Source: an uncultured Planctomycetia bacterium
GTDB taxonomy: Bacteria > Omnitrophota > Gorgyraeia > 2-02-FULL-51-18 > JAGOUK01
Direction: 5' to 3'
Length of the DNA stretch: 64,000 nucleotides
NCBI GenBank assembly: GCA_964430735.1
Contig: CAYSFB010000002.1
Coordinates: 94,027-158,026 of the forward strand
Part shown: positions 1 to 64,000 of the stretch, in pieces
Numbering within the stretch: position 1 is the first letter of the stretch
Layout: every line of letters begins with the position of its first letter
Notes under the pieces: generated by a model
Databases searched by the model: none
What the model saw: only the letters and a program-made list of their open reading frames with translations
What the model was told of the DNA's origin: nothing
Made by a program: the position numbers and the translations under genes

Positions 1-3000
1 GGTCCAATCCGAACGGATTCAATACGCCCTCGGCCATATCCGTGAGCCGCATCGTCGCCATCAAATACTGGACATCCCTGAACCTCAGTACTTCCAGCGC
101 GACTGTCACCAGGTCTTGAAGATGTCCGTCTGTAATGCGGGGCACTTCCTCGAGTTTTCGGGCGGTCAAGACCACGGGATAATCTATGCCTTCGGAAGGT
201 CCGATGAAATACGGGTCGTTCAGCACGTTTTCCACAAATTGACGGGCCAATGCCTCATCCCGCAGATCGTGGCCGGCACGAACGATCTCAAGCGCCGCTT
301 TCTCGATCGGGCGCTTGGCTCCGGAGCCCTCCCACTGCGCATAGTATTCGCCGCTCAACGCTTCGTCGCTGCTCAAAGAACGCAGCAAGGACTGTGACAG
401 TGACATCAACTCGCTTTGAGCGTACGTCATGAGACTCGCACGATCCCGACGCAGGCTGGTGGGGTATTTTTCGCTCCAATAGAACATTCCGCCTTCGTTC
501 ATATCCGCCAACCCCAAAAGACCCAAAAAGTAGAGCTCGGAAGCGAGGCGGTGGATGAAATGGTGGGCTGCTCCCGCGTCTTGAGCCGCGCCCTTTAACC
601 TCAGGATCAGCCGATGCATCCGGTACACCCGATCGCTGTAATAGCGGCCGAGCGACGCTCCCAGGTAGGGGTGATCCTCGCTCAGATAAGCCCGTCGCAT
701 CTCCATCAGGTAGCCTTGAAGTTTTTCCAGCTCGGCCGCCAATTGGGGGTCCCGGACCTTTTTGAGCGCTTGCTCCGGAGAGAGGAAAACGATCTGCCGG
801 ATCCCGCGCTCAGGCAGGTCCTCCCCGGTGTCCGGCAGCAGATCGAGACCGATTATCTCCTCTTCGATCTGAGAGTGATAAACGACGCTCTGGATGTGCA
901 GAAGCGTCCATTGATTCGATCCGGGGGATTTGAATTTGTTGTGGTCCAAGATATCGACGATGATTCCGATCCGACCCTTGATCTGAGCGGTGGCTTCGCT
1001 GATCCGCAGCAGCTCAGCCGTGGAAAAGCCTTCGGCTTTTCCACGTTCGCCCAGCCGGATGACCTCATCAAGATCATCGATCAAATACCGGCGGAGCCAG
1101 CCGCTCCACTCGGCGTCACCGATCCGCGCCGGAGGCGTCTTCGGATCGAGTCCCGAAGACTTTAGAGCCGCCGCGAGCATGTCCACCCCTTCTCCGGAAA
1201 CGTGCTTTTTTTGAATACGCGACATGGTCTCCAAGACACAGCTCTGCGCCTCGTCTCTTGCCGGTCCGGGCTTCAGCATATCCCCCAATACCCAGCTCGT
1301 TTCGCGGATGAATTTGCCATTTTCGACGATAAAATCCGCCAACGCCGTCTCGGCGCGGCTCACATCCGGACGGTCTGATAACAAGACTTGGGGCGTGTCT
1401 TTGCCGTCCGCATCCTCGGCCGCTTCGAACACCAGTTTTGCCGGGTCGATCACGATCGCGGAATCTTCGCCGCGCATGGCGTCGGAGAGATAGTACAAAA
1501 ACTGCCCAGCGGCCTCCGCGTCCTTCAAAACGAGAACGCCCGGTTCCGACGGATGCTGTTGGAAGCCCGCGGCCTTTAGCCAGTTGACGATCATGAAGCG
1601 TTCCGGATGAAGCCGGAGCTTCACCGAAAAGCCGTCGTTTTGAGCGGCCATGATCTCGGACGCCAACTGCCTCAAATAGGCCGGCAACGCCACGGAATAA
1701 TCCCGATCCCCGATCTCCTTGACGCCGGCGGCCATCCTCGCGCCAAGCTCCTTCGACCCGTCCCTCTTTGCGGATCCGGAACCGGGTTCGGTTTCCACGA
1801 TCAGAGCCGGCTCTTGCCGCCGGTTCTCGGTTAGTCGGATTGTCTTGGGACTGCGGTCTCTTTGCGCCAGCCGCGCGGCTTTTGTTGGCGCAAAATAAGA
1901 TAACCCGGTAATTTCATCGACGGCTTCTTCGGCGCGAGGGCCCACAGCGGACACGGTAAGCATCGCTCCTTGACCGGCTGCCAACAAACCTATTTCGGAC
2001 ATTTCTTTTGCATTCACCGATTGCCTGCCGTCATGCAGGCGTATTTCGGTGCCTTGATAAGCTCGTGCAATCGACGCAATCTCCAGGGAGGGATGAAGGT
2101 GAATGCCGCCATCCCTGATCACAGTCACCATTCTTTGGAAAGATGCGTTTGGATTTTTTTCCGGCTGAACTTCCGCCAGCCGCGCGCCGCGGGGTGATGC
2201 AAAAACACGGTCGGACCGGGAAATCACCAGCAATGGACGCTCTCCCCATCTGGCGGGTCCGACGGGTCTCACAAAAAAGCCTTTTTCCTTGAATCTCCAT
2301 TCAGGCGCCGGACCACGGATAAAGGCCGCCCCGTTCTCGCCCACGAGCTCCCCGAGCCCTTCGATGGCCTGTGGCCAAGTCGCAAGCCTTCTCCCGCCCC
2401 GTCGGAATTCACCTTCCAAAAAGTCGTCATTGAAGACAAAATCGGAATAGACGAGGCTGTAGGTTCCGGTCAGATTCCGGTCGTCCCAAAAAGGCTTGTG
2501 ATGCAGCTTGGTCCTGGACCGGATGTCGTCGCTTACGGCCGGATCAGCCTCCAACCGGCGCTTGATCTCCACGAGGTTGGACGGACTCAAGTCGATCACG
2601 GCTTCGCGGCGCATTTGAGGAAATTCCTGATGAAGCATCATAATCTCCTGGGTGTTGCGCCCGGGACCGATGATCAGGTTGTTGCCGGCGGCCATCGCCG
2701 ACCGCGCTTCAGGAGTCAGAAGCTCCAGGCCTTTTTGGAATTGCGTTGTTTTTTCCGCTAGACGGTCGGGCGTCAGTTCGTCCCCGGTCTCGATCCCGAG
2801 ATCCAGATCAGACGAATCCGCCAAAGCCTCGCGCGAGACGCGGATCCAGTAGGGATTCAGTCCTCCGACGATTTCGACAGACCCCTGACCTAAAAACGGT
2901 TCGAGGTCCACGTCCAGCCGGATTGCGTCCAATTCGTCCGCGGTCTTGGCATTTTGGATCCGGTCATAAAGCTCGTTCACCCGCACGCTGGCCAACGTAA

Positions 3001-6000
3001 CTTTGGGGATGAGCGCCTTCAGCGCGATCTCAACCGCCTTGAATTCCTTCAGATAACCAGGATCGAACTCTCCGCGCTCAGCTGCGGCGGCGGCGGCCTT
3101 CCACACACGCGCTTCCAGATGGTAATACTGCCGCCGGGAAACACTCCGATGATCTTCAACGCCAAAGTCGTTCATTTTTGATCCCAGCATCCGCATCGTG
3201 GCGGCGACCCCATCGAATTGCTCTTCCAAATAAACCGGGTTTGAGGCGCAATTTTCACGGGTCAGCCATTGATTCGCCACTTCACGCCAGAATCCGTCTT
3301 TGCCGTGATTCGCGAAGCCTCGGATGGTTTGAACAATTTCCTGCGATTTGGGATGAAGATAATCCGCAAACGCTTCGTTGAGTTGCACTTTTTTATCCAG
3401 CCATTTACGCCGGAACTCCTCATCCATTGCCATCCGCGCGCCGTCGGCTGTTGCGGGTCTTAAGTCAGCGTCAGAAAGGTCAGGATCGCCTGTCGGCGGA
3501 TCATTCCCGTCCCAGTCCCATCCGCCTGAATTATCGCCATCGGAGTCTTCCTGATGAAAATGCAAAAGTCCGTCCCAGGCCTTCTGATAGGCGTCACCTT
3601 GTAGGATCGATCGAAAGGGGCCGATGACGGCGGACCGCTTCAAGTCGATTCCGAATTCAGGAAGCTCAAGCGCCTCGATAAGGTCATGACGATCTTTGTC
3701 AAAACCGTTGATTCCGGAATCGACACGGAGCGCTATCGTCCGATGTCTTCGTTCGGATGGAATGCTCTCGAATTCCAGAACCAGAGAGTCCGCTCTGGAG
3801 GATCGGTCCGTATCCGACCCGATGAGCGGGCCAAGAACGACCGTGGGCGGAAACTTGTGCTTCGCGAGCTGATCGTGCAGCTGACGCGCAGCCGCCTGCG
3901 TCCTGAGCTCCCCGCGCAAACGATGATCGTCGGGCGCATAAAAGATGAATTTAAAGCCCTGTTGCCGCAATTCTGACAATAGGCCGAGCGTCTCAGACTT
4001 GATCTCCTTCAAATCGCTCTTAGAGGGCCTCTCATCCGCATAATCAACGTTGACCCATGTGCTGGCATCACGCGATATCACAGAAAAATCCCCACCCTCC
4101 AGAATTTTGTCCAAATGCGGCAGGGCGCGCGGAGGCAGCGGAAGCGCGCAGTATTCCAGCAATCCTTTTCGCCGAAGCTCCTTCAATTGCTCGAGGACCT
4201 TTTCTGCCAAACCGGCGCCGAACCAATCCAGGTCCAGCATCAGCACCTCGCCCTCACGATTCAAAAGGGACTCCAGGTAATCCGCCGGTTTTTTTCCGAA
4301 TTTTTTCACATCGGCTCTCACGTTTATCCGAAAAGCGATCTGCTCCGGGTCCAAGGAACTTCGGTCTTTCCCGGATTCCGGATCGGGACGGCGGGAAGGC
4401 GTGGACAGCGCCAGGTCCGCCCGGCCTTGGTTGATTTTTTGATAAAGTTCCTGGGCGGCTGGAAAATTGGGGTTGTCTAAAAGATTCTTCCACCGCGTGT
4501 CAAAAGCCATGCTTCGTTGGATCGTGAAGGCTGCCTGATCAATCTTGTGGAGCCGGGCGGCAAGATCAAGCTGACGTTCGATTTCTTTTAGAAGTGCGGC
4601 CGGATTTCCTAAGGATGAGAGTGACTGCAGATCGTCCTCCCTCAGCGCGTCTTCCCTGCCTGCTGTCGCCACTCTTTGGATAAAATGAAGGTAAGACCTC
4701 ATTCCGTGCGTCGGCTTCCGCGCCTCGCGCATGGAATCCATAACCGCACCACCGACCAAATACAGGCCTTCCAGGACATTCTCGGACTGACGCAGGTCGA
4801 GCCAATCAAATCGCGCAGAGAACGTGTGTCGTATCAAGGCGAGCATGAACTGGTCGATGTCATCCCGCTCAATTCCGGCGGGGGCCGCACTCTCTTTTGC
4901 AATGATCCCAAAGACCCATTCGCGCACCGCGTCGATCTGATACCCGTATTCGACGAGCCATCGAAAGGCGGCTCTTTGGATGTCCGCATCGTCGGTCTGG
5001 TCATACACGGCCATGGTTCTGGTCAAAATATCCTCCGGAACGCTTTGGATCGGATCGGCAAGCTCGCGGATCGCAGCGATCGCGATTTGTTTCCGCTCAG
5101 AGTCCGTATCGGACGATTCCAAAATGCTCAGATGGTAACGGATCTGCTGCTCGACATTCGCCGCCAGCCGCGCACCGTCAGGTTCCGAATGCCGCGCCAG
5201 CTGGGAAGAAATTGTAGAATCGTACGCGTTTCGGATCGCGATCGCGTGGTCAAACGTGTCCTGCGAACCCTTGAGCAGCCCCAGAAACGCGTCGAAGCTC
5301 CAGTCCACGAATTTAAAACTGTCGCGGAGTTTTTTGGCGACCTTCTGATTGATGCCGAAGATCGTGTCCCGTCCGAGCGGAGCGAGATACGGATATTCCT
5401 GCGCGAAGTCGGCGGAACGGCCGTGGGTTACGAGAACATCCAGATCCGACTGCCACCAGCGCAGAAGGAAAAAAAGCTCCTGCAGGGATAGCGTGCGTTC
5501 GATCGAAAGGGGGCTGTACCAAAAATCGTCGGGATGCGCGGCGATCCACGGCCGGTAGACGTTCTGCCAGAGCGCGAGCTGGCTGCTCATAGACAGTCTC
5601 GGAAAGTTCCCGGGCTGGGCGTGATCGAACTTCAGCCATTCCCCGTCTTCGGTGAGTTTGCGCCGGATCAACCCCTCTTCCAGCCGCGCCTCGGCTACCT
5701 CCACGTGCGGCTGACTCTCCGGCGACAGCCACTCGTAGATGGAAAAGATCGCCGCGGCACGGGCGTGCGCGATGCGACCTTCCCGGTCATAGCCGGGGTT
5801 CTTTGCCTGGTGGGCCTTCAGGATCGTTTCGGTGTCATAGGGTGAAGGCAGGCGGAGCGTCGTAATAAAATCCAGCACTTGCCCCATCTCCACCGCGGTG
5901 TCTGAATCGGCTGTCCACTCGCGCGCCATCGACCGGCGAACAGCGGGATTTGTATCAAAGATCCCCTCATACACCTCTTTACGCGATCCGATGTCCGCCA

Positions 6001-9000
6001 GCCGCGCGCCGGAAGCGGATAGGGCCGGAAGTCCGGATTCGATCAGAAGGGACTGGAGCGCTTCTTCCTGCCGGGCCGCTGCGGTCACACCGGAGAGGGT
6101 TTCCCGATGCTGCTGGTAGAACCGCCTGCTTGCTGCTTCGCCGGCAGCGACCGCGTCGAGCGTCAAGTCGGGGCTTTGCACGTCCCGCAAAACAGCAACA
6201 AGATATTGTTCCGTGAACATGAAGGGTCTTTCGATCAAAAATCCTCGGTCTTCCTCAGGAAGTGCACGCCAGGCGGAGCGCACCAGCGAACGGACATCCG
6301 TTCCGCTGGACTCTGTCAATTCGTCCAAGAGGTCCCGAAGCTCGGGCTTACGGGGCCGCGCATCAGCACCCGCCGATTCAGGAAACACCAACGCATTCAA
6401 CAGCCATCTCTGGCGCCTGCGGTACGACACCTCTTCAGAGGCGGTGCGCATCTTGTTTTGTAGCCGGGCAAGCGCCGGGAGGGAACGTGAGAGAAAAAGC
6501 TTTATTCCGATCAGGTCTTCGTCATCAAAGCCCGTGCGATTATTCCGAAGGTGGGGACCAAAAAACGCGGCTCTCCAAGCGAGCGTTTCGTCCGAAGCCA
6601 CGGCAGCGAGCGTGCGCAATCTTTGTTCATAAAGCTGCTGACCGTCGATGTGGTACATCGTATGGAATGCCAGCCAGCGGTCGGCCGTGCCCAATTGTCT
6701 GGCCCAAGGACTTCCGGTGGACCGGAGATCCGGGATGACTTGGGCGTCAACCCGGAGCATCCACGCGGCGATCCTGTCCGCATCCCCGCTGTCCAAAATT
6801 GATTCCGCCTGGAAAAAAAGTTCGCGTTCCGAGGGATTCAACAGCAGGTAAGATTTTTCTGCGGGCGCTTGTTTAAGCTGATGGGTCATGTAGGCGCTTC
6901 TGTCAGATGCCCCTTCCGCAGTACGGTCTTTGGCTACCGACAGCCGCGCCGCGGATATCCGCGGAAACGGCGATTTTAGATGACCAGAGTCAAAAATCGC
7001 CATATGGTTTTTGTCGTCGGGCAGTCGGCGCACGTCGACCCGCATCGGGTAGGATGCGGACTGAAGCAGACGTGTCGGGATGTCGTTGTCGATGATGCTG
7101 AGAAGCCCCGCTCCGAAGCGGGCCCGGGTTCCGGTGAGATCGATGTGACGGAAAACGCCGTCCTCGTCCGGGTAAGAGAGGAAGTGGATGGTTTCGCAGT
7201 ATGCGGCGAGGCGCGGAATGGCCTTTCGCAGGGCTTCGGCGTCTTTCAGATCGACCCGGACGACCAATGGGTCGTTGAATCGCTCCATGATCCAAACCGC
7301 CAAATGGCGCAGCCCGGCAACCGCCAAATATAGAGGAGACAAAAACACCCATGCAGCCATCCGCGCGCCGGAATCATCCGCCCCGTCTCCATGTGACGAT
7401 TTGGGACCGGGAGCGGGTTTGGTTTTCGCGGCTTCCGTCGCGATGCGGGTGATTTTGGAACTCACGAACCACACCCAGACAGCCGAGGCGACCGAGGTGA
7501 CTGCAAAGAAATTCCACGGGTTATCCGATCCGTAAGCCAGGCGCGTCACGGGATACCAGTAACAAAAATTGTATGGCAGCATCTCGAGCACCATGCGGAC
7601 CTGCGGATTTCGAACGAACCCGGTCAGGCCTTGCTGCCGCAGTTCGCGCCAGAGATTGATTTTTTCTCCGAACACGAACGCCATCGTCAAACTGAGGGGG
7701 GTGTGCACCAAATTCGCGGCGATGCCGATATCAAAAGCCGATCGATGCGCCGCGTCTGGAATGGCCTTCAGCACGAACGGCAGCCAGACAGTGTATTGAT
7801 GAAACGATCCGATGAGGCCCGAACTGAGCGCCCATCCCCATGCGCTGGAAACGCGATCCGCAATCGAGCCCTCCTCTCTCATTGTTTTGGCGACAAAAAT
7901 GGTGACGAACACCGTGCATACGCGGGCCAGCGCCCGTCCGAGGTTTTGCAGGTTCATGTGATCCAACCCGAACGCGAACATCAGCCCGATCGGCGCACCC
8001 ACGATCGCCACCTGCTTCCACTTGTTGGGGTATTGACTGGCAAAAATAATCAATGCGAGGAGCGACCACCCCTTGAGCATGGTGGGAATGCCATTGCTCC
8101 AACCCCAGGCATACTCCCAATAGACTTGCGGACTCAAACTACTCAAGGCAACTACGGACATATACGCGATGCCGACCCACCCGGTCAGTTTCAGCGCCTC
8201 ATTCAAAAAGTGCCTGACGGATTTTTGATGCGACATTCGCGCGCCCACGGGGCTTGAGGAGGAAGTCAGGTCGGGGTTGAACCAGTCGAAGGAGCGGTTC
8301 CGCTGCGGTTGGAGCCAATCGGACAAAAAGCCTTCGAGCCATGGAAAACGGCGCGTTCTCTTTCTGGAAATATCGATATCATAGTTCTGCAGTGTGCCGT
8401 CCGGAACTGTCGTCACCGACAAGCCACCCGCATAATCGCCCCCATCTCGCGGCCCGGACGGATCCCGGATCACCTCAATTCGGTAATACCTATCCACGGC
8501 TCTTTCGGATCCATGCCCGCCCTCATCCGTTTGCAGCCGGATCATATAAGGAACGCCGTTGGCCGTATATTTGAGGCAGATCACCTCAGGGGTTCCCTCG
8601 GGCGCAAACCGCGTGACAAAGTAGAGATCCGGTCGATCAAGAGCCTGATGAAACGCATCCGGTTCCTCGAGGTTCCATCCTTCAAGAGCCAGGGCGAGCC
8701 GCAGCAACGGATACGCGACTCCCCAAACCGCCGGGCGATCGCTCTCTCCGGGTTCAAGGCGGATCCGAGCGGTGCGTTCCGGCCCTGCAAGAAGCTCGAG
8801 ATAACCGATCTTCCGAACGCCCTCCCCGCCCCTCACCTGAACGGATCCGTCATCCGTCACCAGGAGCCGGGTTCTTGAGGCCGTCTCCTGAGAGCGTGAG
8901 CCCGGATGCGTCGGGATGAAGCGCGGATGATCGTCAAAGAATTGTGCGACCGAAGCGATCGCAAGCGCACCCGCGCGGTCGTGATTCGTTTGTATTGGAA

Positions 9001-12000
9001 AAAGCGTGTCCAATCCGGCATGCGGCGAGCCCTCTTGATCGATGTCCAGCATCTCGACCGCAGGGACTTGCGCTTCGCCGGCCGGCCGCACGGAGGCATC
9101 CAGCCGATCCAAAATTTTTTGAATCACGGCAGTCCGGTATTTCTTTTCGAAAAAATGCCCCATCCCTTTGACGATGGTGAGCGATGCAGGGGCATGCAGG
9201 TTGATAAAGCGTGCATACATCGCGTAAAAAATCGCGAGGATCGGCCCGCCCAAAAACATGAGATTGTCCATTTGGCCGACGACGTAATGATGGGGAATCT
9301 CCTGCATAAAGGAGATGTCGAACGGATCGTTCACCCATTCCCCGGTCTGTGCAAACCAGGGCTTAAAACCCTGCCACTTGCCGATCGGCGCACGAGCCGC
9401 GGTTCTCCATTCACGCCACTTTTGCTCAAGACGATAATCCGGAACCGCCGCAGCAATGGACCGCGCAAATGCGCCGTTACGGATAATCTGAAGAAGCGCT
9501 CGGGACGGATCAAGGGGTGAGGCCATGCCGAACACGGCCCCGATCTTCAATCCGGCGAATCTCGGATCGTTGCCGCCGGCTGCCAGCGAGGCGATGCGCT
9601 CTACCGTCCAGCCTCCGTAACTATGGCCGAACCAGAAGGTTCGCTCAAGATCCATTCGAGGATACATGCCGGGCTGTGCGGTTCGAAGCGATGATAGGAT
9701 TCGGTGCAGATCGTCGATCGAATCGCCCCACGTGAAAGTGGAGACATCTCCGCTGCTGGCGTTGCGGTTATCGGCGGAGGCGCGCGTGGTTTCGTCCCAA
9801 ACCCTGCCGCGATGTCCTCGAAGATCGGGCCGAACCACGGCAAAGCCGCGGCCGGCGACCGCCCGGGCAAGTTCGGCAATCAGGGGTTCGGAGGCGCTGC
9901 TTTGCCACCCATGGACGATAAAGGCCGTCGGAAACGGTCCCTCGCCGTCCGGGTAATCAACATAAAAAACGATTCTTTCGTCCGGTTTGCCGGTGAGCGG
10001 AAAAGACAGCTCATATGCCGCCTCCCACAGATCGCCGACACGCTGCGGCTCCCTGAGCCGGCGCAGACTCTGACGATTTCCCCGCGACTCACGATCCATC
10101 CCCAGACGCAGAGCCCCGACTTCCAACGGATCAACGTTGACGGCTCCGGATCCGGTCGGCTGGACAAAGTTCGATAAGTCGGGCCGCGCATCCAGGCCTC
10201 CCGCGAACCGGCGGTCGGCCAAACCTCCGGTCAATGCATCGATCTCATCCAGCAGGATCTCCGCACGTGACGCAAGCCCTATGGCTGCTCCGGCGCCGGA
10301 GGCGGACGATTGAATAAGCTGCTCATACAGGTCTTCGAGTGATTCTCCCTCCACATAGCGCATCCAAATCGCAGGCGCCGTTTCGCCGGCCCCGGTCCGG
10401 ACTTCAATCACCCCGAGCATTTCGACGACATCCAGCCCATGTCGTTTCAGGCCTCCATTGACCTCAACGACGCGGTCCAAAACCCGGGTCGTGACGCCCG
10501 GTATTTGGTCAAAAATCTTGATCGCCAGCCCTTTCGCGTGATTCACATACACGCTTCCCTGTGCGCCCGAGTCGTGATACGCATACGGTTCCCCTTCGAA
10601 ATACACCGTCGCCACACTCCCCCGCCCGCGATCCGATGCCGCCATCCGGGCGCCGTCCTGACCTTCCTCCGGCAGCAATTCACCGGGCTGCTTCTCGAGC
10701 GGCCAGTAGTCCGGCTGGCCGGAGAGTTTGATAAAGGTCCGGCTGTCCTTGGCGAGCTGCAGTTCCAGCATCGTGCCTTCGGGCCCTCTACGCAGCCAGA
10801 CATCCACGCCCGAAGCCGCGTCTCCCCTCAGAAGAAAATCTCCCAACTCGAGATCATTGATGCCGGGAGCCAGATAGATGCCGTTTATCTTGTAGACTTC
10901 GATCAAATGCCGGATATAGGCATAGAATTTTCTATCCGCTTCGTCGAGCCACGGCAACGAAAACCAGGACAGCGTGCTCATCGTAGGCCCCCCGTCTGGA
11001 AGCTTCTCCCGGCCTTCGGGTCCGTAGAACCGGCTGATCCCCATTTTTTCCAAGGCTCTGACCACCTTCGTCATCGGCTCCTTCCGCCGCTCCCAGGACC
11101 AGTCGCTGTTTTTGTCGTGGCTCCACGACCAGGCCATCCGCGCGCCTGATGCCGGCTTCGCATTCCTGCGGAATACGGCAGCAGCGGTCGGGGCTTGAAC
11201 ATTCACGCCCATGAAGTTGAATCTGCTGAACGTGCTGCCCGAGCCGGCCACGGCACGAAGCGACGATTCCAGCGCCTCCTTTTCCTCCCGCGAAAGCCAT
11301 TCGTCGTACAGCGTGTATTCCCCTCCCTCCGTCAGAACGCGCCGAGCGACATCGAGGTCGGCGGCATCCGAGACGATAATTTGGGCCGGACGCAGCAACC
11401 GGACGGCCTGTTTCAGGTAATTTCCCAAATCTGCGTCCGCTTTAGCCTGCTCCCTAAAACCAAAAACGTAGGACCTCAGCCCTTTAATGAGGAGAGTCAA
11501 GCTATCCGCGGAATTGACGTTCGCCAAACTCCTGGCTTTGGCATACATTCGGTCATCCAAAATATCGCCTTTGACATAACTCATGCGGACCCGGTCGTAC
11601 GGAAGGCCCAGCATGCCGGCGGCGGCTGCGCGCGAAGAGTGCTCGAGAAAATCGATCCGTTCGTCGCTTCGGGTGATCGCGACTGTCGGAGCGTATAAGC
11701 CGATATACCCGTCATATCCCGCTGCAGGATAAATGACCGTCTGCCCGTCCAGGAGGCCGCGTGAATCCAGGAGCCCGAAGTACGCCGCGGAATATCGGGC
11801 GACGGAACCGTCCTTCGAACCCGGCGCCTTCGGATCGCCCCCGCTGATCCCGCGCATGAGGACAGTCCAGGGGTCTTCGAGACCCGCCAGCCGCGCGCCA
11901 TATACCTTCCGGCCGTCCGGAAGATTGGCGAGGATATGAACCGGTCGGGGGTTGTCCCCGGCCTGTGTCCGACGGATCTCGACCTTGCCCCCGCCGAGAT

Positions 12001-15000
12001 CGTCGATCTCGATCTTTCCGAAATAAACGTTGGAATGGACCTGGGACATCACCCGGCCGTTGATCCGAATTAACGGCTCCGTCCCCCCGTCCATTTGAAC
12101 GACGATCCTGGGCGGCTGGCCAGCCTCGATCGTGACCGGATAAATGTTATCCAGCTCCCGCATTTGGACGTAAGGCCTACCGGTGTAAGAAGTCTTGTCG
12201 GCGGGCCCGTCGTCCAAAGCAAGGACAAAAGACTGGGAACCGCTGATGATGCGCGTCGAATGACCGGGCAGAAGATCCAAAACAACCGGCTGCCAGGGGA
12301 CCAGCTGGGCCAATCGGCTCCCCTCGATCAACCCCTCGGCCTCCAGTTCTTTTAAAAACCGCCGGACCTGTTCGTAGTGCTCCCAATACTCGGGAGAAGG
12401 CGCCCATCCTGAATCGGCGTCCTGAGGGTAGATATCCAACAGGTTGTACAGATACTCTTCGGCCCTGTCGCCCGGACGCAGCGGACGGACGCTGCCGGTG
12501 TCCAGCAGGATATAGCGGTCCGGATTCTGCAGTCGGTAACCGAGCTGCTTCAGGGAAAAAATATCAGCAAAGATATATCCTTTACGAAGCAATTCTTTGA
12601 ACAGCCGGAAATATGCCGGATAATCCATGCGACGCACCAGTCGGTGCCGCTTCTGCAGGATCACGTACGGAAATTCATCCGAGATCATTTCCCGCATACC
12701 GTCGGACAACGACGCGATGTCCTCCGCGCTCAAAGGAATCAAAATGGGCTCCGTCGTGCTTCCCCGCAGCTCGGGGTTCTGCGCGGTCAACGCCCCTTCG
12801 AGCACGTCGCGGATGATGTCCTGGTGGGTCTGTTTGATTCTGACCCAGCCCTGATAGAGGGGGTGAGTACGCTTGGGTACGATTTTGAGGACCAGATCGG
12901 GATAAGTCATGCTTTTCAGAACGAACACCTGCGTGCCGACATTCGCGGATTCAAAAATCTTCCAGTCCGCGGACAGGATTTTTTTCAAAATGGCTGTCCG
13001 CTCGTGCGGCCAATCCGCCATCAGCAGCTGCCCGTCCAAATATCGCTCGAGATACAGAACCGCGTCATCCAGCGCCGCGTGTCGCATTCGTTCGTCTTCC
13101 GACAATCCCGAGAGTGCCGTGCGGATGTTCTCCAACGTCTGAACGTCCGTCAGTTCCAGATGCCCGGCTTTGATCCGGATCTTTTCCAGTCCGTCCAAAA
13201 TCCGGAATCGGGCCGCTTCTCCGTAGCGTGCGGCCAATGAATCGACCTGCTGGGCGACAACTGCGTCCTCCGCCAGCCGCGCGCCCTGCCCCGCGCGGAG
13301 ACGCTGCTTCAGCCGCTCATATCCGTCCAAGGCCGGCTGGCGCGACGGGCGTTCCAGAAGTCTAAAATAATCGGCTGCGATCGGTCCGCCGATGACCAGG
13401 TCGTTCAAATCCGCCGCCGTCGAGGTTGCGGCCTCGGTCCGGTGCATCAGGTACAGGATCGACTCAGAAACAGACCACTCCACGGCCCACCGATAGGGTT
13501 CCGGCAACGCTGAAGGCGATAACGATTCGACGACCGCGACCGCTTCACCCAAATACGCGCGCGCCGGGATCCCCGCTTGCTCGGCTCCCGACAGGAGCGG
13601 CTCCCATGCGTCAACACCGGCGAGCGGGTGGATCAGCATCTGCGCGCGCTGCGAAACGTCCCGTCGTTTCGCCCACTGCGGCCAGTGCGCAAGCAGCCGT
13701 TTATAAAACAATCCGACACCCCAGGCCTCGGCTTCGCCATCCCGCGGCGACTTGCCGCGAAGCGCCATTCCCGAAAGTGCGGTCCGAAGCAGGAGGGTGT
13801 CGTCGTCTGCGATCTCGTTCAAGGCCGCAAAACGCTTCTTGAGCATCTCCGCCGGCATGGGATAGGTCGTGTGGAACAGCCACCACCGCGCGGCGCTCGG
13901 AAGTGATTCGTACGCGGCGCCTTCGGGACGTAATTTTTGAATGACGTCATCGACGAGCTTCATCCGTACGCGGACGAACTCGATCCGCTCCGGGTCCGTC
14001 ACGTTGTAACCGGCCGGATCCGAACCGTCGAGCCGGATCGCGCTCGAGGCGATATTGAGGAGGATTTCCGTCAGGTCAAAAAGCTTTTTGCCTCCGGCTC
14101 CGCGGCTCGAAAACACCGCATCCCACTCGACCACCGTGTCGATCTTGCCGAAGGGCAGGTCGTCGAAGTGCGCCGAGCCGAGGGTGAGTTTTTTCCTGGC
14201 CCAGGACCATTTCTGGGCTGTCGTTTCGCCGGCAAGTACCTTGGTTCCGGAAAGCTCGAGCGTGCGGCGCAGAATATCGTCCAGCACCGGGTCGGCTTCC
14301 TGCTCGAGTTTTTCCAGCCGCGTCTGACCGACGCCCGGGTGCCGCGGAGCGCCGGTAAACTCCAATGCGATCTGGTCCAGCAGCCCGTAAATGCGCTGCT
14401 CGACCAGGGTCAGGATCTCGTAATCGTCCCTTTCCGAGTCGCCGGCGTCTCCGGTATCGCTGTCCTGCGTTCGCAGAACCTCGAGCTGGCGCCGGATCGT
14501 AAACCCGATCCATTGATGAAAGGCGTCTCCGGCCAGGTCAGCAAAGATCTTTTTTTCCTCCCGGACAGAGATCTTTTCGTTCGTATGGGAAACGACCCAG
14601 CCTCGGGCGTCCAACGTCGGGATTTGAACCTTCATATAGCCGTTTTTCATCGCCGTCAGGATGTCCAGGAACGCTTCGTACCGGCCGGTTCTCAGAAGGT
14701 TCTTTAAAAAGCGCAGGAACCGCTCCGGGATCAGAAGCCCCGTGTCCACCACCGGAAGCAGGGACAAAAACTGTCCGCTCCAGCCGTTGATCCGGTACAC
14801 CAGATCGAATTCGCCCAACGCCATCGCCCGGTGCGTCAGCCGCAGCAGTCCCGTCTGATATTCGATGATGCGTTCCCGAAGCTTGCGGAAGAGCATCCTC
14901 CGTCTTTCGAATGCGGGATCTTTTTTCGAAGCAGACGCGTACTGCTCTTCATGCTGGATGCGGTCGATCATTCCGTCCGGCGTCCGGGGGGCGTGACGGG

Positions 15001-17617
15001 CGATCTGCGTTACCTCCAGAGCCAGCGGCTTGGCCTCGAGCATCAGCTGCTCGAACTCGTCCCGGATCTTCCGGGCCTGCAGGCGTGTTTGAACCCAATC
15101 GATCAGGTACTGGAACCAGGCGCGTATGCGGAGCCGGGACGAGACGTATTCTTTTTCCTTGAGACTCCACTCGCGGTCGAACTGCCTCATCGACCACGCC
15201 ATCGTGCCGGCGGTCACGCGCGCTTGGCGCAACTTTTGGATCTGCTGATACCATTCCCATCCGTACAGAATGTCGAAGGCCATCCGAATCACTTCCGGCG
15301 ACCGCTCCCGTCCGTCCAGCCCCGAGGAGCTGCTCAGACGCGCCAACTCCTCCATCGAACAGTACATCATCGGCCGGTTCCGGCTGATCCGCCATCTTCC
15401 CCAACGATACCGGAACGACGGAGTCGGCACGAGGAGCCGCGTCTGCGGGATCACCGCCGCGATCATCATGTTCCTGCGTACTTGACCGGCTGAAGGGAAC
15501 TGGTCCCGGGGAAAGATCCTCTCGTCTTCCAGCGCGGCGAACACCGCCCGCAAATTGATCTCCGCACGCGGAAACAGCCGCGTGTAGCGCTCGAGCTTCT
15601 CACGGGCTTCGGCGAGTTCGCGGGCGAGCCGCTCGGAGCGGACCTCGCGCAGATCTGAGACAGGTTCGCGGCCGGTCCGCTCCAACTCCTCCTCCAGCAG
15701 CTTGATGTCGGTTCTCAGCTTGGACGGATTGATCGGATCGGATTCGTCGGGACGCTTCGAGTAATGCCCATCGCCCTGATGCATCAGCTTCCACGGAAGT
15801 GAACGGATCTTGCTGTCTGCGATCAGCATCAGCTTCATCGGCCCGCGCAAGTGGAGACGTCCCGATTTTTTCAGAGTCTCGTCCTCCTGTCCCGACGCCA
15901 GCCGCGCGCCGGAATCTTCACGAAGATCTCTTTGGCGTAAATGGCTCAGCGCCGAGCGGATCTGAGATTCGGTCCCTTCCGCGCCGGCAAGCCGGGCAGC
16001 AGCCATAGAGTCGAAGACGCCGGTGTCGGCCAGCGCCAGTTTGGGGATGTGGCGAAAAACACCGGGCGAAGCAGAAGTGTTGATACCGCGCTTCAAAGGC
16101 ATGAGCAGGATTTTTTCGTATTGGACGCGGTCGGTTTGTGTCCGGACTTGAGGGGTCAGGATCGCCCAGCCGTACCCCTCCTGCGCCAGAAGCTCTTTGA
16201 GGTGGTCGGTGTGATAACCGCCGGCGATGAGAACCGCGGCCTTTTGCCCCGAGGCATCCAGCGTCCGGCCGGCGCGGGCGACGAGCGAATGATCGCGGAG
16301 ATTCACGAGCGTGTAAAAAGCACGGATCAGACTCCAGGAGCGGTCCAAAACGGCTGTTTCCGGAATCCGGACATCCAAAAGTCCGAGCTGATCCGATTTT
16401 TTATGTAAAAAGCTTTTCCACTCCCCTGATTCAAAATACTTACGGTTCTGCCGGAGCTGCCGGAACTCACGGGAGGTGAGCTTGAGGTCGAAGGCCTTTT
16501 GGATCAGGTCAAAATAAATGCCGAGCAGCGCGATCTTGCGCGCGTCCTCGTCCGGAAGCAGTTGACGGTAGGAGCGGGCTTCGAGCTCCTCGGATTCACG
16601 GGCGAGAGCGTCCCAATCCATCCCGCGAAAAGTCCCCAGATATTCCGCGTAGCGGCGCAGATGCGGATATTCCCCTTCCGCGAGGTCCAGGAGCGACCGG
16701 ACGAGACGCTCGCGCTCGGCGGGAAGCGCGGCGCGGCCCAATCCATCCGCCAACGCCTGTGCGGCCTGCGACCGGGGACCGGACTCCAGCCGCCGCAGCA
16801 GGGCGTCCTGCTCCAGCGACAATGCCTCGTAGTTCATCGACGCATCCGTCCATTTGAGAACCTTGAGCTTCAAAAAAGACGGGTACGCATTGAGACTCAC
16901 GCGCGCCGCGTCCGCCAGCTTGAGCAAACCATCGATCGCCCGGATCGAGCCATCCGCTCCCGCTTCACGTTTCGCCCGCTCATAGTCCAGAAGCGTATCC
17001 GGATACAGCCGGTCTTTGAATGCCTGAAGCGCGTTCCGAACCTCCTGCCATTCGCGCGATGCGGCTCCCCTCACCGACGCGACGCGCGCATACGCCAACA
17101 ACGCCGCGCCGTAATGCCGGGTGTTTTCCACGCCGTGTAATTCCACGTCGGCTCCGCCGGTCAAACTCAGGTGCTCAGGTCCGCTCAAAATTCCTTCGCG
17201 AAGCAACTGCTCGGCGCCGAGCTTCAATTCACGCGGGCCGACCACCGCGCGCAACGAACCCAGGTCCGCGCGGCGGCTGCCGCCTTCGAGCAGGACGGTG
17301 CGGATGCCGTAGGTTGAAGACAGGGCGCGGATCGCAGCGGCGATGTTTTTTTGGCCTTCGTAATTGCCGTGGGGATCTTCGATGAGGACGAGAAGGCGGC
17401 CGTTCGATCCGGCATGCGCTTCTTTGAGCTGAACCGTTCCGGCGGGAAGGTCGATGCGCAGCGGGTTGGCGACCAAACCGGCCAGACCGGAGCCTTTGGC
17501 TTCCGGCCGCACCGGCACACGCTCTCCCAGCGACGCCGCCGCCCAGGAAATATCCTGAGCGATCAAAGCGATCGCCAAAGTCATAGCCGTTGTTTTTAAA
17601 AAGCGCTTAAAGCCCAT
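1..17617 (-). CDS. Giant multidomain protein (giant A), partial: the start codon and more than 5,870 N-terminal codons are in the window, the C-terminus lies beyond window position 1. It has a signal peptide, an N-terminal Tiki/TraB/ChaN/erythromycin-esterase-like domain (paralogous to the N-terminus of the 4429-aa protein at 48158..61447) and an internal alpha/beta-hydrolase domain (~9100..9990)
   Basis: Not listed in the ORF track because there is no in-window stop. Every minus-strand ORF the track lists between 1 and 17600 has its start coordinate = 0 or 2 mod 3, and none is in the frame = 1 mod 3, so that frame must be open all the way to the window edge. Hand translation from ATG 17617..17615 (RBS-like AAGAAGGG 5 nt upstream, in-frame TAA further upstream) gives MGFKRFLKTTAMTLAIALIAQDISWAAAS..., a signal peptide. 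It then reads ...NGRLLVLIEDPHGNYEGQKNIAAAIRALSSTYGIRTVLLEGGSR... and ...AAVLIAGGYHTDHL... The frame stays open and protein-like for ~1,350 codons (17617 to ~13550) and at every other point sampled (10018..9540, 9060..9000, 5100..5040, 240..180). Translating 10018..9540 gives ...FIVHGWQSSASEPLIAELARAVAGRGFAVVRPDLRGHRGRV...ERTFWFGHSYGGWTVERIASL..., a textbook alpha/beta-hydrolase nucleophile elbow (G-H-S-Y-G) preceded by an HG oxyanion motif. Confidence 0.65.
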   Translation of the reverse strand, partial: MGFKRFLKTTAMTLAIALIAQDISWAAASLGERVPVRPEAKGSGLAGLVANPLRIDLPAGTVQLKEAHAGSNGRLLVLIEDPHGNYEGQKNIAAAIRALSSTYGIRTVLLEGGSRRADLGSLRAVVGPRELKLGAEQLLREGILSGPEHLSLTGGADVELHGVENTRHYGAALLAYARVASVRGAASREWQEVRNALQAFKDRLYPDTLLDYERAKREAGADGSIRAIDGLLKLADAARVSLNAYPSFLKLKVLKWTDASMNYEALSLEQDALLRRLESGPRSQAAQALADGLGRAALPAERERLVRSLLDLAEGEYPHLRRYAEYLGTFRGMDWDALARESEELEARSYRQLLPDEDARKIALLGIYFDLIQKAFDLKLTSREFRQLRQNRKYFESGEWKSFLHKKSDQLGLLDVRIPETAVLDRSWSLIRAFYTLVNLRDHSLVARAGRTLDASGQKAAVLIAGGYHTDHLKELLAQEGYGWAILTPQVRTQTDRVQYEKILLMPLKRGINTSASPGVFRHIPKLALADTGVFDSMAAARLAGAEGTESQIRSALSHLRQRDLREDSGARLASGQEDETLKKSGRLHLRGPMKLMLIADSKIRSLPWKLMHQGDGHYSKRPDESDPINPSKLRTDIKLLEEELERTGREPVSDLREVRSERLARELAEAREKLERYTRLFPRAEINLRAVFAALEDERIFPRDQFPSAGQVRRNMMIAAVIPQTRLLVPTPSFRYRWGRWRISRNRPMMYCSMEELARLSSSSGLDGRERSPEVIRMAFDILYGWEWYQQIQKLRQARVTAGTMAWSMRQFDREWSLKEKEYVSSRLRIRAWFQYLIDWVQTRLQARKIRDEFEQLMLEAKPLALEVTQIARHAPRTPDGMIDRIQHEEQYASASKKDPAFERRRMLFRKLRERIIEYQTGLLRLTHRAMALGEFDLVYRINGWSGQFLSLLPVVDTGLLIPERFLRFLKNLLRTGRYEAFLDILTAMKNGYMKVQIPTLDARGWVVSHTNEKISVREEKKIFADLAGDAFHQWIGFTIRRQLEVLRTQDSDTGDAGDSERDDYEILTLVEQRIYGLLDQIALEFTGAPRHPGVGQTRLEKLEQEADPVLDDILRRTLELSGTKVLAGETTAQKWSWARKKLTLGSAHFDDLPFGKIDTVVEWDAVFSSRGAGGKKLFDLTEILLNIASSAIRLDGSDPAGYNVTDPERIEFVRVRMKLVDDVIQKLRPEGAAYESLPSAARWWLFHTTYPMPAEMLKKRFAALNEIADDDTLLLRTALSGMALRGKSPRDGEAEAWGVGLFYKRLLAHWPQWAKRRDVSQRAQMLIHPLAGVDAWEPLLSGAEQAGIPARAYLGEAVAVVESLSPSALPEPYRWAVEWSVSESILYLMHRTEAATSTAADLNDLVIGGPIAADYFRLLERPSRQPALDGYERLKQRLRAGQGARLAEDAVVAQQVDSLAARYGEAARFRILDGLEKIRIKAGHLELTDVQTLENIRTALSGLSEDERMRHAALDDAVLYLERYLDGQLLMADWPHERTAILKKILSADWKIFESANVGTQVFVLKSMTYPDLVLKIVPKRTHPLYQGWVRIKQTHQDIIRDVLEGALTAQNPELRGSTTEPILIPLSAEDIASLSDGMREMISDEFPYVILQKRHRLVRRMDYPAYFRLFKELLRKGYIFADIFSLKQLGYRLQNPDRYILLDTGSVRPLRPGDRAEEYLYNLLDIYPQDADSGWAPSPEYWEHYEQVRRFLKELEAEGLIEGSRLAQLVPWQPVVLDLLPGHSTRIISGSQSFVLALDDGPADKTSYTGRPYVQMRELDNIYPVTIEAGQPPRIVVQMDGGTEPLIRINGRVMSQVHSNVYFGKIEIDDLGGGKVEIRRTQAGDNPRPVHILANLPDGRKVYGARLAGLEDPWTVLMRGISGGDPKAPGSKDGSVARYSAAYFGLLDSRGLLDGQTVIYPAAGYDGYIGLYAPTVAITRSDERIDFLEHSSRAAAAGMLGLPYDRVRMSYVKGDILDDRMYAKARSLANVNSADSLTLLIKGLRSYVFGFREQAKADADLGNYLKQAVRLLRPAQIIVSDAADLDVARRVLTEGGEYTLYDEWLSREEKEALESSLRAVAGSGSTFSRFNFMGVNVQAPTAAAVFRRNAKPASGARMAWSWSHDKNSDWSWERRKEPMTKVVRALEKMGISRFYGPEGREKLPDGGPTMSTLSWFSLPWLDEADRKFYAYIRHLIEVYKINGIYLAPGINDLELGDFLLRGDAASGVDVWLRRGPEGTMLELQLAKDSRTFIKLSGQPDYWPLEKQPGELLPEEGQDGARMAASDRGRGSVATVYFEGEPYAYHDSGAQGSVYVNHAKGLAIKIFDQIPGVTTRVLDRVVEVNGGLKRHGLDVVEMLGVIEVRTGAGETAPAIWMRYVEGESLEDLYEQLIQSSASGAGAAIGLASRAEILLDEIDALTGGLADRRFAGGLDARPDLSNFVQPTGSGAVNVDPLEVGALRLGMDRESRGNRQSLRRLREPQRVGDLWEAAYELSFPLTGKPDERIVFYVDYPDGEGPFPTAFIVHGWQSSASEPLIAELARAVAGRGFAVVRPDLRGHRGRVWDETTRASADNRNASSGDVSTFTWGDSIDDLHRILSSLRTAQPGMYPRMDLERTFWFGHSYGGWTVERIASLAAGGNDPRFAGLKIGAVFGMASPLDPSRALLQIIRNGAFARSIAAAVPDYRLEQKWREWRTAARAPIGKWQGFKPWFAQTGEWVNDPFDISFMQEIPHHYVVGQMDNLMFLGGPILAIFYAMYARFINLHAPASLTIVKGMGHFFEKKYRTAVIQKILDRLDASVRPAGEAQVPAVEMLDIDQEGSPHAGLDTLFPIQTNHDRAGALAIASVAQFFDDHPRFIPTHPGSRSQETASRTRLLVTDDGSVQVRGGEGVRKIGYLELLAGPERTARIRLEPGESDRPAVWGVAYPLLRLALALEGWNLEEPDAFHQALDRPDLYFVTRFAPEGTPEVICLKYTANGVPYMIRLQTDEGGHGSERAVDRYYRIEVIRDPSGPRDGGDYAGGLSVTTVPDGTLQNYDIDISRKRTRRFPWLEGFLSDWLQPQRNRSFDWFNPDLTSSSSPVGARMSHQKSVRHFLNEALKLTGWVGIAYMSVVALSSLSPQVYWEYAWGWSNGIPTMLKGWSLLALIIFASQYPNKWKQVAIVGAPIGLMFAFGLDHMNLQNLGRALARVCTVFVTIFVAKTMREEGSIADRVSSAWGWALSSGLIGSFHQYTVWLPFVLKAIPDAAHRSAFDIGIAANLVHTPLSLTMAFVFGEKINLWRELRQQGLTGFVRNPQVRMVLEMLPYNFCYWYPVTRLAYGSDNPWNFFAVTSVASAVWVWFVSSKITRIATEAAKTKPAPGPKSSHGDGADDSGARMAAWVFLSPLYLAVAGLRHLAVWIMERFNDPLVVRVDLKDAEALRKAIPRLAAYCETIHFLSYPDEDGVFRHIDLTGTRARFGAGLLSIIDNDIPTRLLQSASYPMRVDVRRLPDDKNHMAIFDSGHLKSPFPRISAARLSVAKDRTAEGASDRSAYMTHQLKQAPAEKSYLLLNPSERELFFQAESILDSGDADRIAAWMLRVDAQVIPDLRSTGSPWARQLGTADRWLAFHTMYHIDGQQLYEQRLRTLAAVASDETLAWRAAFFGPHLRNNRTGFDDEDLIGIKLFLSRSLPALARLQNKMRTASEEVSYRRRQRWLLNALVFPESAGADARPRKPELRDLLDELTESSGTDVRSLVRSAWRALPEEDRGFLIERPFMFTEQYLVAVLRDVQSPDLTLDAVAAGEAASRRFYQQHRETLSGVTAAARQEEALQSLLIESGLPALSASGARLADIGSRKEVYEGIFDTNPAVRRSMAREWTADSDTAVEMGQVLDFITTLRLPSPYDTETILKAHQAKNPGYDREGRIAHARAAAIFSIYEWLSPESQPHVEVAEARLEEGLIRRKLTEDGEWLKFDHAQPGNFPRLSMSSQLALWQNVYRPWIAAHPDDFWYSPLSIERTLSLQELFFLLRWWQSDLDVLVTHGRSADFAQEYPYLAPLGRDTIFGINQKVAKKLRDSFKFVDWSFDAFLGLLKGSQDTFDHAIAIRNAYDSTISSQLARHSEPDGARLAANVEQQIRYHLSILESSDTDSERKQIAIAAIRELADPIQSVPEDILTRTMAVYDQTDDADIQRAAFRWLVEYGYQIDAVREWVFGIIAKESAAPAGIERDDIDQFMLALIRHTFSARFDWLDLRQSENVLEGLYLVGGAVMDSMREARKPTHGMRSYLHFIQRVATAGREDALREDDLQSLSSLGNPAALLKEIERQLDLAARLHKIDQAAFTIQRSMAFDTRWKNLLDNPNFPAAQELYQKINQGRADLALSTPSRRPDPESGKDRSSLDPEQIAFRINVRADVKKFGKKPADYLESLLNREGEVLMLDLDWFGAGLAEKVLEQLKELRRKGLLEYCALPLPPRALPHLDKILEGGDFSVISRDASTWVNVDYADERPSKSDLKEIKSETLGLLSELRQQGFKFIFYAPDDHRLRGELRTQAAARQLHDQLAKHKFPPTVVLGPLIGSDTDRSSRADSLVLEFESIPSERRHRTIALRVDSGINGFDKDRHDLIEALELPEFGIDLKRSAVIGPFRSILQGDAYQKAWDGLLHFHQEDSDGDNSGGWDWDGNDPPTGDPDLSDADLRPATADGARMAMDEEFRRKWLDKKVQLNEAFADYLHPKSQEIVQTIRGFANHGKDGFWREVANQWLTRENCASNPVYLEEQFDGVAATMRMLGSKMNDFGVEDHRSVSRRQYYHLEARVWKAAAAAAERGEFDPGYLKEFKAVEIALKALIPKVTLASVRVNELYDRIQNAKTADELDAIRLDVDLEPFLGQGSVEIVGGLNPYWIRVSREALADSSDLDLGIETGDELTPDRLAEKTTQFQKGLELLTPEARSAMAAGNNLIIGPGRNTQEIMMLHQEFPQMRREAVIDLSPSNLVEIKRRLEADPAVSDDIRSRTKLHHKPFWDDRNLTGTYSLVYSDFVFNDDFLEGEFRRGGRRLATWPQAIEGLGELVGENGAAFIRGPAPEWRFKEKGFFVRPVGPARWGERPLLVISRSDRVFASPRGARLAEVQPEKNPNASFQRMVTVIRDGGIHLHPSLEIASIARAYQGTEIRLHDGRQSVNAKEMSEIGLLAAGQGAMLTVSAVGPRAEEAVDEITGLSYFAPTKAARLAQRDRSPKTIRLTENRRQEPALIVETEPGSGSAKRDGSKELGARMAAGVKEIGDRDYSVALPAYLRQLASEIMAAQNDGFSVKLRLHPERFMIVNWLKAAGFQQHPSEPGVLVLKDAEAAGQFLYYLSDAMRGEDSAIVIDPAKLVFEAAEDADGKDTPQVLLSDRPDVSRAETALADFIVENGKFIRETSWVLGDMLKPGPARDEAQSCVLETMSRIQKKHVSGEGVDMLAAALKSSGLDPKTPPARIGDAEWSGWLRRYLIDDLDEVIRLGERGKAEGFSTAELLRISEATAQIKGRIGIIVDILDHNKFKSPGSNQWTLLHIQSVVYHSQIEEEIIGLDLLPDTGEDLPERGIRQIVFLSPEQALKKVRDPQLAAELEKLQGYLMEMRRAYLSEDHPYLGASLGRYYSDRVYRMHRLILRLKGAAQDAGAAHHFIHRLASELYFLGLLGLADMNEGGMFYWSEKYPTSLRRDRASLMTYAQSELMSLSQSLLRSLSSDEALSGEYYAQWEGSGAKRPIEKAALEIVRAGHDLRDEALARQFVENVLNDPYFIGPSEGIDYPVVLTARKLEEVPRITDGHLQDLVTVALEVLRFRDVQYLMATMRLTDMAEGVLNPFGLD

Positions 17618-17682
17618 CCAACCCTTCTTTTATTTGCCGCTTATTTATATAGAGGGGAAAAAGAATATTACCCGCAAGTATA

Positions 17683-17719
17683 AGGAAAAAAACACCCGCT
17701 TCAATGATGAAGCGGGTGT
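17683..17719 (-). terminator. Rho-independent terminator of tkt
   Basis: Perfect 12-bp inverted repeat ACACCCGCTTCA / TGAAGCGGGTGT (17692..17703 and 17708..17719) with a 4-nt loop. On the minus-strand transcript it is followed by a 7-8 U tract (the complement of the A-run at 17683..17691). It sits 27 nt after the tkt stop codon (17748..17746). Confidence 0.75.
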
Positions 17720-17745
17720 ATATAACTGACTGGAGCTGACTAAGT

Positions 17746-19767
17746 TTAAGCTTTTTTAAGCAGCTTGAGCGCGCGGTCGAGAACGTTCTGGGCCGTGAAG
17801 CCGAAACGCTCGAGCGCAACCGGAGACGGGGCGGACGCGCCGAAGCTCGTCATGCCGATCACCGCGCCCTCAAGACCCACCCACTCGTGCCAACCTTGCG
17901 TGGACGCGGCTTCAACCGCCAGGCGCACGGTCGATTCGCGGGGCAGGACGCTTTCGCGGTATTCGGCGCTCTGCGCGCGGAAAAGCTCCCAGCTCGGCAT
18001 GCTGACAACGCGGGTTGAGATCCCCTTTTCTTCCAGGGACTTCCTGGCCGCGGAGCACAGATGCACTTCGGAGCCGGTCGCCATCAAGATGATGTCGGGC
18101 GAGGACTTGGATTCTTTTTCGAGGATGTACGCGCCGCGCGACACGGCTTCGGGCTGCGAGGCCGCGCCGGCGAGGAATGGAACGTTCTGGCGCGTCAGGA
18201 TGATCGCGCAGGGGCCGGCCACGCGCTCGAGCGCGAGGATCCAGGAGGAGCGAGTCTCGTTGGCGTCGGCCGGACGCAGCACGGTGAGATTCGGGATCGC
18301 GCGCAGGCCGGCGAGCTGTTCGATCGGCTGGTGCGTCGGACCGTCTTCGCCAAGACCGACCGAGTCGTGCGAGAACAAAAAGATCGTCGGGACTTTCATG
18401 AGCGCGGCGAGGCGGATCGACGACTTCATGTAATCGGAAAAGATAAGGAAGGTTCCGCAGGCGCTGATCGGTCCGCCGTGCAGCATCATGCCGTTGGCGA
18501 TGGCGCCCATCGCGTGCTCGCGCACGCCGTAATGGACGTTGCGTCCGGCCGGCGTCGCGGGCGAGAAAGATCCGCCGTTTTTGATCGTCGTGTTCACCGA
18601 TTCGCTCAAGTCGGCCGAACCGCTGAGGAGATTCGGAAGCGCGGCCGCAGCGAAGTTGAGGACTTTGCTCGAGGCGGCGCGGGTCGCAAGCGCCCCGTCT
18701 TCGGGCTTGAATGCCGGGACGGCCTGGGTCCAATCCTGCGGCTTCTTGCGGCTGAGCCAGGCGTCGAACTCCTGGGCTTCGGCGGCGTATTTTGCGGCAT
18801 AGGCGGCCTTGGCCTTCTGCCATGCGCTCTGCGCCTCCCTGCCCTTCGTCAGAGCCTGGGAGAACTGTTCGCGGGCTTCGGCCGGAATATCGAATTCGGC
18901 GTACGGCCAGTCCAGCGCCTGACGGGCGCCCTTCACTTCTTCTGCACCCAGCGGCGCGCCGTGGCAGGAGTGGGAATTCTTCTTCTTGGGAGCGCCGTAA
19001 CCGATCGTCGTGCGGACAAGGATGATCGAGGGCTTGTTCTTTTCGGCCTGCGCCTGACGGATCGCCGCGTCGATGGCGGCCAAGTCCTCGTCGCCGTTCG
19101 TGACGCGCAGCACCTGCCAACCCATCGCTTCGAAGCGGCCGGCGACGTTCTCGCCGAACGCGAGGTCGGTCGTGCCGTCGATCGTGATCCGGTTGTCGTC
19201 GTACAGGCAGATCAGTTTGCCGAGCTTGTGATGGCCGGCGAGCGACGCGGCTTCGTACGAGATGCCTTCCATGAGGTCGCCGTCGCCGCAGATCATGTAG
19301 GTGTAATGGTCGACAAGCGTCGCGTCCGGACGGTTGAACCGCGCGGCCATGAAGCGCTCGCCCATCGCCATGCCGACGGCCGTCGCGAAGCCCTGGCCGA
19401 GCGGACCGGTGGTCGTCTCGACGCCGGGCGTGTGGCCGAACTCGGGGTGGCCGGGGGTGTTCGATCCCCACTGGCGAAAATTCTTGATGTCGTCGAGGGA
19501 CAGGCCGTAGCCGGTCAGGTGCAAAAGGCTGTAGAGGAGCATCGACGCGTGACCCGCTGACAGGACGAAGCGGTCGCGGTCGGGCCAGCTGGGATCGGCC
19601 GGATTGTGTTTGAGAAAACGGCTCCAGAGCACGTAAGCCATGGGCGCCATGCCCATCGGAGCGCCCGGATGGCCGGACTTGGCTTTTTCGACCGCATCGG
19701 CGGACAGGAAGCGGATGGTGTTGATGCAAAGCGTGTCGAGCTGGGTCGCGGAGGCGGCTGAATTCAA
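17746..19767 (-). CDS. tkt: Transketolase
   Basis: 673-aa ORF. The N-terminus [28 protein letters not shown] carries the TPP-binding GHPG motif, and the protein is transketolase-like along its full length. The start codon is TTG (19767..19765) with AGGA 8 nt upstream. An intrinsic terminator lies downstream. The overlapping ORFs 17912..19729(-) and 18061..19560(+) are Arg-rich frame artefacts. Confidence 0.93.
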
Positions 19768-19887
19768 AGGTTTTTCCTTAAAAAAAGTGCGCGAGGGGGC
19801 GTGTAAAAGTCCCTAGTTTAGACACCAAATCCGCCTGCGTCAAATTGTATCGGTTTTATGCCGGTCTAAGGAAAGAGAGGGCGGGAT

Positions 19888-22800
19888 TTAATCGACGAAC
19901 ATCTGATAGAGGCCGGATGCCAGACTCGAAACAGCCCGGCCGGCGTTCGCTTTGCCCCAGCCGAAATAGGCATCCCAACCCGAGTCGCCCAGGTCCGTGG
20001 AGGACGCGCGCATCGCGCCCAGGATCTGGTTCTCGTTATAGGAGCCCCCCATCATCGACAATCCGGCGAACATGCCGGTCAGCATCGGAGCCGCAAACGA
20101 GGTGCCCGTCCAGAGCTTGCCTTCACTGAAGACCTTGTAGCCGGAGGCCATGAAGTCCAACGCCGATCCATAGCCCGAGCCGGCGATGCGACGGCCCATA
20201 TAATCCGTGGCGCCGACCGAGATCACGCCGTCCAGTTCGGCCAGGACGGAAAAGTCCTTCCCCTGATTGCCTGCCGAGGCGATGATGGTCGCACCCAGGC
20301 CGCGGGCGAAGTCCACCGCGCTTTGGAGCAGGGACTTGAATTCGCGGACGGCCCGGTCGGCGTCGTAACCGAGCGCCGCGCCCCATCCGATGATGCCGTC
20401 GCGCATGAATTCCAGGGACAGGTTGATGACTCGGAAGCCGGACGTCGCAGCCATCTTGATAGCGTCGATCACCCGGATATGGTCCGGCGCGGTAAAAACA
20501 CTGACTTGAGAGTTCTGGCCGGTGATGCGGCGGAGAATGCCGGCCACGGCCATGGCGTGGTCCGAATCGGCGGATCCGGTCTCGATCACAGCCACCCGCG
20601 CCCCTCCGGTTCCCGCGGCGGACCAATCCGATCCGAAGCCCATGTCTTCCTTCCAGCATTCGTCGAGGAAGCAGTCCAGCGTGCGCGCATTCTCCGTCAC
20701 CATGCGGCGGACCTGTTCTCCCTTGGAATTGTAGATAAGCGTGCGCAAGTGCTTGCCGTTCTTGTCAAAAAACGTCTCCGTGTTCAGGGCGGAGGCCGCG
20801 AGCGCCGGGTCGTCCTTGTAAGTGGCGACGATATAGGATTCGTCCGAAAAAACGGTCTTGATGCGGCGGGATTTGGAATCATACTCGTACGCGACCGCGC
20901 CCTCCGCATCGGCCTTGGAGAACCGCTCCCCGATAAGCTGCTTGGAATCGGAGAAAAGCTGGTACGACCCGTCGGGATGCCGGACCGATTTGAGCGTGGT
21001 TCCGTCCGCGTGATAGGTGTATTCGTGCGCGCCGGCGGCGTCGTAGACGGTCTTCGAGAGAAGCTTGCCGGACGCCGTACGCGTCTCGACCTGTTTCAGA
21101 ATCCGGGTCAGCCCATCGTAGCCGTAATCCTGCGTCTGGCCATCGGCGATCTGAGTTCTGCGGACGAGGCGTCCGACGCGGTTTTGCACGTCGGCGGTGT
21201 CGTAAGCCAGGATCGCGTGGTCATTCTGCTCGAGAGTGACGTTGCCCGCCCGGTCGAGCAGCCGGAAGCTCTTGTCCGAACGCTCTTCGCGGTAGACCCA
21301 GCCTTCGGAGTTGTAGAGACGATTGGTGCCATCGGCCAGCTTTTCCATGACGGGTCTGCCCTGGGCATCGTTGAGAAGCACGCGACCATCGGGGTATGCG
21401 ACACGCAGCGCCGTTCCGGACGGGGCGTACTCGGTCAGAATTCCGGCCGCGTTGTCGAAAAAGCTCCGGAGCTTGCCGTCCGCGTCAAGAGCCCGGACGT
21501 CTCCGGCGCGGTTCATGCCTGCGGCGTTGAAGCCGTCCCGCGCGTATCCGGACGCGTCCAAGCCGGTGGTCCGGTGAAAACCGTCTCGGCCGTAGCCCTG
21601 GCGGTTGAACCCGGTCGCCGCGTGGTAACCGTCGCGGCCGTAGCCTTCGGGATCGAGGCCGGTGGAGGGATCGAAGCCGTCCTTGGCGAAGCCCTTGCGG
21701 TCGAGGCCGGTGACGGAATGAAACCCGTCTGCCGCATAACCTTCGCGGTCGATTCCGCTCGGGTTAAAACCGTCGCGGCCGTAACCCTCGCGGTCGAGGC
21801 CGGTGGTCTTATGGAAGCCGTCCCGGCCGAAGAGCGCCCGGTCGTAACCGTCACGGTCGAACCCGTCGCGGCCGTAACCCTGACGGTTGAACCCGCTGGT
21901 TCCGTGATAACCGTCGCGGCCGTAACCCTCGCGGTCGAGGCCTGAAGTCTTGTGGAAGCCGTCGCGGCCGAAGCCGTCCTGGTCGTACCCGTCCTTGTCC
22001 ATACTCCGGACGACCTTGCCCTGCGCGTCCATTTCCTTCCATCCTCCGTCGGCGTATTCCTCGCGGACGAGGATGCCGTCAAGATAACGGCGGACGGTGC
22101 CGTTTCCGGCGGAGTAAAACACGGAGGTCTTCCCGGCGGAGTCGAACAGGCGGTAATCGCCGTTGGCGAATTCCTCCCGGGCGGGCTTGCCGCCGGAATG
22201 GATCAGGATCCGGCCGTCGCCGAACAGGATTTTTTGGACCGCTCCGTCCGCCGGATCGTATTCAGTCCGGTTGCCGGTGGCGGACTCAAAGGCATAAACC
22301 TTCACACCTGTATTCGAAAAGACCGCATAGTCCCCGTTCGGCTCATCTTGACGGACAAGAACACCGTCCATTCCGTATGTCTTGGTCACTCCGCGGAGAT
22401 CCGTAACCGATTTGATCCGGTCCGTCCCGGGATGATAAGCCGTGGTGGTCTTGGCCGCAGCGTCATAAAACTCGGTGACCCGGCCGTCCGCTCCGAACTT
22501 CTTCACATCCCCGTTGACGAATGTCGTCTGAATAAGCCGGCCCGAAGCGTCGTATTCGCTCTTGTCCTTGGGACGCAGGTTGTCCGAAAGGTTCGTGAAG
22601 CTCTTCCAGACATCGGGGTTGGCGGCTTGGTGCAGGGCCAGCGCCTTTTCGTACCCGGCCGTCCGCGTCACGGTCCGGATCCCGTTGGTGACGGTCGTCG
22701 ATTCACTGCCGTTCGCCTGAGAACCCATGTTGATGTACACCGAACTCGACGACGATTCGGAGACGGACAGGTCCATATGCGAAAGGACGCGGTTCGTCGT

Positions 22801-24444
22801 GTCGATGAGCCGGATGTAGCCGCCGTCAGTCGTGCGCTCCTGGGTAAGCTGATTCTGTGACGTAGTCGTGGACAGAACCCCTGACCGGAATTCATCCACC
22901 GAGTAACTGTAGACCGTATTGGTCCGCAGAGTTTTTCCACCAAAAACCTCGTATTCGCTGCCCTGCGTCTGCTGACTCCGGAAGTACATATTTCCCATCC
23001 ACTCCTCTCCGCGGGTGTCGACTGTCGCCGTAACGACCTCGGTGCCGATTTTCTTCATCCCGTACACGGTGGTGTAGAAGCGCTTGCGGCCCGTCGAATA
23101 GTACAACTCTCCGTACACCGAGGCGAGATAGGCCTTGCCATCGATCCTGGTGTAATCGAAGGTATACCGCTCGTCGACGATCTGGCCGGAATAGCTGAAC
23201 AGCATGTTGGGGTTGTAGTCCGTCCGGGAGGAGAGCAGGAGATCGTTTCCAAATACCTTAAATTCCCGTGCGCTTCTCCGAACCTGGGTCACTGCCCCCG
23301 CCGCGTTCGTGACCTTGGCATCCATTCCGGTCAGCCGGACGACACGGACGCCGTTCAGATCATAAGTCTGATGCTTAAAATCGCGGCGTGTGACGAGACC
23401 GTCCTTCTTATAAGTCATCTCCGTACGCACCACGAGTCCGTTGCGGTCCAGATAAACTCCCATTTCCCAGGGATGCGTCGTGTAGGTGGTGGAGGTGGTA
23501 TACGACTTGGTGTTGCCCTTGAAATAGAACTCCGAGACTCCCGACGGCCCGCGTCCGTTCAGATCTTCCGCGAGCCGCATCCGGATAGTTCCGTTGCTGT
23601 AACGTGTATCGGGAAGGGTGATCGTAAGCGCGCCGGTCACGGCGTCCCACGTGGCGCCGGAGCAAAGGGCATTCGCGCACCGGGCGGTGCCGTCGGGCAA
23701 AATGTCGATGCTCCAGTCTCCGACCAGTTGCTGATCGTTGATCGGGCCCAAATCCGAAAGCAGCGAAAGCCCGCCGCTGAGCGCTTCCCCGCTCCCCACG
23801 TTATATTTGTAATCATTCAATCCGCGTTCGCCGTTCGATATTTCAAAACGGGAGAGCTTCCGGAGACCCCCGTCGATACGGTACGTGAACTTGTACGAAG
23901 TGCCCGACGCGAGGCCTCGAACACCGACGGCAACATAGTCGACACCGGCCGTCTTGGTATAGGTGTAGGTAAAAATGTGAGTCAGAACCTTGTCGGAATT
24001 GTACCGCTCCACTTTTTTGGGCTGGTCCGTATTGCCTTCGTAAGAGAGAATTTTTTCTTCACTGCCGTCCGCATAGAGCACGCGCGAGATCCGGTTCAGC
24101 GCATCATCGGCGTATTCCGTGACGGTTCCGGTTTTGGCATCCCGGCTGCGCAGGAGGCGACCGCTCGGGTACCGCGTGATGTCGGACTCGGTAGCCTGTT
24201 GGACCTCAACTTCGTCCCATTCCCCCGTCTGGCCCAAAATGGCGTCAGGAGTTTTGGCGGTACCCTGCGGGGCTTGGTTCGACGAACCGCCCGGGACGAG
24301 GTCTGAAGCCAGGGCAAAGGAAGCTTCACCGGCGAGGATCTGGCCCAAGAAGGCCAAAAGAACCGCCAAACTCAGAACGCGTATCCGATGGAGTTTATAT
24401 CGGTAACTGACTTTCATAGGCAGAGTATGCCCAAAATTTATCAA
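19888..24444 (-). CDS. Secreted 1518-aa protein: signal peptide, YD (RHS-type) repeats, a 10 x 16-aa tandem repeat block, more YD repeats, and a C-terminal subtilase-like (S8-like) domain
   Basis: The N-terminus MKVSYRYKLHRIRVLSLAVLLAFLGQILAGEASFALA is a Sec signal, so the true start may be the internal ATG at 24417 rather than 24444. YD motifs are scattered through the protein (SEYDASGRLIQTTF, TEYDPADGAVQKILFGDGRIL, YEYDSKSRRIKTVF, YDTADVQNRVGRLV). The C-terminus contains ARVAVIETGSADSDHAMAVAGI, SAGNQG and GTSFAAPMLTGMFAGL, which are the subtilase Asp/His/Asn/Ser motif analogues. The Asp position is occupied by Glu, and the D-to-H spacing is unusually short. Confidence 0.8.
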   Translation of the reverse strand: MINFGHTLPMKVSYRYKLHRIRVLSLAVLLAFLGQILAGEASFALASDLVPGGSSNQAPQGTAKTPDAILGQTGEWDEVEVQQATESDITRYPSGRLLRSRDAKTGTVTEYADDALNRISRVLYADGSEEKILSYEGNTDQPKKVERYNSDKVLTHIFTYTYTKTAGVDYVAVGVRGLASGTSYKFTYRIDGGLRKLSRFEISNGERGLNDYKYNVGSGEALSGGLSLLSDLGPINDQQLVGDWSIDILPDGTARCANALCSGATWDAVTGALTITLPDTRYSNGTIRMRLAEDLNGRGPSGVSEFYFKGNTKSYTTSTTYTTHPWEMGVYLDRNGLVVRTEMTYKKDGLVTRRDFKHQTYDLNGVRVVRLTGMDAKVTNAAGAVTQVRRSAREFKVFGNDLLLSSRTDYNPNMLFSYSGQIVDERYTFDYTRIDGKAYLASVYGELYYSTGRKRFYTTVYGMKKIGTEVVTATVDTRGEEWMGNMYFRSQQTQGSEYEVFGGKTLRTNTVYSYSVDEFRSGVLSTTTSQNQLTQERTTDGGYIRLIDTTNRVLSHMDLSVSESSSSSVYINMGSQANGSESTTVTNGIRTVTRTAGYEKALALHQAANPDVWKSFTNLSDNLRPKDKSEYDASGRLIQTTFVNGDVKKFGADGRVTEFYDAAAKTTTAYHPGTDRIKSVTDLRGVTKTYGMDGVLVRQDEPNGDYAVFSNTGVKVYAFESATGNRTEYDPADGAVQKILFGDGRILIHSGGKPAREEFANGDYRLFDSAGKTSVFYSAGNGTVRRYLDGILVREEYADGGWKEMDAQGKVVRSMDKDGYDQDGFGRDGFHKTSGLDREGYGRDGYHGTSGFNRQGYGRDGFDRDGYDRALFGRDGFHKTTGLDREGYGRDGFNPSGIDREGYAADGFHSVTGLDRKGFAKDGFDPSTGLDPEGYGRDGYHAATGFNRQGYGRDGFHRTTGLDASGYARDGFNAAGMNRAGDVRALDADGKLRSFFDNAAGILTEYAPSGTALRVAYPDGRVLLNDAQGRPVMEKLADGTNRLYNSEGWVYREERSDKSFRLLDRAGNVTLEQNDHAILAYDTADVQNRVGRLVRRTQIADGQTQDYGYDGLTRILKQVETRTASGKLLSKTVYDAAGAHEYTYHADGTTLKSVRHPDGSYQLFSDSKQLIGERFSKADAEGAVAYEYDSKSRRIKTVFSDESYIVATYKDDPALAASALNTETFFDKNGKHLRTLIYNSKGEQVRRMVTENARTLDCFLDECWKEDMGFGSDWSAAGTGGARVAVIETGSADSDHAMAVAGILRRITGQNSQVSVFTAPDHIRVIDAIKMAATSGFRVINLSLEFMRDGIIGWGAALGYDADRAVREFKSLLQSAVDFARGLGATIIASAGNQGKDFSVLAELDGVISVGATDYMGRRIAGSGYGSALDFMASGYKVFSEGKLWTGTSFAAPMLTGMFAGLSMMGGSYNENQILGAMRASSTDLGDSGWDAYFGWGKANAGRAVSSLASGLYQMFVD
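21510..21990 (-). repeat. In-frame tandem DNA repeat (~48 bp x 10) encoding the 16-aa unit DGFHxTTGLDREGYGR inside the 1518-aa protein
   Basis: Near-identical repeated units are visible in the nucleotide sequence (gtcgcggccgtaaccctcgcggtcgaggccggtg...). The translated product is DGFHKTSGLDREGYGR DGYHGTSGFNRQGYGR DGFDRDGYDRALFGR DGFHKTTGLDREGYGR ... (10 units). Confidence 0.75.
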
Positions 24445-24664
24445 AAATCAATATATGTCATAATAAAATTGACAATTGTAATCACAAATAATTTAATAGA
24501 ATAAATATATTGAATGGGTGCTGATTCAGAGCACGACAAGTGAGATGTTAAAGTCCCTTGCACCAAATTGTATGGACTGAGGGAGAGGCGGGGTTGGCCA
24601 GAACATCGAATCCGCTTTTTTCCGTTTAGCGTTATAATGCCCTTTTACCCAACAAGAGATAATC
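24445..24664. promoter_or_regulatory. AT-rich divergent promoter region between the 1518-aa protein gene (-) and the AAE transporter gene (+). The -10 TATAAT for the + gene is at 24633..24638 (leader ~26 nt, with aagaga RBS). On the other strand there is a TTGACA/TTGTCA-like hexamer with A/T-rich -10 candidates.
   Basis: This is a ~220-bp island of ~35% GC in a 64% GC background, and it contains tataat, ttgaca and taataaaattgacaattgtaat elements. The element assignment is by eye only. Confidence 0.5.
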
Positions 24665-26320
24665 ATGAATCCCTTAGCCGATCTTTTGAACCCCGCTTCT
24701 TCCGCCTGGACCGTTCTCATCCTGTCCTTGAGTATTGCTCTTGGACTTTGGGTCGGGAGCTTCCGCCTTGTCACATTCAAACTCGGTGTCGCGGGTGTCC
24801 TCTTTGCAGGTCTGCTCTTCGGCCACTTCGGCCTGACGATGAACCCCGAGATTCTCGAATTCATGCGCGAGTTCGGCCTCATCCTTTTTGTCTATACGAT
24901 CGGGGTGCAGGTGGGACCCGGATTTTTTGCCGGGTTCAAAAAAGACGGTCTCAAACTCAACGGGGCGGCCGCGGCCATCGTCCTCCTGGGAGCCGTGATC
25001 ACCGTGCTCGTGAGCCGGGTCCTGCACATTCCCTTCGAAGCCGCGGTGGGAATGCTGTCCGGCGCGACGACCAACACGCCTAGTCTCGCCGCCGCCCAGC
25101 AAGCGCTACGCGACCTGCATGGACCGGAAGCGCAGACCGCCCTGACGGGCATGGGCTACGCCGTCTGCTATCCATTCGGCATCCTCGGCATCATCGTCAC
25201 AATGCTGGTCATCAAAAAAGCATTCCGGCTGGATCCCGAGCAGGCCGCCCACGACTACGCCAAACTAGACCGCGCGTCGATCGCCAAAGTCGAAGTCATG
25301 GATCTTCGGATCGAAAACCCCAACCTCGCCGGCATCCGCGTCAAAGACATCCCCTCGACGAAGGGTCTCGTGCTCTCGCGGATCGTACACGACGGCCACC
25401 TGCACGCGGCGCTGCCCGACATGCAGGTCCAGATCGGCGACTTGTTGCGCGCGGTCGGTCCTCATGAGAGCCTGGAAGCGCTTCGGCTCGTGGTCGGCAG
25501 CGCGGCAAAGATCGAACATCGCGAAATCAAGGGACGGCTGATCACCAGCCGCGTGATCGTAACCAAGCGGGAGATGTTCGGCAAGACGATCAAGGAGCTC
25601 AACGCTTATCATTTCGGCGTCACGATCACCCGGGTGATCCGCACAGAGCTGGAATTTGCGGCGACGCCGGAAACACAACTGCAGCTGGCCGACACGCTCC
25701 TGGTCGTCGGGTCCGAGGAAGCGGTCGCCAAATTCGCCAGTCAGGTCGGCAACTCCGTGAAGGATCTGTCCCATCCCGAACTCATCCCCGTTTTCATCGG
25801 GATCACGCTCGGCGTCGTGCTGGGATCCTGGCCGTTCCAGATCCCGGGCATTCCGGCTCCGGTCAAACTGGGGTTGGCGGGAGGTCCGCTTATCATCGCG
25901 ATCCTGCTCAGCCGGATCGGACGTGTCGGATCATTGGTGTGGTACATGCCCCCGAGCGCGAACTACATGTTGAGAGAAGTGGGAATCGCGATATTCCTGG
26001 CGTGCGTGGGATTGAAGTCGGGCGGAAAATTCGTCGAGATCTTCTTGAGCGGCCAAGGCGCGCTCTGGTTCCTGGGCGGGGCGCTGATCACCCTGATCCC
26101 CCTGCTGGTCGTCGGGATCTTCCTGCGGATCAGGCAAAAGACCAATTATCTGACGCTGTGCGGACTCCTCGCCGGAAGCATGACCGACCCGCCGGCGCTC
26201 GCCTTCGCGAACCAAATCACCTCGTCCAACGCCCCGGTCGTCGCCTACGCGGCCGTGTACCCGCTCGTCATGGTCCTGCGCATCGTCGTCGCGCAGGTTC
26301 TCGTTATCTTTTTTTCCTAA
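24665..26320 (+). CDS. AAE-family (YidE/YbjL-type, putative aspartate:alanine exchanger-like) transporter with two RCK_C/TrkA_C domains
   Basis: 551 aa. The N-terminal membrane half begins MNPLADLLNPASSAWTVLILSLSIALGLWVGSFRL...GVAGVLFAGLLFGHFGL. The central soluble region has two RCK_C-like segments. The second membrane half follows the duplicated YidE architecture. Confidence 0.8.
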   Translation: MNPLADLLNPASSAWTVLILSLSIALGLWVGSFRLVTFKLGVAGVLFAGLLFGHFGLTMNPEILEFMREFGLILFVYTIGVQVGPGFFAGFKKDGLKLNGAAAAIVLLGAVITVLVSRVLHIPFEAAVGMLSGATTNTPSLAAAQQALRDLHGPEAQTALTGMGYAVCYPFGILGIIVTMLVIKKAFRLDPEQAAHDYAKLDRASIAKVEVMDLRIENPNLAGIRVKDIPSTKGLVLSRIVHDGHLHAALPDMQVQIGDLLRAVGPHESLEALRLVVGSAAKIEHREIKGRLITSRVIVTKREMFGKTIKELNAYHFGVTITRVIRTELEFAATPETQLQLADTLLVVGSEEAVAKFASQVGNSVKDLSHPELIPVFIGITLGVVLGSWPFQIPGIPAPVKLGLAGGPLIIAILLSRIGRVGSLVWYMPPSANYMLREVGIAIFLACVGLKSGGKFVEIFLSGQGALWFLGGALITLIPLLVVGIFLRIRQKTNYLTLCGLLAGSMTDPPALAFANQITSSNAPVVAYAAVYPLVMVLRIVVAQVLVIFFS

Positions 26321-26332
26321 ACGCCGCCGGAA

Positions 26333-29300
26333 TCAGCGGGTCTGCCCCGCACGAAACAGGAACGGGTCCGTGCCGATGGTGCCGACGAGGCTTTCGCGGT
26401 AAGCGGCGGTCTTCGCATGCGCGAGTTTTTTCTGCGCGTCCGCCAATTTCTGACGAACCGCCTCCTTCTCGCCTTCCGACACCCGGGCCGTCGGCCCTGA
26501 GAGCTCCGTCAGATAATCGACATGGGATTGGTACAGCAGCAGGTCATTGCGCTGCTTCATGTCGAGCCGCTCACGATACCAGGCGCTTCGGACCACTTCG
26601 TCCCGCTCGAACATCCGGCGGATGTCCGGATGCATGACGGGCTTCGACTCGTAATGTCCGTGCGCCATGATATGCAGCAGCGCCTTCAGCGGCGGACAGG
26701 CCGCTTCGATACTGCCGTCGTTGAAGTAGTGCTCGGCGACGCGCCGATAGGTGACGAGGATGTTTTCGATCCCCTCCACGAACGCGTCCGCGTCCTGAAG
26801 CTCGGGCTTCAGCATCTCGCGGGTAAAAACGATGTTCGGATTGTTGAACACGCGGCCTAGGAACGCGTTGACGAAACGCTGCGTGATCCGATATCCCAGA
26901 ATGCTGGCCTGGACCCGCTTGCCCTTGTGGTCAAAGTCCTCCACCCGTTCCAAAAATCCGTTTCGGATCAGATAAACGGCCTCTTGCTCTTCCGCGCGCA
27001 TCCGGCACCAAATCTCGGGAACGAGCAGGGAGATGTCGTGGTCCACCCGGTAATTCGGACCGATGTAGCTCGCCGCCGAAGAAAATCCGTCGTACCCGGT
27101 GAGAACGAACGACAGAAACGCGTTGTTGAGGTCCACGATCGGAGGCAGCGCATTGAAGGGGCCTTTTGTGAGCGCGCCTTCGGAACCGAAGCCGGTGGTC
27201 GAAGGCGACTTTCCGGTCAGCGAAGAAATGAAGTCCATGAACAGTTCCGGCAATTCCTGAAAATGAACCGGATTGTACACGGCCAGCGCCGGCACGCCCG
27301 CCTTGCGGTCAGGCGGATTGTTCCGGCGGCCGGGCAGAACCGCGTTCACGGGCTGATGCACCGGCTTGTCGACCGGAACCAGGCGGCGCAGCCGTGCGGC
27401 GAGTTCGGCAATGTAGACGGAGCGCGGGTTCACATGGTCGGGGCGCTTCTGCAGGTAGCGCGGGTTCTTGGTCGGCTTGCCGTCGACGATCCGGGAATGC
27501 GCCGACGAGACCACGAACTGGTCCGGCCCGGCGTTGGCCGCGAAGTCGCGGAGCAGCTTCTTCATCGGATCCGTGAACTGATCAAACTTCACGACGTCCT
27601 GAACGATGTCGCGGACCGGCTCGAGCCCGAGCGGTTCGAAGTTGGAAATAAAAGTCCCCGGCGTCGCAAGGTCCGTCTCGGCCTGCTTGTCGAATCCCCG
27701 GTAAACGGCGTCGTCCGGACGCTGGAACAGATAGTTCTCGCAGTTGCGGATCATCTTCAGACTGGGGTTCGAAAAGTCAGGGTTCAAATGCTGCATCGCC
27801 GCGCGCGGAACCGTGACGGAGGCCGTGATGTCGTCGGCGGCCTGGATCTTGTTGGCAGCCGAATAGTCCGTCCGAACGCGGAAGATGCGCCAAGATCCGT
27901 CCTTTTCGCGTCCGACACGCAGATAGTTGGCGACCAGCTTGCGGTTTTTAAATTTGAGCTCGTGCCCCGGATGGCCGTTCACGAGGTCGACCGAAAAACG
28001 GCTGCGCCAATCCCCGCCCCAATCGGCGCGGTAGAACCGCTTCACGCAGAACAGAATCTCCTTGATGTAATCCGGGATCGACTGGAGCCACGCGTTGTAC
28101 TCGTCCGTGTGCTCTTCCGAAACGGTGAACAGCTTGATCACCGAGCCGAGAGAACGTTCGTTCGACAGCACCGGCCGGCTCGGGCGTCCGGGAGGGGGCG
28201 CGCTGCCGGGCCTGAACCGGCCCGAGTAATCGCGCTTCAGAAGCTCTTCGACCGCGTCCATGTCCTTGTTGAAATCGGCGACAAAAACGGGTCCCTGGAT
28301 CATCGCGTCGACGATCGACTTGGAGATCTCGGACTTCCCGCCGCCGGACACGGTGCAGGGCTTGTGGCACAGCACGCCTTCGGGCACGGTGCCGATCAAA
28401 TGCCAGGCATAACCGCCGGTCTGGCGCTTGATCCGCACCTTGTAACCGGACGGGAGCAGGTACGTGTGGTCGGCCAGGAGCTTGATCCTGCAGGCCTTGC
28501 CCCCGCGATTCCAGCTGATCGCCTGGTCTTGAAGGTTGAAGCGCGCGTCTTCCGGGACGAGGATGACATCGCGATGCGTCCGGTCGACCGCGTGCCCTTC
28601 CGGCATCACATCGACGTTCTTGCCGTAGATCTTGAGCGCGTCGGCCATCGTATTGCGGCTGCGCGACATATGCGGTTCAAGGACAAATTCTTCGCCGAGG
28701 TCGTAGGTCGCGTATGCCAGCGCGCCGCCGGAATGCTCCTCTTCGCACAGACCGTAGAGGTTCGCGGCGTAGCTGATCTGGGTCTTCACTTCCTTTTTGC
28801 AGTACCCGAAATAATTGTCGGCGATGATCGTGACGATGACGCCGCGCGCGTCACGGCAGGTGATTTTAAAGGCGCCGCCGTCGTTATAGAGCTCGGACGC
28901 GTCCTTCCAGCACATGCCGTCGCGCCGCTGACGTTCGTTCGCCTGGTCGTAATGCGGGAGGCCGAGATCCTTTTTCCGGAAGGTCGTGAGATGCGGCGCG
29001 AGGATCACGCAGCCGGTGTGGCCGGACCAGTGTTCGACGTCGCGGCCGGCGTCGTGATCGGGAATATAGGGATCTCCGGCATTGCCGAAGATCGTTTCGA
29101 CGAAGTCGAGATTGGAAACGAGGTTGCCGGGGACGAAAAAGCGGATCTCCATCGATTTTTCGCTGATGAATCCCGGGACGTCGGGACAAATCACCGGTCT
29201 GAGCAGCAGCGAAACAAAAAGTTCGGCAGGCTTCGCTTCGGCGGACGTGAACGGAAGCTGCAGCAGTTCTTTGGGCGGGCGGAACGCCTCGATCAGAAGC

Positions 29301-29812
29301 CGCCCGAAGACCGATTTGGGCACCGCTTTTTTATCATCCGGGATCGGGAGGCCCCCTTCGGTGACGTGGAACACTCCCTGCGTCGTCCGGCGATCGTTGC
29401 GCGGGTTGTGGAGAACTCCCTGCCAGATGCGGTACGAATCGATGATCGCCGAATGAAATTCGTCGCTCGCGCTCGGCAGCGACATCAGACGCGCCATTCC
29501 GGGACGATCGAGGATGAAGGGATTGAGCGGCAGACGGGTGGAGGCACGGGGCAGCCCTTCGACGCCGGACAAAACGTCGTCCAGATAATCCTGAATGCGC
29601 TGGTCCGCGGGACTCAGCGCGTGATCGGCGAAGCGGCTCCGTTCGCGATGGCTGCGGAACAGCGGGTCAGCGAGCTTAAGAAGCTCAGACTCATCCGAAA
29701 CCTGCTCGATGTCAAAGCCCATGTAATTGAGCTTCAGGCGAATGTAGTCAGCCAACTGCTGGGCATGGGGATCCGCTAGGCTGGAACGCATGGAACACCT
29801 CTTATGGGTCAA
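26333..29812 (-). CDS. Large (1159 aa) conserved cytoplasmic protein. The size and composition are compatible with PPi-type phosphoenolpyruvate carboxykinase (PPi-PEPCK family); the assignment is tentative.
   Basis: The amino-acid composition is diverse and non-repetitive, and there is no signal peptide or TM segment. The length matches the ~1150-aa PPi-PEPCK family. The overlapping + strand ORF 26927..29779 (950 aa) is Arg/Val/Gly-rich antisense. A -10 TATAAT (minus strand, plus coordinates 29853..29858) and a GAGGTG RBS lie upstream. Confidence 0.75.
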   Translation of the reverse strand: MTHKRCSMRSSLADPHAQQLADYIRLKLNYMGFDIEQVSDESELLKLADPLFRSHRERSRFADHALSPADQRIQDYLDDVLSGVEGLPRASTRLPLNPFILDRPGMARLMSLPSASDEFHSAIIDSYRIWQGVLHNPRNDRRTTQGVFHVTEGGLPIPDDKKAVPKSVFGRLLIEAFRPPKELLQLPFTSAEAKPAELFVSLLLRPVICPDVPGFISEKSMEIRFFVPGNLVSNLDFVETIFGNAGDPYIPDHDAGRDVEHWSGHTGCVILAPHLTTFRKKDLGLPHYDQANERQRRDGMCWKDASELYNDGGAFKITCRDARGVIVTIIADNYFGYCKKEVKTQISYAANLYGLCEEEHSGGALAYATYDLGEEFVLEPHMSRSRNTMADALKIYGKNVDVMPEGHAVDRTHRDVILVPEDARFNLQDQAISWNRGGKACRIKLLADHTYLLPSGYKVRIKRQTGGYAWHLIGTVPEGVLCHKPCTVSGGGKSEISKSIVDAMIQGPVFVADFNKDMDAVEELLKRDYSGRFRPGSAPPPGRPSRPVLSNERSLGSVIKLFTVSEEHTDEYNAWLQSIPDYIKEILFCVKRFYRADWGGDWRSRFSVDLVNGHPGHELKFKNRKLVANYLRVGREKDGSWRIFRVRTDYSAANKIQAADDITASVTVPRAAMQHLNPDFSNPSLKMIRNCENYLFQRPDDAVYRGFDKQAETDLATPGTFISNFEPLGLEPVRDIVQDVVKFDQFTDPMKKLLRDFAANAGPDQFVVSSAHSRIVDGKPTKNPRYLQKRPDHVNPRSVYIAELAARLRRLVPVDKPVHQPVNAVLPGRRNNPPDRKAGVPALAVYNPVHFQELPELFMDFISSLTGKSPSTTGFGSEGALTKGPFNALPPIVDLNNAFLSFVLTGYDGFSSAASYIGPNYRVDHDISLLVPEIWCRMRAEEQEAVYLIRNGFLERVEDFDHKGKRVQASILGYRITQRFVNAFLGRVFNNPNIVFTREMLKPELQDADAFVEGIENILVTYRRVAEHYFNDGSIEAACPPLKALLHIMAHGHYESKPVMHPDIRRMFERDEVVRSAWYRERLDMKQRNDLLLYQSHVDYLTELSGPTARVSEGEKEAVRQKLADAQKKLAHAKTAAYRESLVGTIGTDPFLFRAGQTR

Positions 29813-29910
29813 GGGGGTTGGGGCCTTATCTCAAAACCGGATTTAAAAGTCTTATTATACACCCGCCCGCCCCCGAAGCCGGCCGGCGGGCAGTACAAAA
29901 AATCGGGCTT
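29813..29910 (-). promoter_or_regulatory. Intergenic region with a GC hairpin (GCCCGCC-13 nt-GGCGGGC, 29864..29890) lying directly over the -35 position of a TATAAT promoter (29853..29858 on minus) for the 1159-aa gene
   Basis: The inverted repeat and the TATAAT are both read directly off the sequence. The hairpin has no U-tract downstream on either strand, so it is not a canonical intrinsic terminator. It may be an operator or an attenuator-like element. Confidence 0.4.
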
Positions 29911-30519
29911 TTAGAGGAGAACGAGCGAGTAGGAAACGGTCGAAGAGTAATCGCCGCCCGGAAAGTCCGGTGGAATACCCACCCAGCCAGGGAAAGGAGC
30001 GGAACCGTCGGAGTTCGCGCCGCTGATGCCGTAAGTCAGATTGATCACAGCCGAATCGCCCGCGGTGGAGGAAGTATAGATAATCCGATTACTCATCACG
30101 GCGGCCTGTGCGCTCGGATTAAACGAGTCGCCGGTGATGTCCGCGCCGGCCTTGGTCGCACCGATAATCTTGAGCAACGTGGCGTTGGGAAGCGTATTGG
30201 TTCCGCTCGTCGGAGCCGGCATGGTTCCGGCGACCGTGTAAGGACGCGCGGACGTATTGGTGCTCAAAAAAACGCCGAAGGCCCGGGTTCCCCACTGGGC
30301 GTTAAGCCCGTCTTTGACCAGCGCTCCGAAGTTCATGGCCGTGCCCAAGTCCGAACCGATCGGGTTGCCGCTGGTGTCGAGCTCTTTAACGACCACCGTC
30401 ATCGAAAGGCTCGCCGCCACATCCGCCGTCACCGTAACACTTTGCTGAAAAGCGCAGTAACCCGTCGATGAGAAAAGTGTGCAGCAGGCCGCTAGAAGCG
30501 GTAAAAAGTATTTTTTCAT
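29911..30519 (-). CDS. Small secreted/lipoprotein-like protein (~202 aa), beta-rich, function unknown
   Basis: The true start is most likely ATG 30519 (MKKYFLPLLAACCTLFSSTGYCA..., a signal peptide with a possible lipobox LAAC). The track start at 30567 is a TTG that is itself the -35 hexamer TTGACA. The protein is Thr/Ser/Gly/Ala-rich and ends in SYSLVLL. Confidence 0.6.
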   Translation of the reverse strand: MKKYFLPLLAACCTLFSSTGYCAFQQSVTVTADVAASLSMTVVVKELDTSGNPIGSDLGTAMNFGALVKDGLNAQWGTRAFGVFLSTNTSARPYTVAGTMPAPTSGTNTLPNATLLKIIGATKAGADITGDSFNPSAQAAVMSNRIIYTSSTAGDSAVINLTYGISGANSDGSAPFPGWVGIPPDFPGGDYSSTVSYSLVLL

Positions 30520-30536
30520 AGTTTTTCTAAGTCGCA

Positions 30537-30567
30537 ATATTAAAGCAGTACTTTGATTTTTTGTCAA
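30537..30567 (-). promoter_or_regulatory. Sigma70-like promoter of the small secreted protein gene: -35 TTGACA (30567..30562), 18-nt spacer, -10 TAATAT (30542..30537)
   Basis: The minus-strand sequence reads TTGACAaaaaatcaaagtactgctTTAATATtgcgacttagaaaaactATG. Confidence 0.5.
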
Positions 30568-30582
30568 ATTAAGGTTTTCGAC

Positions 30583-32802
30583 TCAAACCAGGTCGTCGAG
30601 CTGGCGGCGATAGAGGGGCAGGTCGGTCGAAGGGAGCTGGCAAACCCCGTCGCGGCAAATATAAGCCGTCGTTTTGCCTGGAACGGCCGGCTGCTGAGCA
30701 ATCCACGGGACCAGCGACCGAATCAAGTCCCCCAGTGAACCGGCCGGATGGCGCAGAATGACCCGGTTGGGAATGAACCGAAGATAGACCTCCCGGACCA
30801 TTTCCCGGCCTTGCGCGCTGTCTGCGTCACCGGCGATGACGATTTCGGATCTGGGGCCGAGCCAGAAGTCAGCCGCAATCAACGCCTGGGCATGTGCAGA
30901 CGGACTCTGCGTCAACGGCTCGTGCAGCGCGCGCAACTCGCGGTCGGCGGTTTCGCCGTAAGTTCCGTCGCGGCGAATCGCTTCGAGCGTCAGAAGATTG
31001 AGCAGCGCAATGGAATTACCCGAAGGCAGCGCACCGTCGTTCACATCCTTGGGCCTCATGATGAGATCGGCGGACGCCGCTTCGGACGTCATAAAAAATC
31101 CGCCGGCGGGGTCGCCGAAGTCCAACAGCGCCCGGTCCATGTACGACTGGGCCAGTCCTAGATATTTTTCCCGGCCGCCGGCCTGATACAGCTCGAGAAG
31201 GCCGTAAGCCAAAAACACCGTGTCGTCGAGCTGGGCAGCGATCCCCGCCTCCCCCGCCCGGTACCGATGGAGCAGCCGTCCGTCCGCGGTGACGAGTTTT
31301 TCCAAAATAAACTCCGCCGCTTTCTCGGCGGCGGCCAGATAACGCGGCTCGCCGAGCGCCTGGGACGCGAACGCCAGATGCGCGATCATGAGGCCGTTCC
31401 AATCGGTCAGAATTTTGTCGTCCAGATGGGGCCGGGGCCGTGCGAGGCGCGCGACGGCCAAGTTTTTCTTGGCGGAGTCCAAGAGCGTTTCGGCCTCCTG
31501 CTTCGAGATCTCGAGTTCCCTGGCGGCATCTTCGACCGTACGGGCGACCTTCAGAATATTCGCTCCGGTAAATTCTCCTTGAGGGTCGTGCTTCACGTTT
31601 CCGCTGTCCTCGACGCCGAACACAAGCTCGGCGACCCGCATTTCCTTTTCCGTGAGCAGCGCGCGCATCTCCGCGGCGCGCCAGACGTAAAACGCGCCTT
31701 CTTTTTTATGCGCGGTCTTCTGCGCTTCGGCGGACAGGCCCGGCTCGTAGCTGTCGGCGTCTTCCGCCGAATAGAACCCGCCGCTCGGCGCGGTCAGGCA
31801 CGTCAGCACGTAATCCGCGATGCCGCGCGCGGCCGCCGCGTAGGACGGATCCTGCGTCATCTGGTACATCTCGGAATAGGCACGCAGCAGCATCGCCTGA
31901 TCGTAGAGCATTTTTTCGAAGTGCGGGACGAACCACTCGCGGTCCACCGAGTACCGGTGGAACCCGCCGCCGATCTGGTCATGTATGCCGCCCCTGGCCA
32001 TCGCCGTGAGCGTCTTTTCGACGGCCGCGAACGCGTCCTCGTCGCCCGTGCGGCTGTAATACCGGAGCAAAAACGACAGCACATGCGGCGACGGGAATTT
32101 GGGCGCGCGGCCAAAGCCGCCGTGCACGCCGTCGTAATTTTCGTAGAGAGCCCGGAACGCGCGCGTCATCGTCCCCTCGTCCGGGAGTTTGAGCTCGGCT
32201 TCGGAAGGCGCGGTCCGCGCGTTCGCGTAACGCACAAAGTCGTCGCCGGCTTGAGCGATCTGGTCGCGCTTGGTGCGCCAGGCGCTCTCGATGAACTCGA
32301 GCACGCGGCGGAAGCTCGGCCGGCCGTGCGCTTCGGTCGGCGCGAAGTAGGTTCCGCCGAAAAACGGCTTGCGGTCCGCGTCGAGAAACACCGTCATCGG
32401 CCAGCCGCCGGATCCCGTCGCAGAAATCACGTAGCTCATGTAAATCTGGTCGAGGTCGGGCCGCTCCTCGCGGTCGAGCTTGATCGAAACGAAGTGCCGG
32501 TTGAGGTATTCGGCGATCGCGGGGTCTTCGAATGACTCGTGCGCCATGACGTGGCACCAGTGGCAGGTGGAATATCCGATCGAGAGGAAGATCGGTTTGT
32601 TTTCCGCGCGCGCCTTGGCGAACGCCTCCTCGCCCCACGGGTACCAGTCGACCGGGTTGGAGGCGTGCTGGAGCAGATACGGGCTTTTTTCGCCGGCGAG
32701 GCGGTTGGTCCGTTCGGATCCGGGAGTTGAAGCAGCGGCACTGGAGGAAGTCATGATCCCGATAAGCCCCAGGGTTAAGATAAAGATTCTCAAGGCGCTC
32801 AT
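30583..32802 (-). CDS. Secreted thioredoxin-domain protein of the DUF255/YyaL family (N-terminal thioredoxin-like domain plus C-terminal six-hairpin glycosidase-like/N-acylglucosamine-epimerase-like domain)
   Basis: 739 aa. A signal peptide is followed by [80 protein letters not shown], which is the hallmark DUF255 CxxC-type thioredoxin region. Confidence 0.85.
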
Positions 32803-32840
32803 GGTATCACGGCCGGGGTCGGGAAGGAAAAGGCGGCGGC

Positions 32841-35800
32841 CTAAGCGACGAGGGCCATGCCCAGAAGCGCGTCTTCCTCAGGAAGGAGGTTGGGATTCTG
32901 GATCATCCCAGCGTTCATCCCGCTTAAGTCGAGGCTCGCAAAAAGCTCGTTCTGAATCTCCGGGGAACTTTCGAAGAGGTTCTGACTCGAGAAGATGCCA
33001 AATCCGCCTCCTTCCAACTGAAGGGACCCGAACCCGGGCGAACTCGACGAGATGCCGCTTCCGGAGACATAGGCGCCCAAGACACGGGTTAAATCCACCG
33101 ACTCGCTGGCCACGCCTTTTACCCCGGTGGCGGAGCCGGGGACATTCGTCAATCCGACAAAAATGATTTCGATGTAATCGTAGCTGCCGGGACCATCCGG
33201 GATATAACGCGTCACGCGGTTGCTGTCGCCGTTGTAGTAGCTCATAGTTGCCAACCAGCGAATCAGATTGAGCGCTCCCGCCTTCTGGGAAAACCCGGCT
33301 CCCCCGTCGGTGAGCGTGATGAGCTTGCCGTCTCCCCGGAGGAATTCCGAGGTGTATTCGTGGGTCAGATAGATGCCGAAGGCGTCTAAGTCCGCGTCCA
33401 CATCGGCGTCGGTGTCCGAGGTGTCGTTGAAGACAAGGAAGGTGTTCGCATCAGGGGCTAAATTCGTGGACCAATTGTCCGCGTCGCTCGTAAGACCGTT
33501 GGCGTCGCCATTATCCCAGAAGATGCCTTGAATATTGGAAGCCGAAGGGGTCCAATCCGAATCGCTTAGAGTGCAGCTGTAGCAAGTGATCGTGGTGCTG
33601 GCTCCGTTGTCCTGATCCGAAACGTTCACATCAGTCAGCATGAACACGCCGCTGCCCGACTTGGTCCAGGTGCGGTCGTTTAAGGCGTTGGTGGAGGTGA
33701 TGGCGATTTCATCTGCGCCGTTGCCGTATCCGCTGCCGTTGAACATGATAAGACCTGCGTTGGTCAAATTCCCGCCGAGCACGACATCTCCCGTGCTGTT
33801 GTTGATCCAGTTGCCGTTGGCGCTGATCGTGACAGTGCCGTCGACACTGATGTTGCCAGTCCCTTGATAGATGCCGCCGGCGGTGACCGTGAGATTGCCG
33901 TCCACATCGAGGTTGCCCGACAAGGTCCAGCTCGCCTGGGCATTGAAGGTCACGTTGTTAAAGGCGCCTGACCCGAAGATCATCGTTCTGTTACTGCCGT
34001 CTCCTGAGAAGGTGATCGTCTCCGATTGATTGGAGTCCTTGGTGTATGTTCCGTCTTCACCATCCCAGATTCCGGAAATGGCAATCGCTATCGCCGAGGT
34101 GTGATTCGCATCGAATATGCCTGTGCCGTTGATTTCTAAATTGGTTGCCGTTACGTTCCCTTGTGGGGCGAAGGTGTCGCCGGTGTGGATAAAAAGCTCT
34201 TTATTGGTCGCGACCGTAAGATTGCCTCCCGAGACCGTGTATATGGCCGTGATATCGGCATCGGCGTTCGTCTCAGCGGTCTCGAGGTTGGCGTTGGTGA
34301 TACTGGAGCCGGTCTCATAGCGCACGATGAGTTTGTTCTGGTAGATGTCGATACCCGTAAGCGCTGCTCCGTCTGTGACGGTCACGGTGACGCCATCCTG
34401 TGTCTCCCCGTCGAGGTACAGAGTCAGAACATCTCCGGAAACGATCGTAAGACCCGTGATCGAGTAGGCTCCGGATCCGTTGGTGTCGTCGGTTCCGGCG
34501 GCGATTGCGCCGTTGATCGAGATGGCGACGGTCACGTTCGCGATGCCGGTGACGCCTTCGTCGCTGTAGACGGTGCCGCTCACGTCCACGGTGCTCGACA
34601 GCGTCCAATTGGTGTTGTTGCCGCCGTCGTTCGTGTCGGCCGGAACGACCGTGCTGCCGCCGCCGGCGTCGGAATCGGTCACATCCGCCCAATCGATGTC
34701 TGCGGTTCCGTTGAGCACCAGCATCCATTCCGTTCCCGGGGACGAAGAAACCAGATTCACCCGGTCGTTATCGTCGATGCCGGTGATGGTCAGCGTCCCG
34801 CCGACTCCTATCGTAAAGGTGTCGCCGGCCGCGAAGGTCAGCGTCACGTCCGTCGTATTGTTGCTCGCGTCGGTCTTGGTCAGGTTATAAAAAGTAACGC
34901 TGTCGCCGGTTAATATCTGATTGGCAGTGCCGTTGAACACGAACGTGGAAGTTCCCGCCGTGAATGTGCCGGACGCCGTCCAATCCCCCGCCACGTTCCA
35001 GGTGTCGTCCCCGGCGCTCAGGGTTTGGTTGGCGGCGATGACGAAATCGTCAGACACCGTGATCGCCCCGGACCCCGTTTTGGTCGAAGTCGCGCCGCCC
35101 GAGCCGTCGCCGAAGGTTAAATCGTTGAACGTCCAGCCCGTATTGCCGCCAAAGTTCCCGGTCCCGTCGAGGAGGAAAACCCCGCCGGTCAGATTGATTG
35201 TACCGTTGCCGGTGACATCTCCGCCGTTCACCGTGATGTCAGACGTGCCCGATAGCGTTCCGGCGGTGACGGTTAAATCGTTCGAGATCACGGTCGCATC
35301 GGCAAAGCTCCAACCGCCGCCGGAGCCGTTAAACGTCACATTGTACCAATCGGATCCGCCGTCGGTGATCGTGTTGCCGGTGTCGGTCGCGTCAAACGTC
35401 ACCGTTCCGCTGCGGGCTGTGAAGGTGTCGGCGTTGGACCAATTATTCCCAACCGTGATCCCAAAATTGGATCCCGACTTCACGTCGAGCGTGCCGCCGG
35501 TGATCGTCAGATTGTTGTTGGTGTCGAGCGCGTCCTGCAGCTCAAAGGTCGCCGTGCCTCCGCCGTCGTTCAGGGTCAGATTGTAGAAGGACGATCCGCC
35601 GGAGGTGATGGTCTTCGTTCCTGAGGCGCCGTTGAATGTCACTGTCCCCGATCTGGCCGTGAAGGTGTCCGCATTGGACCAGTTGCCCCCGACCGTGATG
35701 GCGGCGTTCGTTCCGGACTTGGTGTCGAGCGTGCCGCCAGTGATCGTGAGGTTGTTGTCGACGTCGAGTGCGTCCTGAAGCTCGAAGGTGGCCGTTCCGC

Positions 35801-38800
35801 CGCCGTCGTTCAAGGTCAGATTGTAGAAGCTCGTCGACGCGGAAGTAATCGTCTTGGTGCCCGATGTTCCGTCCAGCGTCACGGTGTTGGTGCCGGCTGT
35901 GAAGGTGGGACTGTTGGAGACGGTCCAGTTGCCGCTCACGGTGAACGTGCCGGAGGGGGCCGTCAAGGTCCCGCCCGAGAGCGCCAGGTTACCGTTCACG
36001 TCGACTGTGCCGCTGGATCCGGTAAAGGTGCCGCTGGAGATCGTGAGACCGCCGTTGAAGGTCTGAGTGGCGGTGGAAGCCGTGTAAGTTCCGCCGTTCA
36101 CGGTGGCGGCTCCGGTAACAGTAGTAGTCCGGGTGTTGGCGCTGTAGGTGCCGGAGGTGACAGTCATGGTTCCGGCGACGGCCAGATCCTGACCGTTCAT
36201 CCGGAAGGTTTCGTCTCCGGCGGTGGAATTGATCGTAAGGTTATAGAAGTCGGTGGATCCGAAGTTCTTGATATCAAAGGTGGTGGTACCGCCCGCGCCG
36301 TCACCGACGTATTCCCAGGTGCCCGAATCGGTGTCCTGGGTGAGCGAGATCGTGTTGCCGCCGTTCAGCTTCACAATGTCGCTGTTGGAAAAAGTTCCCG
36401 TGACCGTGATGCTCTGGCCCTTCAAGTGCAGGGTGCCGCCGGTGAGAGTGAGATTGTTGCCGACCGAGAGGGCGTCTTGCAGCTCCCAGGTGGCCGTTCC
36501 TCCGCCGTCGTTGAAGACGAGGTTGTAGAAGCTTTCTCCTGCCGACGTGATCGTCTTGGTACCGCTTGCGGCGTCAAAGGTGACCGTTCCTGAGCGAGCG
36601 GTTAAAACCGAGTTGGCGTCCGCAAAGGTCATGTTGCCGCCGACGGTGATCGCGTAATTGCTGGTACTGGAGTCCAGGGTCACCAGATTACCGGTAACAT
36701 CATCGATCAGCATATTACGGTCCACATCAAGATCGGCTGACAAAACATAAGTAGCCGCACCCGACCCGTTAGACAGCGTGAGGTCGTAGAAGGGCGCCGA
36801 AGATGTTCCGCGCAGGTAAACCGTGGCTCCGGCAGTCAAAAAAGAAACCGTTCCTGCTCCAGGATTGAAGGTTCCGCTTGAATAAGTCCACGAACCGGTC
36901 GTCGTAAACGAACCGGATGTCGCGATGAGCGTTCCGCCGAAGATACCGACGTTGTCCAGCGTCAAGGTTCCCGAATCGCCGTCCAAAGTTCCGCCCGTGA
37001 GTATCACCGCTCCTGTCAGCGTGCTGGTATTTACATCCAAGGTCCCCGCCGCAATCTCAGTGGTCAAAGGGGACAGGTTCGCGTTCATAGTCACAGTTAC
37101 GTTGTTGATATACAAGTAGTTAACCGAAAGTGCGGCATCGATCGTCGTCGAGCCTCCTCCGATCAGCTCAAGGTAGTCGACAGAGCCGCCGAATGACGCG
37201 TCAACGGTCGTCACATATGCATTTATCTGGACGTAGTCGCTGCTTGTGGGCTCCACGTCTCCGCTCCAATTCGCATCATCCGACCAATTTATGCCGTCTC
37301 CTCCCCCGTCCCAAGTAATAACCGATCCCGGAAACACGAAGTGTAAGTTGCCGCCGGTGTTGGTGCTGCTGGCGGCAAGGATGGTCCGGCCGCTGGCCGT
37401 CTGACTGGTCAGATCCACATCCGTAAAGTTAAAAGTGCCTGCACCCTGCCACGTCGCGGCCCCGGTAATCACGATATCATCGGCGTCGCCTGCCCCTCCT
37501 CCATTCCCGTTGAAGGTCACAGCGCCGTTATTGGTCACAGTACCGCCGGTGAAGTTGATATCGCCCGTCGAATTGTTTGTCCACGCGCCGGTTCCATGAA
37601 TAAACACAGTAGCCAAATCCATGTTGTGCACACCCTGATCGAGCGTTCCGGATTTGATCGTCAGGGTTCCGGCGACGGCGATCGCATCGCCGAGCGTGAC
37701 CGTCTGACCGCCCGTAATTTGAAGATTGTTGAATGACGAACCCGCCCCGGAGGTGATTGAATTTGACGACCCATTGTTCATGACGACGGTGCCTGAGTTA
37801 TGGGTAAACGCGCCTCCGCTCCAAGCGCCCGTGAACGTGAGTATCCCGCTCGGCAGTGTGAGAGACGTGCCGCTCAAGGTGACGTTTGTCGCCGAGATAT
37901 TGCCGGCTATGCCGACAGTCTTGGATGCCGTTCCTCCCGAACCGGCGGCACCTGGATTGCCGGCCTCATCATCATTGCCCGCGGAGCCTGCAGCGCCGCT
38001 GCTGCCGGAAGCAGTCAATGCCCCGGCAAAATTGAAGGTTCCGGATGACGTGTCAAGCTGCGCCGTGGAATTGCCGCCGGCGCCGCCATTGCCGCCGTTT
38101 GCGCCGGAATCCCCGCCGCCATTGCCGCCGCCGCCCGCAACTGCAGAAATTGTAAAAGTCCCGCCGACAGTGACGGTCCCGCTAAACCCGGTCACCCTCG
38201 CAGTGCCACCATTGCCGCCATTGCCGCCATTGCCGCCATTGCCCGCGCCGCCGGCTTCACCGTTTGCTCCGGCGCCTCCTGCACCCGCGTCGATATTGAG
38301 GTTGCCTCCGACCGAAAAGGAGGTTGAGGTCCCCGTCAGAGTCGCGCTTCCTCCGCTGCCGCCGTTGCCGCCGTTGCCGCCGGCTCCAGTGCCGCTGTTG
38401 CCGTCACCGGGCGTGCCGCCGCCGGCACCGATCCCACCCGCAACAGAAACGTTACCGGTAATGCTGGTAGATCCGGACCCAATTGTAAACGACGCCGCAC
38501 CGCCATTGCCGCCATTGCCGCCGGGGCCGCCGCTCGAAGACTGCCCATTATCGCCGGCGCTGCCGCCGTTGCTCCCCCAGGCAGAATTATTCGTCAGCGC
38601 ACCGCCGGCACCGCCGGCAATACTCAAAGCGCTGCCGATCGTAAGTGACCCCGAACCCATCGTCATGCTCGCGCTGCCGCCCGAACCGCCCGAACCGCCC
38701 GAACCTCCGCCCGTTGCGTTGTCATCGCTTCCTTCACCACCCGAACCGCCCGAACCGCCATCGCCTCCGCTGATATTAAGATTGATCGTCACCGAAACGT

Positions 38801-41800
38801 TGAATGAGCCCGAAACAAGCGATCCGTTGGTACCGTTCGCTCCATCGGATCCGGGAGTTGCATCTCCATCTCCGCCGTCTGTGCCGTTGGTGCCGCTGGT
38901 GCCGGTGATCGAGAGAGAACCTGTGACGCTGAGGTTATCCTGAAGCGTGGCGGTATTCCCGGAAATCGTGAGATTATAAAATGACGACGCGCCCGAGGTG
39001 ATATTCCTGGCAGTCGTGCCGTTGAATGTGACCGTACCATTTCTTGAAGTGAAGGTGCCGGAGTTGGACCAGTGTCTTCCTATGACGATGTTATAGTTGC
39101 TTCCGCTCTTCGTGTCGAGCGTACCAGCGGTGATGGTGAGATCGCGGTTCACGCCTACGTTGCCGCTCAAGATCCATGTGCCGCCAGACCCATTGAAGGT
39201 TAAGTCATAGTAGGTGCTGCCAACCACAAGGCCCGACGAGTAGGTACCCGTACCGTTGTAGACGACCGTTCCGGAGTCGGTGTCGTTGGTGAAGTTGGTG
39301 AGCGTCTCGCCGCCCTGGAGTCGGAGGGTGGAGTTGTTCACGAAGGTAGCGCCGCTCATCGTAAGGTTGTTGCCGTTGAGGTCCAGGATTCCTTGCGTCA
39401 GTGTGAGTGTGCCGCTGCTGCCGATCACCTTCGCCGCGCCTGACTGGAACACATCGGTTGAATCCGTTGCATTGATCGTGAGATTGAAGTAATCCGTGGA
39501 CCCGAAGTCGGGGAGCGTGAAGGTGTCGGCCGAGCTGTCTCCGTCGCCGACAAAGGTCCAAGTACCGGAATTGGTATCCTGGGTGAGGCCGGTGATCGTC
39601 TCGGACCCCTTGGCCTTTACATTTGCAGTGTTGCTGAAAGTGGCGCTGGTCATGGTCCAGTTGATTCCATTGAGATCGAAGGTGCCGGCAGAGTTGGTGA
39701 AGTCGTTCGTCACGGTGAGCGTCGTGTCGTTGGCCAGCTGCAGGGTGCCGGAGCCGGAATGAGTTATCCGGTAGAACGAAGTCCCTCCGGAATCCAGAGT
39801 CTGGGTGCCGCTTGAGTCAAACGTCACACGGTTGGTGCCGGGGGTAAAGGTACCGCTGGTTTGAGACCAGTTACCTCCTACGGTAAAGGTATCTGAGGGA
39901 GCAGTGAGGGTTCCGCCGTTGATCGTGACGTTGCCGTCAATGTCTAAAGTCCGGGTGGAGCCGTTAAAGGTTCCGGTCGTGACGGTGAGGCCGCCCGCGA
40001 TCACGGTGCCGCTGCCGAGCGCAAAAGTTTCGTCGGACCGGGCATCAATCGTGAGGTTGTAGTAATCGGTGGATCCGAAGTCTTTGATGGTGAAGCTGGT
40101 GGTGCCTCCTGCCCCGTCTCCATAGTAGGTGAAGGTGCCGGAGTTGGCGTCGATGGTGCTGATGCTCACGGTGGTCTCAGAACCTTTTAGTTTGACGGTG
40201 CCGCTGTTATCCAATATCCCCGAAACAGTCAGGTTGAATCCCGCCAGATCCAGAATACCGCTCGAATTCACCGTCAGACCAAAAACGGTGACGTTGGTAT
40301 CCAAAATAGGGTCGGTGGCCACGTCGGCGATCACAGCCAAGTCAATTGATGTGGGTACCGCGTCCCCACTCCAGTTGGCCGCCGTATTCCAGGCGGTACT
40401 GGAGCTTCCGTCCCAGGTGCGGGTCGTGCCGAAGGTCCAGCTCGTGTTGTTGCCGGAATTGGTCGAGACGGCTGTCGAGGCTGCAGTCGTTGCTATGCTG
40501 TCTCTTACGTCCAAGTACGAAAAATTCTTGGTCCCGCTCGCGTCGATGGTATACGTGCTGCCGTTGGAGGACGATCTCAGAGACAAGAGCTGTCCCGAAG
40601 CGCCATTAAGCGTAGCGGTGCCGGTGATCGTGGTGGTCGTTCCCGCCGCAAACGTGAGCGTCCTGGCCGTCGTGACGCTCTTGGTCAGAACCGCAAACGT
40701 GAAGTTCCCGTCAAGCGTCTGGTTGGTTCCGTTCAGAACCACAATGCCGCCGTTGGGGTCAAATGTGCCGGTTAAATTCTTGGTCATATTTCCCGCAATG
40801 TTCGTCTGCCCGAACCCGGTAAACGTAGCACTGCCTGCGGAACCACCCGAGCCACCAGCACCGTCGGAACCCGCTGTGCCGCCGGAACCGATCGTTCCGC
40901 CGCCGCCGCCATCATTACCGCCTGCGCCGGCCGCAGGACTTCCTGCTCCGTTCGAACCAGAAGACCCGGCTGTCCCTCCGGTGATGGTCAAAGAACCGCT
41001 AATGGTGCCATTGAACGACGGCGCACTCGCAGCGCCGCCCGCACCACCGGAACCGCCGGTGCCGCCAGCTCCACCGTTGCCTGCATTGCCGCCGTTACCC
41101 GTGTCCGCTGGAGCAGCGGCATCACCGCCCATTCCACCGCTGCTGCCGTTACCGCCTGATCCGCCGCTTGAGGATGCGCCGCCGATCAGCGTCAAGTTGC
41201 CCGTAATAGTGCCGGTGCCAACTGAGGCGGCGGCTGCGCCGCCGGCGCCGGCATTACCGCCGTTGCCGCCCGCACCAGCGCTGCCGCTATTCGATCCGTT
41301 CGAAGCCGTCCCGTCTTCGCCGTCCGCGGCGGTGCCGGCGCTGCCGCCAGCGCCTGCAGTTCCGGCATTACCGCCCGTAACCGTTACGCTTCCACCGATT
41401 GTGGTTGTGGAGCCGGCCGTAAAGCTCGCCGTTCCGCCCGCTTGCCCATGCCCCCCGATGGCGCCCGAACCGCCGTCACCCCCGGTGCCGTGTGCTCCTA
41501 CGCTTCCCGCCTCACCGTTGCCTCCGGAAGAACCCCCACCGCCGCTTCCGCCGTTTCCGCCGGTGACCGTGAGGTTACCCGTCAAGGCAACGACACCGCC
41601 CGAACCGTCAAAGCTCGCATTCAAGTCAGGATCCGCCCCGTCGGTTCCCGGAGTGCCTGCCGTACCGTTTACGCCACCCGCCCCATCGACTCCGGCAGAG
41701 CCCGTTGTGCCGTCAGCTCCATTACGCGCGGTGATGGACAAGCTTCCTCCGATATTTATGGTGTGTGCGCCTAGGGCAAAGTTACCTCGATTGATGGTCA

Positions 41801-43880
41801 AGTTACCTACTGTCAGGGTTGCAACATTGACGGTGACCGTCCCTATATAGGATGCGTCCATCGTCAGATCGCCACCCGACCAAGTACCGATGTTATCGAT
41901 ACTGATGTTAAAAGTACCCGTTAGAACGACGGCGTCGGTTCCGTCCGGAACCACATTCCCGTCCCAATTGGTGCCATCGCTCCAGCTTGTGCCATCCCCG
42001 CCCCCGTCCCAAGTCGGGTCGATGAGGAGGTTGGAGTTGTTGCCCCGGTTGGCACCGTGCTCGATGAAGCTAAAGTGAACCATCCGGACATCCTGGAACG
42101 AGACACGGTCCCAATTAACCCCCGGGCGAATCTGACTATTTGGATTATTTAAGTCCAGGAAGTATTGAGTTCCGCGGATGGAGGACCAAAACTTGATGTG
42201 CTGTTCGCCGCCTTCAGACTGCGGCTTATCCTTGGCTCCGATGATCCGTACGTCTCCCAAAAAGCGGTAAGTCTCCCCCGCCTGGAACGTGATCTCGATG
42301 TCGGGGATGATGGCAGTGAAGTTGCCGCCGAAGGTGCGGGAGCCGTCTATATAGATGTTGGAGAGGAGGTTGACCGAGTCCGGGGTACCCGGGACAAAGC
42401 CGCCGGACCAGTTCAAGGGATCGGAGAACAGGTTCGAGGAAGAACCGGTGAAGTCCAGGGCCTGGAAGGAGATGTTCTGATTGTTGCCTTCGTTCTTCGT
42501 GAGTGAGACTTCCAGACTTGGCGGGCCATGGGCATAGACATAGACCGTATCCTGGAGACTTGAGAACTTGATGTCCGAAGTATTCACCTGTCCGATCATC
42601 CAGGGAGTGCCATTCTGGGTGGACCGGATATTTAAGAGCTTGCCATAGGATCCTTGAAGCGTGAGACTCCCGGTGAAACTTTGGGTCCTGCCGGCTTCGA
42701 AGCGCATCGTCTTCTCAGGCGTTAATACATAAAAGTCGTGGAAGGTATTGGATCCCGAGATCAGGGAATCCTGGGTTGTGATGAACTCGACTTTGGAATC
42801 CCCGGCCAGGAAAGATCCTTCATTCGTCCAATCGTTTTGGATCAGGAAGTGCGTGTTGCCCTGGACCTGGAGGACGGCATCTTCCGTGATATGAAGCGAC
42901 TGGGCGGAGATCTGGGTATTGGGAAGGGTCTGGATCAGGCCGTTTAAGGTGAGCTTGCCTTCTACGGTCAGGTCCCCTGTGATGGTGGCGTTCTTGGCCT
43001 CTACTTTGACTTCCTGGGCCTTGAGGGTTCCCTCGACCTGCACCTCATCCGCCATGAGTTCGATGACACCGTTGGTCTCAACGATTTTTCCGGCTTCAAT
43101 GACGCCTGTGTTGTTGACGACGGAGGTCATGGCTTCATCAAAGCTCTTGGCAGTCAAGGTGACGTTATGTCCGGCTGAGAGGGAGCCTGAGTTTGAGACT
43201 TGGGGGTTGGAACTTAAGGCTTCGTGCAGGCCTTCGGTGATGGTGAAGTGAATAAGGCCTTCATTATCAAAGGAGAGGGTGGCTTTTTCGGCGGAGCCGA
43301 GGATGACTTTGCCGGCATGGGCTTGGATGGTTCCGGAGTTCAGGACTTCCGGGGCTAAGAGCAGGGCGTTACCGGAGGCTGAGATATGGCCATTGTTTGT
43401 GATGCCCTGAGCATTGCCGGAATTGGAGAAGTTGTAGTTGCCGGAGGTGAAAAGAGCGTTTGAGATGTCCAGGGTCGAGGCGATGAAGTCCCCTGTCTGA
43501 ATATCGGCCGTATCATGGATATGGATGCCGTTGGGGTTCACGAGAAAGAGCCTTCCATTGGCTCGTAAGACGCCGAAGATATCGGAAACGGTGTTGCCGG
43601 TGACCCGGGCCAAGACACTGGCGTCGACTGAGGGCTGGATGAAGCGGACTTCCTGGCCTTCGGCGATCGAGAAAGAATCAAAGTTGATGACGGCGTTGTC
43701 GGAAGCGGTGATCTCGAGAAGATTGGGCTGGGAAGTGTCAAAGGTGGCTTGGCCGGATTCAACGACGGGGTCGGCGGCTGCGGGCCCGGCCCACAGACAC
43801 AGAGCCAACGACGCCCCTGCCATAATAGAGGGAATCAGCGCCGATCGTCCGCTAAGTTGAGGCCTTATGACTCTCCGCAT
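32841..43880 (-). CDS. Giant (3679-3685 aa) TpsA-like exoprotein: extended signal peptide, a filamentous-hemagglutinin N-terminal (TPS/haemagg_act) secretion domain, then ~3,300 aa of beta-helix-type repeats with two Gly-rich low-complexity blocks
   Basis: The N-terminus [36 protein letters not shown] is followed by a segment of TPS-domain signature character: ...[81 protein letters not shown]. The track start at 43898 (MIACGC) overlaps a TTGACA promoter; ATG 43880 or 43823 is more likely the real start. There are long arrays of TGTFT/NLTI/FYNLT beta-strand repeats. GGNGG(A/S)GG tracts fall at ~40750..41900 and ~37800..38900. Confidence 0.85.
37800..38900 (-). repeat. Gly-rich low-complexity block 2 of the TpsA-like protein
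   Basis: The sequence reads [32 protein letters not shown]...GGNGGNGGNGG. The antisense reading gives the PPLPPLPP artefact ORF 37726..38943(+). Confidence 0.7.
40750..41900 (-). repeat. Gly-rich low-complexity block 1 of the TpsA-like protein ([21 protein letters not shown] repeats)
   Basis: Seen in the translation. The antisense reading produces the Pro-rich artefact ORF 40129..41850(+). Confidence 0.7.
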
Positions 43881-43973
43881 ACACCCACACGCTATCATGC
43901 GAGTCAGTGTATGTCAACTTGTGATAAGTATTGTTTATTATGGATTAGAAGGATTTAACTCGGAAATGGGCGT

Positions 43974-44861
43974 CTATTTGTTCTTTTTGACCCATTCCAT
44001 CGACCGGCGCGCCGAGGCCCGGTAATGGATGTCGTAGACGATTTTGCGGATGGCGGTCTTGAGAATTTTGGTCAAAAGTGACCCGTCGGCGTAGTCGGCC
44101 TCGGCAAAGTGGTCCGCCCGGCCCGCGAAGACCATCTCCTTCACCTCGTCGGACACACCAATGTTCTTGTCGAACACGGCGATAGCCTGGCCGCCCGCTT
44201 TTTGCGTCAGCGTCATGGAAGGAATATCCGTCGCTCCGTCGCCGATATAAATCATGTTGCGGAACGGGATCGGCCGTTCGTTGTCCGGCATATGCGAATT
44301 GATGTCCTCGGACAGGTCCAACTTCCCTTTATTGATGCGGAACAGGAATTGCGTCTTGTTGGTGTCGTTGATCACGAGCTTCGGAAAAACGGGACGGCCG
44401 TTCTCGTAGGCAAATTCGCAGGCATAGGCCTTGCGGAAGCGGCCGGCGATGGTGCAACCGGACAGAATTTCCATCAGTCCGCTGGAAATGACGTAATGCT
44501 CGATCGTGATGCCGCGTTCGACGGCTTCCGGAATGTCTTTTAAAAAAGCGTCCATCCGGTCGAAGTATGTCTCCACTCCGTTGAAATACCGGATCCGCTC
44601 TTTGGCCAACTCGGCCAGGCGCGACGGATTGAGCGGCCGCTTCGCGAAAATGGGCTCCGAAATCAGCATCTTGAGGTACGCGAGCGTGCGTTCGTACCCC
44701 TGCTCGCGCGTCAGCGCCTGCGACCGCTTCCAGAATTCGTCCTTGTCGAGTCCGTAGTCCTCGAAAATCGTCCGCTCCTGCATGTTGTCGGGGCTCAGCG
44801 TTCCGTCGAAGTCGTAGACGATGGCGATGACGTTCTGCTTGGGAAGGATGGTGTCTTTCAT
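43974..44861 (-). CDS. HAD-superfamily hydrolase/phosphatase
   Basis: 295 aa. Motif I is IVYDFDGTLSP (DxDG[TV]), with downstream HAD motifs. The start ATG overlaps the upstream gene's stop as ATGA. Confidence 0.75.
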   Translation of the reverse strand: MKDTILPKQNVIAIVYDFDGTLSPDNMQERTIFEDYGLDKDEFWKRSQALTREQGYERTLAYLKMLISEPIFAKRPLNPSRLAELAKERIRYFNGVETYFDRMDAFLKDIPEAVERGITIEHYVISSGLMEILSGCTIAGRFRKAYACEFAYENGRPVFPKLVINDTNKTQFLFRINKGKLDLSEDINSHMPDNERPIPFRNMIYIGDGATDIPSMTLTQKAGGQAIAVFDKNIGVSDEVKEMVFAGRADHFAEADYADGSLLTKILKTAIRKIVYDIHYRASARRSMEWVKKNK

Positions 44862-46282
44862 GCGGCTGCTTTCTTATGGCGGTTGATCAGCAGCGACAAT
44901 GCAGGCGGCGTCAGAATCGTCGTCAGCATCACCATGATGACGATGACCGCGAATTCCTCGTCCGAAACGACCCCCAGCTTCATACCCATCATCGCGAAGA
45001 TCAATCCGACTTCGCCGCGCGGAACCATCCCGACGCCGACGACCCACTTGTCCACCTTGCCAGCCGCAAGACCCGCGACGATTTTGCCGGCGACGGCGAC
45101 CGCCGTGATGCCGAGAGCCAGGAGCAGCGCGTGCGCGTCAAAAAGTGTTTCGAGCCGGACCGAAAAGCCCGTCATGATGAAAAAGATCGGGACCAAAAAC
45201 CCGGCCACCGGCTCGACCAGATGCGCCGCGTGATGGTCCTTGTGATGGTCCAGAACCCGCTTAAGATCCGTCCGGGCCGGCTCCGGCCACCTGGCCGATG
45301 CGCTCTCGAGCTCCTGCACGATCTTGGGATCGTCGAAGTGCTTAAAGTGAAACGGCGTGAGCACGAGCCCGGCGGCAAACGCGCCGACGATCGGAGCCAA
45401 TTCGATCAGATGGGCCGCATAGGCGAACAGAAGGCAGGTCGCCAGCGCGAGCGTCAACTTCATCGCTGGAGCGGTCGAAAAGCGCGACATGAGCACATTG
45501 TTCACGGGCGCCAGCATGCGGCCGACGACGAGGGATCCGGCCAGGAACAAAAATGCCTTGAGCGTGATCCAGCTGATCATCACAGGGCTCGCCGCACCGG
45601 TCGTGACGACGAGCGATACCACGGCCAGAATGATCAGCCCGAGCACGTCGTCGATCACTGCCGCTCCCAAGACGATTCTGGCTTCCGGCAGGTGGATCTT
45701 ACCCAGGTCCTGGAACACACGCGCGGTGATGCCGACCGAGGTCGCGGTCAGCGTCGCGCCGAGGAAGAGGTAGGCGTTAAAGCCGGCATCCGGAAAAAAC
45801 AACGGGCCGACGACGAACGTCCCCAAAGCGAACGGGACCACGACGCCGACGCAGGCAACCAAAAACGCGCGGATGCCGACCTTGCGCATCTCGTCCACGG
45901 TCGTCTCGAGTCCGACCTGAAACAGCAGCAGGACCACGCCCAATTCGGCCAGGAAGTGAATCATGGGATCAGTTCGAAGCGGTTCGAGTCCGTGGAATCC
46001 GATCAGGGTGAGATTTCCGAGCAGAACACCGAAGAGAATCTCGCCGAGCACGGCGGGCTGTCCGAATTTTTCGATCATCCCGAACACTTTGGCTCCCAGA
46101 ATGAGCAGCGCGATCCACAGAAAAATCTGCGCCGCGCCTGCTCCGTGGCCGGAATCCGGGGCGGCTCCTGCGGCTGCAAACAAGGGTGTGCAGAACCATA
46201 AAGTCGGCAAGGCGATGATTGCCGCGGCCGAAGTCAGACCGGGACGTCCGATACGCGGGAACTTGAAAAAGCTCGGCTTCAT
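44858..46282 (-). CDS. Monovalent cation:proton antiporter (CPA1/CPA2, NhaP/KefB-like)
   Basis: The likely start is ATG 46282 (MKPSFFKFP...), which overlaps the hemA stop as ATGA. The track start at 46378 would run into hemA. The protein has 11-13 predicted TM helices, including GAKVFGMIEKFGQPAVLGEILFGVLLGN, typical of the CPA N-terminus. Confidence 0.8.
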   Translation of the reverse strand: MKPSFFKFPRIGRPGLTSAAAIIALPTLWFCTPLFAAAGAAPDSGHGAGAAQIFLWIALLILGAKVFGMIEKFGQPAVLGEILFGVLLGNLTLIGFHGLEPLRTDPMIHFLAELGVVLLLFQVGLETTVDEMRKVGIRAFLVACVGVVVPFALGTFVVGPLFFPDAGFNAYLFLGATLTATSVGITARVFQDLGKIHLPEARIVLGAAVIDDVLGLIILAVVSLVVTTGAASPVMISWITLKAFLFLAGSLVVGRMLAPVNNVLMSRFSTAPAMKLTLALATCLLFAYAAHLIELAPIVGAFAAGLVLTPFHFKHFDDPKIVQELESASARWPEPARTDLKRVLDHHKDHHAAHLVEPVAGFLVPIFFIMTGFSVRLETLFDAHALLLALGITAVAVAGKIVAGLAAGKVDKWVVGVGMVPRGEVGLIFAMMGMKLGVVSDEEFAVIVIMVMLTTILTPPALSLLINRHKKAAA

Positions 46283-47334
46283 GATTTTTCCTCTGCGTTG
46301 AGACGGGTCGTATCGGGAGATCCTGCCGTCAGCCAGGCCAAAAATTGTCCAGTCGACCGGTCGATGATCGATCGGCATGCCGCCACCGCCGCCTGGCGCG
46401 CGCGGGCGTTGCGGTCGGCGATCACCTGGAGGTTGTCCAGATTATAAAGGTAGACGTCCGGGAGCTCGTTGACGTCCTCGTGAGCGTTCCGCGGCACGCC
46501 CAGGTCGATCAAAAAAATCGCACTGCCGTTCTTGCGCTTCATCCAGGTCCCGACGCGGTCCCGGTGGATAAAGGCAGTCGGCGTTCCGGCCGACGAGATC
46601 ACGATGTCGGCCGAAGCGGCCTCCTCGTCAAGCCGCTCATACGGAACCGCGCGGCCGCCGAACTCCTCGACCAAACCTTCGGCGCGTTCGGTGTTCCGGT
46701 TCACGATGACCAGCTCTCCGATTCCCCGGCCCATCAGCGACTCGCAGACCGCGCGGGCCATCTGGCCGGACCCGATGAGGAGCACCCGCTTGTTTTTGAG
46801 CGAGCTGAAGATTTTGAGCGCCAGGTCCACCGCGATCGACGCCATGCTGATCTTGCCCTCGCCGATGGGCGTTTCGGTCCTCACCTTTTTGCCGACCCGG
46901 AGCGCGCGCTGGAACAGCGCGTTCATCGCGCGAGACGTGCGGCCGGACGCATGTGCCTTGGCGTAAGCGTCCTTGACCTGACCGAGAATTTCGGTTTCGC
47001 CGAGCGCCATCGAATCCAGGCCCGCGGCAACCGCAAAGAGATGCCGGACCGCATCGGCGTCCGTGCTGAAATAGGTGTGGCTCCGGAACGACGACTCCGG
47101 CTCGCCCGAGAATTCGGCGAACGCGCGCACGACGTGCTGCAGCGCCGCGTCGGGGTCGGCCGCCCACCCGTACACTTCGGTCCGGTTGCAGGTCGACAGG
47201 ATGACCTGCTCCGCGATCCGGCCGCCCGAAGCGAGAAACGCGCCGAACGCCTGATAGCGAAGGTCGGTGACGGAGAACTTTTCGCGCAGGCCGATGGGCG
47301 CGGTCTTGTGATTCATACCGACGACGAAGATCAT
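46279..47334 (-). CDS. hemA: Glutamyl-tRNA reductase
   Basis: MIFVVGMNHKTAPIGLREKF...VILSTCNRTEVYG (catalytic Cys motif), followed by an NADPH-binding LLIGSGQMARAV segment. The true start, ATG 47334, overlaps the upstream stop (ATGA). The track's 485-aa version begins in an Arg/Gly-rich non-coding-like extension. Confidence 0.9.
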   Translation of the reverse strand: MIFVVGMNHKTAPIGLREKFSVTDLRYQAFGAFLASGGRIAEQVILSTCNRTEVYGWAADPDAALQHVVRAFAEFSGEPESSFRSHTYFSTDADAVRHLFAVAAGLDSMALGETEILGQVKDAYAKAHASGRTSRAMNALFQRALRVGKKVRTETPIGEGKISMASIAVDLALKIFSSLKNKRVLLIGSGQMARAVCESLMGRGIGELVIVNRNTERAEGLVEEFGGRAVPYERLDEEAASADIVISSAGTPTAFIHRDRVGTWMKRKNGSAIFLIDLGVPRNAHEDVNELPDVYLYNLDNLQVIADRNARARQAAVAACRSIIDRSTGQFLAWLTAGSPDTTRLNAEEKS

Positions 47335-48128
47335 GGCTTCGAGTGCGCCCCCCAAAACACGAACAGCATCAGCAGATAAAACGCCGCGCTGACGGACGCC
47401 ACGGTCCGGGAGCGGCCCCGGGCGCCAAAACGCATCCAGACCAAAAAGACATACAAAACCAGCATGAGCACCGACAGCGCCACGGTCGGGTCCCCAAAAA
47501 CGTCGGCGGGCCGGTCCAAGCCGCCCATGACCTTGGCTCCTCCGGCCACGCCCATCGCCAACGCCGCCGTTCCGACGGTCAGCGCCGCAAAATTGAGCCG
47601 GGCCGTCAGCTCGAGCGGCGGGAGCGTCGACAGATGCGCCGCGAGCGCGCGCTGCTTGATCATCCGGTCCTGAATCAAAAAGAGGGCAGAAAATATAAAG
47701 GAAAGCGTAAACGCGGCCAACGCCGTAAACATGCAAAAAACATGGCCTTTGAGCAGGCCTTCGAGCGCGGCTCCCGTGCCGAGACCGGCCGGTCCGCCCG
47801 CGCGGTACAGCGCCATCACTCCCAAGGCGAGGCTGACGGCGGACAGGATCGCCGAAGCCCAGCGGACGCGGACGAACAGGCGCACCGCGCCGTATGCAAC
47901 CGCGAGGATGCAGAGCGTGAGCAGCACGCCGTCAAAAAAATGAGCGGGCTGCCAGGACCCTTGAGCCCGCAAACGGCCGGTCAGAACGGCCGCCGTCATG
48001 AAGGCTCCGAGCGCGTAGCTGATCTTGGAGGCTAAATGGGCGTAGCGGAGCTCGGTCCGGCCGCCGGCCACCGCCAGCAAAAGACTCAGCAGGTAGAGGA
48101 AAAGGGAGAAGAGAAAAAAGCGTTCCAT
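47331..48128 (-). CDS. hemX: HemX-like / CcsA-family (cytochrome c assembly protein family) integral membrane protein
   Basis: 265 aa with 8 TM helices. The segment FTLSFIFSALFLIQDRMIKQRAL closely matches the corresponding B. subtilis HemX/CcsA-family segment. It is immediately upstream of hemA and translationally coupled to it, as in the Bacillus hemAX arrangement (here in the order X then A). Confidence 0.7.
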   Translation of the reverse strand: MERFFLFSLFLYLLSLLLAVAGGRTELRYAHLASKISYALGAFMTAAVLTGRLRAQGSWQPAHFFDGVLLTLCILAVAYGAVRLFVRVRWASAILSAVSLALGVMALYRAGGPAGLGTGAALEGLLKGHVFCMFTALAAFTLSFIFSALFLIQDRMIKQRALAAHLSTLPPLELTARLNFAALTVGTAALAMGVAGGAKVMGGLDRPADVFGDPTVALSVLMLVLYVFLVWMRFGARGRSRTVASVSAAFYLLMLFVFWGAHSKP

Positions 48129-48135
48129 CTACCGG

Positions 48136-48141
48136 ATTATA
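48136..48141 (-). promoter_or_regulatory. Perfect -10 TATAAT located 7 nt upstream of the hemX-like ATG (possible leaderless transcript start for the hemX/hemA/antiporter/HAD operon)
   Basis: The minus-strand sequence reads ...TAAaaggccccggagTTGATATAATccggtagATG. It lies in the 29-bp gap after the giant B stop. Confidence 0.4.
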
Positions 48142-48157
48142 TCAACTCCGGGGCCTT

Positions 48158-51100
48158 TTAAGCAGACTGATACGCCACGCGGGCGCCGCGGACAAATTCC
48201 TCCAGGTAACGGGAAACATCGCCCTTGAATTCAAAGATTCCGATGCCGCCTTTCCACGAGACGCCCAAGATCAGGCCCTGATTTTCTTCATAACCCTTAT
48301 ACAGCACATGCATGCCGGCCTCCAGGAACCGAACCGTCGTTTTAGAATCCGGCGCAAGCGCCAGAATCCAGTTCCGGCGGGGCCCTTGCGGCGTTTCCGG
48401 GCGGAACGTGCCGGGATCCGGCAATAGATAGGCGGCCTTGCCCTGGATACGGCGGGCGGAATCGTATTCTGTGACCGACTCGACCGAATCTGCGCCGGGG
48501 GCGAAGATCACATTTTTTCCGTACCACTCCGTCTGCGGGTACTTCTGACGCAGGGCCTTCAGATTCGGAAGGGACGGGTCACGCACCAAAAGCACCTGTT
48601 CGAACTGGGCTGCCAGACGCTTGGCACGCTCGAGCCGGTAACGGAACGGCAGCCCTTCCTCGCCTTTTTTCCCGTCCTTGATGAAGACTTCGAGGTCCGT
48701 CACGATCGTTCTCGTATCCGTATTGTCAAAACGGAGCGGGTCCCGGTAGCTTCGGTCGATGACGGCGAGCCGCGAGCGGCGCAGACGGGCCGTCTGCCCA
48801 GCGATCAAGGACGCGCGTCTTTGGACCTCGGCTTCGGACAGGGCTGCGGCGGATTCTGCGCCGCCGGTCAGATAATCCGCGATCTTCCTGGAGATCGCAT
48901 TCAAACGGTTGACGGCTTCACCGGCTGAATCCTGACGCTCGGGCATCAGCGCCAGCGCCAGGCGCTCGTCGAGCAGTCCGGCCAATGTCGCGGGATCCAA
49001 ATCGGCGGCCTGGATGGAATCGATTTCGCCGGCCGGCGCGGCTAGCTCGGGAGCAAGCGTCGGTGCGCCGCCGGCGTTGCCGGCAAGGATCAGCCGCTTG
49101 GCCGGCGGCGGAATCGACCTGGCCAAAGCCATCACAAGCGCGGCCAGCTGCGCAGACGTCAGCTTGGCGGAATTCTCTCCGGAGAGAAGCTTTTCGGCAA
49201 AGGGCGTCACGATCCGCAGATCCGCCGCGTCTTGTTCCGCCAATTTGCCCAGGATGGCGGCGACGGCCTCGGGGCGCTTGACGGTGGAACGGTCCAACAT
49301 CAGGTCGATCCCCTCCAACGCATCCTCCCCTTCTCGGTTCCCGCGGAATTCCAAATCAGACTGTGAAAGGAAGCGGACGGTGATCCGGGAATTCAATCCG
49401 GGTGAATAAGGCGCGATCGACTCGAACGCGTCCTTCCACAACGCTTCGATATTGTCCTTGCTCTCGCCGGACCGGAGAATGCCGACCGTCAATTTGCCCG
49501 GAAGCCGGACCGCGACGGGCTCCGGAGATGCAGGAATCAAATAGGACGCCGCGAATTGCTTTCCGGCCAGACGCGCGCCCGAGGACGGCGCAGTCGAACG
49601 GGATTTTTGATCGAGTTCTTCGATCATCCGTTCCGCAGCAGCGGCTTCGGCCCGGACTCGAACCAGATTTTCTTCCAACGCTTGGAGCTCGCTTTGTTGT
49701 TCGGCCGCCCAGGCGTCGCGGGCCGCATCGGCTGCCTTGAGTAAAGGCGCCAGATCCGGCAGGGCCTGCGGGTTGACCGCCGGTTTTTTGAATCCGGGGA
49801 CCACGTAATACAACTCGTTGGGGTTTCCGGCTTGCATGGGTCCGGCCACCACGCAAAGCGTCTCACGCGGCAGGGTGAAGCCGCCATACCTGAAGTCGGT
49901 GCTGTTTTCCTTTTTGGCCACGCCGATGGCTTTGAGCGCTTTTTGATCCCATTTTTCGAACAGTTCGCCGATGGGGCGGACGCCGGCCATGTAGGAATGG
50001 TTGAATATGGCATAGTTCAGCGCGTAAGGATCGGTCGACAGGTGGCTCGTCATCCCCGAGATGAAGGGATGGCCGATCCATGCGGAGTCCTGCAGTGTGG
50101 AAACATACTTTTGGGCGGCGGCGTTGCTCTCGAATCCGGGAGCTGCGCGCAAACGGTCGATGATCGCCCGGCTCCGCGTGCGGAACTGGGCCAGACGCTC
50201 CCAGTCGGCGTCGAGGGTCCGCTGGGCTGCCAGGGTGACCGCCCGTTGAAGCGTTTCGCGGAGGCCGTCAGTCGCCGAAAAACGGATCGGCCTGACGTCG
50301 GCGGGACGTGAATTGTCAGGAAGGTACCCGATGTTTCCATTATTGACGACAAGACGCTCAGCAAGCTCTGAGGACGGGACCTGGGTCCAGACGCCGGTCT
50401 CCATCTGCGTCCACGCGGCCAGACCGGTCGAGGGCCGGACCTCCGCCTGAAACGACGCGAATCTGGATTCCAGCTCTTTTTGCTGATCGCGCAATTCGCC
50501 GAGTTTGGTGCGCTGCCCGATAATCTGCGCCTCTATTTCGGCTTTGCGGCGCAGAACCTCAGGATCTGCCTTCGGAGCGGCCGCAGGCGGATTCAAGGGT
50601 GGAAGCGGAGGAAGCGGTGTGGGCTCATCCTTCGCGGGCTGCATGGGCGTCGACACGGCAGGCGCCGGCGCGGCCGGAGCCGGTTCGACGGACAAAGACT
50701 GCGCGGCCTTGGGTACGTTCACAGGAACCTTTGGTAAATCTTGGGTGCGCTTGTAGAGCGTGACGCCTCCGTACACCGCCGCTCCCAAAAAGAAAAGGGT
50801 GAACGGCCGGCGCAGCACCGGCATCAGAACGCCGCTCCACAGCGGGTGCAGCAAAAACCAGGCGGCCGCCAACGCCGCGGAACCCGCCGCCTGCAGCGCA
50901 TGACCCCATAAAATCTGAGAAGTCGGGTGTGCGGACTCAGGAGAACCTGAAAAAGCGGCCGGCTCTTCGGCCGCCTCCTGCCGTTCGACCGTTGCCGTGG
51001 CCGCCGCACTTGCCGTTACCGCTTCGGCTGCCGCAGGCTCCGGCCGCTCCTCCGGCGCCGAACGGTGCAACAGCCCCGCGCCCGAACGGATCAGCTCGGC

Positions 51101-54100
51101 GCCGAACGTCAGAACGGCCCTCGCTTTGGGTTCACCCGGATTCGGATTGGGAGCGTACCCCGACGGACCGGTTTTGACCAAGCGCACGATCCTGACCGCC
51201 AACAGCGTTCCGAGCTCAACCACGAACAAGAACGCCGGCAGCCAGTACCACAACCACTGGGTCACCCGCCAATACTCCAAAAAGCTCAACAGCCTCATCT
51301 CCCAAACGCTGCCGCTCATCAATTCCCGGTAGCGCTCGGGGTTGACCTTCTTGAGGATCTTGCGCATGTAAATCTGCTGGGCGTGCGTTTGTCCCTCCTC
51401 ACGCTCGAGGGATTCCAGGACTGCCGGCTCCATATGCCCTTCAAGCGCGCCCGCCAGATGCTCGAGCAGCGCCTCGGCCGACGTCACCATCCGCTCGCGG
51501 TTGCCGTAGGGAAGCGCGTTCCAAAGCATGCGGGCGTCGTGCAGCGAACTCCAGTAGCGCCGGTTGATGTCGAACGCGCGCGAATCGCCGATCTGCGCGA
51601 GCACCCGGAGCGCCTGCAGCTGCACATACGGCTGTTCCGGCTGCGGCCGTTCCGTGTTGAAAATCCGCTCCCGGTACTTCCGCACTTCCTCCCATTCGGC
51701 AGGATCCTTCCAGAGGGTGCGCAGATCTTTTTCGATTTCTTCGCTCCCGACACCCAGCACGATTGACAGGAGGTGCAGCGCCTTCTGCTGGTTTTTGAGC
51801 GTGCCGAAGCCCCGCACGATGTCAACGCGCGAATCGATGTCTTCGTTCGAGAAGGTGTTCAGCGACTGCAGCATGTCCAGAATTTTTGGGTCACGCGCGT
51901 TCGCATCCCCATTCACCGTAAAATACCCGAGCGCCGCCGCGGCCCGGGACCGGACAGTCGGATCGGAGTCGTGGATCAGCCAGCGCACGTATTTTTCGTA
52001 TCTCGGGTTGCCCGAAGCTCCAAGCTTCCAAGCCGCGTACGCGCGGACCGGAGGGTTCGGGTCGGTAATCACGGGAATCAGGCCCTCCAAGCGGCCCGAC
52101 ACGACCGCGGCCTCAAATGCAGCCTTGCGCTCAGCATCCTCATCCGAACGGATGGGAAAAACCGCCGCTCCGCGACCGCGGTCGCGTCGCTGGTACTCCT
52201 GCAGCGTCCAACGCTGGGACGCATGGTTGTCGTAGTCGTGGGCATCGGACTCAAAGCCGAAGTCCGGGAGCGGCGTCGGCACGGTGTGATTGTAAATTTC
52301 CTGGATCGGGGCACCCAGGTCCGACAGCAGATCGTGAAGGGCGGCGGCGGTCGGCGTCCCGCGGTACATCATCCGGTCGGCCTCGCGGCCGCTCCCCGGC
52401 TGCCTGCCGGCCGGATCATCGCCGCGCCACACATCCATGAGTTTGGGCAAGGCCGCGGGTCCGACTCCGCGCAGGGCATCGTCGATGGCGCGCAGATAGT
52501 TCATATAAGCGCGGGCCTTTTCGGGAGTGTGCAGGTCGTCCCGCGTAAACTGATCGTCAAGTCCTTCGTACAGATGGCACAGCGGGTTGACGAGCCGGAT
52601 ATCGCCGCGGTGATTCTGCGTCATAAAGCCGATCAGCCGGATCCTCGCTTCCATCGCGATCGGCTTGTGGTCCAGCAGCCGGAACAGGATCGAGATCCGC
52701 TCCTCCTCGAGCTCCTGGAGGCGCGTCTTGAACTCGGTCATCTTGGCCTCGTACTCGGCAGTCATGTCGATCTTGGTTCTCATGTAATGGTGGTATTCCT
52801 CCGCCGAAGCCGCGCCCTTCTGGTAGATGCTGCGGAGGGCTTCTTCGAATTGCCAGGTATGCTTTGTCTTGGATTGGAAGCTGGCAAAGAACTCCGCATC
52901 GTAATTGGTCCTTTCGGCTTCGATCAGCCGGTACCGGCTGCTCCACTGCTTGAGAAACGGCGTCAACACCGACTTGATCGCGCTGTCCGCCAGGTCTCCG
53001 TCGATCATCGCGGTCAACTGCGCGTCGTAGCGGGCCCGAACCTCCGGCTTGGACAGATCCGGCCGCGCGGCTTCGGTCTGTGACGGCGCGGGGCCGGCAG
53101 CCGGAGCGCTGGGCGTGATGGCGGCGGAATTCCCTGCAAAACCCTGCCGCGGAGGAAAAGTCAGGGTGATCTCGCCTCCGGGATTGAGCCGTTGTTCGAG
53201 CGCGCCGAACGGCTTGTCCGAAAACGTTTCCGGGTGGAACCACGCGTATCCGCCCGTAAACAGGAGGAGGGTCCACAACACCGCGTGGCGCGCGGTTCTG
53301 AATATCTGGCCCGCAAAATCAAGCAGCGGGTTGTGATACTCTGCCATCCGCGCTCCGGAAGCAGACCGCATGCCGGCCGGCGGTTCGAGTTCTTTGAGTT
53401 TTTGAGCCGCTTCTTCGAGATCGGCCTCCAGTATCTTCAGCGCTTCCTTCTGCCGCTCAAGCTCCTGCTGCCGGCTGTTGACTTCGGACTCCAGCTGACG
53501 GATTTTTTCTTCCATCGGGACACGGACCGCCTTGGCTTCCGACGCTTCTTTCCCTTCCCAGGCGGCCTTGTCCAACGCGGTCCAGGGATCGCCGCCGCTG
53601 ATCGCCACTCCCAGTTTCACTTCATACAGCGCGGGTTGTTTGTTGCGGTTGAGGATCAAAACCGGCGTGTCAGGCGCCAAATCCACCGGCAGGGATCCGG
53701 CTTCCCGGGACGCGGGCAATGTAAAAAGCTTGCGCGCGGAATCAAAGACAAGCCCAAGTGATTCCCGCTGCTCAGCGGCCAACCGCTCGACCGGACGGAT
53801 CCGGGTCAACGGATGATCCGCGAAGCCCTGGAACATTTCGGCAACGGTGTAGGTCCGGGGCGCCGGCATCCCGAGTTCATGGATGGTTCCGTTGTTCAAG
53901 ATGTGGTGTTTGACTTCCTCGAGCGCCTTTTCGACGCGGACCCGGCGCTCGGCCGCATCCTTCGTCCGCTCGTCGGTCCACCGGGTCAGCGATGCCTGGG
54001 CGGACCGCAGCTCTTCCCGCTTGCGGTTCAAACCGGTTTCGGCCTCTATGACCATGACTTCCTGTAAAAAGCGCTGGTTGTCCAGATCCGCCTGCCGAAG

Positions 54101-57100
54101 CCGCCATTTCTCGATTTCGGGGTTGGCGCGGACCGGTTCCGCCTTCGGCTGGACGGGATCAGCGTGCGGTGCCGGGGCCGGTGCGGCCGGCTGAACACCT
54201 GCAGCGGGCGCGGCGGGCGCGTCCGGCATCTCCGCTGAGCGCGGCAATAATCCGTAAAACGCCAGTGCTGCGGTCAAGCCCGCGGCCCAACGCACGGCAG
54301 GACGCCGCATCATGGTCGACGCGATCCAGCCGACCCAATAAATTGCGCCGACGAGCGCCAACCCCGCGACCGCCAGAAGCGCCCGGATGGTTCCGGCGCT
54401 CAGTCGGTCGGGTCCCTTGTCAGCGGCGGAATCCGGGCGTGCGGCCGGTGCCGACGACCGTGCCGATGCGGCCGGAGCCGGAGCGGACTGGACGGACGGC
54501 TTGTCGTCAGCAGCTGGGTTGGACGCTTCATCCCCTGGAATGATTTGCGCCAAAAAGGTGTCGGCTCCGCCGGAAAGCGGCGCGGGATTCAGCAGCCCGT
54601 TTTCCGATTCAAAAAACCGGCCGAGCCCTTGAGGGTCATCAAGATTCAGCGAACCGGCCGTTTTCCTGGAACCAGGATTTGAGCGCTTCATGGACGGCAG
54701 ATAGCGGGACGGATCATCGGAAGGCCGCATGATAAACGGTTCAGGACCCTGAGCCGGCGAAACCGATGGGGAAGCAAAAGAATTATCGATCGGCGCAGGC
54801 GCTGGAACGGCGGGACCTGACGCGCCGTTGGCTGCGTTTCGCGTCTGGGCGGATTGAAAGTCCTGTATCTGCCTGTCGATCTGCGCCTGGGATTCCTGAC
54901 GCATTTGGTCGTATACGGCGTTCAGCGCGTCCAAATATTCCTGCAGCGCCGGATTATCGGCGGGATTGGGAGCCGGGGTTGGAGTCGGAGCCGGTTGCTG
55001 CGCGGCCGCCGATCCGGCGGCGGCCAGGCCGAGTAAAACGGCGAGCGAGCCGGCTGTAACCATCTGACGCATCCGCCGGAGGAGACCGCTGCCGCGGGAC
55101 GGCGCGTGGGCGCGGAGCAGCACGGCCAATTGATCGGACGACAGACCCGAGGCTTTGACCGCAAACAAGGGGTTTCCGTTCTCGCGGACAATGAGTTGGG
55201 GCGTCGATCCGGACACATTCCATTCCGCGCGCCATTCACGCGTCTCATCTTTGACGCCCTGGTATCCGTCGCCCGCCGGCTCCAGCAGATAATCCCGCGT
55301 TTCCCCGTCCTCCTCAGTGGTGATCAGAATGAACCCGTTGTCCTGAATTTGAACGAGCGCCTGGGAAGGCATTTCTTCCGGAACCGAATCGGCGGAAGGA
55401 GCGTTCGGGTTCCGGTAACTCATCGTCGGAAGACTCGTCGAACCGGCGCCGACGGGATGCTGGGTGGATTGGGTCTTCGCCTCATTCACGGTGTTCCCCG
55501 GCTCGAAGGCGCGCTGCACTCCCAACACCCGCGCCAGACCGGTGCCGATGCGTTTGCCGAAAAGGGTTTGAAGGTGTTTTTCAAAAACCCCGGAAATAAG
55601 CGACGCCTGCCGGTAACCGATCCACATTTCCGCAACGATTCCGTCGCTCAGATCCAGAAGGAAACGGTTGATCCAGTCAAGCCCGTACCGGCTGAGCCGG
55701 CCGTTGTACTTCGCGCGCAGAGGACCCATATGATCGGAAAGGATCGTGAGCGGAGGCGAATCGGGACGGATCTGGCGTTTGGAAAACGCCGAACCCTCGC
55801 GGACCTTGATGTGCGCCTGGGGCCGGCCGTAGTTGAATTCGATTCCGCCGATCTGACCGAGCACGGTGTTGGCGTCCTGGGCCTCTAACGCGACTTCCTC
55901 TCCCAGCCGTTCGTCGGTGATCCGGTGGATCGTGACCACGCCGCGGTGCGAGACGATGCCGAACCGGTGCAGAGCCCCGCGCACGATATCCGCGCCCCAC
56001 GTGATCGGGGTCAAAAACGAAAACGCCAGTGAGAAAAGCGTCGCGTTGTACCGGTCGACGATGCTTGCGACGGGCCCCCGGTCGATGAACACCTCGGGCT
56101 TGGGTCCCATGCGGTCGAACAGCGGCCGGCCGTGCGAAGTCCGGATCACCAAATGCCCGATCCACAGCGCGAAAAGCGCAAAAACGCCGTTGAGCGCTCC
56201 GATCACGTGCGCCGGAACCCAGGGCATCAAAAAGCTGAACGCGCCCCAGCCGATCGTGGAACTCACAATCACATACAGCGCGAACGGAACATAGGCGTCC
56301 ACCCACTCGGTCACATTGTCCGCACGGTAACGGGCGGCCGATTCGAGAACGGCCAGCTGCGGGGATTCCGTACGCGCGTCGGCCGACGTGACGCCCACCC
56401 GTTCCGGCAGTTCCAGACCGTAACTGACCTGCTGGAACGCGCGGAAGCCGCGCAGGTCCTGGCGGCTGATCTCTTCTTGAAGGCCGAAAGGCCGCCGGCC
56501 GGTCTCCTCGTGGATGGTCACGAGTTCGTCCATGATCCCCATGAAGATTTCTGTGAGCGCGGCCTTCGTCGCGGCGACTTCAACCGTCGCCGCCTCGTTC
56601 CAGCGCATCCGGTACTTGCCCTCCCGCGTCAGGTGCGAAAGCGTCTGGAACGTGATCGGCAGCACGGGGTCCCCCGGCATGTACCCCTGCCCCGCCGCTT
56701 CGCTCGCGGCGTTGAAGAGCTGCTGCGACACGGTGATCACACGGCCGGGGTTCGCGACCGTCGCGCGCGGCGCGTTTTGGAACTTGCGGGCCAGATGATT
56801 GGCGACAAGCACCGACTGCGTCTGGGCGGAGGTGCTCACGCCGATCACGATAGTCTTGTCATTGATGCCGCGGGTCTTCAACCCCCGGTTTTTCTGGTTC
56901 TGGGCGCGCTTCAAAAACCGGATGAACTGTCCCGAATTCATTTTGACGATGTTCAGGTGCGGCGCTGCGTCGCGCATCAGCTGGATCTGCTGGTCGAGCA
57001 GCTCCTCGTTATGGTCGACTCCGTGAAAAATGAGGTCGTACGCGCCCGATTGATCTTCATCGCCGTCAACCTTGCCCGCGCGTGCCTGCGCCTTGTCGCG

Positions 57101-60100
57101 GATCAGCCGGCGAAGGTACTGCATCGGCGCGTGGTTGCGTTTGCCCGGACGGACGGAATCCCGGACAGCGGCGGCGACGTACGGGATGTCGCGGAGGTTG
57201 TGCTTCAATTCGTCCATGTTGGCCCAATCCGCTCCCGGAGAGGGCACGTCGATTTTTTGATTGCCGTGCACCGGAAACCACGGGTTTTCACCGCGCGGGT
57301 CCTGCAGCCGGTTTGGAGCATCTTCCTGCACGTCATAGATGCGGACCGTGTTCGAATCGGCTCCGTACGTCACTTTTTCAGCGGCCAATTCCACGAGCGC
57401 GTATTGGCCGCTGCGCAGCATGACCTGCCGCGCGTCGTCTTCCAGGCGGCCCGTGGCCAAAGCGGAGGTCACCCCCATCGGCTCGGCGCTGCCGACGATC
57501 TCGCCGCGGGCTGGATTCACGCCGATCGAGAACGACTGCGTGTAATTGTAGATACCGACCCGGCGTTCGAGCGTCGTCACGACCTGAAGCGCGAACGTGC
57601 CCTCGAATTCCCGGGCGATGCTGGCCATCACCCACTGCAGACTGTGGTCAAAAAATGCCTCTTCGGCCAACTGCACGAATTCCTCCAGCCGGTCCGCGGG
57701 AATTTCCCGTCCGACGCGGCGGCGTACGATCGCCCGGAAATCCTCACGGACTTCCGGCAGCGCGCCGGACAGATCCGCCGCTCCCGGAGCAAGGATTTGC
57801 GCGGCCGTACGTCCCAGAAGCCGCGCGACGTCGCCTTCGATCCGCGACTCCCATCCGTCAAACGGCGGGCGCTTGAACTTTCCATCGACAACATCCTCGA
57901 AGTTGGGAACGCGCGAGAACCAGGCATGACGCAGCGATTTGCCCAGCAAGCCCTGAGTGAGATTAAAGTCCACATACTCGGCGGTCGTCTTGGAATCGGA
58001 ATCGCCCTTCGAACTCGATCGTGGCATGGCGTTCACGAAAAACGCGCGCGCGTGGCGCCGGCTGCTGGAATCGTTCTGGATGATGGTCCGTGTCTCGAGG
58101 ACTCCGCCGAATCGGAGCTTCATGCGCACCGCGTCCATGTCGCCGTTGTGTTCGTTCATGTTGGCGACAACAAGTTTTTCGGCGGACACGGCCCGAGTCG
58201 CGTTCGACAGATCGACCTTAAAATGTTTGAGCAATACGGGGTCCTCGTGCCAGACCGGCTGCGCGTTGTGCCAATGGGTCGCGCCGATCGTCGCGTACCG
58301 CAGGTGGATGAAGATGGCCTCAAAGCGCTTCAGCGCGCGATAACCCTTGGCGGTCACCGCCTCTAAAAAAGTGTTGAGGTTCTGCGCCAGAACATCCACG
58401 ATCTTGCGGCGCTTGCCCTTGACCAGTTTGTCGAACAGCAGATTCACCGATTTTCCGATCTGCGCGAACATCACGTATCCGGCCGACTGTCCGCCGCGGG
58501 TGGACGCGTGACGGGAGAGGATGTTCGAAAGTTCGAGCGTCCTTCCGCTGAGAACGGAGACGCTCTTTTCGCCGGCCGGGCGAAGGCGGATCACAAAGTA
58601 CGGTCCACAGGCGGAGGCTCCGCCGCCGCCGAAGATCACGCCCAGATCCGGCAGCGAAACAGCCGTGAGGGCCGAAACCGCAGCCACCGAATAAGCCGCA
58701 AAATTGAGGAAGGAGTGCCCTAAACCCGAAAAATCGGAGGCCCAACCGCTCACCGCCGCGGCGGCGGCCATCGTGGCCGTGTTGAAGGCGATTCCTCCGA
58801 GCGCCGTCCAGCGCCTGGCTGGACCGCCGGCAATTTTTTCCAGGGAAACGACGGAGGCCAGGGCCTGCGGCACCGGAGCGAACGGAATCAGAGATGCTCC
58901 GACGTCACCCCAGGAAACCCCTTCACGGATAAAGTCCGACGAAGCGACCGGCGCACCGACCGTCGCGGCGTTCAGAGCATGGCCGGAGCCATGCGCCAAA
59001 AAGGCGGCGGCGTTCACGGCTCTGAAAAAAACCGCCAATCCCAGTACGAGCGGCCACCCCTGCGGCAGAAGAAAAACGGCGGAGCCGAATGACACGGCAA
59101 CTGCCGCGGCGGCGGCTTCCGGCAAAGCGCGGCGGATCAGGCCATTCCATACACCGGATGCCATACGCGCGGCGGCTGCCGGGAGCGGGCTTTTCTTTGC
59201 GGCCGGCGGCGGGAATTGGTTCAGATAGGCTTCGACGTCCGCGTCGCCCTCCTGGACCGTTCGCAGCTTGAGTGATCCGGCAGGCCGGGGAGCGGATTTT
59301 TTGGGAGCCGCGTGTGACGCTGCTGCAGCGGGCGGCGGGCGTCGGTCAGAAAGACGCCGTGCGGCGGGCGGACCTTCTTTGGATGTGTCGGGCTGCAAAA
59401 GCGCCGGCCGGATGAAAACCGGGTTCAAGCGCGTCGTGTCGATCTGAACGGCCTTCGGCAAACCGGCGATTTCTCCCTTCGGCGTCACCGGCACCTGCAG
59501 TTCGGCGCCGTCTCCGAAGGTGACCGCGTAAGCGGGTCCGGAGGGCGTTCCTATTTTTTGGACGCGCCGGATGCCGCCGAGCTCCCGCCGGACTTTTTCC
59601 GGCGAAACGCCGGTTCTCCCGGAATGCTTCCAGGCGCGCTCCAGCTGTTGCAAATAGGGGTCCGAATTTTCGCTTTTCAGCAGGTCCGCGCCGACCAGCC
59701 GCGCGCTCACAGCCAGAAGCGCTACGGTCTCGCGTAAATTGGCCTGCTGTCCCAGCCACTCGGGCGTAAAACGCTCCAGCGGCGCCGAAAGCGTGAACCG
59801 GCTGCCATCGAGCTGTTCGCGGATCTGCGAGGGGCGGCGTGTGAGAAGCGTCAGATACGGGCGTTCGCCGTCCTTCGGATCGAACTTGGGCATGATAACC
59901 AGGTGCGACACCTGGCCGTCCTTCATCAGCTGTGATAAGCCCTCGGAGTGGAACCCTCCGGTCACGAGTGCTGCCGTGCGCACGCCGTCCTGACGCATTT
60001 TTTTGAGCGTGTTCTCGAGCAGCATCCGGTCGCGTCGGATCGCCAATTGATAAAAGCGTCTCGCATCCGGCAACGCGCGGACCAGCCGGCGCTCGTCCTC

Positions 60101-61447
60101 CGCCGTGAGCGGCAGTCCGGCCGAAACATCCAAGCGCCGGACGGTATCGATCCAGCGGCTTCCGGCATTGTCCCTGAACCAGGACCGGACCCGGACATAC
60201 TCGGGATGACTCAGCTTGAGGCCGACCAGCTTCCGGATCAGCCCGAATTGCCGGGCGGCATCGAGCAATGCTTTTTCATCGGCGGTCTTCGCCAAACGGT
60301 TCTCGACGTTCTCCTGCCATTCGGCGATTTGAGTAATGAGCTCTGCGAGCTGGATGCGCTCATACAGGAAGACGTACCGCGCATACAAGGCCAACTGGGG
60401 ATAGCGGGTGATCCGGACACCCGCGCTGCGTGCCGTGCGAATCAGGAAGTTGTGGAACTCTGCGGTCGACGCCTTGCCGCGGCGGTACTGAAGCGTCTTC
60501 CATGCCAGGTGGCGGGCGCGCCGGGAGTCTAGCGTCTGTGCCAGCACGCGGAACAGCATTTCGCGTTCCTGGGCGGCTTGGGAAAAAGCAATGCGTTCTT
60601 CGATCGCGGCCGTGCGCTGCCATTTGCGGATCTCGCCAAAACCGTCCGGCCGGATGCCGGCAGGCGCGGCGGCGCCGGTCAGGCGTTTCCAGGACTTGCG
60701 CGAGTAATCGGCGTGCTCGATCCAGCGGCGGGCCTGAGCGCGGAATACCCGAAGCGGCCTCGAAAAAACACGGGCTTCCAATTTGTTCAGATAGGCATCC
60801 ACTGCCTGCATCGGCTCCGCCAGCCGCGTCTGACGGACGGCAACCCTGCGAAACGCCTGAAGGTTGCGGCGATAGAGCGTCTCTTCTTCTGCGCCGTACA
60901 GCGCGACGTTCCTGCCGGTATCAGTGATAATCGAAAAATATTCGCCGGCGGAGATCTGCCCGCTCTTCAACAGGAACTCACCTGTCTTTTTACGCGCTTC
61001 AGGACTCGGCAAACTCGAAACCACCGACGTATCGACCGTACCGCCCGCGCCTTCCAGCGCGACCATCCCGAGACCATAGCGCTGCGTCAGCTCTTCGAGG
61101 ATCGAGGCGATGCCGTATTGCGCGCCCATTTGATTGTGGGCGTCCTGGATATTGATGACGATCTCACCGCCCTGGCCGCCGCTCTGACGAACCACCTCGC
61201 CCAAACGGCGGGGAAACTCAAACGGCTTGGCTGCCGGCGCAGCCCACAAAATATCCTGCATCAGCATGGCGGCGACCAACGTGAGTGCGGTCAGGCGCAG
61301 GGCTGCGGGGAACGAGCTTTGCTTCACGCTTGGCTTTGCCCAAAGGTTCTTGAATGATTTGAAGTTCAGGCAAAAGAGATCCCGGTGGGTTTTGCCGGTG
61401 GCTGCTCCTTCGGCTGGAGGAAGCGGGGTCGGTATTTCGTGCGACAT
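48158..61447 (-). CDS. Giant (4429 aa) polytopic membrane multidomain protein (giant B). From the N-terminus: a signal-anchor; a Tiki/TraB/ChaN/erythromycin-esterase-like domain (aa ~90-530); a TM bundle (aa ~785-940); a class-II glutamine amidotransferase (Ntn)-like domain starting at Cys947, plus a SIS-like segment (GlmS-like module, aa ~947-1600); further TM segments; coiled coils; and PBS-lyase-type HEAT-like repeats
   Basis: ATG 61447 with AAGGA 10 nt upstream. Motifs IVINIQDAHNQMGAQYGIASILEELTQRYGLGMVALEGAGG and AALVTGGFHSEG are the His, Glu, His of the Tiki/TraB/ChaN/erythromycin-esterase fold. ...GGGGASACGPYFV...HLRYATIGATHWHNAQP...VVANMNEHNGDMD matches the GltS/GlmS-type Ntn amidotransferase signatures (CG..F, H.R[FY][AS]T...AQP, HNGEI). 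KTIVIGVSTSAQTQSVLVANHL...VITVSQQ resembles a SIS domain. DPNPPVRAYAAWKLG...DSDPTVRSRAAAALGYF are HEAT-like repeats. There are at least 12 hydrophobic TM segments. Confidence 0.85.
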   Translation of the reverse strand: MSHEIPTPLPPAEGAATGKTHRDLFCLNFKSFKNLWAKPSVKQSSFPAALRLTALTLVAAMLMQDILWAAPAAKPFEFPRRLGEVVRQSGGQGGEIVINIQDAHNQMGAQYGIASILEELTQRYGLGMVALEGAGGTVDTSVVSSLPSPEARKKTGEFLLKSGQISAGEYFSIITDTGRNVALYGAEEETLYRRNLQAFRRVAVRQTRLAEPMQAVDAYLNKLEARVFSRPLRVFRAQARRWIEHADYSRKSWKRLTGAAAPAGIRPDGFGEIRKWQRTAAIEERIAFSQAAQEREMLFRVLAQTLDSRRARHLAWKTLQYRRGKASTAEFHNFLIRTARSAGVRITRYPQLALYARYVFLYERIQLAELITQIAEWQENVENRLAKTADEKALLDAARQFGLIRKLVGLKLSHPEYVRVRSWFRDNAGSRWIDTVRRLDVSAGLPLTAEDERRLVRALPDARRFYQLAIRRDRMLLENTLKKMRQDGVRTAALVTGGFHSEGLSQLMKDGQVSHLVIMPKFDPKDGERPYLTLLTRRPSQIREQLDGSRFTLSAPLERFTPEWLGQQANLRETVALLAVSARLVGADLLKSENSDPYLQQLERAWKHSGRTGVSPEKVRRELGGIRRVQKIGTPSGPAYAVTFGDGAELQVPVTPKGEIAGLPKAVQIDTTRLNPVFIRPALLQPDTSKEGPPAARRLSDRRPPPAAAASHAAPKKSAPRPAGSLKLRTVQEGDADVEAYLNQFPPPAAKKSPLPAAAARMASGVWNGLIRRALPEAAAAAVAVSFGSAVFLLPQGWPLVLGLAVFFRAVNAAAFLAHGSGHALNAATVGAPVASSDFIREGVSWGDVGASLIPFAPVPQALASVVSLEKIAGGPARRWTALGGIAFNTATMAAAAAVSGWASDFSGLGHSFLNFAAYSVAAVSALTAVSLPDLGVIFGGGGASACGPYFVIRLRPAGEKSVSVLSGRTLELSNILSRHASTRGGQSAGYVMFAQIGKSVNLLFDKLVKGKRRKIVDVLAQNLNTFLEAVTAKGYRALKRFEAIFIHLRYATIGATHWHNAQPVWHEDPVLLKHFKVDLSNATRAVSAEKLVVANMNEHNGDMDAVRMKLRFGGVLETRTIIQNDSSSRRHARAFFVNAMPRSSSKGDSDSKTTAEYVDFNLTQGLLGKSLRHAWFSRVPNFEDVVDGKFKRPPFDGWESRIEGDVARLLGRTAAQILAPGAADLSGALPEVREDFRAIVRRRVGREIPADRLEEFVQLAEEAFFDHSLQWVMASIAREFEGTFALQVVTTLERRVGIYNYTQSFSIGVNPARGEIVGSAEPMGVTSALATGRLEDDARQVMLRSGQYALVELAAEKVTYGADSNTVRIYDVQEDAPNRLQDPRGENPWFPVHGNQKIDVPSPGADWANMDELKHNLRDIPYVAAAVRDSVRPGKRNHAPMQYLRRLIRDKAQARAGKVDGDEDQSGAYDLIFHGVDHNEELLDQQIQLMRDAAPHLNIVKMNSGQFIRFLKRAQNQKNRGLKTRGINDKTIVIGVSTSAQTQSVLVANHLARKFQNAPRATVANPGRVITVSQQLFNAASEAAGQGYMPGDPVLPITFQTLSHLTREGKYRMRWNEAATVEVAATKAALTEIFMGIMDELVTIHEETGRRPFGLQEEISRQDLRGFRAFQQVSYGLELPERVGVTSADARTESPQLAVLESAARYRADNVTEWVDAYVPFALYVIVSSTIGWGAFSFLMPWVPAHVIGALNGVFALFALWIGHLVIRTSHGRPLFDRMGPKPEVFIDRGPVASIVDRYNATLFSLAFSFLTPITWGADIVRGALHRFGIVSHRGVVTIHRITDERLGEEVALEAQDANTVLGQIGGIEFNYGRPQAHIKVREGSAFSKRQIRPDSPPLTILSDHMGPLRAKYNGRLSRYGLDWINRFLLDLSDGIVAEMWIGYRQASLISGVFEKHLQTLFGKRIGTGLARVLGVQRAFEPGNTVNEAKTQSTQHPVGAGSTSLPTMSYRNPNAPSADSVPEEMPSQALVQIQDNGFILITTEEDGETRDYLLEPAGDGYQGVKDETREWRAEWNVSGSTPQLIVRENGNPLFAVKASGLSSDQLAVLLRAHAPSRGSGLLRRMRQMVTAGSLAVLLGLAAAGSAAAQQPAPTPTPAPNPADNPALQEYLDALNAVYDQMRQESQAQIDRQIQDFQSAQTRNAANGASGPAVPAPAPIDNSFASPSVSPAQGPEPFIMRPSDDPSRYLPSMKRSNPGSRKTAGSLNLDDPQGLGRFFESENGLLNPAPLSGGADTFLAQIIPGDEASNPAADDKPSVQSAPAPAASARSSAPAARPDSAADKGPDRLSAGTIRALLAVAGLALVGAIYWVGWIASTMMRRPAVRWAAGLTAALAFYGLLPRSAEMPDAPAAPAAGVQPAAPAPAPHADPVQPKAEPVRANPEIEKWRLRQADLDNQRFLQEVMVIEAETGLNRKREELRSAQASLTRWTDERTKDAAERRVRVEKALEEVKHHILNNGTIHELGMPAPRTYTVAEMFQGFADHPLTRIRPVERLAAEQRESLGLVFDSARKLFTLPASREAGSLPVDLAPDTPVLILNRNKQPALYEVKLGVAISGGDPWTALDKAAWEGKEASEAKAVRVPMEEKIRQLESEVNSRQQELERQKEALKILEADLEEAAQKLKELEPPAGMRSASGARMAEYHNPLLDFAGQIFRTARHAVLWTLLLFTGGYAWFHPETFSDKPFGALEQRLNPGGEITLTFPPRQGFAGNSAAITPSAPAAGPAPSQTEAARPDLSKPEVRARYDAQLTAMIDGDLADSAIKSVLTPFLKQWSSRYRLIEAERTNYDAEFFASFQSKTKHTWQFEEALRSIYQKGAASAEEYHHYMRTKIDMTAEYEAKMTEFKTRLQELEEERISILFRLLDHKPIAMEARIRLIGFMTQNHRGDIRLVNPLCHLYEGLDDQFTRDDLHTPEKARAYMNYLRAIDDALRGVGPAALPKLMDVWRGDDPAGRQPGSGREADRMMYRGTPTAAALHDLLSDLGAPIQEIYNHTVPTPLPDFGFESDAHDYDNHASQRWTLQEYQRRDRGRGAAVFPIRSDEDAERKAAFEAAVVSGRLEGLIPVITDPNPPVRAYAAWKLGASGNPRYEKYVRWLIHDSDPTVRSRAAAALGYFTVNGDANARDPKILDMLQSLNTFSNEDIDSRVDIVRGFGTLKNQQKALHLLSIVLGVGSEEIEKDLRTLWKDPAEWEEVRKYRERIFNTERPQPEQPYVQLQALRVLAQIGDSRAFDINRRYWSSLHDARMLWNALPYGNRERMVTSAEALLEHLAGALEGHMEPAVLESLEREEGQTHAQQIYMRKILKKVNPERYRELMSGSVWEMRLLSFLEYWRVTQWLWYWLPAFLFVVELGTLLAVRIVRLVKTGPSGYAPNPNPGEPKARAVLTFGAELIRSGAGLLHRSAPEERPEPAAAEAVTASAAATATVERQEAAEEPAAFSGSPESAHPTSQILWGHALQAAGSAALAAAWFLLHPLWSGVLMPVLRRPFTLFFLGAAVYGGVTLYKRTQDLPKVPVNVPKAAQSLSVEPAPAAPAPAVSTPMQPAKDEPTPLPPLPPLNPPAAAPKADPEVLRRKAEIEAQIIGQRTKLGELRDQQKELESRFASFQAEVRPSTGLAAWTQMETGVWTQVPSSELAERLVVNNGNIGYLPDNSRPADVRPIRFSATDGLRETLQRAVTLAAQRTLDADWERLAQFRTRSRAIIDRLRAAPGFESNAAAQKYVSTLQDSAWIGHPFISGMTSHLSTDPYALNYAIFNHSYMAGVRPIGELFEKWDQKALKAIGVAKKENSTDFRYGGFTLPRETLCVVAGPMQAGNPNELYYVVPGFKKPAVNPQALPDLAPLLKAADAARDAWAAEQQSELQALEENLVRVRAEAAAAERMIEELDQKSRSTAPSSGARLAGKQFAASYLIPASPEPVAVRLPGKLTVGILRSGESKDNIEALWKDAFESIAPYSPGLNSRITVRFLSQSDLEFRGNREGEDALEGIDLMLDRSTVKRPEAVAAILGKLAEQDAADLRIVTPFAEKLLSGENSAKLTSAQLAALVMALARSIPPPAKRLILAGNAGGAPTLAPELAAPAGEIDSIQAADLDPATLAGLLDERLALALMPERQDSAGEAVNRLNAISRKIADYLTGGAESAAALSEAEVQRRASLIAGQTARLRRSRLAVIDRSYRDPLRFDNTDTRTIVTDLEVFIKDGKKGEEGLPFRYRLERAKRLAAQFEQVLLVRDPSLPNLKALRQKYPQTEWYGKNVIFAPGADSVESVTEYDSARRIQGKAAYLLPDPGTFRPETPQGPRRNWILALAPDSKTTVRFLEAGMHVLYKGYEENQGLILGVSWKGGIGIFEFKGDVSRYLEEFVRGARVAYQSA

Positions 61448-61478
61448 GGGGTGTGTCCTTCAAATCCGTTTTTCTTCC

Positions 61479-61547
61479 AGAGCACTTCGATGAGCAAATG
61501 TTACACGCACCATGTAACGGAATCGTTACGGAGGCGTGAAGTGCTCT
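61479..61547. promoter_or_regulatory. Nested inverted-repeat element in the giant B / resB divergent control region
   Basis: Outer 10-bp inverted repeat AGAGCACTTC (61479..61488) / GAAGTGCTCT (61538..61547). Inside it is the palindrome GTTACA-N7-TGTAAC (61500..61518) and a third GTTAC half-site (61525..61529). The element lies 32-100 nt upstream of the giant B ATG. Confidence 0.4.
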
Positions 61548-61713
61548 TTGCGAAATTTATACGGGGTAAAAAACACCCCGGGCCTCGAATGTCCAAAGGC
61601 CTGTTTGAACTGCATAGGAACGGGAACGGTTGATAACCGGCGCTTACTTTGAAGAACGCAAGCACGGCCATCCAGTATCCAGGTGGGGTCTGTCCTGAAG
61701 GCTATGGGTCGAG

Positions 61714-61719
61714 TATAAT
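61714..61719 (+). promoter_or_regulatory. -10 TATAAT located 6 nt upstream of the resB ATG (possible leaderless transcript)
   Basis: The sequence reads gagTATAATgacccgATGaaa. The expected TSS (~7 nt downstream of the hexamer) coincides with the A of the start codon at 61726. Confidence 0.4.
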
Positions 61720-61725
61720 GACCCG

Positions 61726-63489
61726 ATGAAACTAATCAAGACCCTCGGCTCCTTATCGTTTGCCGTCTTTTTAATCTCCGGGCTCACGGGCATTCTTATC
61801 GTGTCCACCTACCTGGAATCCCTGCACGGAACTCCGTTCGCCAAGCGGCACTTTTATGAAGCCCGCTGGTTCGACGTGTTTTTGGGATTGGTGTGGGTGA
61901 ATATTTTTTGCGCCACGCTCACGCGTTGGCCGTTCAAGAAACGCCATGTCGGCTTCATCATCACCCACATCGGCATCCTGACCCTGCTCATCGGAACGCT
62001 CATCACCCGCCTCACCGGCGCCGAGGGCCAGATGACCTTGCTCGAAGGCGAGCAATGGAACCGGCTGCAGCAGACGGGCTCGGATATCTTGGTTTCGCCC
62101 CAGGAAGGCTCCGGTTACCAGTTCCGGCTTCCGCAAAACGCTTCGGACAAACCCCACCGCCTCAAGGTGCCGGATTCCGAACTGAAGCTTTTTTTCCATG
62201 AACTGTCGGACAACGCCGGTTCGCGCCTGAACGTCACGAACGACAATGAGTTCTACAACCCCGCCGTCCAATTCACGCTCGCCAGCGAACGTGTCGGCGT
62301 CCGCCGGCAGGAGTGGCTCATCCTCCGCGATCCCGAGAACCCGTTCGCGGATGAGTTGGAGCTGGGGCCCGCGCGTTTCCGGCTCGAAGACGCGGACGAA
62401 GCGGCGGAAACGGCCGCAGCCGGTCCGGAACTGCACGTCCACCCCGCCCGGCTCGTCTTATATAGGAAAAGCGGCGTCCCCATCGATTCCGTCGAACTGC
62501 CCTTGGCCGCCGGATCGTCCGACCCGCTCCCGATCGCCGACGGCGAATTCACACTGTCGAACGTGCGCTTTTTGACCCACGCCCGCGTCGCCGACAACCG
62601 GCTGGTCGACGAACCGGCCTCCGGCAAATGGAACCCGGCCGTGGAGTTCACCGTCGCCGACCGCAAGGGAGCCAAGGAACACCACACCCGTTTCGCCCTG
62701 TTTCCCGACTTCGACTCCCTGCACGGCAAGGACACGCCGAATATTTTCGATCTGCGCGTCGAGTTGCGCGCGGAAGAACCGCACTCGGCCGCCGAACACG
62801 ACGCCTCGCAGCCGGAACTGGTGTTCGAGGTCCGAGACAAAGGCGAATGGACCTGGAAGTCCAAAAAGAGCGACGGCACCGGCAAATCCGGAACGGTCCA
62901 AAAGGGCGCCACGTTCGAAACGGGCTGGATGGACATGAAGATCACCGTCGACCAGATCCTGCCGCACGCGGCCGTGAGCCGCACGACCGGCCCGCTTCCC
63001 ACGGGCTCCGACGAGGGCGAGACCGGCTCCCGCGTCACCTACGTTGACGCCAACGGCAAAACGCAGGAGGCATGGGTGCTCGTGTCCCGGCCGCTGCCGA
63101 TCCAAACGTCCTCCGGCCGCTGGACACTCAACCTCACCGACCGGTCGCTCGAACTCCCCTTCACGCTCCAGCTGCGGGACTTCAGAAAAATCGATTATCC
63201 GGGAACGTCCAACCCCGCGTCCTTCGAGAGCGACGTGACGCTGTTCGACGCGGCCAAAGGCGTCAAAATCGAGCGCACGATCAAAATGAACGAACCGCTG
63301 GATTACGCCGGATGGCGGATTTTTCAGTCGTCGTACATCCAAGATCCGCAGTTCGGCGAAGCGTCGGTCTTCACGATCGCCAAAAACCCCGGGATCGGCC
63401 TGACGTACGCGGGATCGCTCATTCTTCTGGCCGGTGTCATCACGTTGTTTTACATCCGACCCTTTTCAAGCGGAGACCATGTTCACTAA
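61726..63489 (+). CDS. resB: Cytochrome c biogenesis protein ResB/Ccs1 (system II, CcsB)
   Basis: 587 aa. The N-terminal TM helices carry conserved His residues (...FIITHIGILTLLIGTLI...). A large periplasmic domain follows, then a C-terminal TM helix (IAKNPGIGLTYAGSLILLAGVITLFYIRPF). This is the ResB topology and length. Confidence 0.85.
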   Translation: MKLIKTLGSLSFAVFLISGLTGILIVSTYLESLHGTPFAKRHFYEARWFDVFLGLVWVNIFCATLTRWPFKKRHVGFIITHIGILTLLIGTLITRLTGAEGQMTLLEGEQWNRLQQTGSDILVSPQEGSGYQFRLPQNASDKPHRLKVPDSELKLFFHELSDNAGSRLNVTNDNEFYNPAVQFTLASERVGVRRQEWLILRDPENPFADELELGPARFRLEDADEAAETAAAGPELHVHPARLVLYRKSGVPIDSVELPLAAGSSDPLPIADGEFTLSNVRFLTHARVADNRLVDEPASGKWNPAVEFTVADRKGAKEHHTRFALFPDFDSLHGKDTPNIFDLRVELRAEEPHSAAEHDASQPELVFEVRDKGEWTWKSKKSDGTGKSGTVQKGATFETGWMDMKITVDQILPHAAVSRTTGPLPTGSDEGETGSRVTYVDANGKTQEAWVLVSRPLPIQTSSGRWTLNLTDRSLELPFTLQLRDFRKIDYPGTSNPASFESDVTLFDAAKGVKIERTIKMNEPLDYAGWRIFQSSYIQDPQFGEASVFTIAKNPGIGLTYAGSLILLAGVITLFYIRPFSSGDHVH

Positions 63490-63490
63490 T

Positions 63491-64000
63491 ATGAAAAAAT
63501 TCATCCTTTTCCTCCCCGCGTTCCTGCTCCTCTCCGCCTCCGCCTCTCAGGCGCAACCCGACCTCCCGCGCGAGGTGCGCGAAATCGCGGTTCAGCACAA
63601 CGGACGCGTGAAGTCGTTCGAAGCGTTCGCCCGGCAAACGCTGCGGCTGGTCAGCGGGCGCGAAAGCTGGAAAAAGCAGCCGGCCTCCTCCGTCTTCTGG
63701 TCGATCGCCCTGGACCGTTCGGCTGCGGGCAAACTCGAATTCATCCGGCTCGACCTGCCGGAACTCAAAAAAATCATCGGAGCCGCCGAGGACCGCCACT
63801 ACTTCACGCTGAACGAGCTGGCTCACGCCTACCCGGAAGTGATGCGCCTGGCGCAAGCCTCCAAGGCCAAACGCGACAAGGACGAACGGCCGACGGCGGT
63901 CGAGCAGAAGGCCGAACAGCTTCTGGGCCGGCTGCACACCGTCAACATGCTCGTCTCGGGCGAGCTGTTCACCGTGGTCCCTCCGGATCCCAAGAGCGGT
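63491..64000 (+). CDS. ccsA: Probable cytochrome c biogenesis protein CcsA/ResC, N-terminal part (3'-truncated by the window end)
   Basis: Not in the ORF track because there is no stop in the window. ATG 63491 comes 1 nt after the resB TAA. The product reads MKKFILFLPAFLLLSASASQAQPDLPREVREIAVQHNGRVKSFEAFARQTL... and is open to position 64000. A signal peptide followed by a periplasmic N-terminal extension occurs in many system II CcsA proteins. The gene order resB-ccsA is canonical. Confidence 0.45.
   Translation, partial: MKKFILFLPAFLLLSASASQAQPDLPREVREIAVQHNGRVKSFEAFARQTLRLVSGRESWKKQPASSVFWSIALDRSAAGKLEFIRLDLPELKKIIGAAEDRHYFTLNELAHAYPEVMRLAQASKAKRDKDERPTAVEQKAEQLLGRLHTVNMLVSGELFTVVPPDPKSG

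What the first reader, a model, noticed from the sequence alone, without database searches (positions are those of the whole stretch)
56650..58609. A GlmS-like module (Ntn glutamine amidotransferase + SIS-like) is buried inside giant B directly after a TM bundle, with the nucleophile Cys internal (GGGGASA|CGPYF)
From aa 947 the sequence shows class-II GATase signatures in the right order: CGPYF (compare CGI/CGVGF), HLRYATIGATHWHNAQP (compare H.RFSTNT...AQPF), and VVANMNEHNGDMD (compare HNGEINT). A GlmS-like C-terminal GATase half follows (GTFALQVV...ALVELAAEKVTY). After that comes a SIS-like GxSxxS / ITVSQ segment at aa ~1530-1600. In free enzymes the Cys is residue 1, after Met removal. Here it is at position 947, preceded by a Gly-rich linker at the exit of a ~150-aa TM bundle. 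So either the domain is a non-catalytic relic, or the protein undergoes Ntn-type autoproteolysis at Ala946|Cys947. That cleavage would separate the Tiki-like head plus membrane anchor from the ~3,480-aa remainder. An amidotransferase/sugar-isomerase module in a giant envelope protein would be a new context for this chemistry.
Basis: inference. Interest (0 to 1): 0.75.

Follow-up and report, generated by a model that had tools for sequence, protein, structure and literature searches.

The report
Membrane-embedded GlmS-like amidotransferase behind protease-like domain
The giant protein really does contain a glutamine-amidotransferase plus sugar-phosphate-binding module like the enzyme GlmS, and its catalytic cysteine always sits about 13 residues after a membrane domain resembling site-2 proteases; this arrangement recurs in a large, unstudied protein family and suggests the enzyme must be cut to become active.

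Summary
Giant B (48158-61447, minus strand, 4429 aa) carries a class-II (Ntn) glutamine amidotransferase domain at aa 947-~1375 and one SIS domain at aa ~1471-1650. Pfam, NCBIfam and PDB sequence searches miss them. An AlphaFold model (pLDDT 81) matches human GFAT-1 and E. coli GlmS over ~750-790 alignment columns (Foldseek E 1.6e-11). A family profile aligns Cys947 to GlmS Cys1 (hhalign E 3.9e-6). Cys1, Arg26, Arg73, Thr76, Asn98-Gly99 and Asp123 equivalents are invariant in 28 homologues and near-invariant in ~100 cluster representatives, so a relic is unlikely.

- Its Asp ligand lies 12-18 residues before the Cys throughout the family.
- The module is not unique: 208 cluster representatives match (Omnitrophota-type giants, Methylococcales, cyanobacteria, Chromatiaceae), and none has an N-terminal Cys.

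Giant B also fuses what Methylococcales encode as adjacent genes.

Cleavage at Ala946|Cys947 is inferred, not shown. I rate this a new variant of known kinds; interest 0.72.

The parts
48158..61447 (-). Giant B ORF, 4429 aa, uninterrupted; host of the module
   Evidence: The identical protein is on 3 contigs from NCBI and Logan assemblies.
58610..59134 (-). Site-2-protease (M50)-like transmembrane domain, aa 772-946
58979..58993 (-). H819-G-S-G-H823: metal-ligand motif, HExxH with Glu replaced by Gly
   Evidence: His residues 68/72 and 72/73 conserved. Family split: HGxxH 44, HExxH 29, NExxH 6.
58922..58924 (-). Glu842 ('LEG' loop): candidate relocated catalytic Glu
   Evidence: Covaries with loss of the HExxH Glu: 48 (G,E) + 20 (E,non-E) of 72. 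Independent reversions in P0018/P0042 and P0235. Inference only.
58781..58798 (-). GGIAFN (G885, N889), equivalent to the S2P 'AGPxxN' helix
   Evidence: G 82/85, N 54/84. Aligned to GGPLFN of Aquifex RseP.
58646..58657 (-). S931-L-P-D934: putative third metal ligand Asp, 13 residues before Cys947
   Evidence: D 73/88. Asp-to-Cys spacing is 12-18, mode 14, in 71 sequences.
58610..58630 (-). Gly-rich linker GGGGASA (aa 940-946), ending at the putative scissile bond Ala946|Cys947
   Evidence: Predicted disordered (pLDDT <50 at model residues 1-8; low at the end of the TM model).
58607..58609 (-). Cys947 codon: equivalent of the Ntn nucleophile Cys1 of GlmS
   Evidence: Invariant in 28/28 and 95/98 family representatives. 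Aligned to GlmS Cys1.
57323..58609 (-). Class-II (Ntn) glutamine amidotransferase domain, aa 947-~1375, with a helical insertion at about aa 1180-1280
   Evidence: Residue map: R984=R26, R1050=R73, T1053=T76, N1101/G1102=N98/G99, D1151=D123.
57038..57322 (-). Linker with two long helices, aa 1376-1470
   Evidence: Secondary structure of the AF2 model.
56498..57037 (-). SIS (sugar-isomerase-type phosphosugar-binding) domain, aa ~1471-1650
   Evidence: Five-strand alpha/beta pattern in the model. Foldseek hits to the GFAT/GlmS isomerase part and to MurQ, HI0754 and MurR. hhalign to GlmS 335-365.
56819..56836 (-). S1538-T-S-A-Q-T1543: SIS phosphate-binding loop (SxSxxT)
   Evidence: Family consensus SQSGQT versus GlmS SQSGET.
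56141..56287 (-). Transmembrane hairpin, aa 1721-1769; would keep the C-terminal fragment in the membrane after cleavage
   Evidence: Hydropathy. Conserved through the family to HMM position ~1083.
55445..56125 (-). Highly conserved C-terminal domain of the module, aa 1775-2001 (RYNATLFS, HRGVVTIHR, GGIxFN, QSTxHPV); fold unknown
   Evidence: No similarity to GlmS by hhalign. No Pfam hit.
51143..53263 (-). Region homologous to the separate HEAT-repeat membrane protein that follows the module gene in Methylococcales (aa 2729-3435)
   Evidence: BLASTP E 3e-31. Pfam HEAT_2 at aa 3121-3191. Synteny in 12 loci with enough downstream flank.

Best explanation
Aa 772-~2119 of giant B form one copy of a conserved, uncharacterised membrane module with five parts in order:
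- a three-helix site-2-protease (M50)-like domain;
- a 12-18-residue junction;
- a class-II Ntn glutamine amidotransferase domain whose nucleophile is Cys947;
- one SIS phosphosugar-binding domain;
- a TM hairpin followed by a conserved C-terminal domain.

Shown: the folds, the homologies, the conservation of the full glutaminase residue set, the fixed spacing, and the recurrence of the architecture.

Inferred:
- The GATase-SIS part faces the cytoplasm, by analogy with RseP topology.
- The precursor is cut at Ala946|Cys947, because a class-II GATase needs the free alpha-amino group of Cys1 as its general base.
- After cutting, both pieces stay in the membrane. The 946-aa head plus S2P-like part is held by its own helices. 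The 3483-aa remainder is held by the hairpin at aa 1721-1769 and later helices.
- The freed Cys hydrolyses glutamine, and the ammonia is passed to an acceptor, probably a phosphosugar, bound at the SIS domain, as in GlmS.

Whether the cut is autocatalytic, as in PurF and GltS, or made in cis by the adjacent metalloprotease-like site is open.
For: GATase + SIS:
- Foldseek top hits are GFAT-1 and GlmS over ~750-790 alignment columns (E 1.6e-11), then PurF, AsnB and SIS-only proteins, from a confident model.
- hhalign of the family profile against GlmS gives prob 87%, E 3.9e-6, with Cys aligned to Cys1.
- The only PDB sequence hits of the broad family profile are E. coli GlmS and Aquifex RseP.
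- The catalytic set is invariant in 28 homologues. In ~100 cluster representatives: Cys 95/98, R-G-x-Q-x-x-G 124-126/126, H-x-R-x-x-T 126-127/127, N-G-D 120-121/121, D-S 106/108.
- SIS loop SxSxxT.

S2P-like domain:
- Pfam M50 is above threshold in P0204 and is hit in 8/38 members.
- NCBI names P0191 'zinc metalloprotease'.
- An in-register weak hit to Aquifex RseP.

Need for cleavage:
- The Cys is never N-terminal in 95 representatives, and the preceding residue is never Met.
- No start codon precedes it.
- Class-II GATases have Cys preceded by a few residues that are autocatalytically removed (PMC9140057).
- The junction is predicted disordered.

Asp-to-Cys spacing is fixed at 12-18.

The module is a self-contained unit:
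- Standalone ~1250-1350-aa versions occur in Methylococcales, cyanobacteria and Chromatiaceae.
- Those outside Methylococcales have unrelated neighbours.
Against: - No direct evidence of cleavage or of glutaminase activity.
- The window protein lacks the HExxH Glu (HGSGH), so a canonical metalloprotease mechanism is not available here.
- Only one SIS subdomain is recognised, whereas GlmS has two. Equivalents of GlmS Lys485, Glu488, His504 and Lys603 were not found, so the acceptor chemistry is unknown.
- His77, His86 and the channel-gating Trp74 of GlmS are replaced (G/I, Q, Y).
- Pfam GATase and SIS models do not reach threshold on any member.
- The cytoplasmic orientation is inferred, and an extra hydrophobic helix (aa 774-794) makes the topology of giant B ambiguous.
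Confidence: 0.55

Rival explanations
1. Uncleaved sensor. The family are site-2-type intramembrane proteases. Their C-terminal cytoplasmic GlmS-like module is a ligand-binding regulatory domain that senses glutamine and/or an amino-sugar phosphate. It would play the role that the CBS domain plays in SpoIVFB and the PDZ domains play in RseP. The Cys is never exposed and no amidotransfer occurs. In giant B the protease part would be degenerate and the module would serve as a scaffold or sensor.
For: - The M50-like domain is detectable, and many members keep an intact HExxH (29 HExxH + 6 NExxH of 88).
- A regulatory domain placed C-terminal to the S2P core is a known layout (own knowledge of SpoIVFB and RseP).
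- In Methylococcales the gene sits beside P-II and ammonium-transporter genes, which fits nitrogen sensing.
- The second SIS half and the GlmS isomerase residues are not detected.
Against: - Sensor domains derived from enzymes usually lose the nucleophile and oxyanion hole. Here Cys-Gly (95/98, 97/98) and Asn-Gly (121/121) are the best-conserved positions.
- The fixed 12-18-residue spacing between the metal-ligand Asp and the Cys is not explained by a sensor role.
- No candidate substrate, such as an anti-sigma factor, is conserved nearby.
Confidence: 0.22
2. Protease-gated zymogen. The adjacent S2P-like site, not the Cys itself, cuts the X|Cys bond in cis. The amidotransferase would then be a zymogen unmasked by its own fused intramembrane metalloprotease. 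In HGxxH members such as giant B, the general-base Glu has moved to the 'LEG' loop (Glu842).
For: - The fusion is constant, and the Asp-to-Cys spacing is narrow (mode 14, 48/71).
- The Glu is mutually exclusive between the HExxH position and the LEG loop (68 of 72). Independent back-switches occur in P0018/P0042 and P0235. This argues the metal site is under selection for catalysis even in HGxxH members.
- The residue before the Cys varies, which fits loose S2P specificity.
Against: - Class-II GATases with propeptides are known to self-process (PMC9140057), so no protease is needed.
- The covariation rests on a few clades, and it fails in the Chromatiaceae clade, where HGxxH members lack the aligned Glu.
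- Two representatives (P0056, P0087) seem to have a 59-89-aa leader without an S2P-like domain.
- No 3D check of the distance between the scissile bond and the metal site was possible.
Confidence: 0.18
3. Non-catalytic relic. A decayed GlmS-like fold is kept only as a structural spacer in a giant envelope protein.
For: Sequence divergence is so large that Pfam, NCBIfam and PDB sequence searches miss it. The GATase domain carries a ~100-aa insertion.
Against: Every glutaminase catalytic and binding residue, and the SIS phosphate loop, are conserved across lineages as distant as Omnitrophota-type giants, Methylococcales, cyanobacteria and Chromatiaceae.
Confidence: 0.04

Closest known systems
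GlmS / GFAT (glutamine--fructose-6-phosphate amidotransferase; MEROPS C44 Ntn GATase + SIS)
   Same: - Same domain order, Ntn GATase then SIS.
- Best structural match over ~750-790 alignment columns.
- Equivalents of Cys1, Arg26, Arg73, Thr76, Asn98-Gly99 and Asp123 are conserved.
- SIS SxSGxT loop.
   Different: - The Cys is residue 947, not residue 1.
- The protein is membrane-integrated.
- Only one SIS subdomain is found before a TM hairpin.
- No detectable equivalents of Lys485, Glu488, His504 or Lys603.
- Trp74 becomes Tyr and His86 becomes Gln.
- A ~100-aa helical insert sits in the GATase domain.
- About 10% identity, below the Pfam thresholds.
PurF (B. subtilis) and glutamate synthase GltS/GltB: class-II GATases made with a propeptide
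   Same: The nucleophile Cys is not the first encoded residue and must be unmasked. Unmasking is autocatalytic in these enzymes (PMC9140057). PurF is also a structural hit (1ao0, 1gph).
   Different: Known propeptides are 'a few amino acids' (about 11 in B. subtilis PurF, own knowledge). Here the preceding part is a ~170-aa folded membrane domain, or 946 aa in giant B. The acceptor domain also differs (PRTase or synthase versus SIS).
Site-2 proteases, family M50 (RseP, SpoIVFB, M. jannaschii S2P)
   Same: - A three-helix core with HxxxH in the first helix, a G-G/P-x-x-N helix, and Asp in the third.
- Pfam M50 hits in family members.
- A soluble domain follows the core, as with the CBS domain of SpoIVFB (own knowledge).
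   Different: - Giant B has HGSGH, with no catalytic Glu in the motif.
- The canonical NxxPxxxLDG is reduced to S-x-(P/S/T)-D.
- There is no PDZ or CBS domain.
- It is fused at fixed spacing to an Ntn nucleophile, which is not described for any M50 protease in the literature searched.
Two-chain Ntn hydrolases (penicillin G acylase, gamma-glutamyltranspeptidase, glycosylasparaginase)
   Same: An internal nucleophile is exposed by intramolecular cleavage of a long precursor, and the two chains stay together afterwards (PMC9140057, and own knowledge).
   Different: Those enzymes use Ser or Thr, are soluble, and are hydrolases without an acceptor domain. No protease-like domain precedes the nucleophile.

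Membership tests
Class-II (Ntn, PurF-type) glutamine amidotransferase domain | Four-layer alpha-beta-beta-alpha Ntn fold | tested here: met
   AF2 model pLDDT 81. Foldseek prob 1.0 to GFAT-1, GlmS, PurF, AsnB, beta-lactam synthetase and PA 1te5.
Class-II (Ntn, PurF-type) glutamine amidotransferase domain | Nucleophile Cys at the position of Cys1, at the start of the first beta-strand | tested here: met
   hhalign aligns the family Cys to GlmS Cys1. The strand starts 2 residues after Cys947. Cys is conserved 28/28 and 95/98.
Class-II (Ntn, PurF-type) glutamine amidotransferase domain | Cys is the N-terminal residue of the mature chain (free alpha-amine) | not testable with these tools
   In the gene it is residue 947 with no start codon before it. 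Maturation needs protein chemistry to establish.
Class-II (Ntn, PurF-type) glutamine amidotransferase domain | Oxyanion hole Asn-Gly and glutamine-binding Arg73/Thr76/Asp123 (GlmS numbering) | tested here: met
   N1101-G1102, R1050, T1053 and D1151 are invariant.
Class-II (Ntn, PurF-type) glutamine amidotransferase domain | Match to Pfam GATase_2/4/6/7 above the gathering score | tested here: not met
   No hit for the window at E<=10. GATase_2 is sub-threshold in 2/28 homologues (E 0.0033). None in 38 broader members.
GlmS/GFAT orthologue (GlcN6P synthase) | Two SIS subdomains following the GATase domain | tested here: not met
   One SIS (aa ~1471-1650) is found. The domain after the TM hairpin shows no similarity to GlmS by hhalign. 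Its structure was not modelled.
GlmS/GFAT orthologue (GlcN6P synthase) | Isomerase catalytic residues Lys485, Glu488, His504, Lys603 | tested here: inconclusive
   No aligned equivalents were found. There is only an eyeball resemblance of 'YVSKLFSLSY' and 'LLHxFGH' to the GlmS 481-506 region.
GlmS/GFAT orthologue (GlcN6P synthase) | SIS phosphate loop S-x-S-G-x-T | tested here: met
   Window STSAQT (aa 1538-1543). Family consensus SQSGQT aligned to GlmS SQSGET.
Site-2 protease / peptidase family M50 | HExxH in a transmembrane helix | tested here: not met
   The window has HGSGH. In the family: HGxxH 44, HExxH 29, NExxH 6 of 88 full-length representatives.
Site-2 protease / peptidase family M50 | Third metal ligand Asp in a later transmembrane helix | tested here: met
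   D934 in S-L-P-D; Asp is 73/88 conserved. The full NxxPxxxLDG motif is not present.
Site-2 protease / peptidase family M50 | S2P core fold | tested here: inconclusive
Site-2 protease / peptidase family M50 | Match to Pfam PF02163 above the gathering score | tested here: inconclusive
   Not met for the window. Met by family member P0204 (27.5 vs 27.2 bits, E 2.3e-6). 8/38 members hit at E<=0.05. P0204 is tied to the window family at E 8e-49 across the TM domain.

The most novel reading that the evidence does not exclude
The fused site-2-protease-like domain is an active intramembrane metalloprotease. In HGxxH members its catalytic Glu has migrated from HExxH to the 'LEG' loop (Glu842 here). 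Its substrate is its own polypeptide: it cuts the X|Cys bond 12-18 residues after its Asp ligand and so unmasks the Ntn nucleophile. This would be the first amidotransferase zymogen activated by a built-in, potentially regulated, intramembrane protease. It would split giant B into a 946-aa head piece and a 3483-aa enzyme-bearing piece.
Probability: 0.2. Interest if true: 0.9.

Novelty: new variant of a known kind. Interest (0 to 1): 0.72.

Why it matters
Class-II amidotransferases and site-2 proteases are both textbook families, but they have not been described together in the literature I could search. Here they are welded at a fixed spacing in hundreds of protein clusters from Omnitrophota-type giants, methanotrophs, cyanobacteria and purple sulfur bacteria, and none of these proteins has been studied.

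If the Cys is unmasked by cleavage, this is an Ntn enzyme with by far the largest known 'propeptide', and possibly one gated by intramembrane proteolysis. If it is not cleaved, it is a new metabolite-sensing domain for S2P proteases. Either outcome is directly testable in cultivable Methylococcus or in cyanobacteria.

The result also assigns folds to about 1,350 residues of an otherwise Pfam-dark 4,429-aa protein. It shows that this giant is a fusion of genes that lie side by side in Methylococcales, which gives a handle on how such giants are assembled.

Tried and rejected
Searches that led nowhere:
- Pfam and NCBIfam on the whole giant, and Pfam on aa 940-1900 down to E<=10, gave only HEAT_2. 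PDB phmmer, and a profile of the 28 close homologues, gave no hits.
- hhalign of the shallow alignment against GlmS gave prob 2% although the register was right. It needed the deeper family profile.
- The first representative-library job failed because the profile exceeded 1200 positions.
- Foldseek of the TM model against the PDB returned only Dps-like and other generic helical bundles at E>1. hhalign of the TM profile against E. coli RseP aligned only the 8-residue HxxxH motif.
- The C-terminal domain (aa 1775-2001) as a second SIS half: hhalign found nothing with either the close or the broad alignment. This is left as an untested lead.
- Pfam on three other giants and nine mid-size members found nothing except one weak M50 hit.
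- Literature searches for such a fusion found none.

Ideas rejected:
- Internal translation start before the Cys: rejected, because the preceding codons are GGA GCC TCC GCC.
- Internal repeats in giant B, or similarity between giants A and B: none by BLASTP.
- A paralogue of the module in giant A: none.
- Conserved gene neighbourhood outside Methylococcales: the cyanobacterial, Thiocapsa and Celeribacter contexts are unrelated to each other.

Not resolved:
- Organism of the window. The closest giant relative belongs to a Candidatus Omnitrophota MAG, so that phylum is only a guess.

Full report
**1. The observation**

Giant B is the uninterrupted ORF 48158..61447 on the minus strand, 4429 aa. 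The identical protein is recorded on three contigs from two sources. Residue N maps to nt 61447-3(N-1).

Direct searches do not see the domains:
- Pfam on the whole protein gives only HEAT_2 at aa 3121-3191.
- NCBIfam gives nothing.
- Pfam on aa 940-1900 and its halves gives nothing even at E<=10.
- phmmer against PDB sequences gives nothing.

**2. Homologues and conservation**

A search with aa 940-1900 found 29 proteins. Almost all are ~1340-aa standalone proteins of Methylococcaceae, at 36-41% identity over 98% of the query. One is named by NCBI 'class II glutamine amidotransferase domain-containing protein'. They align with giant B aa ~775-2119.

Residues invariant in all 28 aligned sequences:
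- the Cys-Gly-Pro of ACGPxF;
- R-G-G-Q-S-x-G;
- H-L-R-Y-A-T-x-G-A-T-H-W-x-N-x-Q-P;
- H-N-G-D;
- S-D-S.

**3. Fold**

An AlphaFold2 model of aa 940-1720 built on that alignment is confident (mean pLDDT 81.3, pTM 0.83). Foldseek against the PDB gave these matches:

| Match | Result |
|---|---|
| Human GFAT-1 (6r4i and others) | E 1.6e-11, probability 1.0, ~750-790 alignment columns |
| E. coli GlmS (2j6h, 1jxa, 3ooj) | next in the list |
| PurF, beta-lactam synthetase, asparagine synthetases | Ntn GATase hits |
| MurQ, HI0754, MurR | SIS-only proteins |

The module is thus a GATase-II domain (aa 947-~1375, with a helical insertion at about aa 1180-1280). Two linker helices follow, then one five-stranded SIS domain (aa ~1471-1650), then long helices leading into a TM hairpin at aa 1721-1769.

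**4. Sequence-level proof and residue map**

A profile of the TM bundle plus GATase (alignment A3) was searched against 1.84 billion cluster representatives. It found 208 proteins at E<=1e-3 and 87 at E<=1e-10.

With 74 of these, hhalign against E. coli GlmS gives probability 87% and E 3.9e-6. The alignment starts exactly at Cys aligned to Cys1. The shallow alignment had given the same register but no significance.

Residue map, using GlmS numbering:

| GlmS residue | Giant B |
|---|---|
| Cys1 | C947 |
| Arg26 | R984 |
| Arg73 | R1050 |
| Thr76 | T1053 |
| Asn98-Gly99 | N1101-G1102 |
| Asp123 | D1151 |
| Trp74 | Tyr |
| His77 | Gly/Ile |
| His86 | Gln |

Conservation across ~100-127 family domains:
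- Cys 95/98, and the following Gly 97/98;
- Arg and Gly of the R26 motif, 125-126/126;
- His-x-Arg-x-x-Thr, 126-127/127;
- Asn-Gly-Asp, 120-121/121;
- Asp-Ser, 106/108.

A relic is therefore very unlikely.

In the SIS domain the family consensus 'TIVLaiSQSGQTFxTL' aligns with GlmS 'LMITLSQSGETADTL' (S347-T352). The window version is S1538-T-S-A-Q-T1543.

The broad family profile against all PDB sequences returns only E. coli GlmS (E 0.14) and Aquifex RseP (E 1.9). Each is weak alone, but they are exactly the two predicted families and nothing else.

**5. The TM bundle is site-2-protease-like**

The ~170 residues before the Cys carry H-G-x-G-H-A, R-x-x-A-x-G-G-x-x-x-N and S-x-P-D. These resemble the HExxH, AGPxxN and LDG motifs of M50 proteases. 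Evidence:

- Weak Pfam Peptidase_M50 hits in one of the 28 close homologues and in P0075.
- The only PDB sequence hit of the TM profile is the Aquifex RseP orthologue, in register (E 0.28).
- The AF2 model of aa 770-960 is confident (pLDDT 87.8).
  - Foldseek finds nothing significant.
- A search from the HExxH-type member P0075 found a clade in Chromatiaceae, Celeribacter and cyanobacteria.
  - In it NCBI names one protein 'zinc metalloprotease'.
  - P0204 passes Pfam's M50 gathering score (27.5 vs 27.2 bits, E 2.3e-6).
  - 8 of 38 members hit M50 at E<=0.05.
  - P0204 matches the HMM built from the window and its close homologues in one stretch covering the TM domain through the hairpin (E 8e-49).

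I take the S2P/M50 relationship as established for the family. The window copy is a divergent member with HGSGH.

**6. Family-wide rules**

Among 95 cluster representatives that contain the Cys:
- The Cys is never at the N-terminus. The few low positions are contig-truncated fragments or, in two cases, leaders of 59-89 aa.
- The residue before it is Y, A, C, H or F, never Met.
- Upstream, at 98-177 residues (median 125-133), lies HGxxH (44), HExxH (29) or NExxH (6).
- The distance from the putative Asp ligand to the Cys is 12-18 residues, with mode 14 in 48 of 71. It is 13 in giant B.

A second pattern concerns the catalytic Glu.
- Members with HGxxH have a Glu in a 'L-E-G/H/N' loop about 20 residues downstream (Glu842 here). 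Members with HExxH do not: 48 + 20 of 72 obey 'one Glu only'.
- Back-switches occur inside otherwise HG clades. P0018 and P0042 in the Methylococcales clade have HE(A/T)GH with ILT(P/Q). P0235 in the cyanobacterial clade has HELGH with ILK.
- This suggests relocation of the general base and continued selection on the metal site.
- The rule fails in the Chromatiaceae clade, and the number of independent events is small. I treat it as a lead.

**7. Context**

- In all 12 Methylococcales loci with enough downstream flank (L002, L003 and ten of L005-L015), the module gene is followed by an 819-aa HEAT_2 membrane protein. A TolC-like OEP gene comes next. P-II and ammonium-transporter genes are usually adjacent.
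- Giant B aa 2729-3435 is homologous to that HEAT protein (E 3e-31). Giant B therefore fuses genes that are adjacent and separate in Methylococcales. No OEP, P-II or Amt homologue lies in the window.
- The N-terminal head (aa ~50-630) is shared with about 33 other giants of 1,200-5,100 aa. In them the HMM match runs head-less from the S2P-like domain to the hairpin.
- The nearest giant (P0036, E 4e-153) clusters with a Candidatus Omnitrophota MAG protein. A mid-size member clusters with the cyanobacterium Stanieria.
- In cyanobacteria, Thiocapsa and Celeribacter the ~1250-aa protein has unrelated neighbours. The module therefore looks self-contained.
- I found no paper describing the fusion.

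**8. Mechanism**

Established knowledge: class-II amidotransferases are Ntn hydrolases. Their Cys1 thiol is activated by its own free alpha-amino group, and encoded leader residues are removed autocatalytically (PMC9140057).

Given an intact catalytic set, an internal Cys, no start codon and a disordered junction, the most economical reading has four parts. All four are inference.
- The precursor is cut at Ala946|Cys947.
- The two pieces remain membrane-anchored, the C-terminal one by the hairpin at aa 1721-1769.
- The freed Cys hydrolyses glutamine.
- The ammonia goes to an acceptor at the SIS domain.

The cytoplasmic location of the module follows from RseP-like topology: N-terminus out, HxxxH near the inner face, and the 'ARRW' positive charges before the second helix. 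An extra hydrophobic helix at aa 774-794 leaves this ambiguous.

The acceptor chemistry is unknown. Only one SIS half is seen, and GlmS's Lys485, Glu488, His504 and Lys603 have no detected equivalents.

My probabilities:

| Reading | Probability |
|---|---|
| Cleaved and catalytically active | ~0.55, about a third of it through cis action of the S2P-like site |
| Uncleaved sensor domain of an S2P-type protease | ~0.22 |
| Relic | ~0.04 |

In the structured report sections the cis-cleavage reading is also listed as a stand-alone rival, so those figures overlap.

**9. Verdict**

It is not a GlmS orthologue, and in this copy not a canonical M50 protease. I file it as a new variant built from known kinds, interest 0.72.

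Noticed in passing
window 51143-53263 (-), giant B aa 2729-3435; loci L002, L003 and L005-L015: This part of giant B is homologous to the separate 819-aa HEAT-repeat membrane protein that follows the GATase-SIS gene in every Methylococcales locus with enough downstream flank. There the cassette continues with a TolC-like OEP gene. Giant B thus fuses what Methylococcales encode as adjacent separate genes.
   Followed up: partly
L002 18177-19838; L006, L007, L008, L010, L011, L012, L015: In Methylococcales the cassette is usually flanked by P-II (glnK-like) and ammonium-transporter genes, sometimes with the cassette lying between them. This hints at a nitrogen-related role. No such genes are in the window.
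   Followed up: partly
window 58922-58924 (Glu842) and 58979-58993 (HGSGH), minus strand: The Glu of HExxH and a Glu in a loop ~20 residues downstream are almost mutually exclusive across the family (68 of 72). Back-switches occur in two clades. This looks like migration of a catalytic residue, but the pattern fails in the Chromatiaceae clade.
   Followed up: partly
window 59557-61300 (-), giant B aa ~50-630: The N-terminal head after a signal-peptide-like segment (aa 47-70) is conserved in about 33 other giant proteins of the family (24-35% identity). It has no Pfam match.
   Followed up: partly
window 55445-56125 (-), giant B aa 1775-2001: This is the most conserved stretch of the module (RYNATLFS, HRGVVTIHR, GGIxFNxGxPQ, QSTxHPV), and its fold is unknown. 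In the broader family its motifs 'YVSKLFSLSYGIA' and 'LLHxFGH' look by eye like GlmS 481-506 (second SIS half), but hhalign gives no support.
   Followed up: partly
window 32841-43898 (-): A second giant ORF (3685 aa) lies 4.3 kb downstream of giant B on the same strand. It has no Pfam hit, no similarity to giant B and no copy of the module.
   Followed up: partly
window 19888-24444 (-) and 26333-29812 (-): Two further large ORFs on the same strand. One is a 1518-aa protein with a C-terminal subtilase (Peptidase_S8) domain. The other is a 1159-aa protein with no Pfam hit.
   Followed up: no
proteins P0245, P0246: A family member is recorded from the charophyte alga Closterium sp. NIES-68 (2065 aa, partial; HEWCH ... 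CGNFG). The family may therefore reach eukaryotic algae, or the record may be contaminated.
   Followed up: no
alignment A1, last columns: Nearly all standalone Methylococcales homologues end in Ala-Ala (often AAA, EAA or NVA) at the C-terminus. In giant B the chain instead continues into a TM helix (aa 2129-2149).
   Followed up: no
window 46279-48128 (-): The mechanical ORFs for the hemA-like and ccsA-like genes overlap by about 400 nt. The public gene call uses a shorter hemA (351 aa), so the long TTG-started ORF is probably an over-extension.
   Followed up: no
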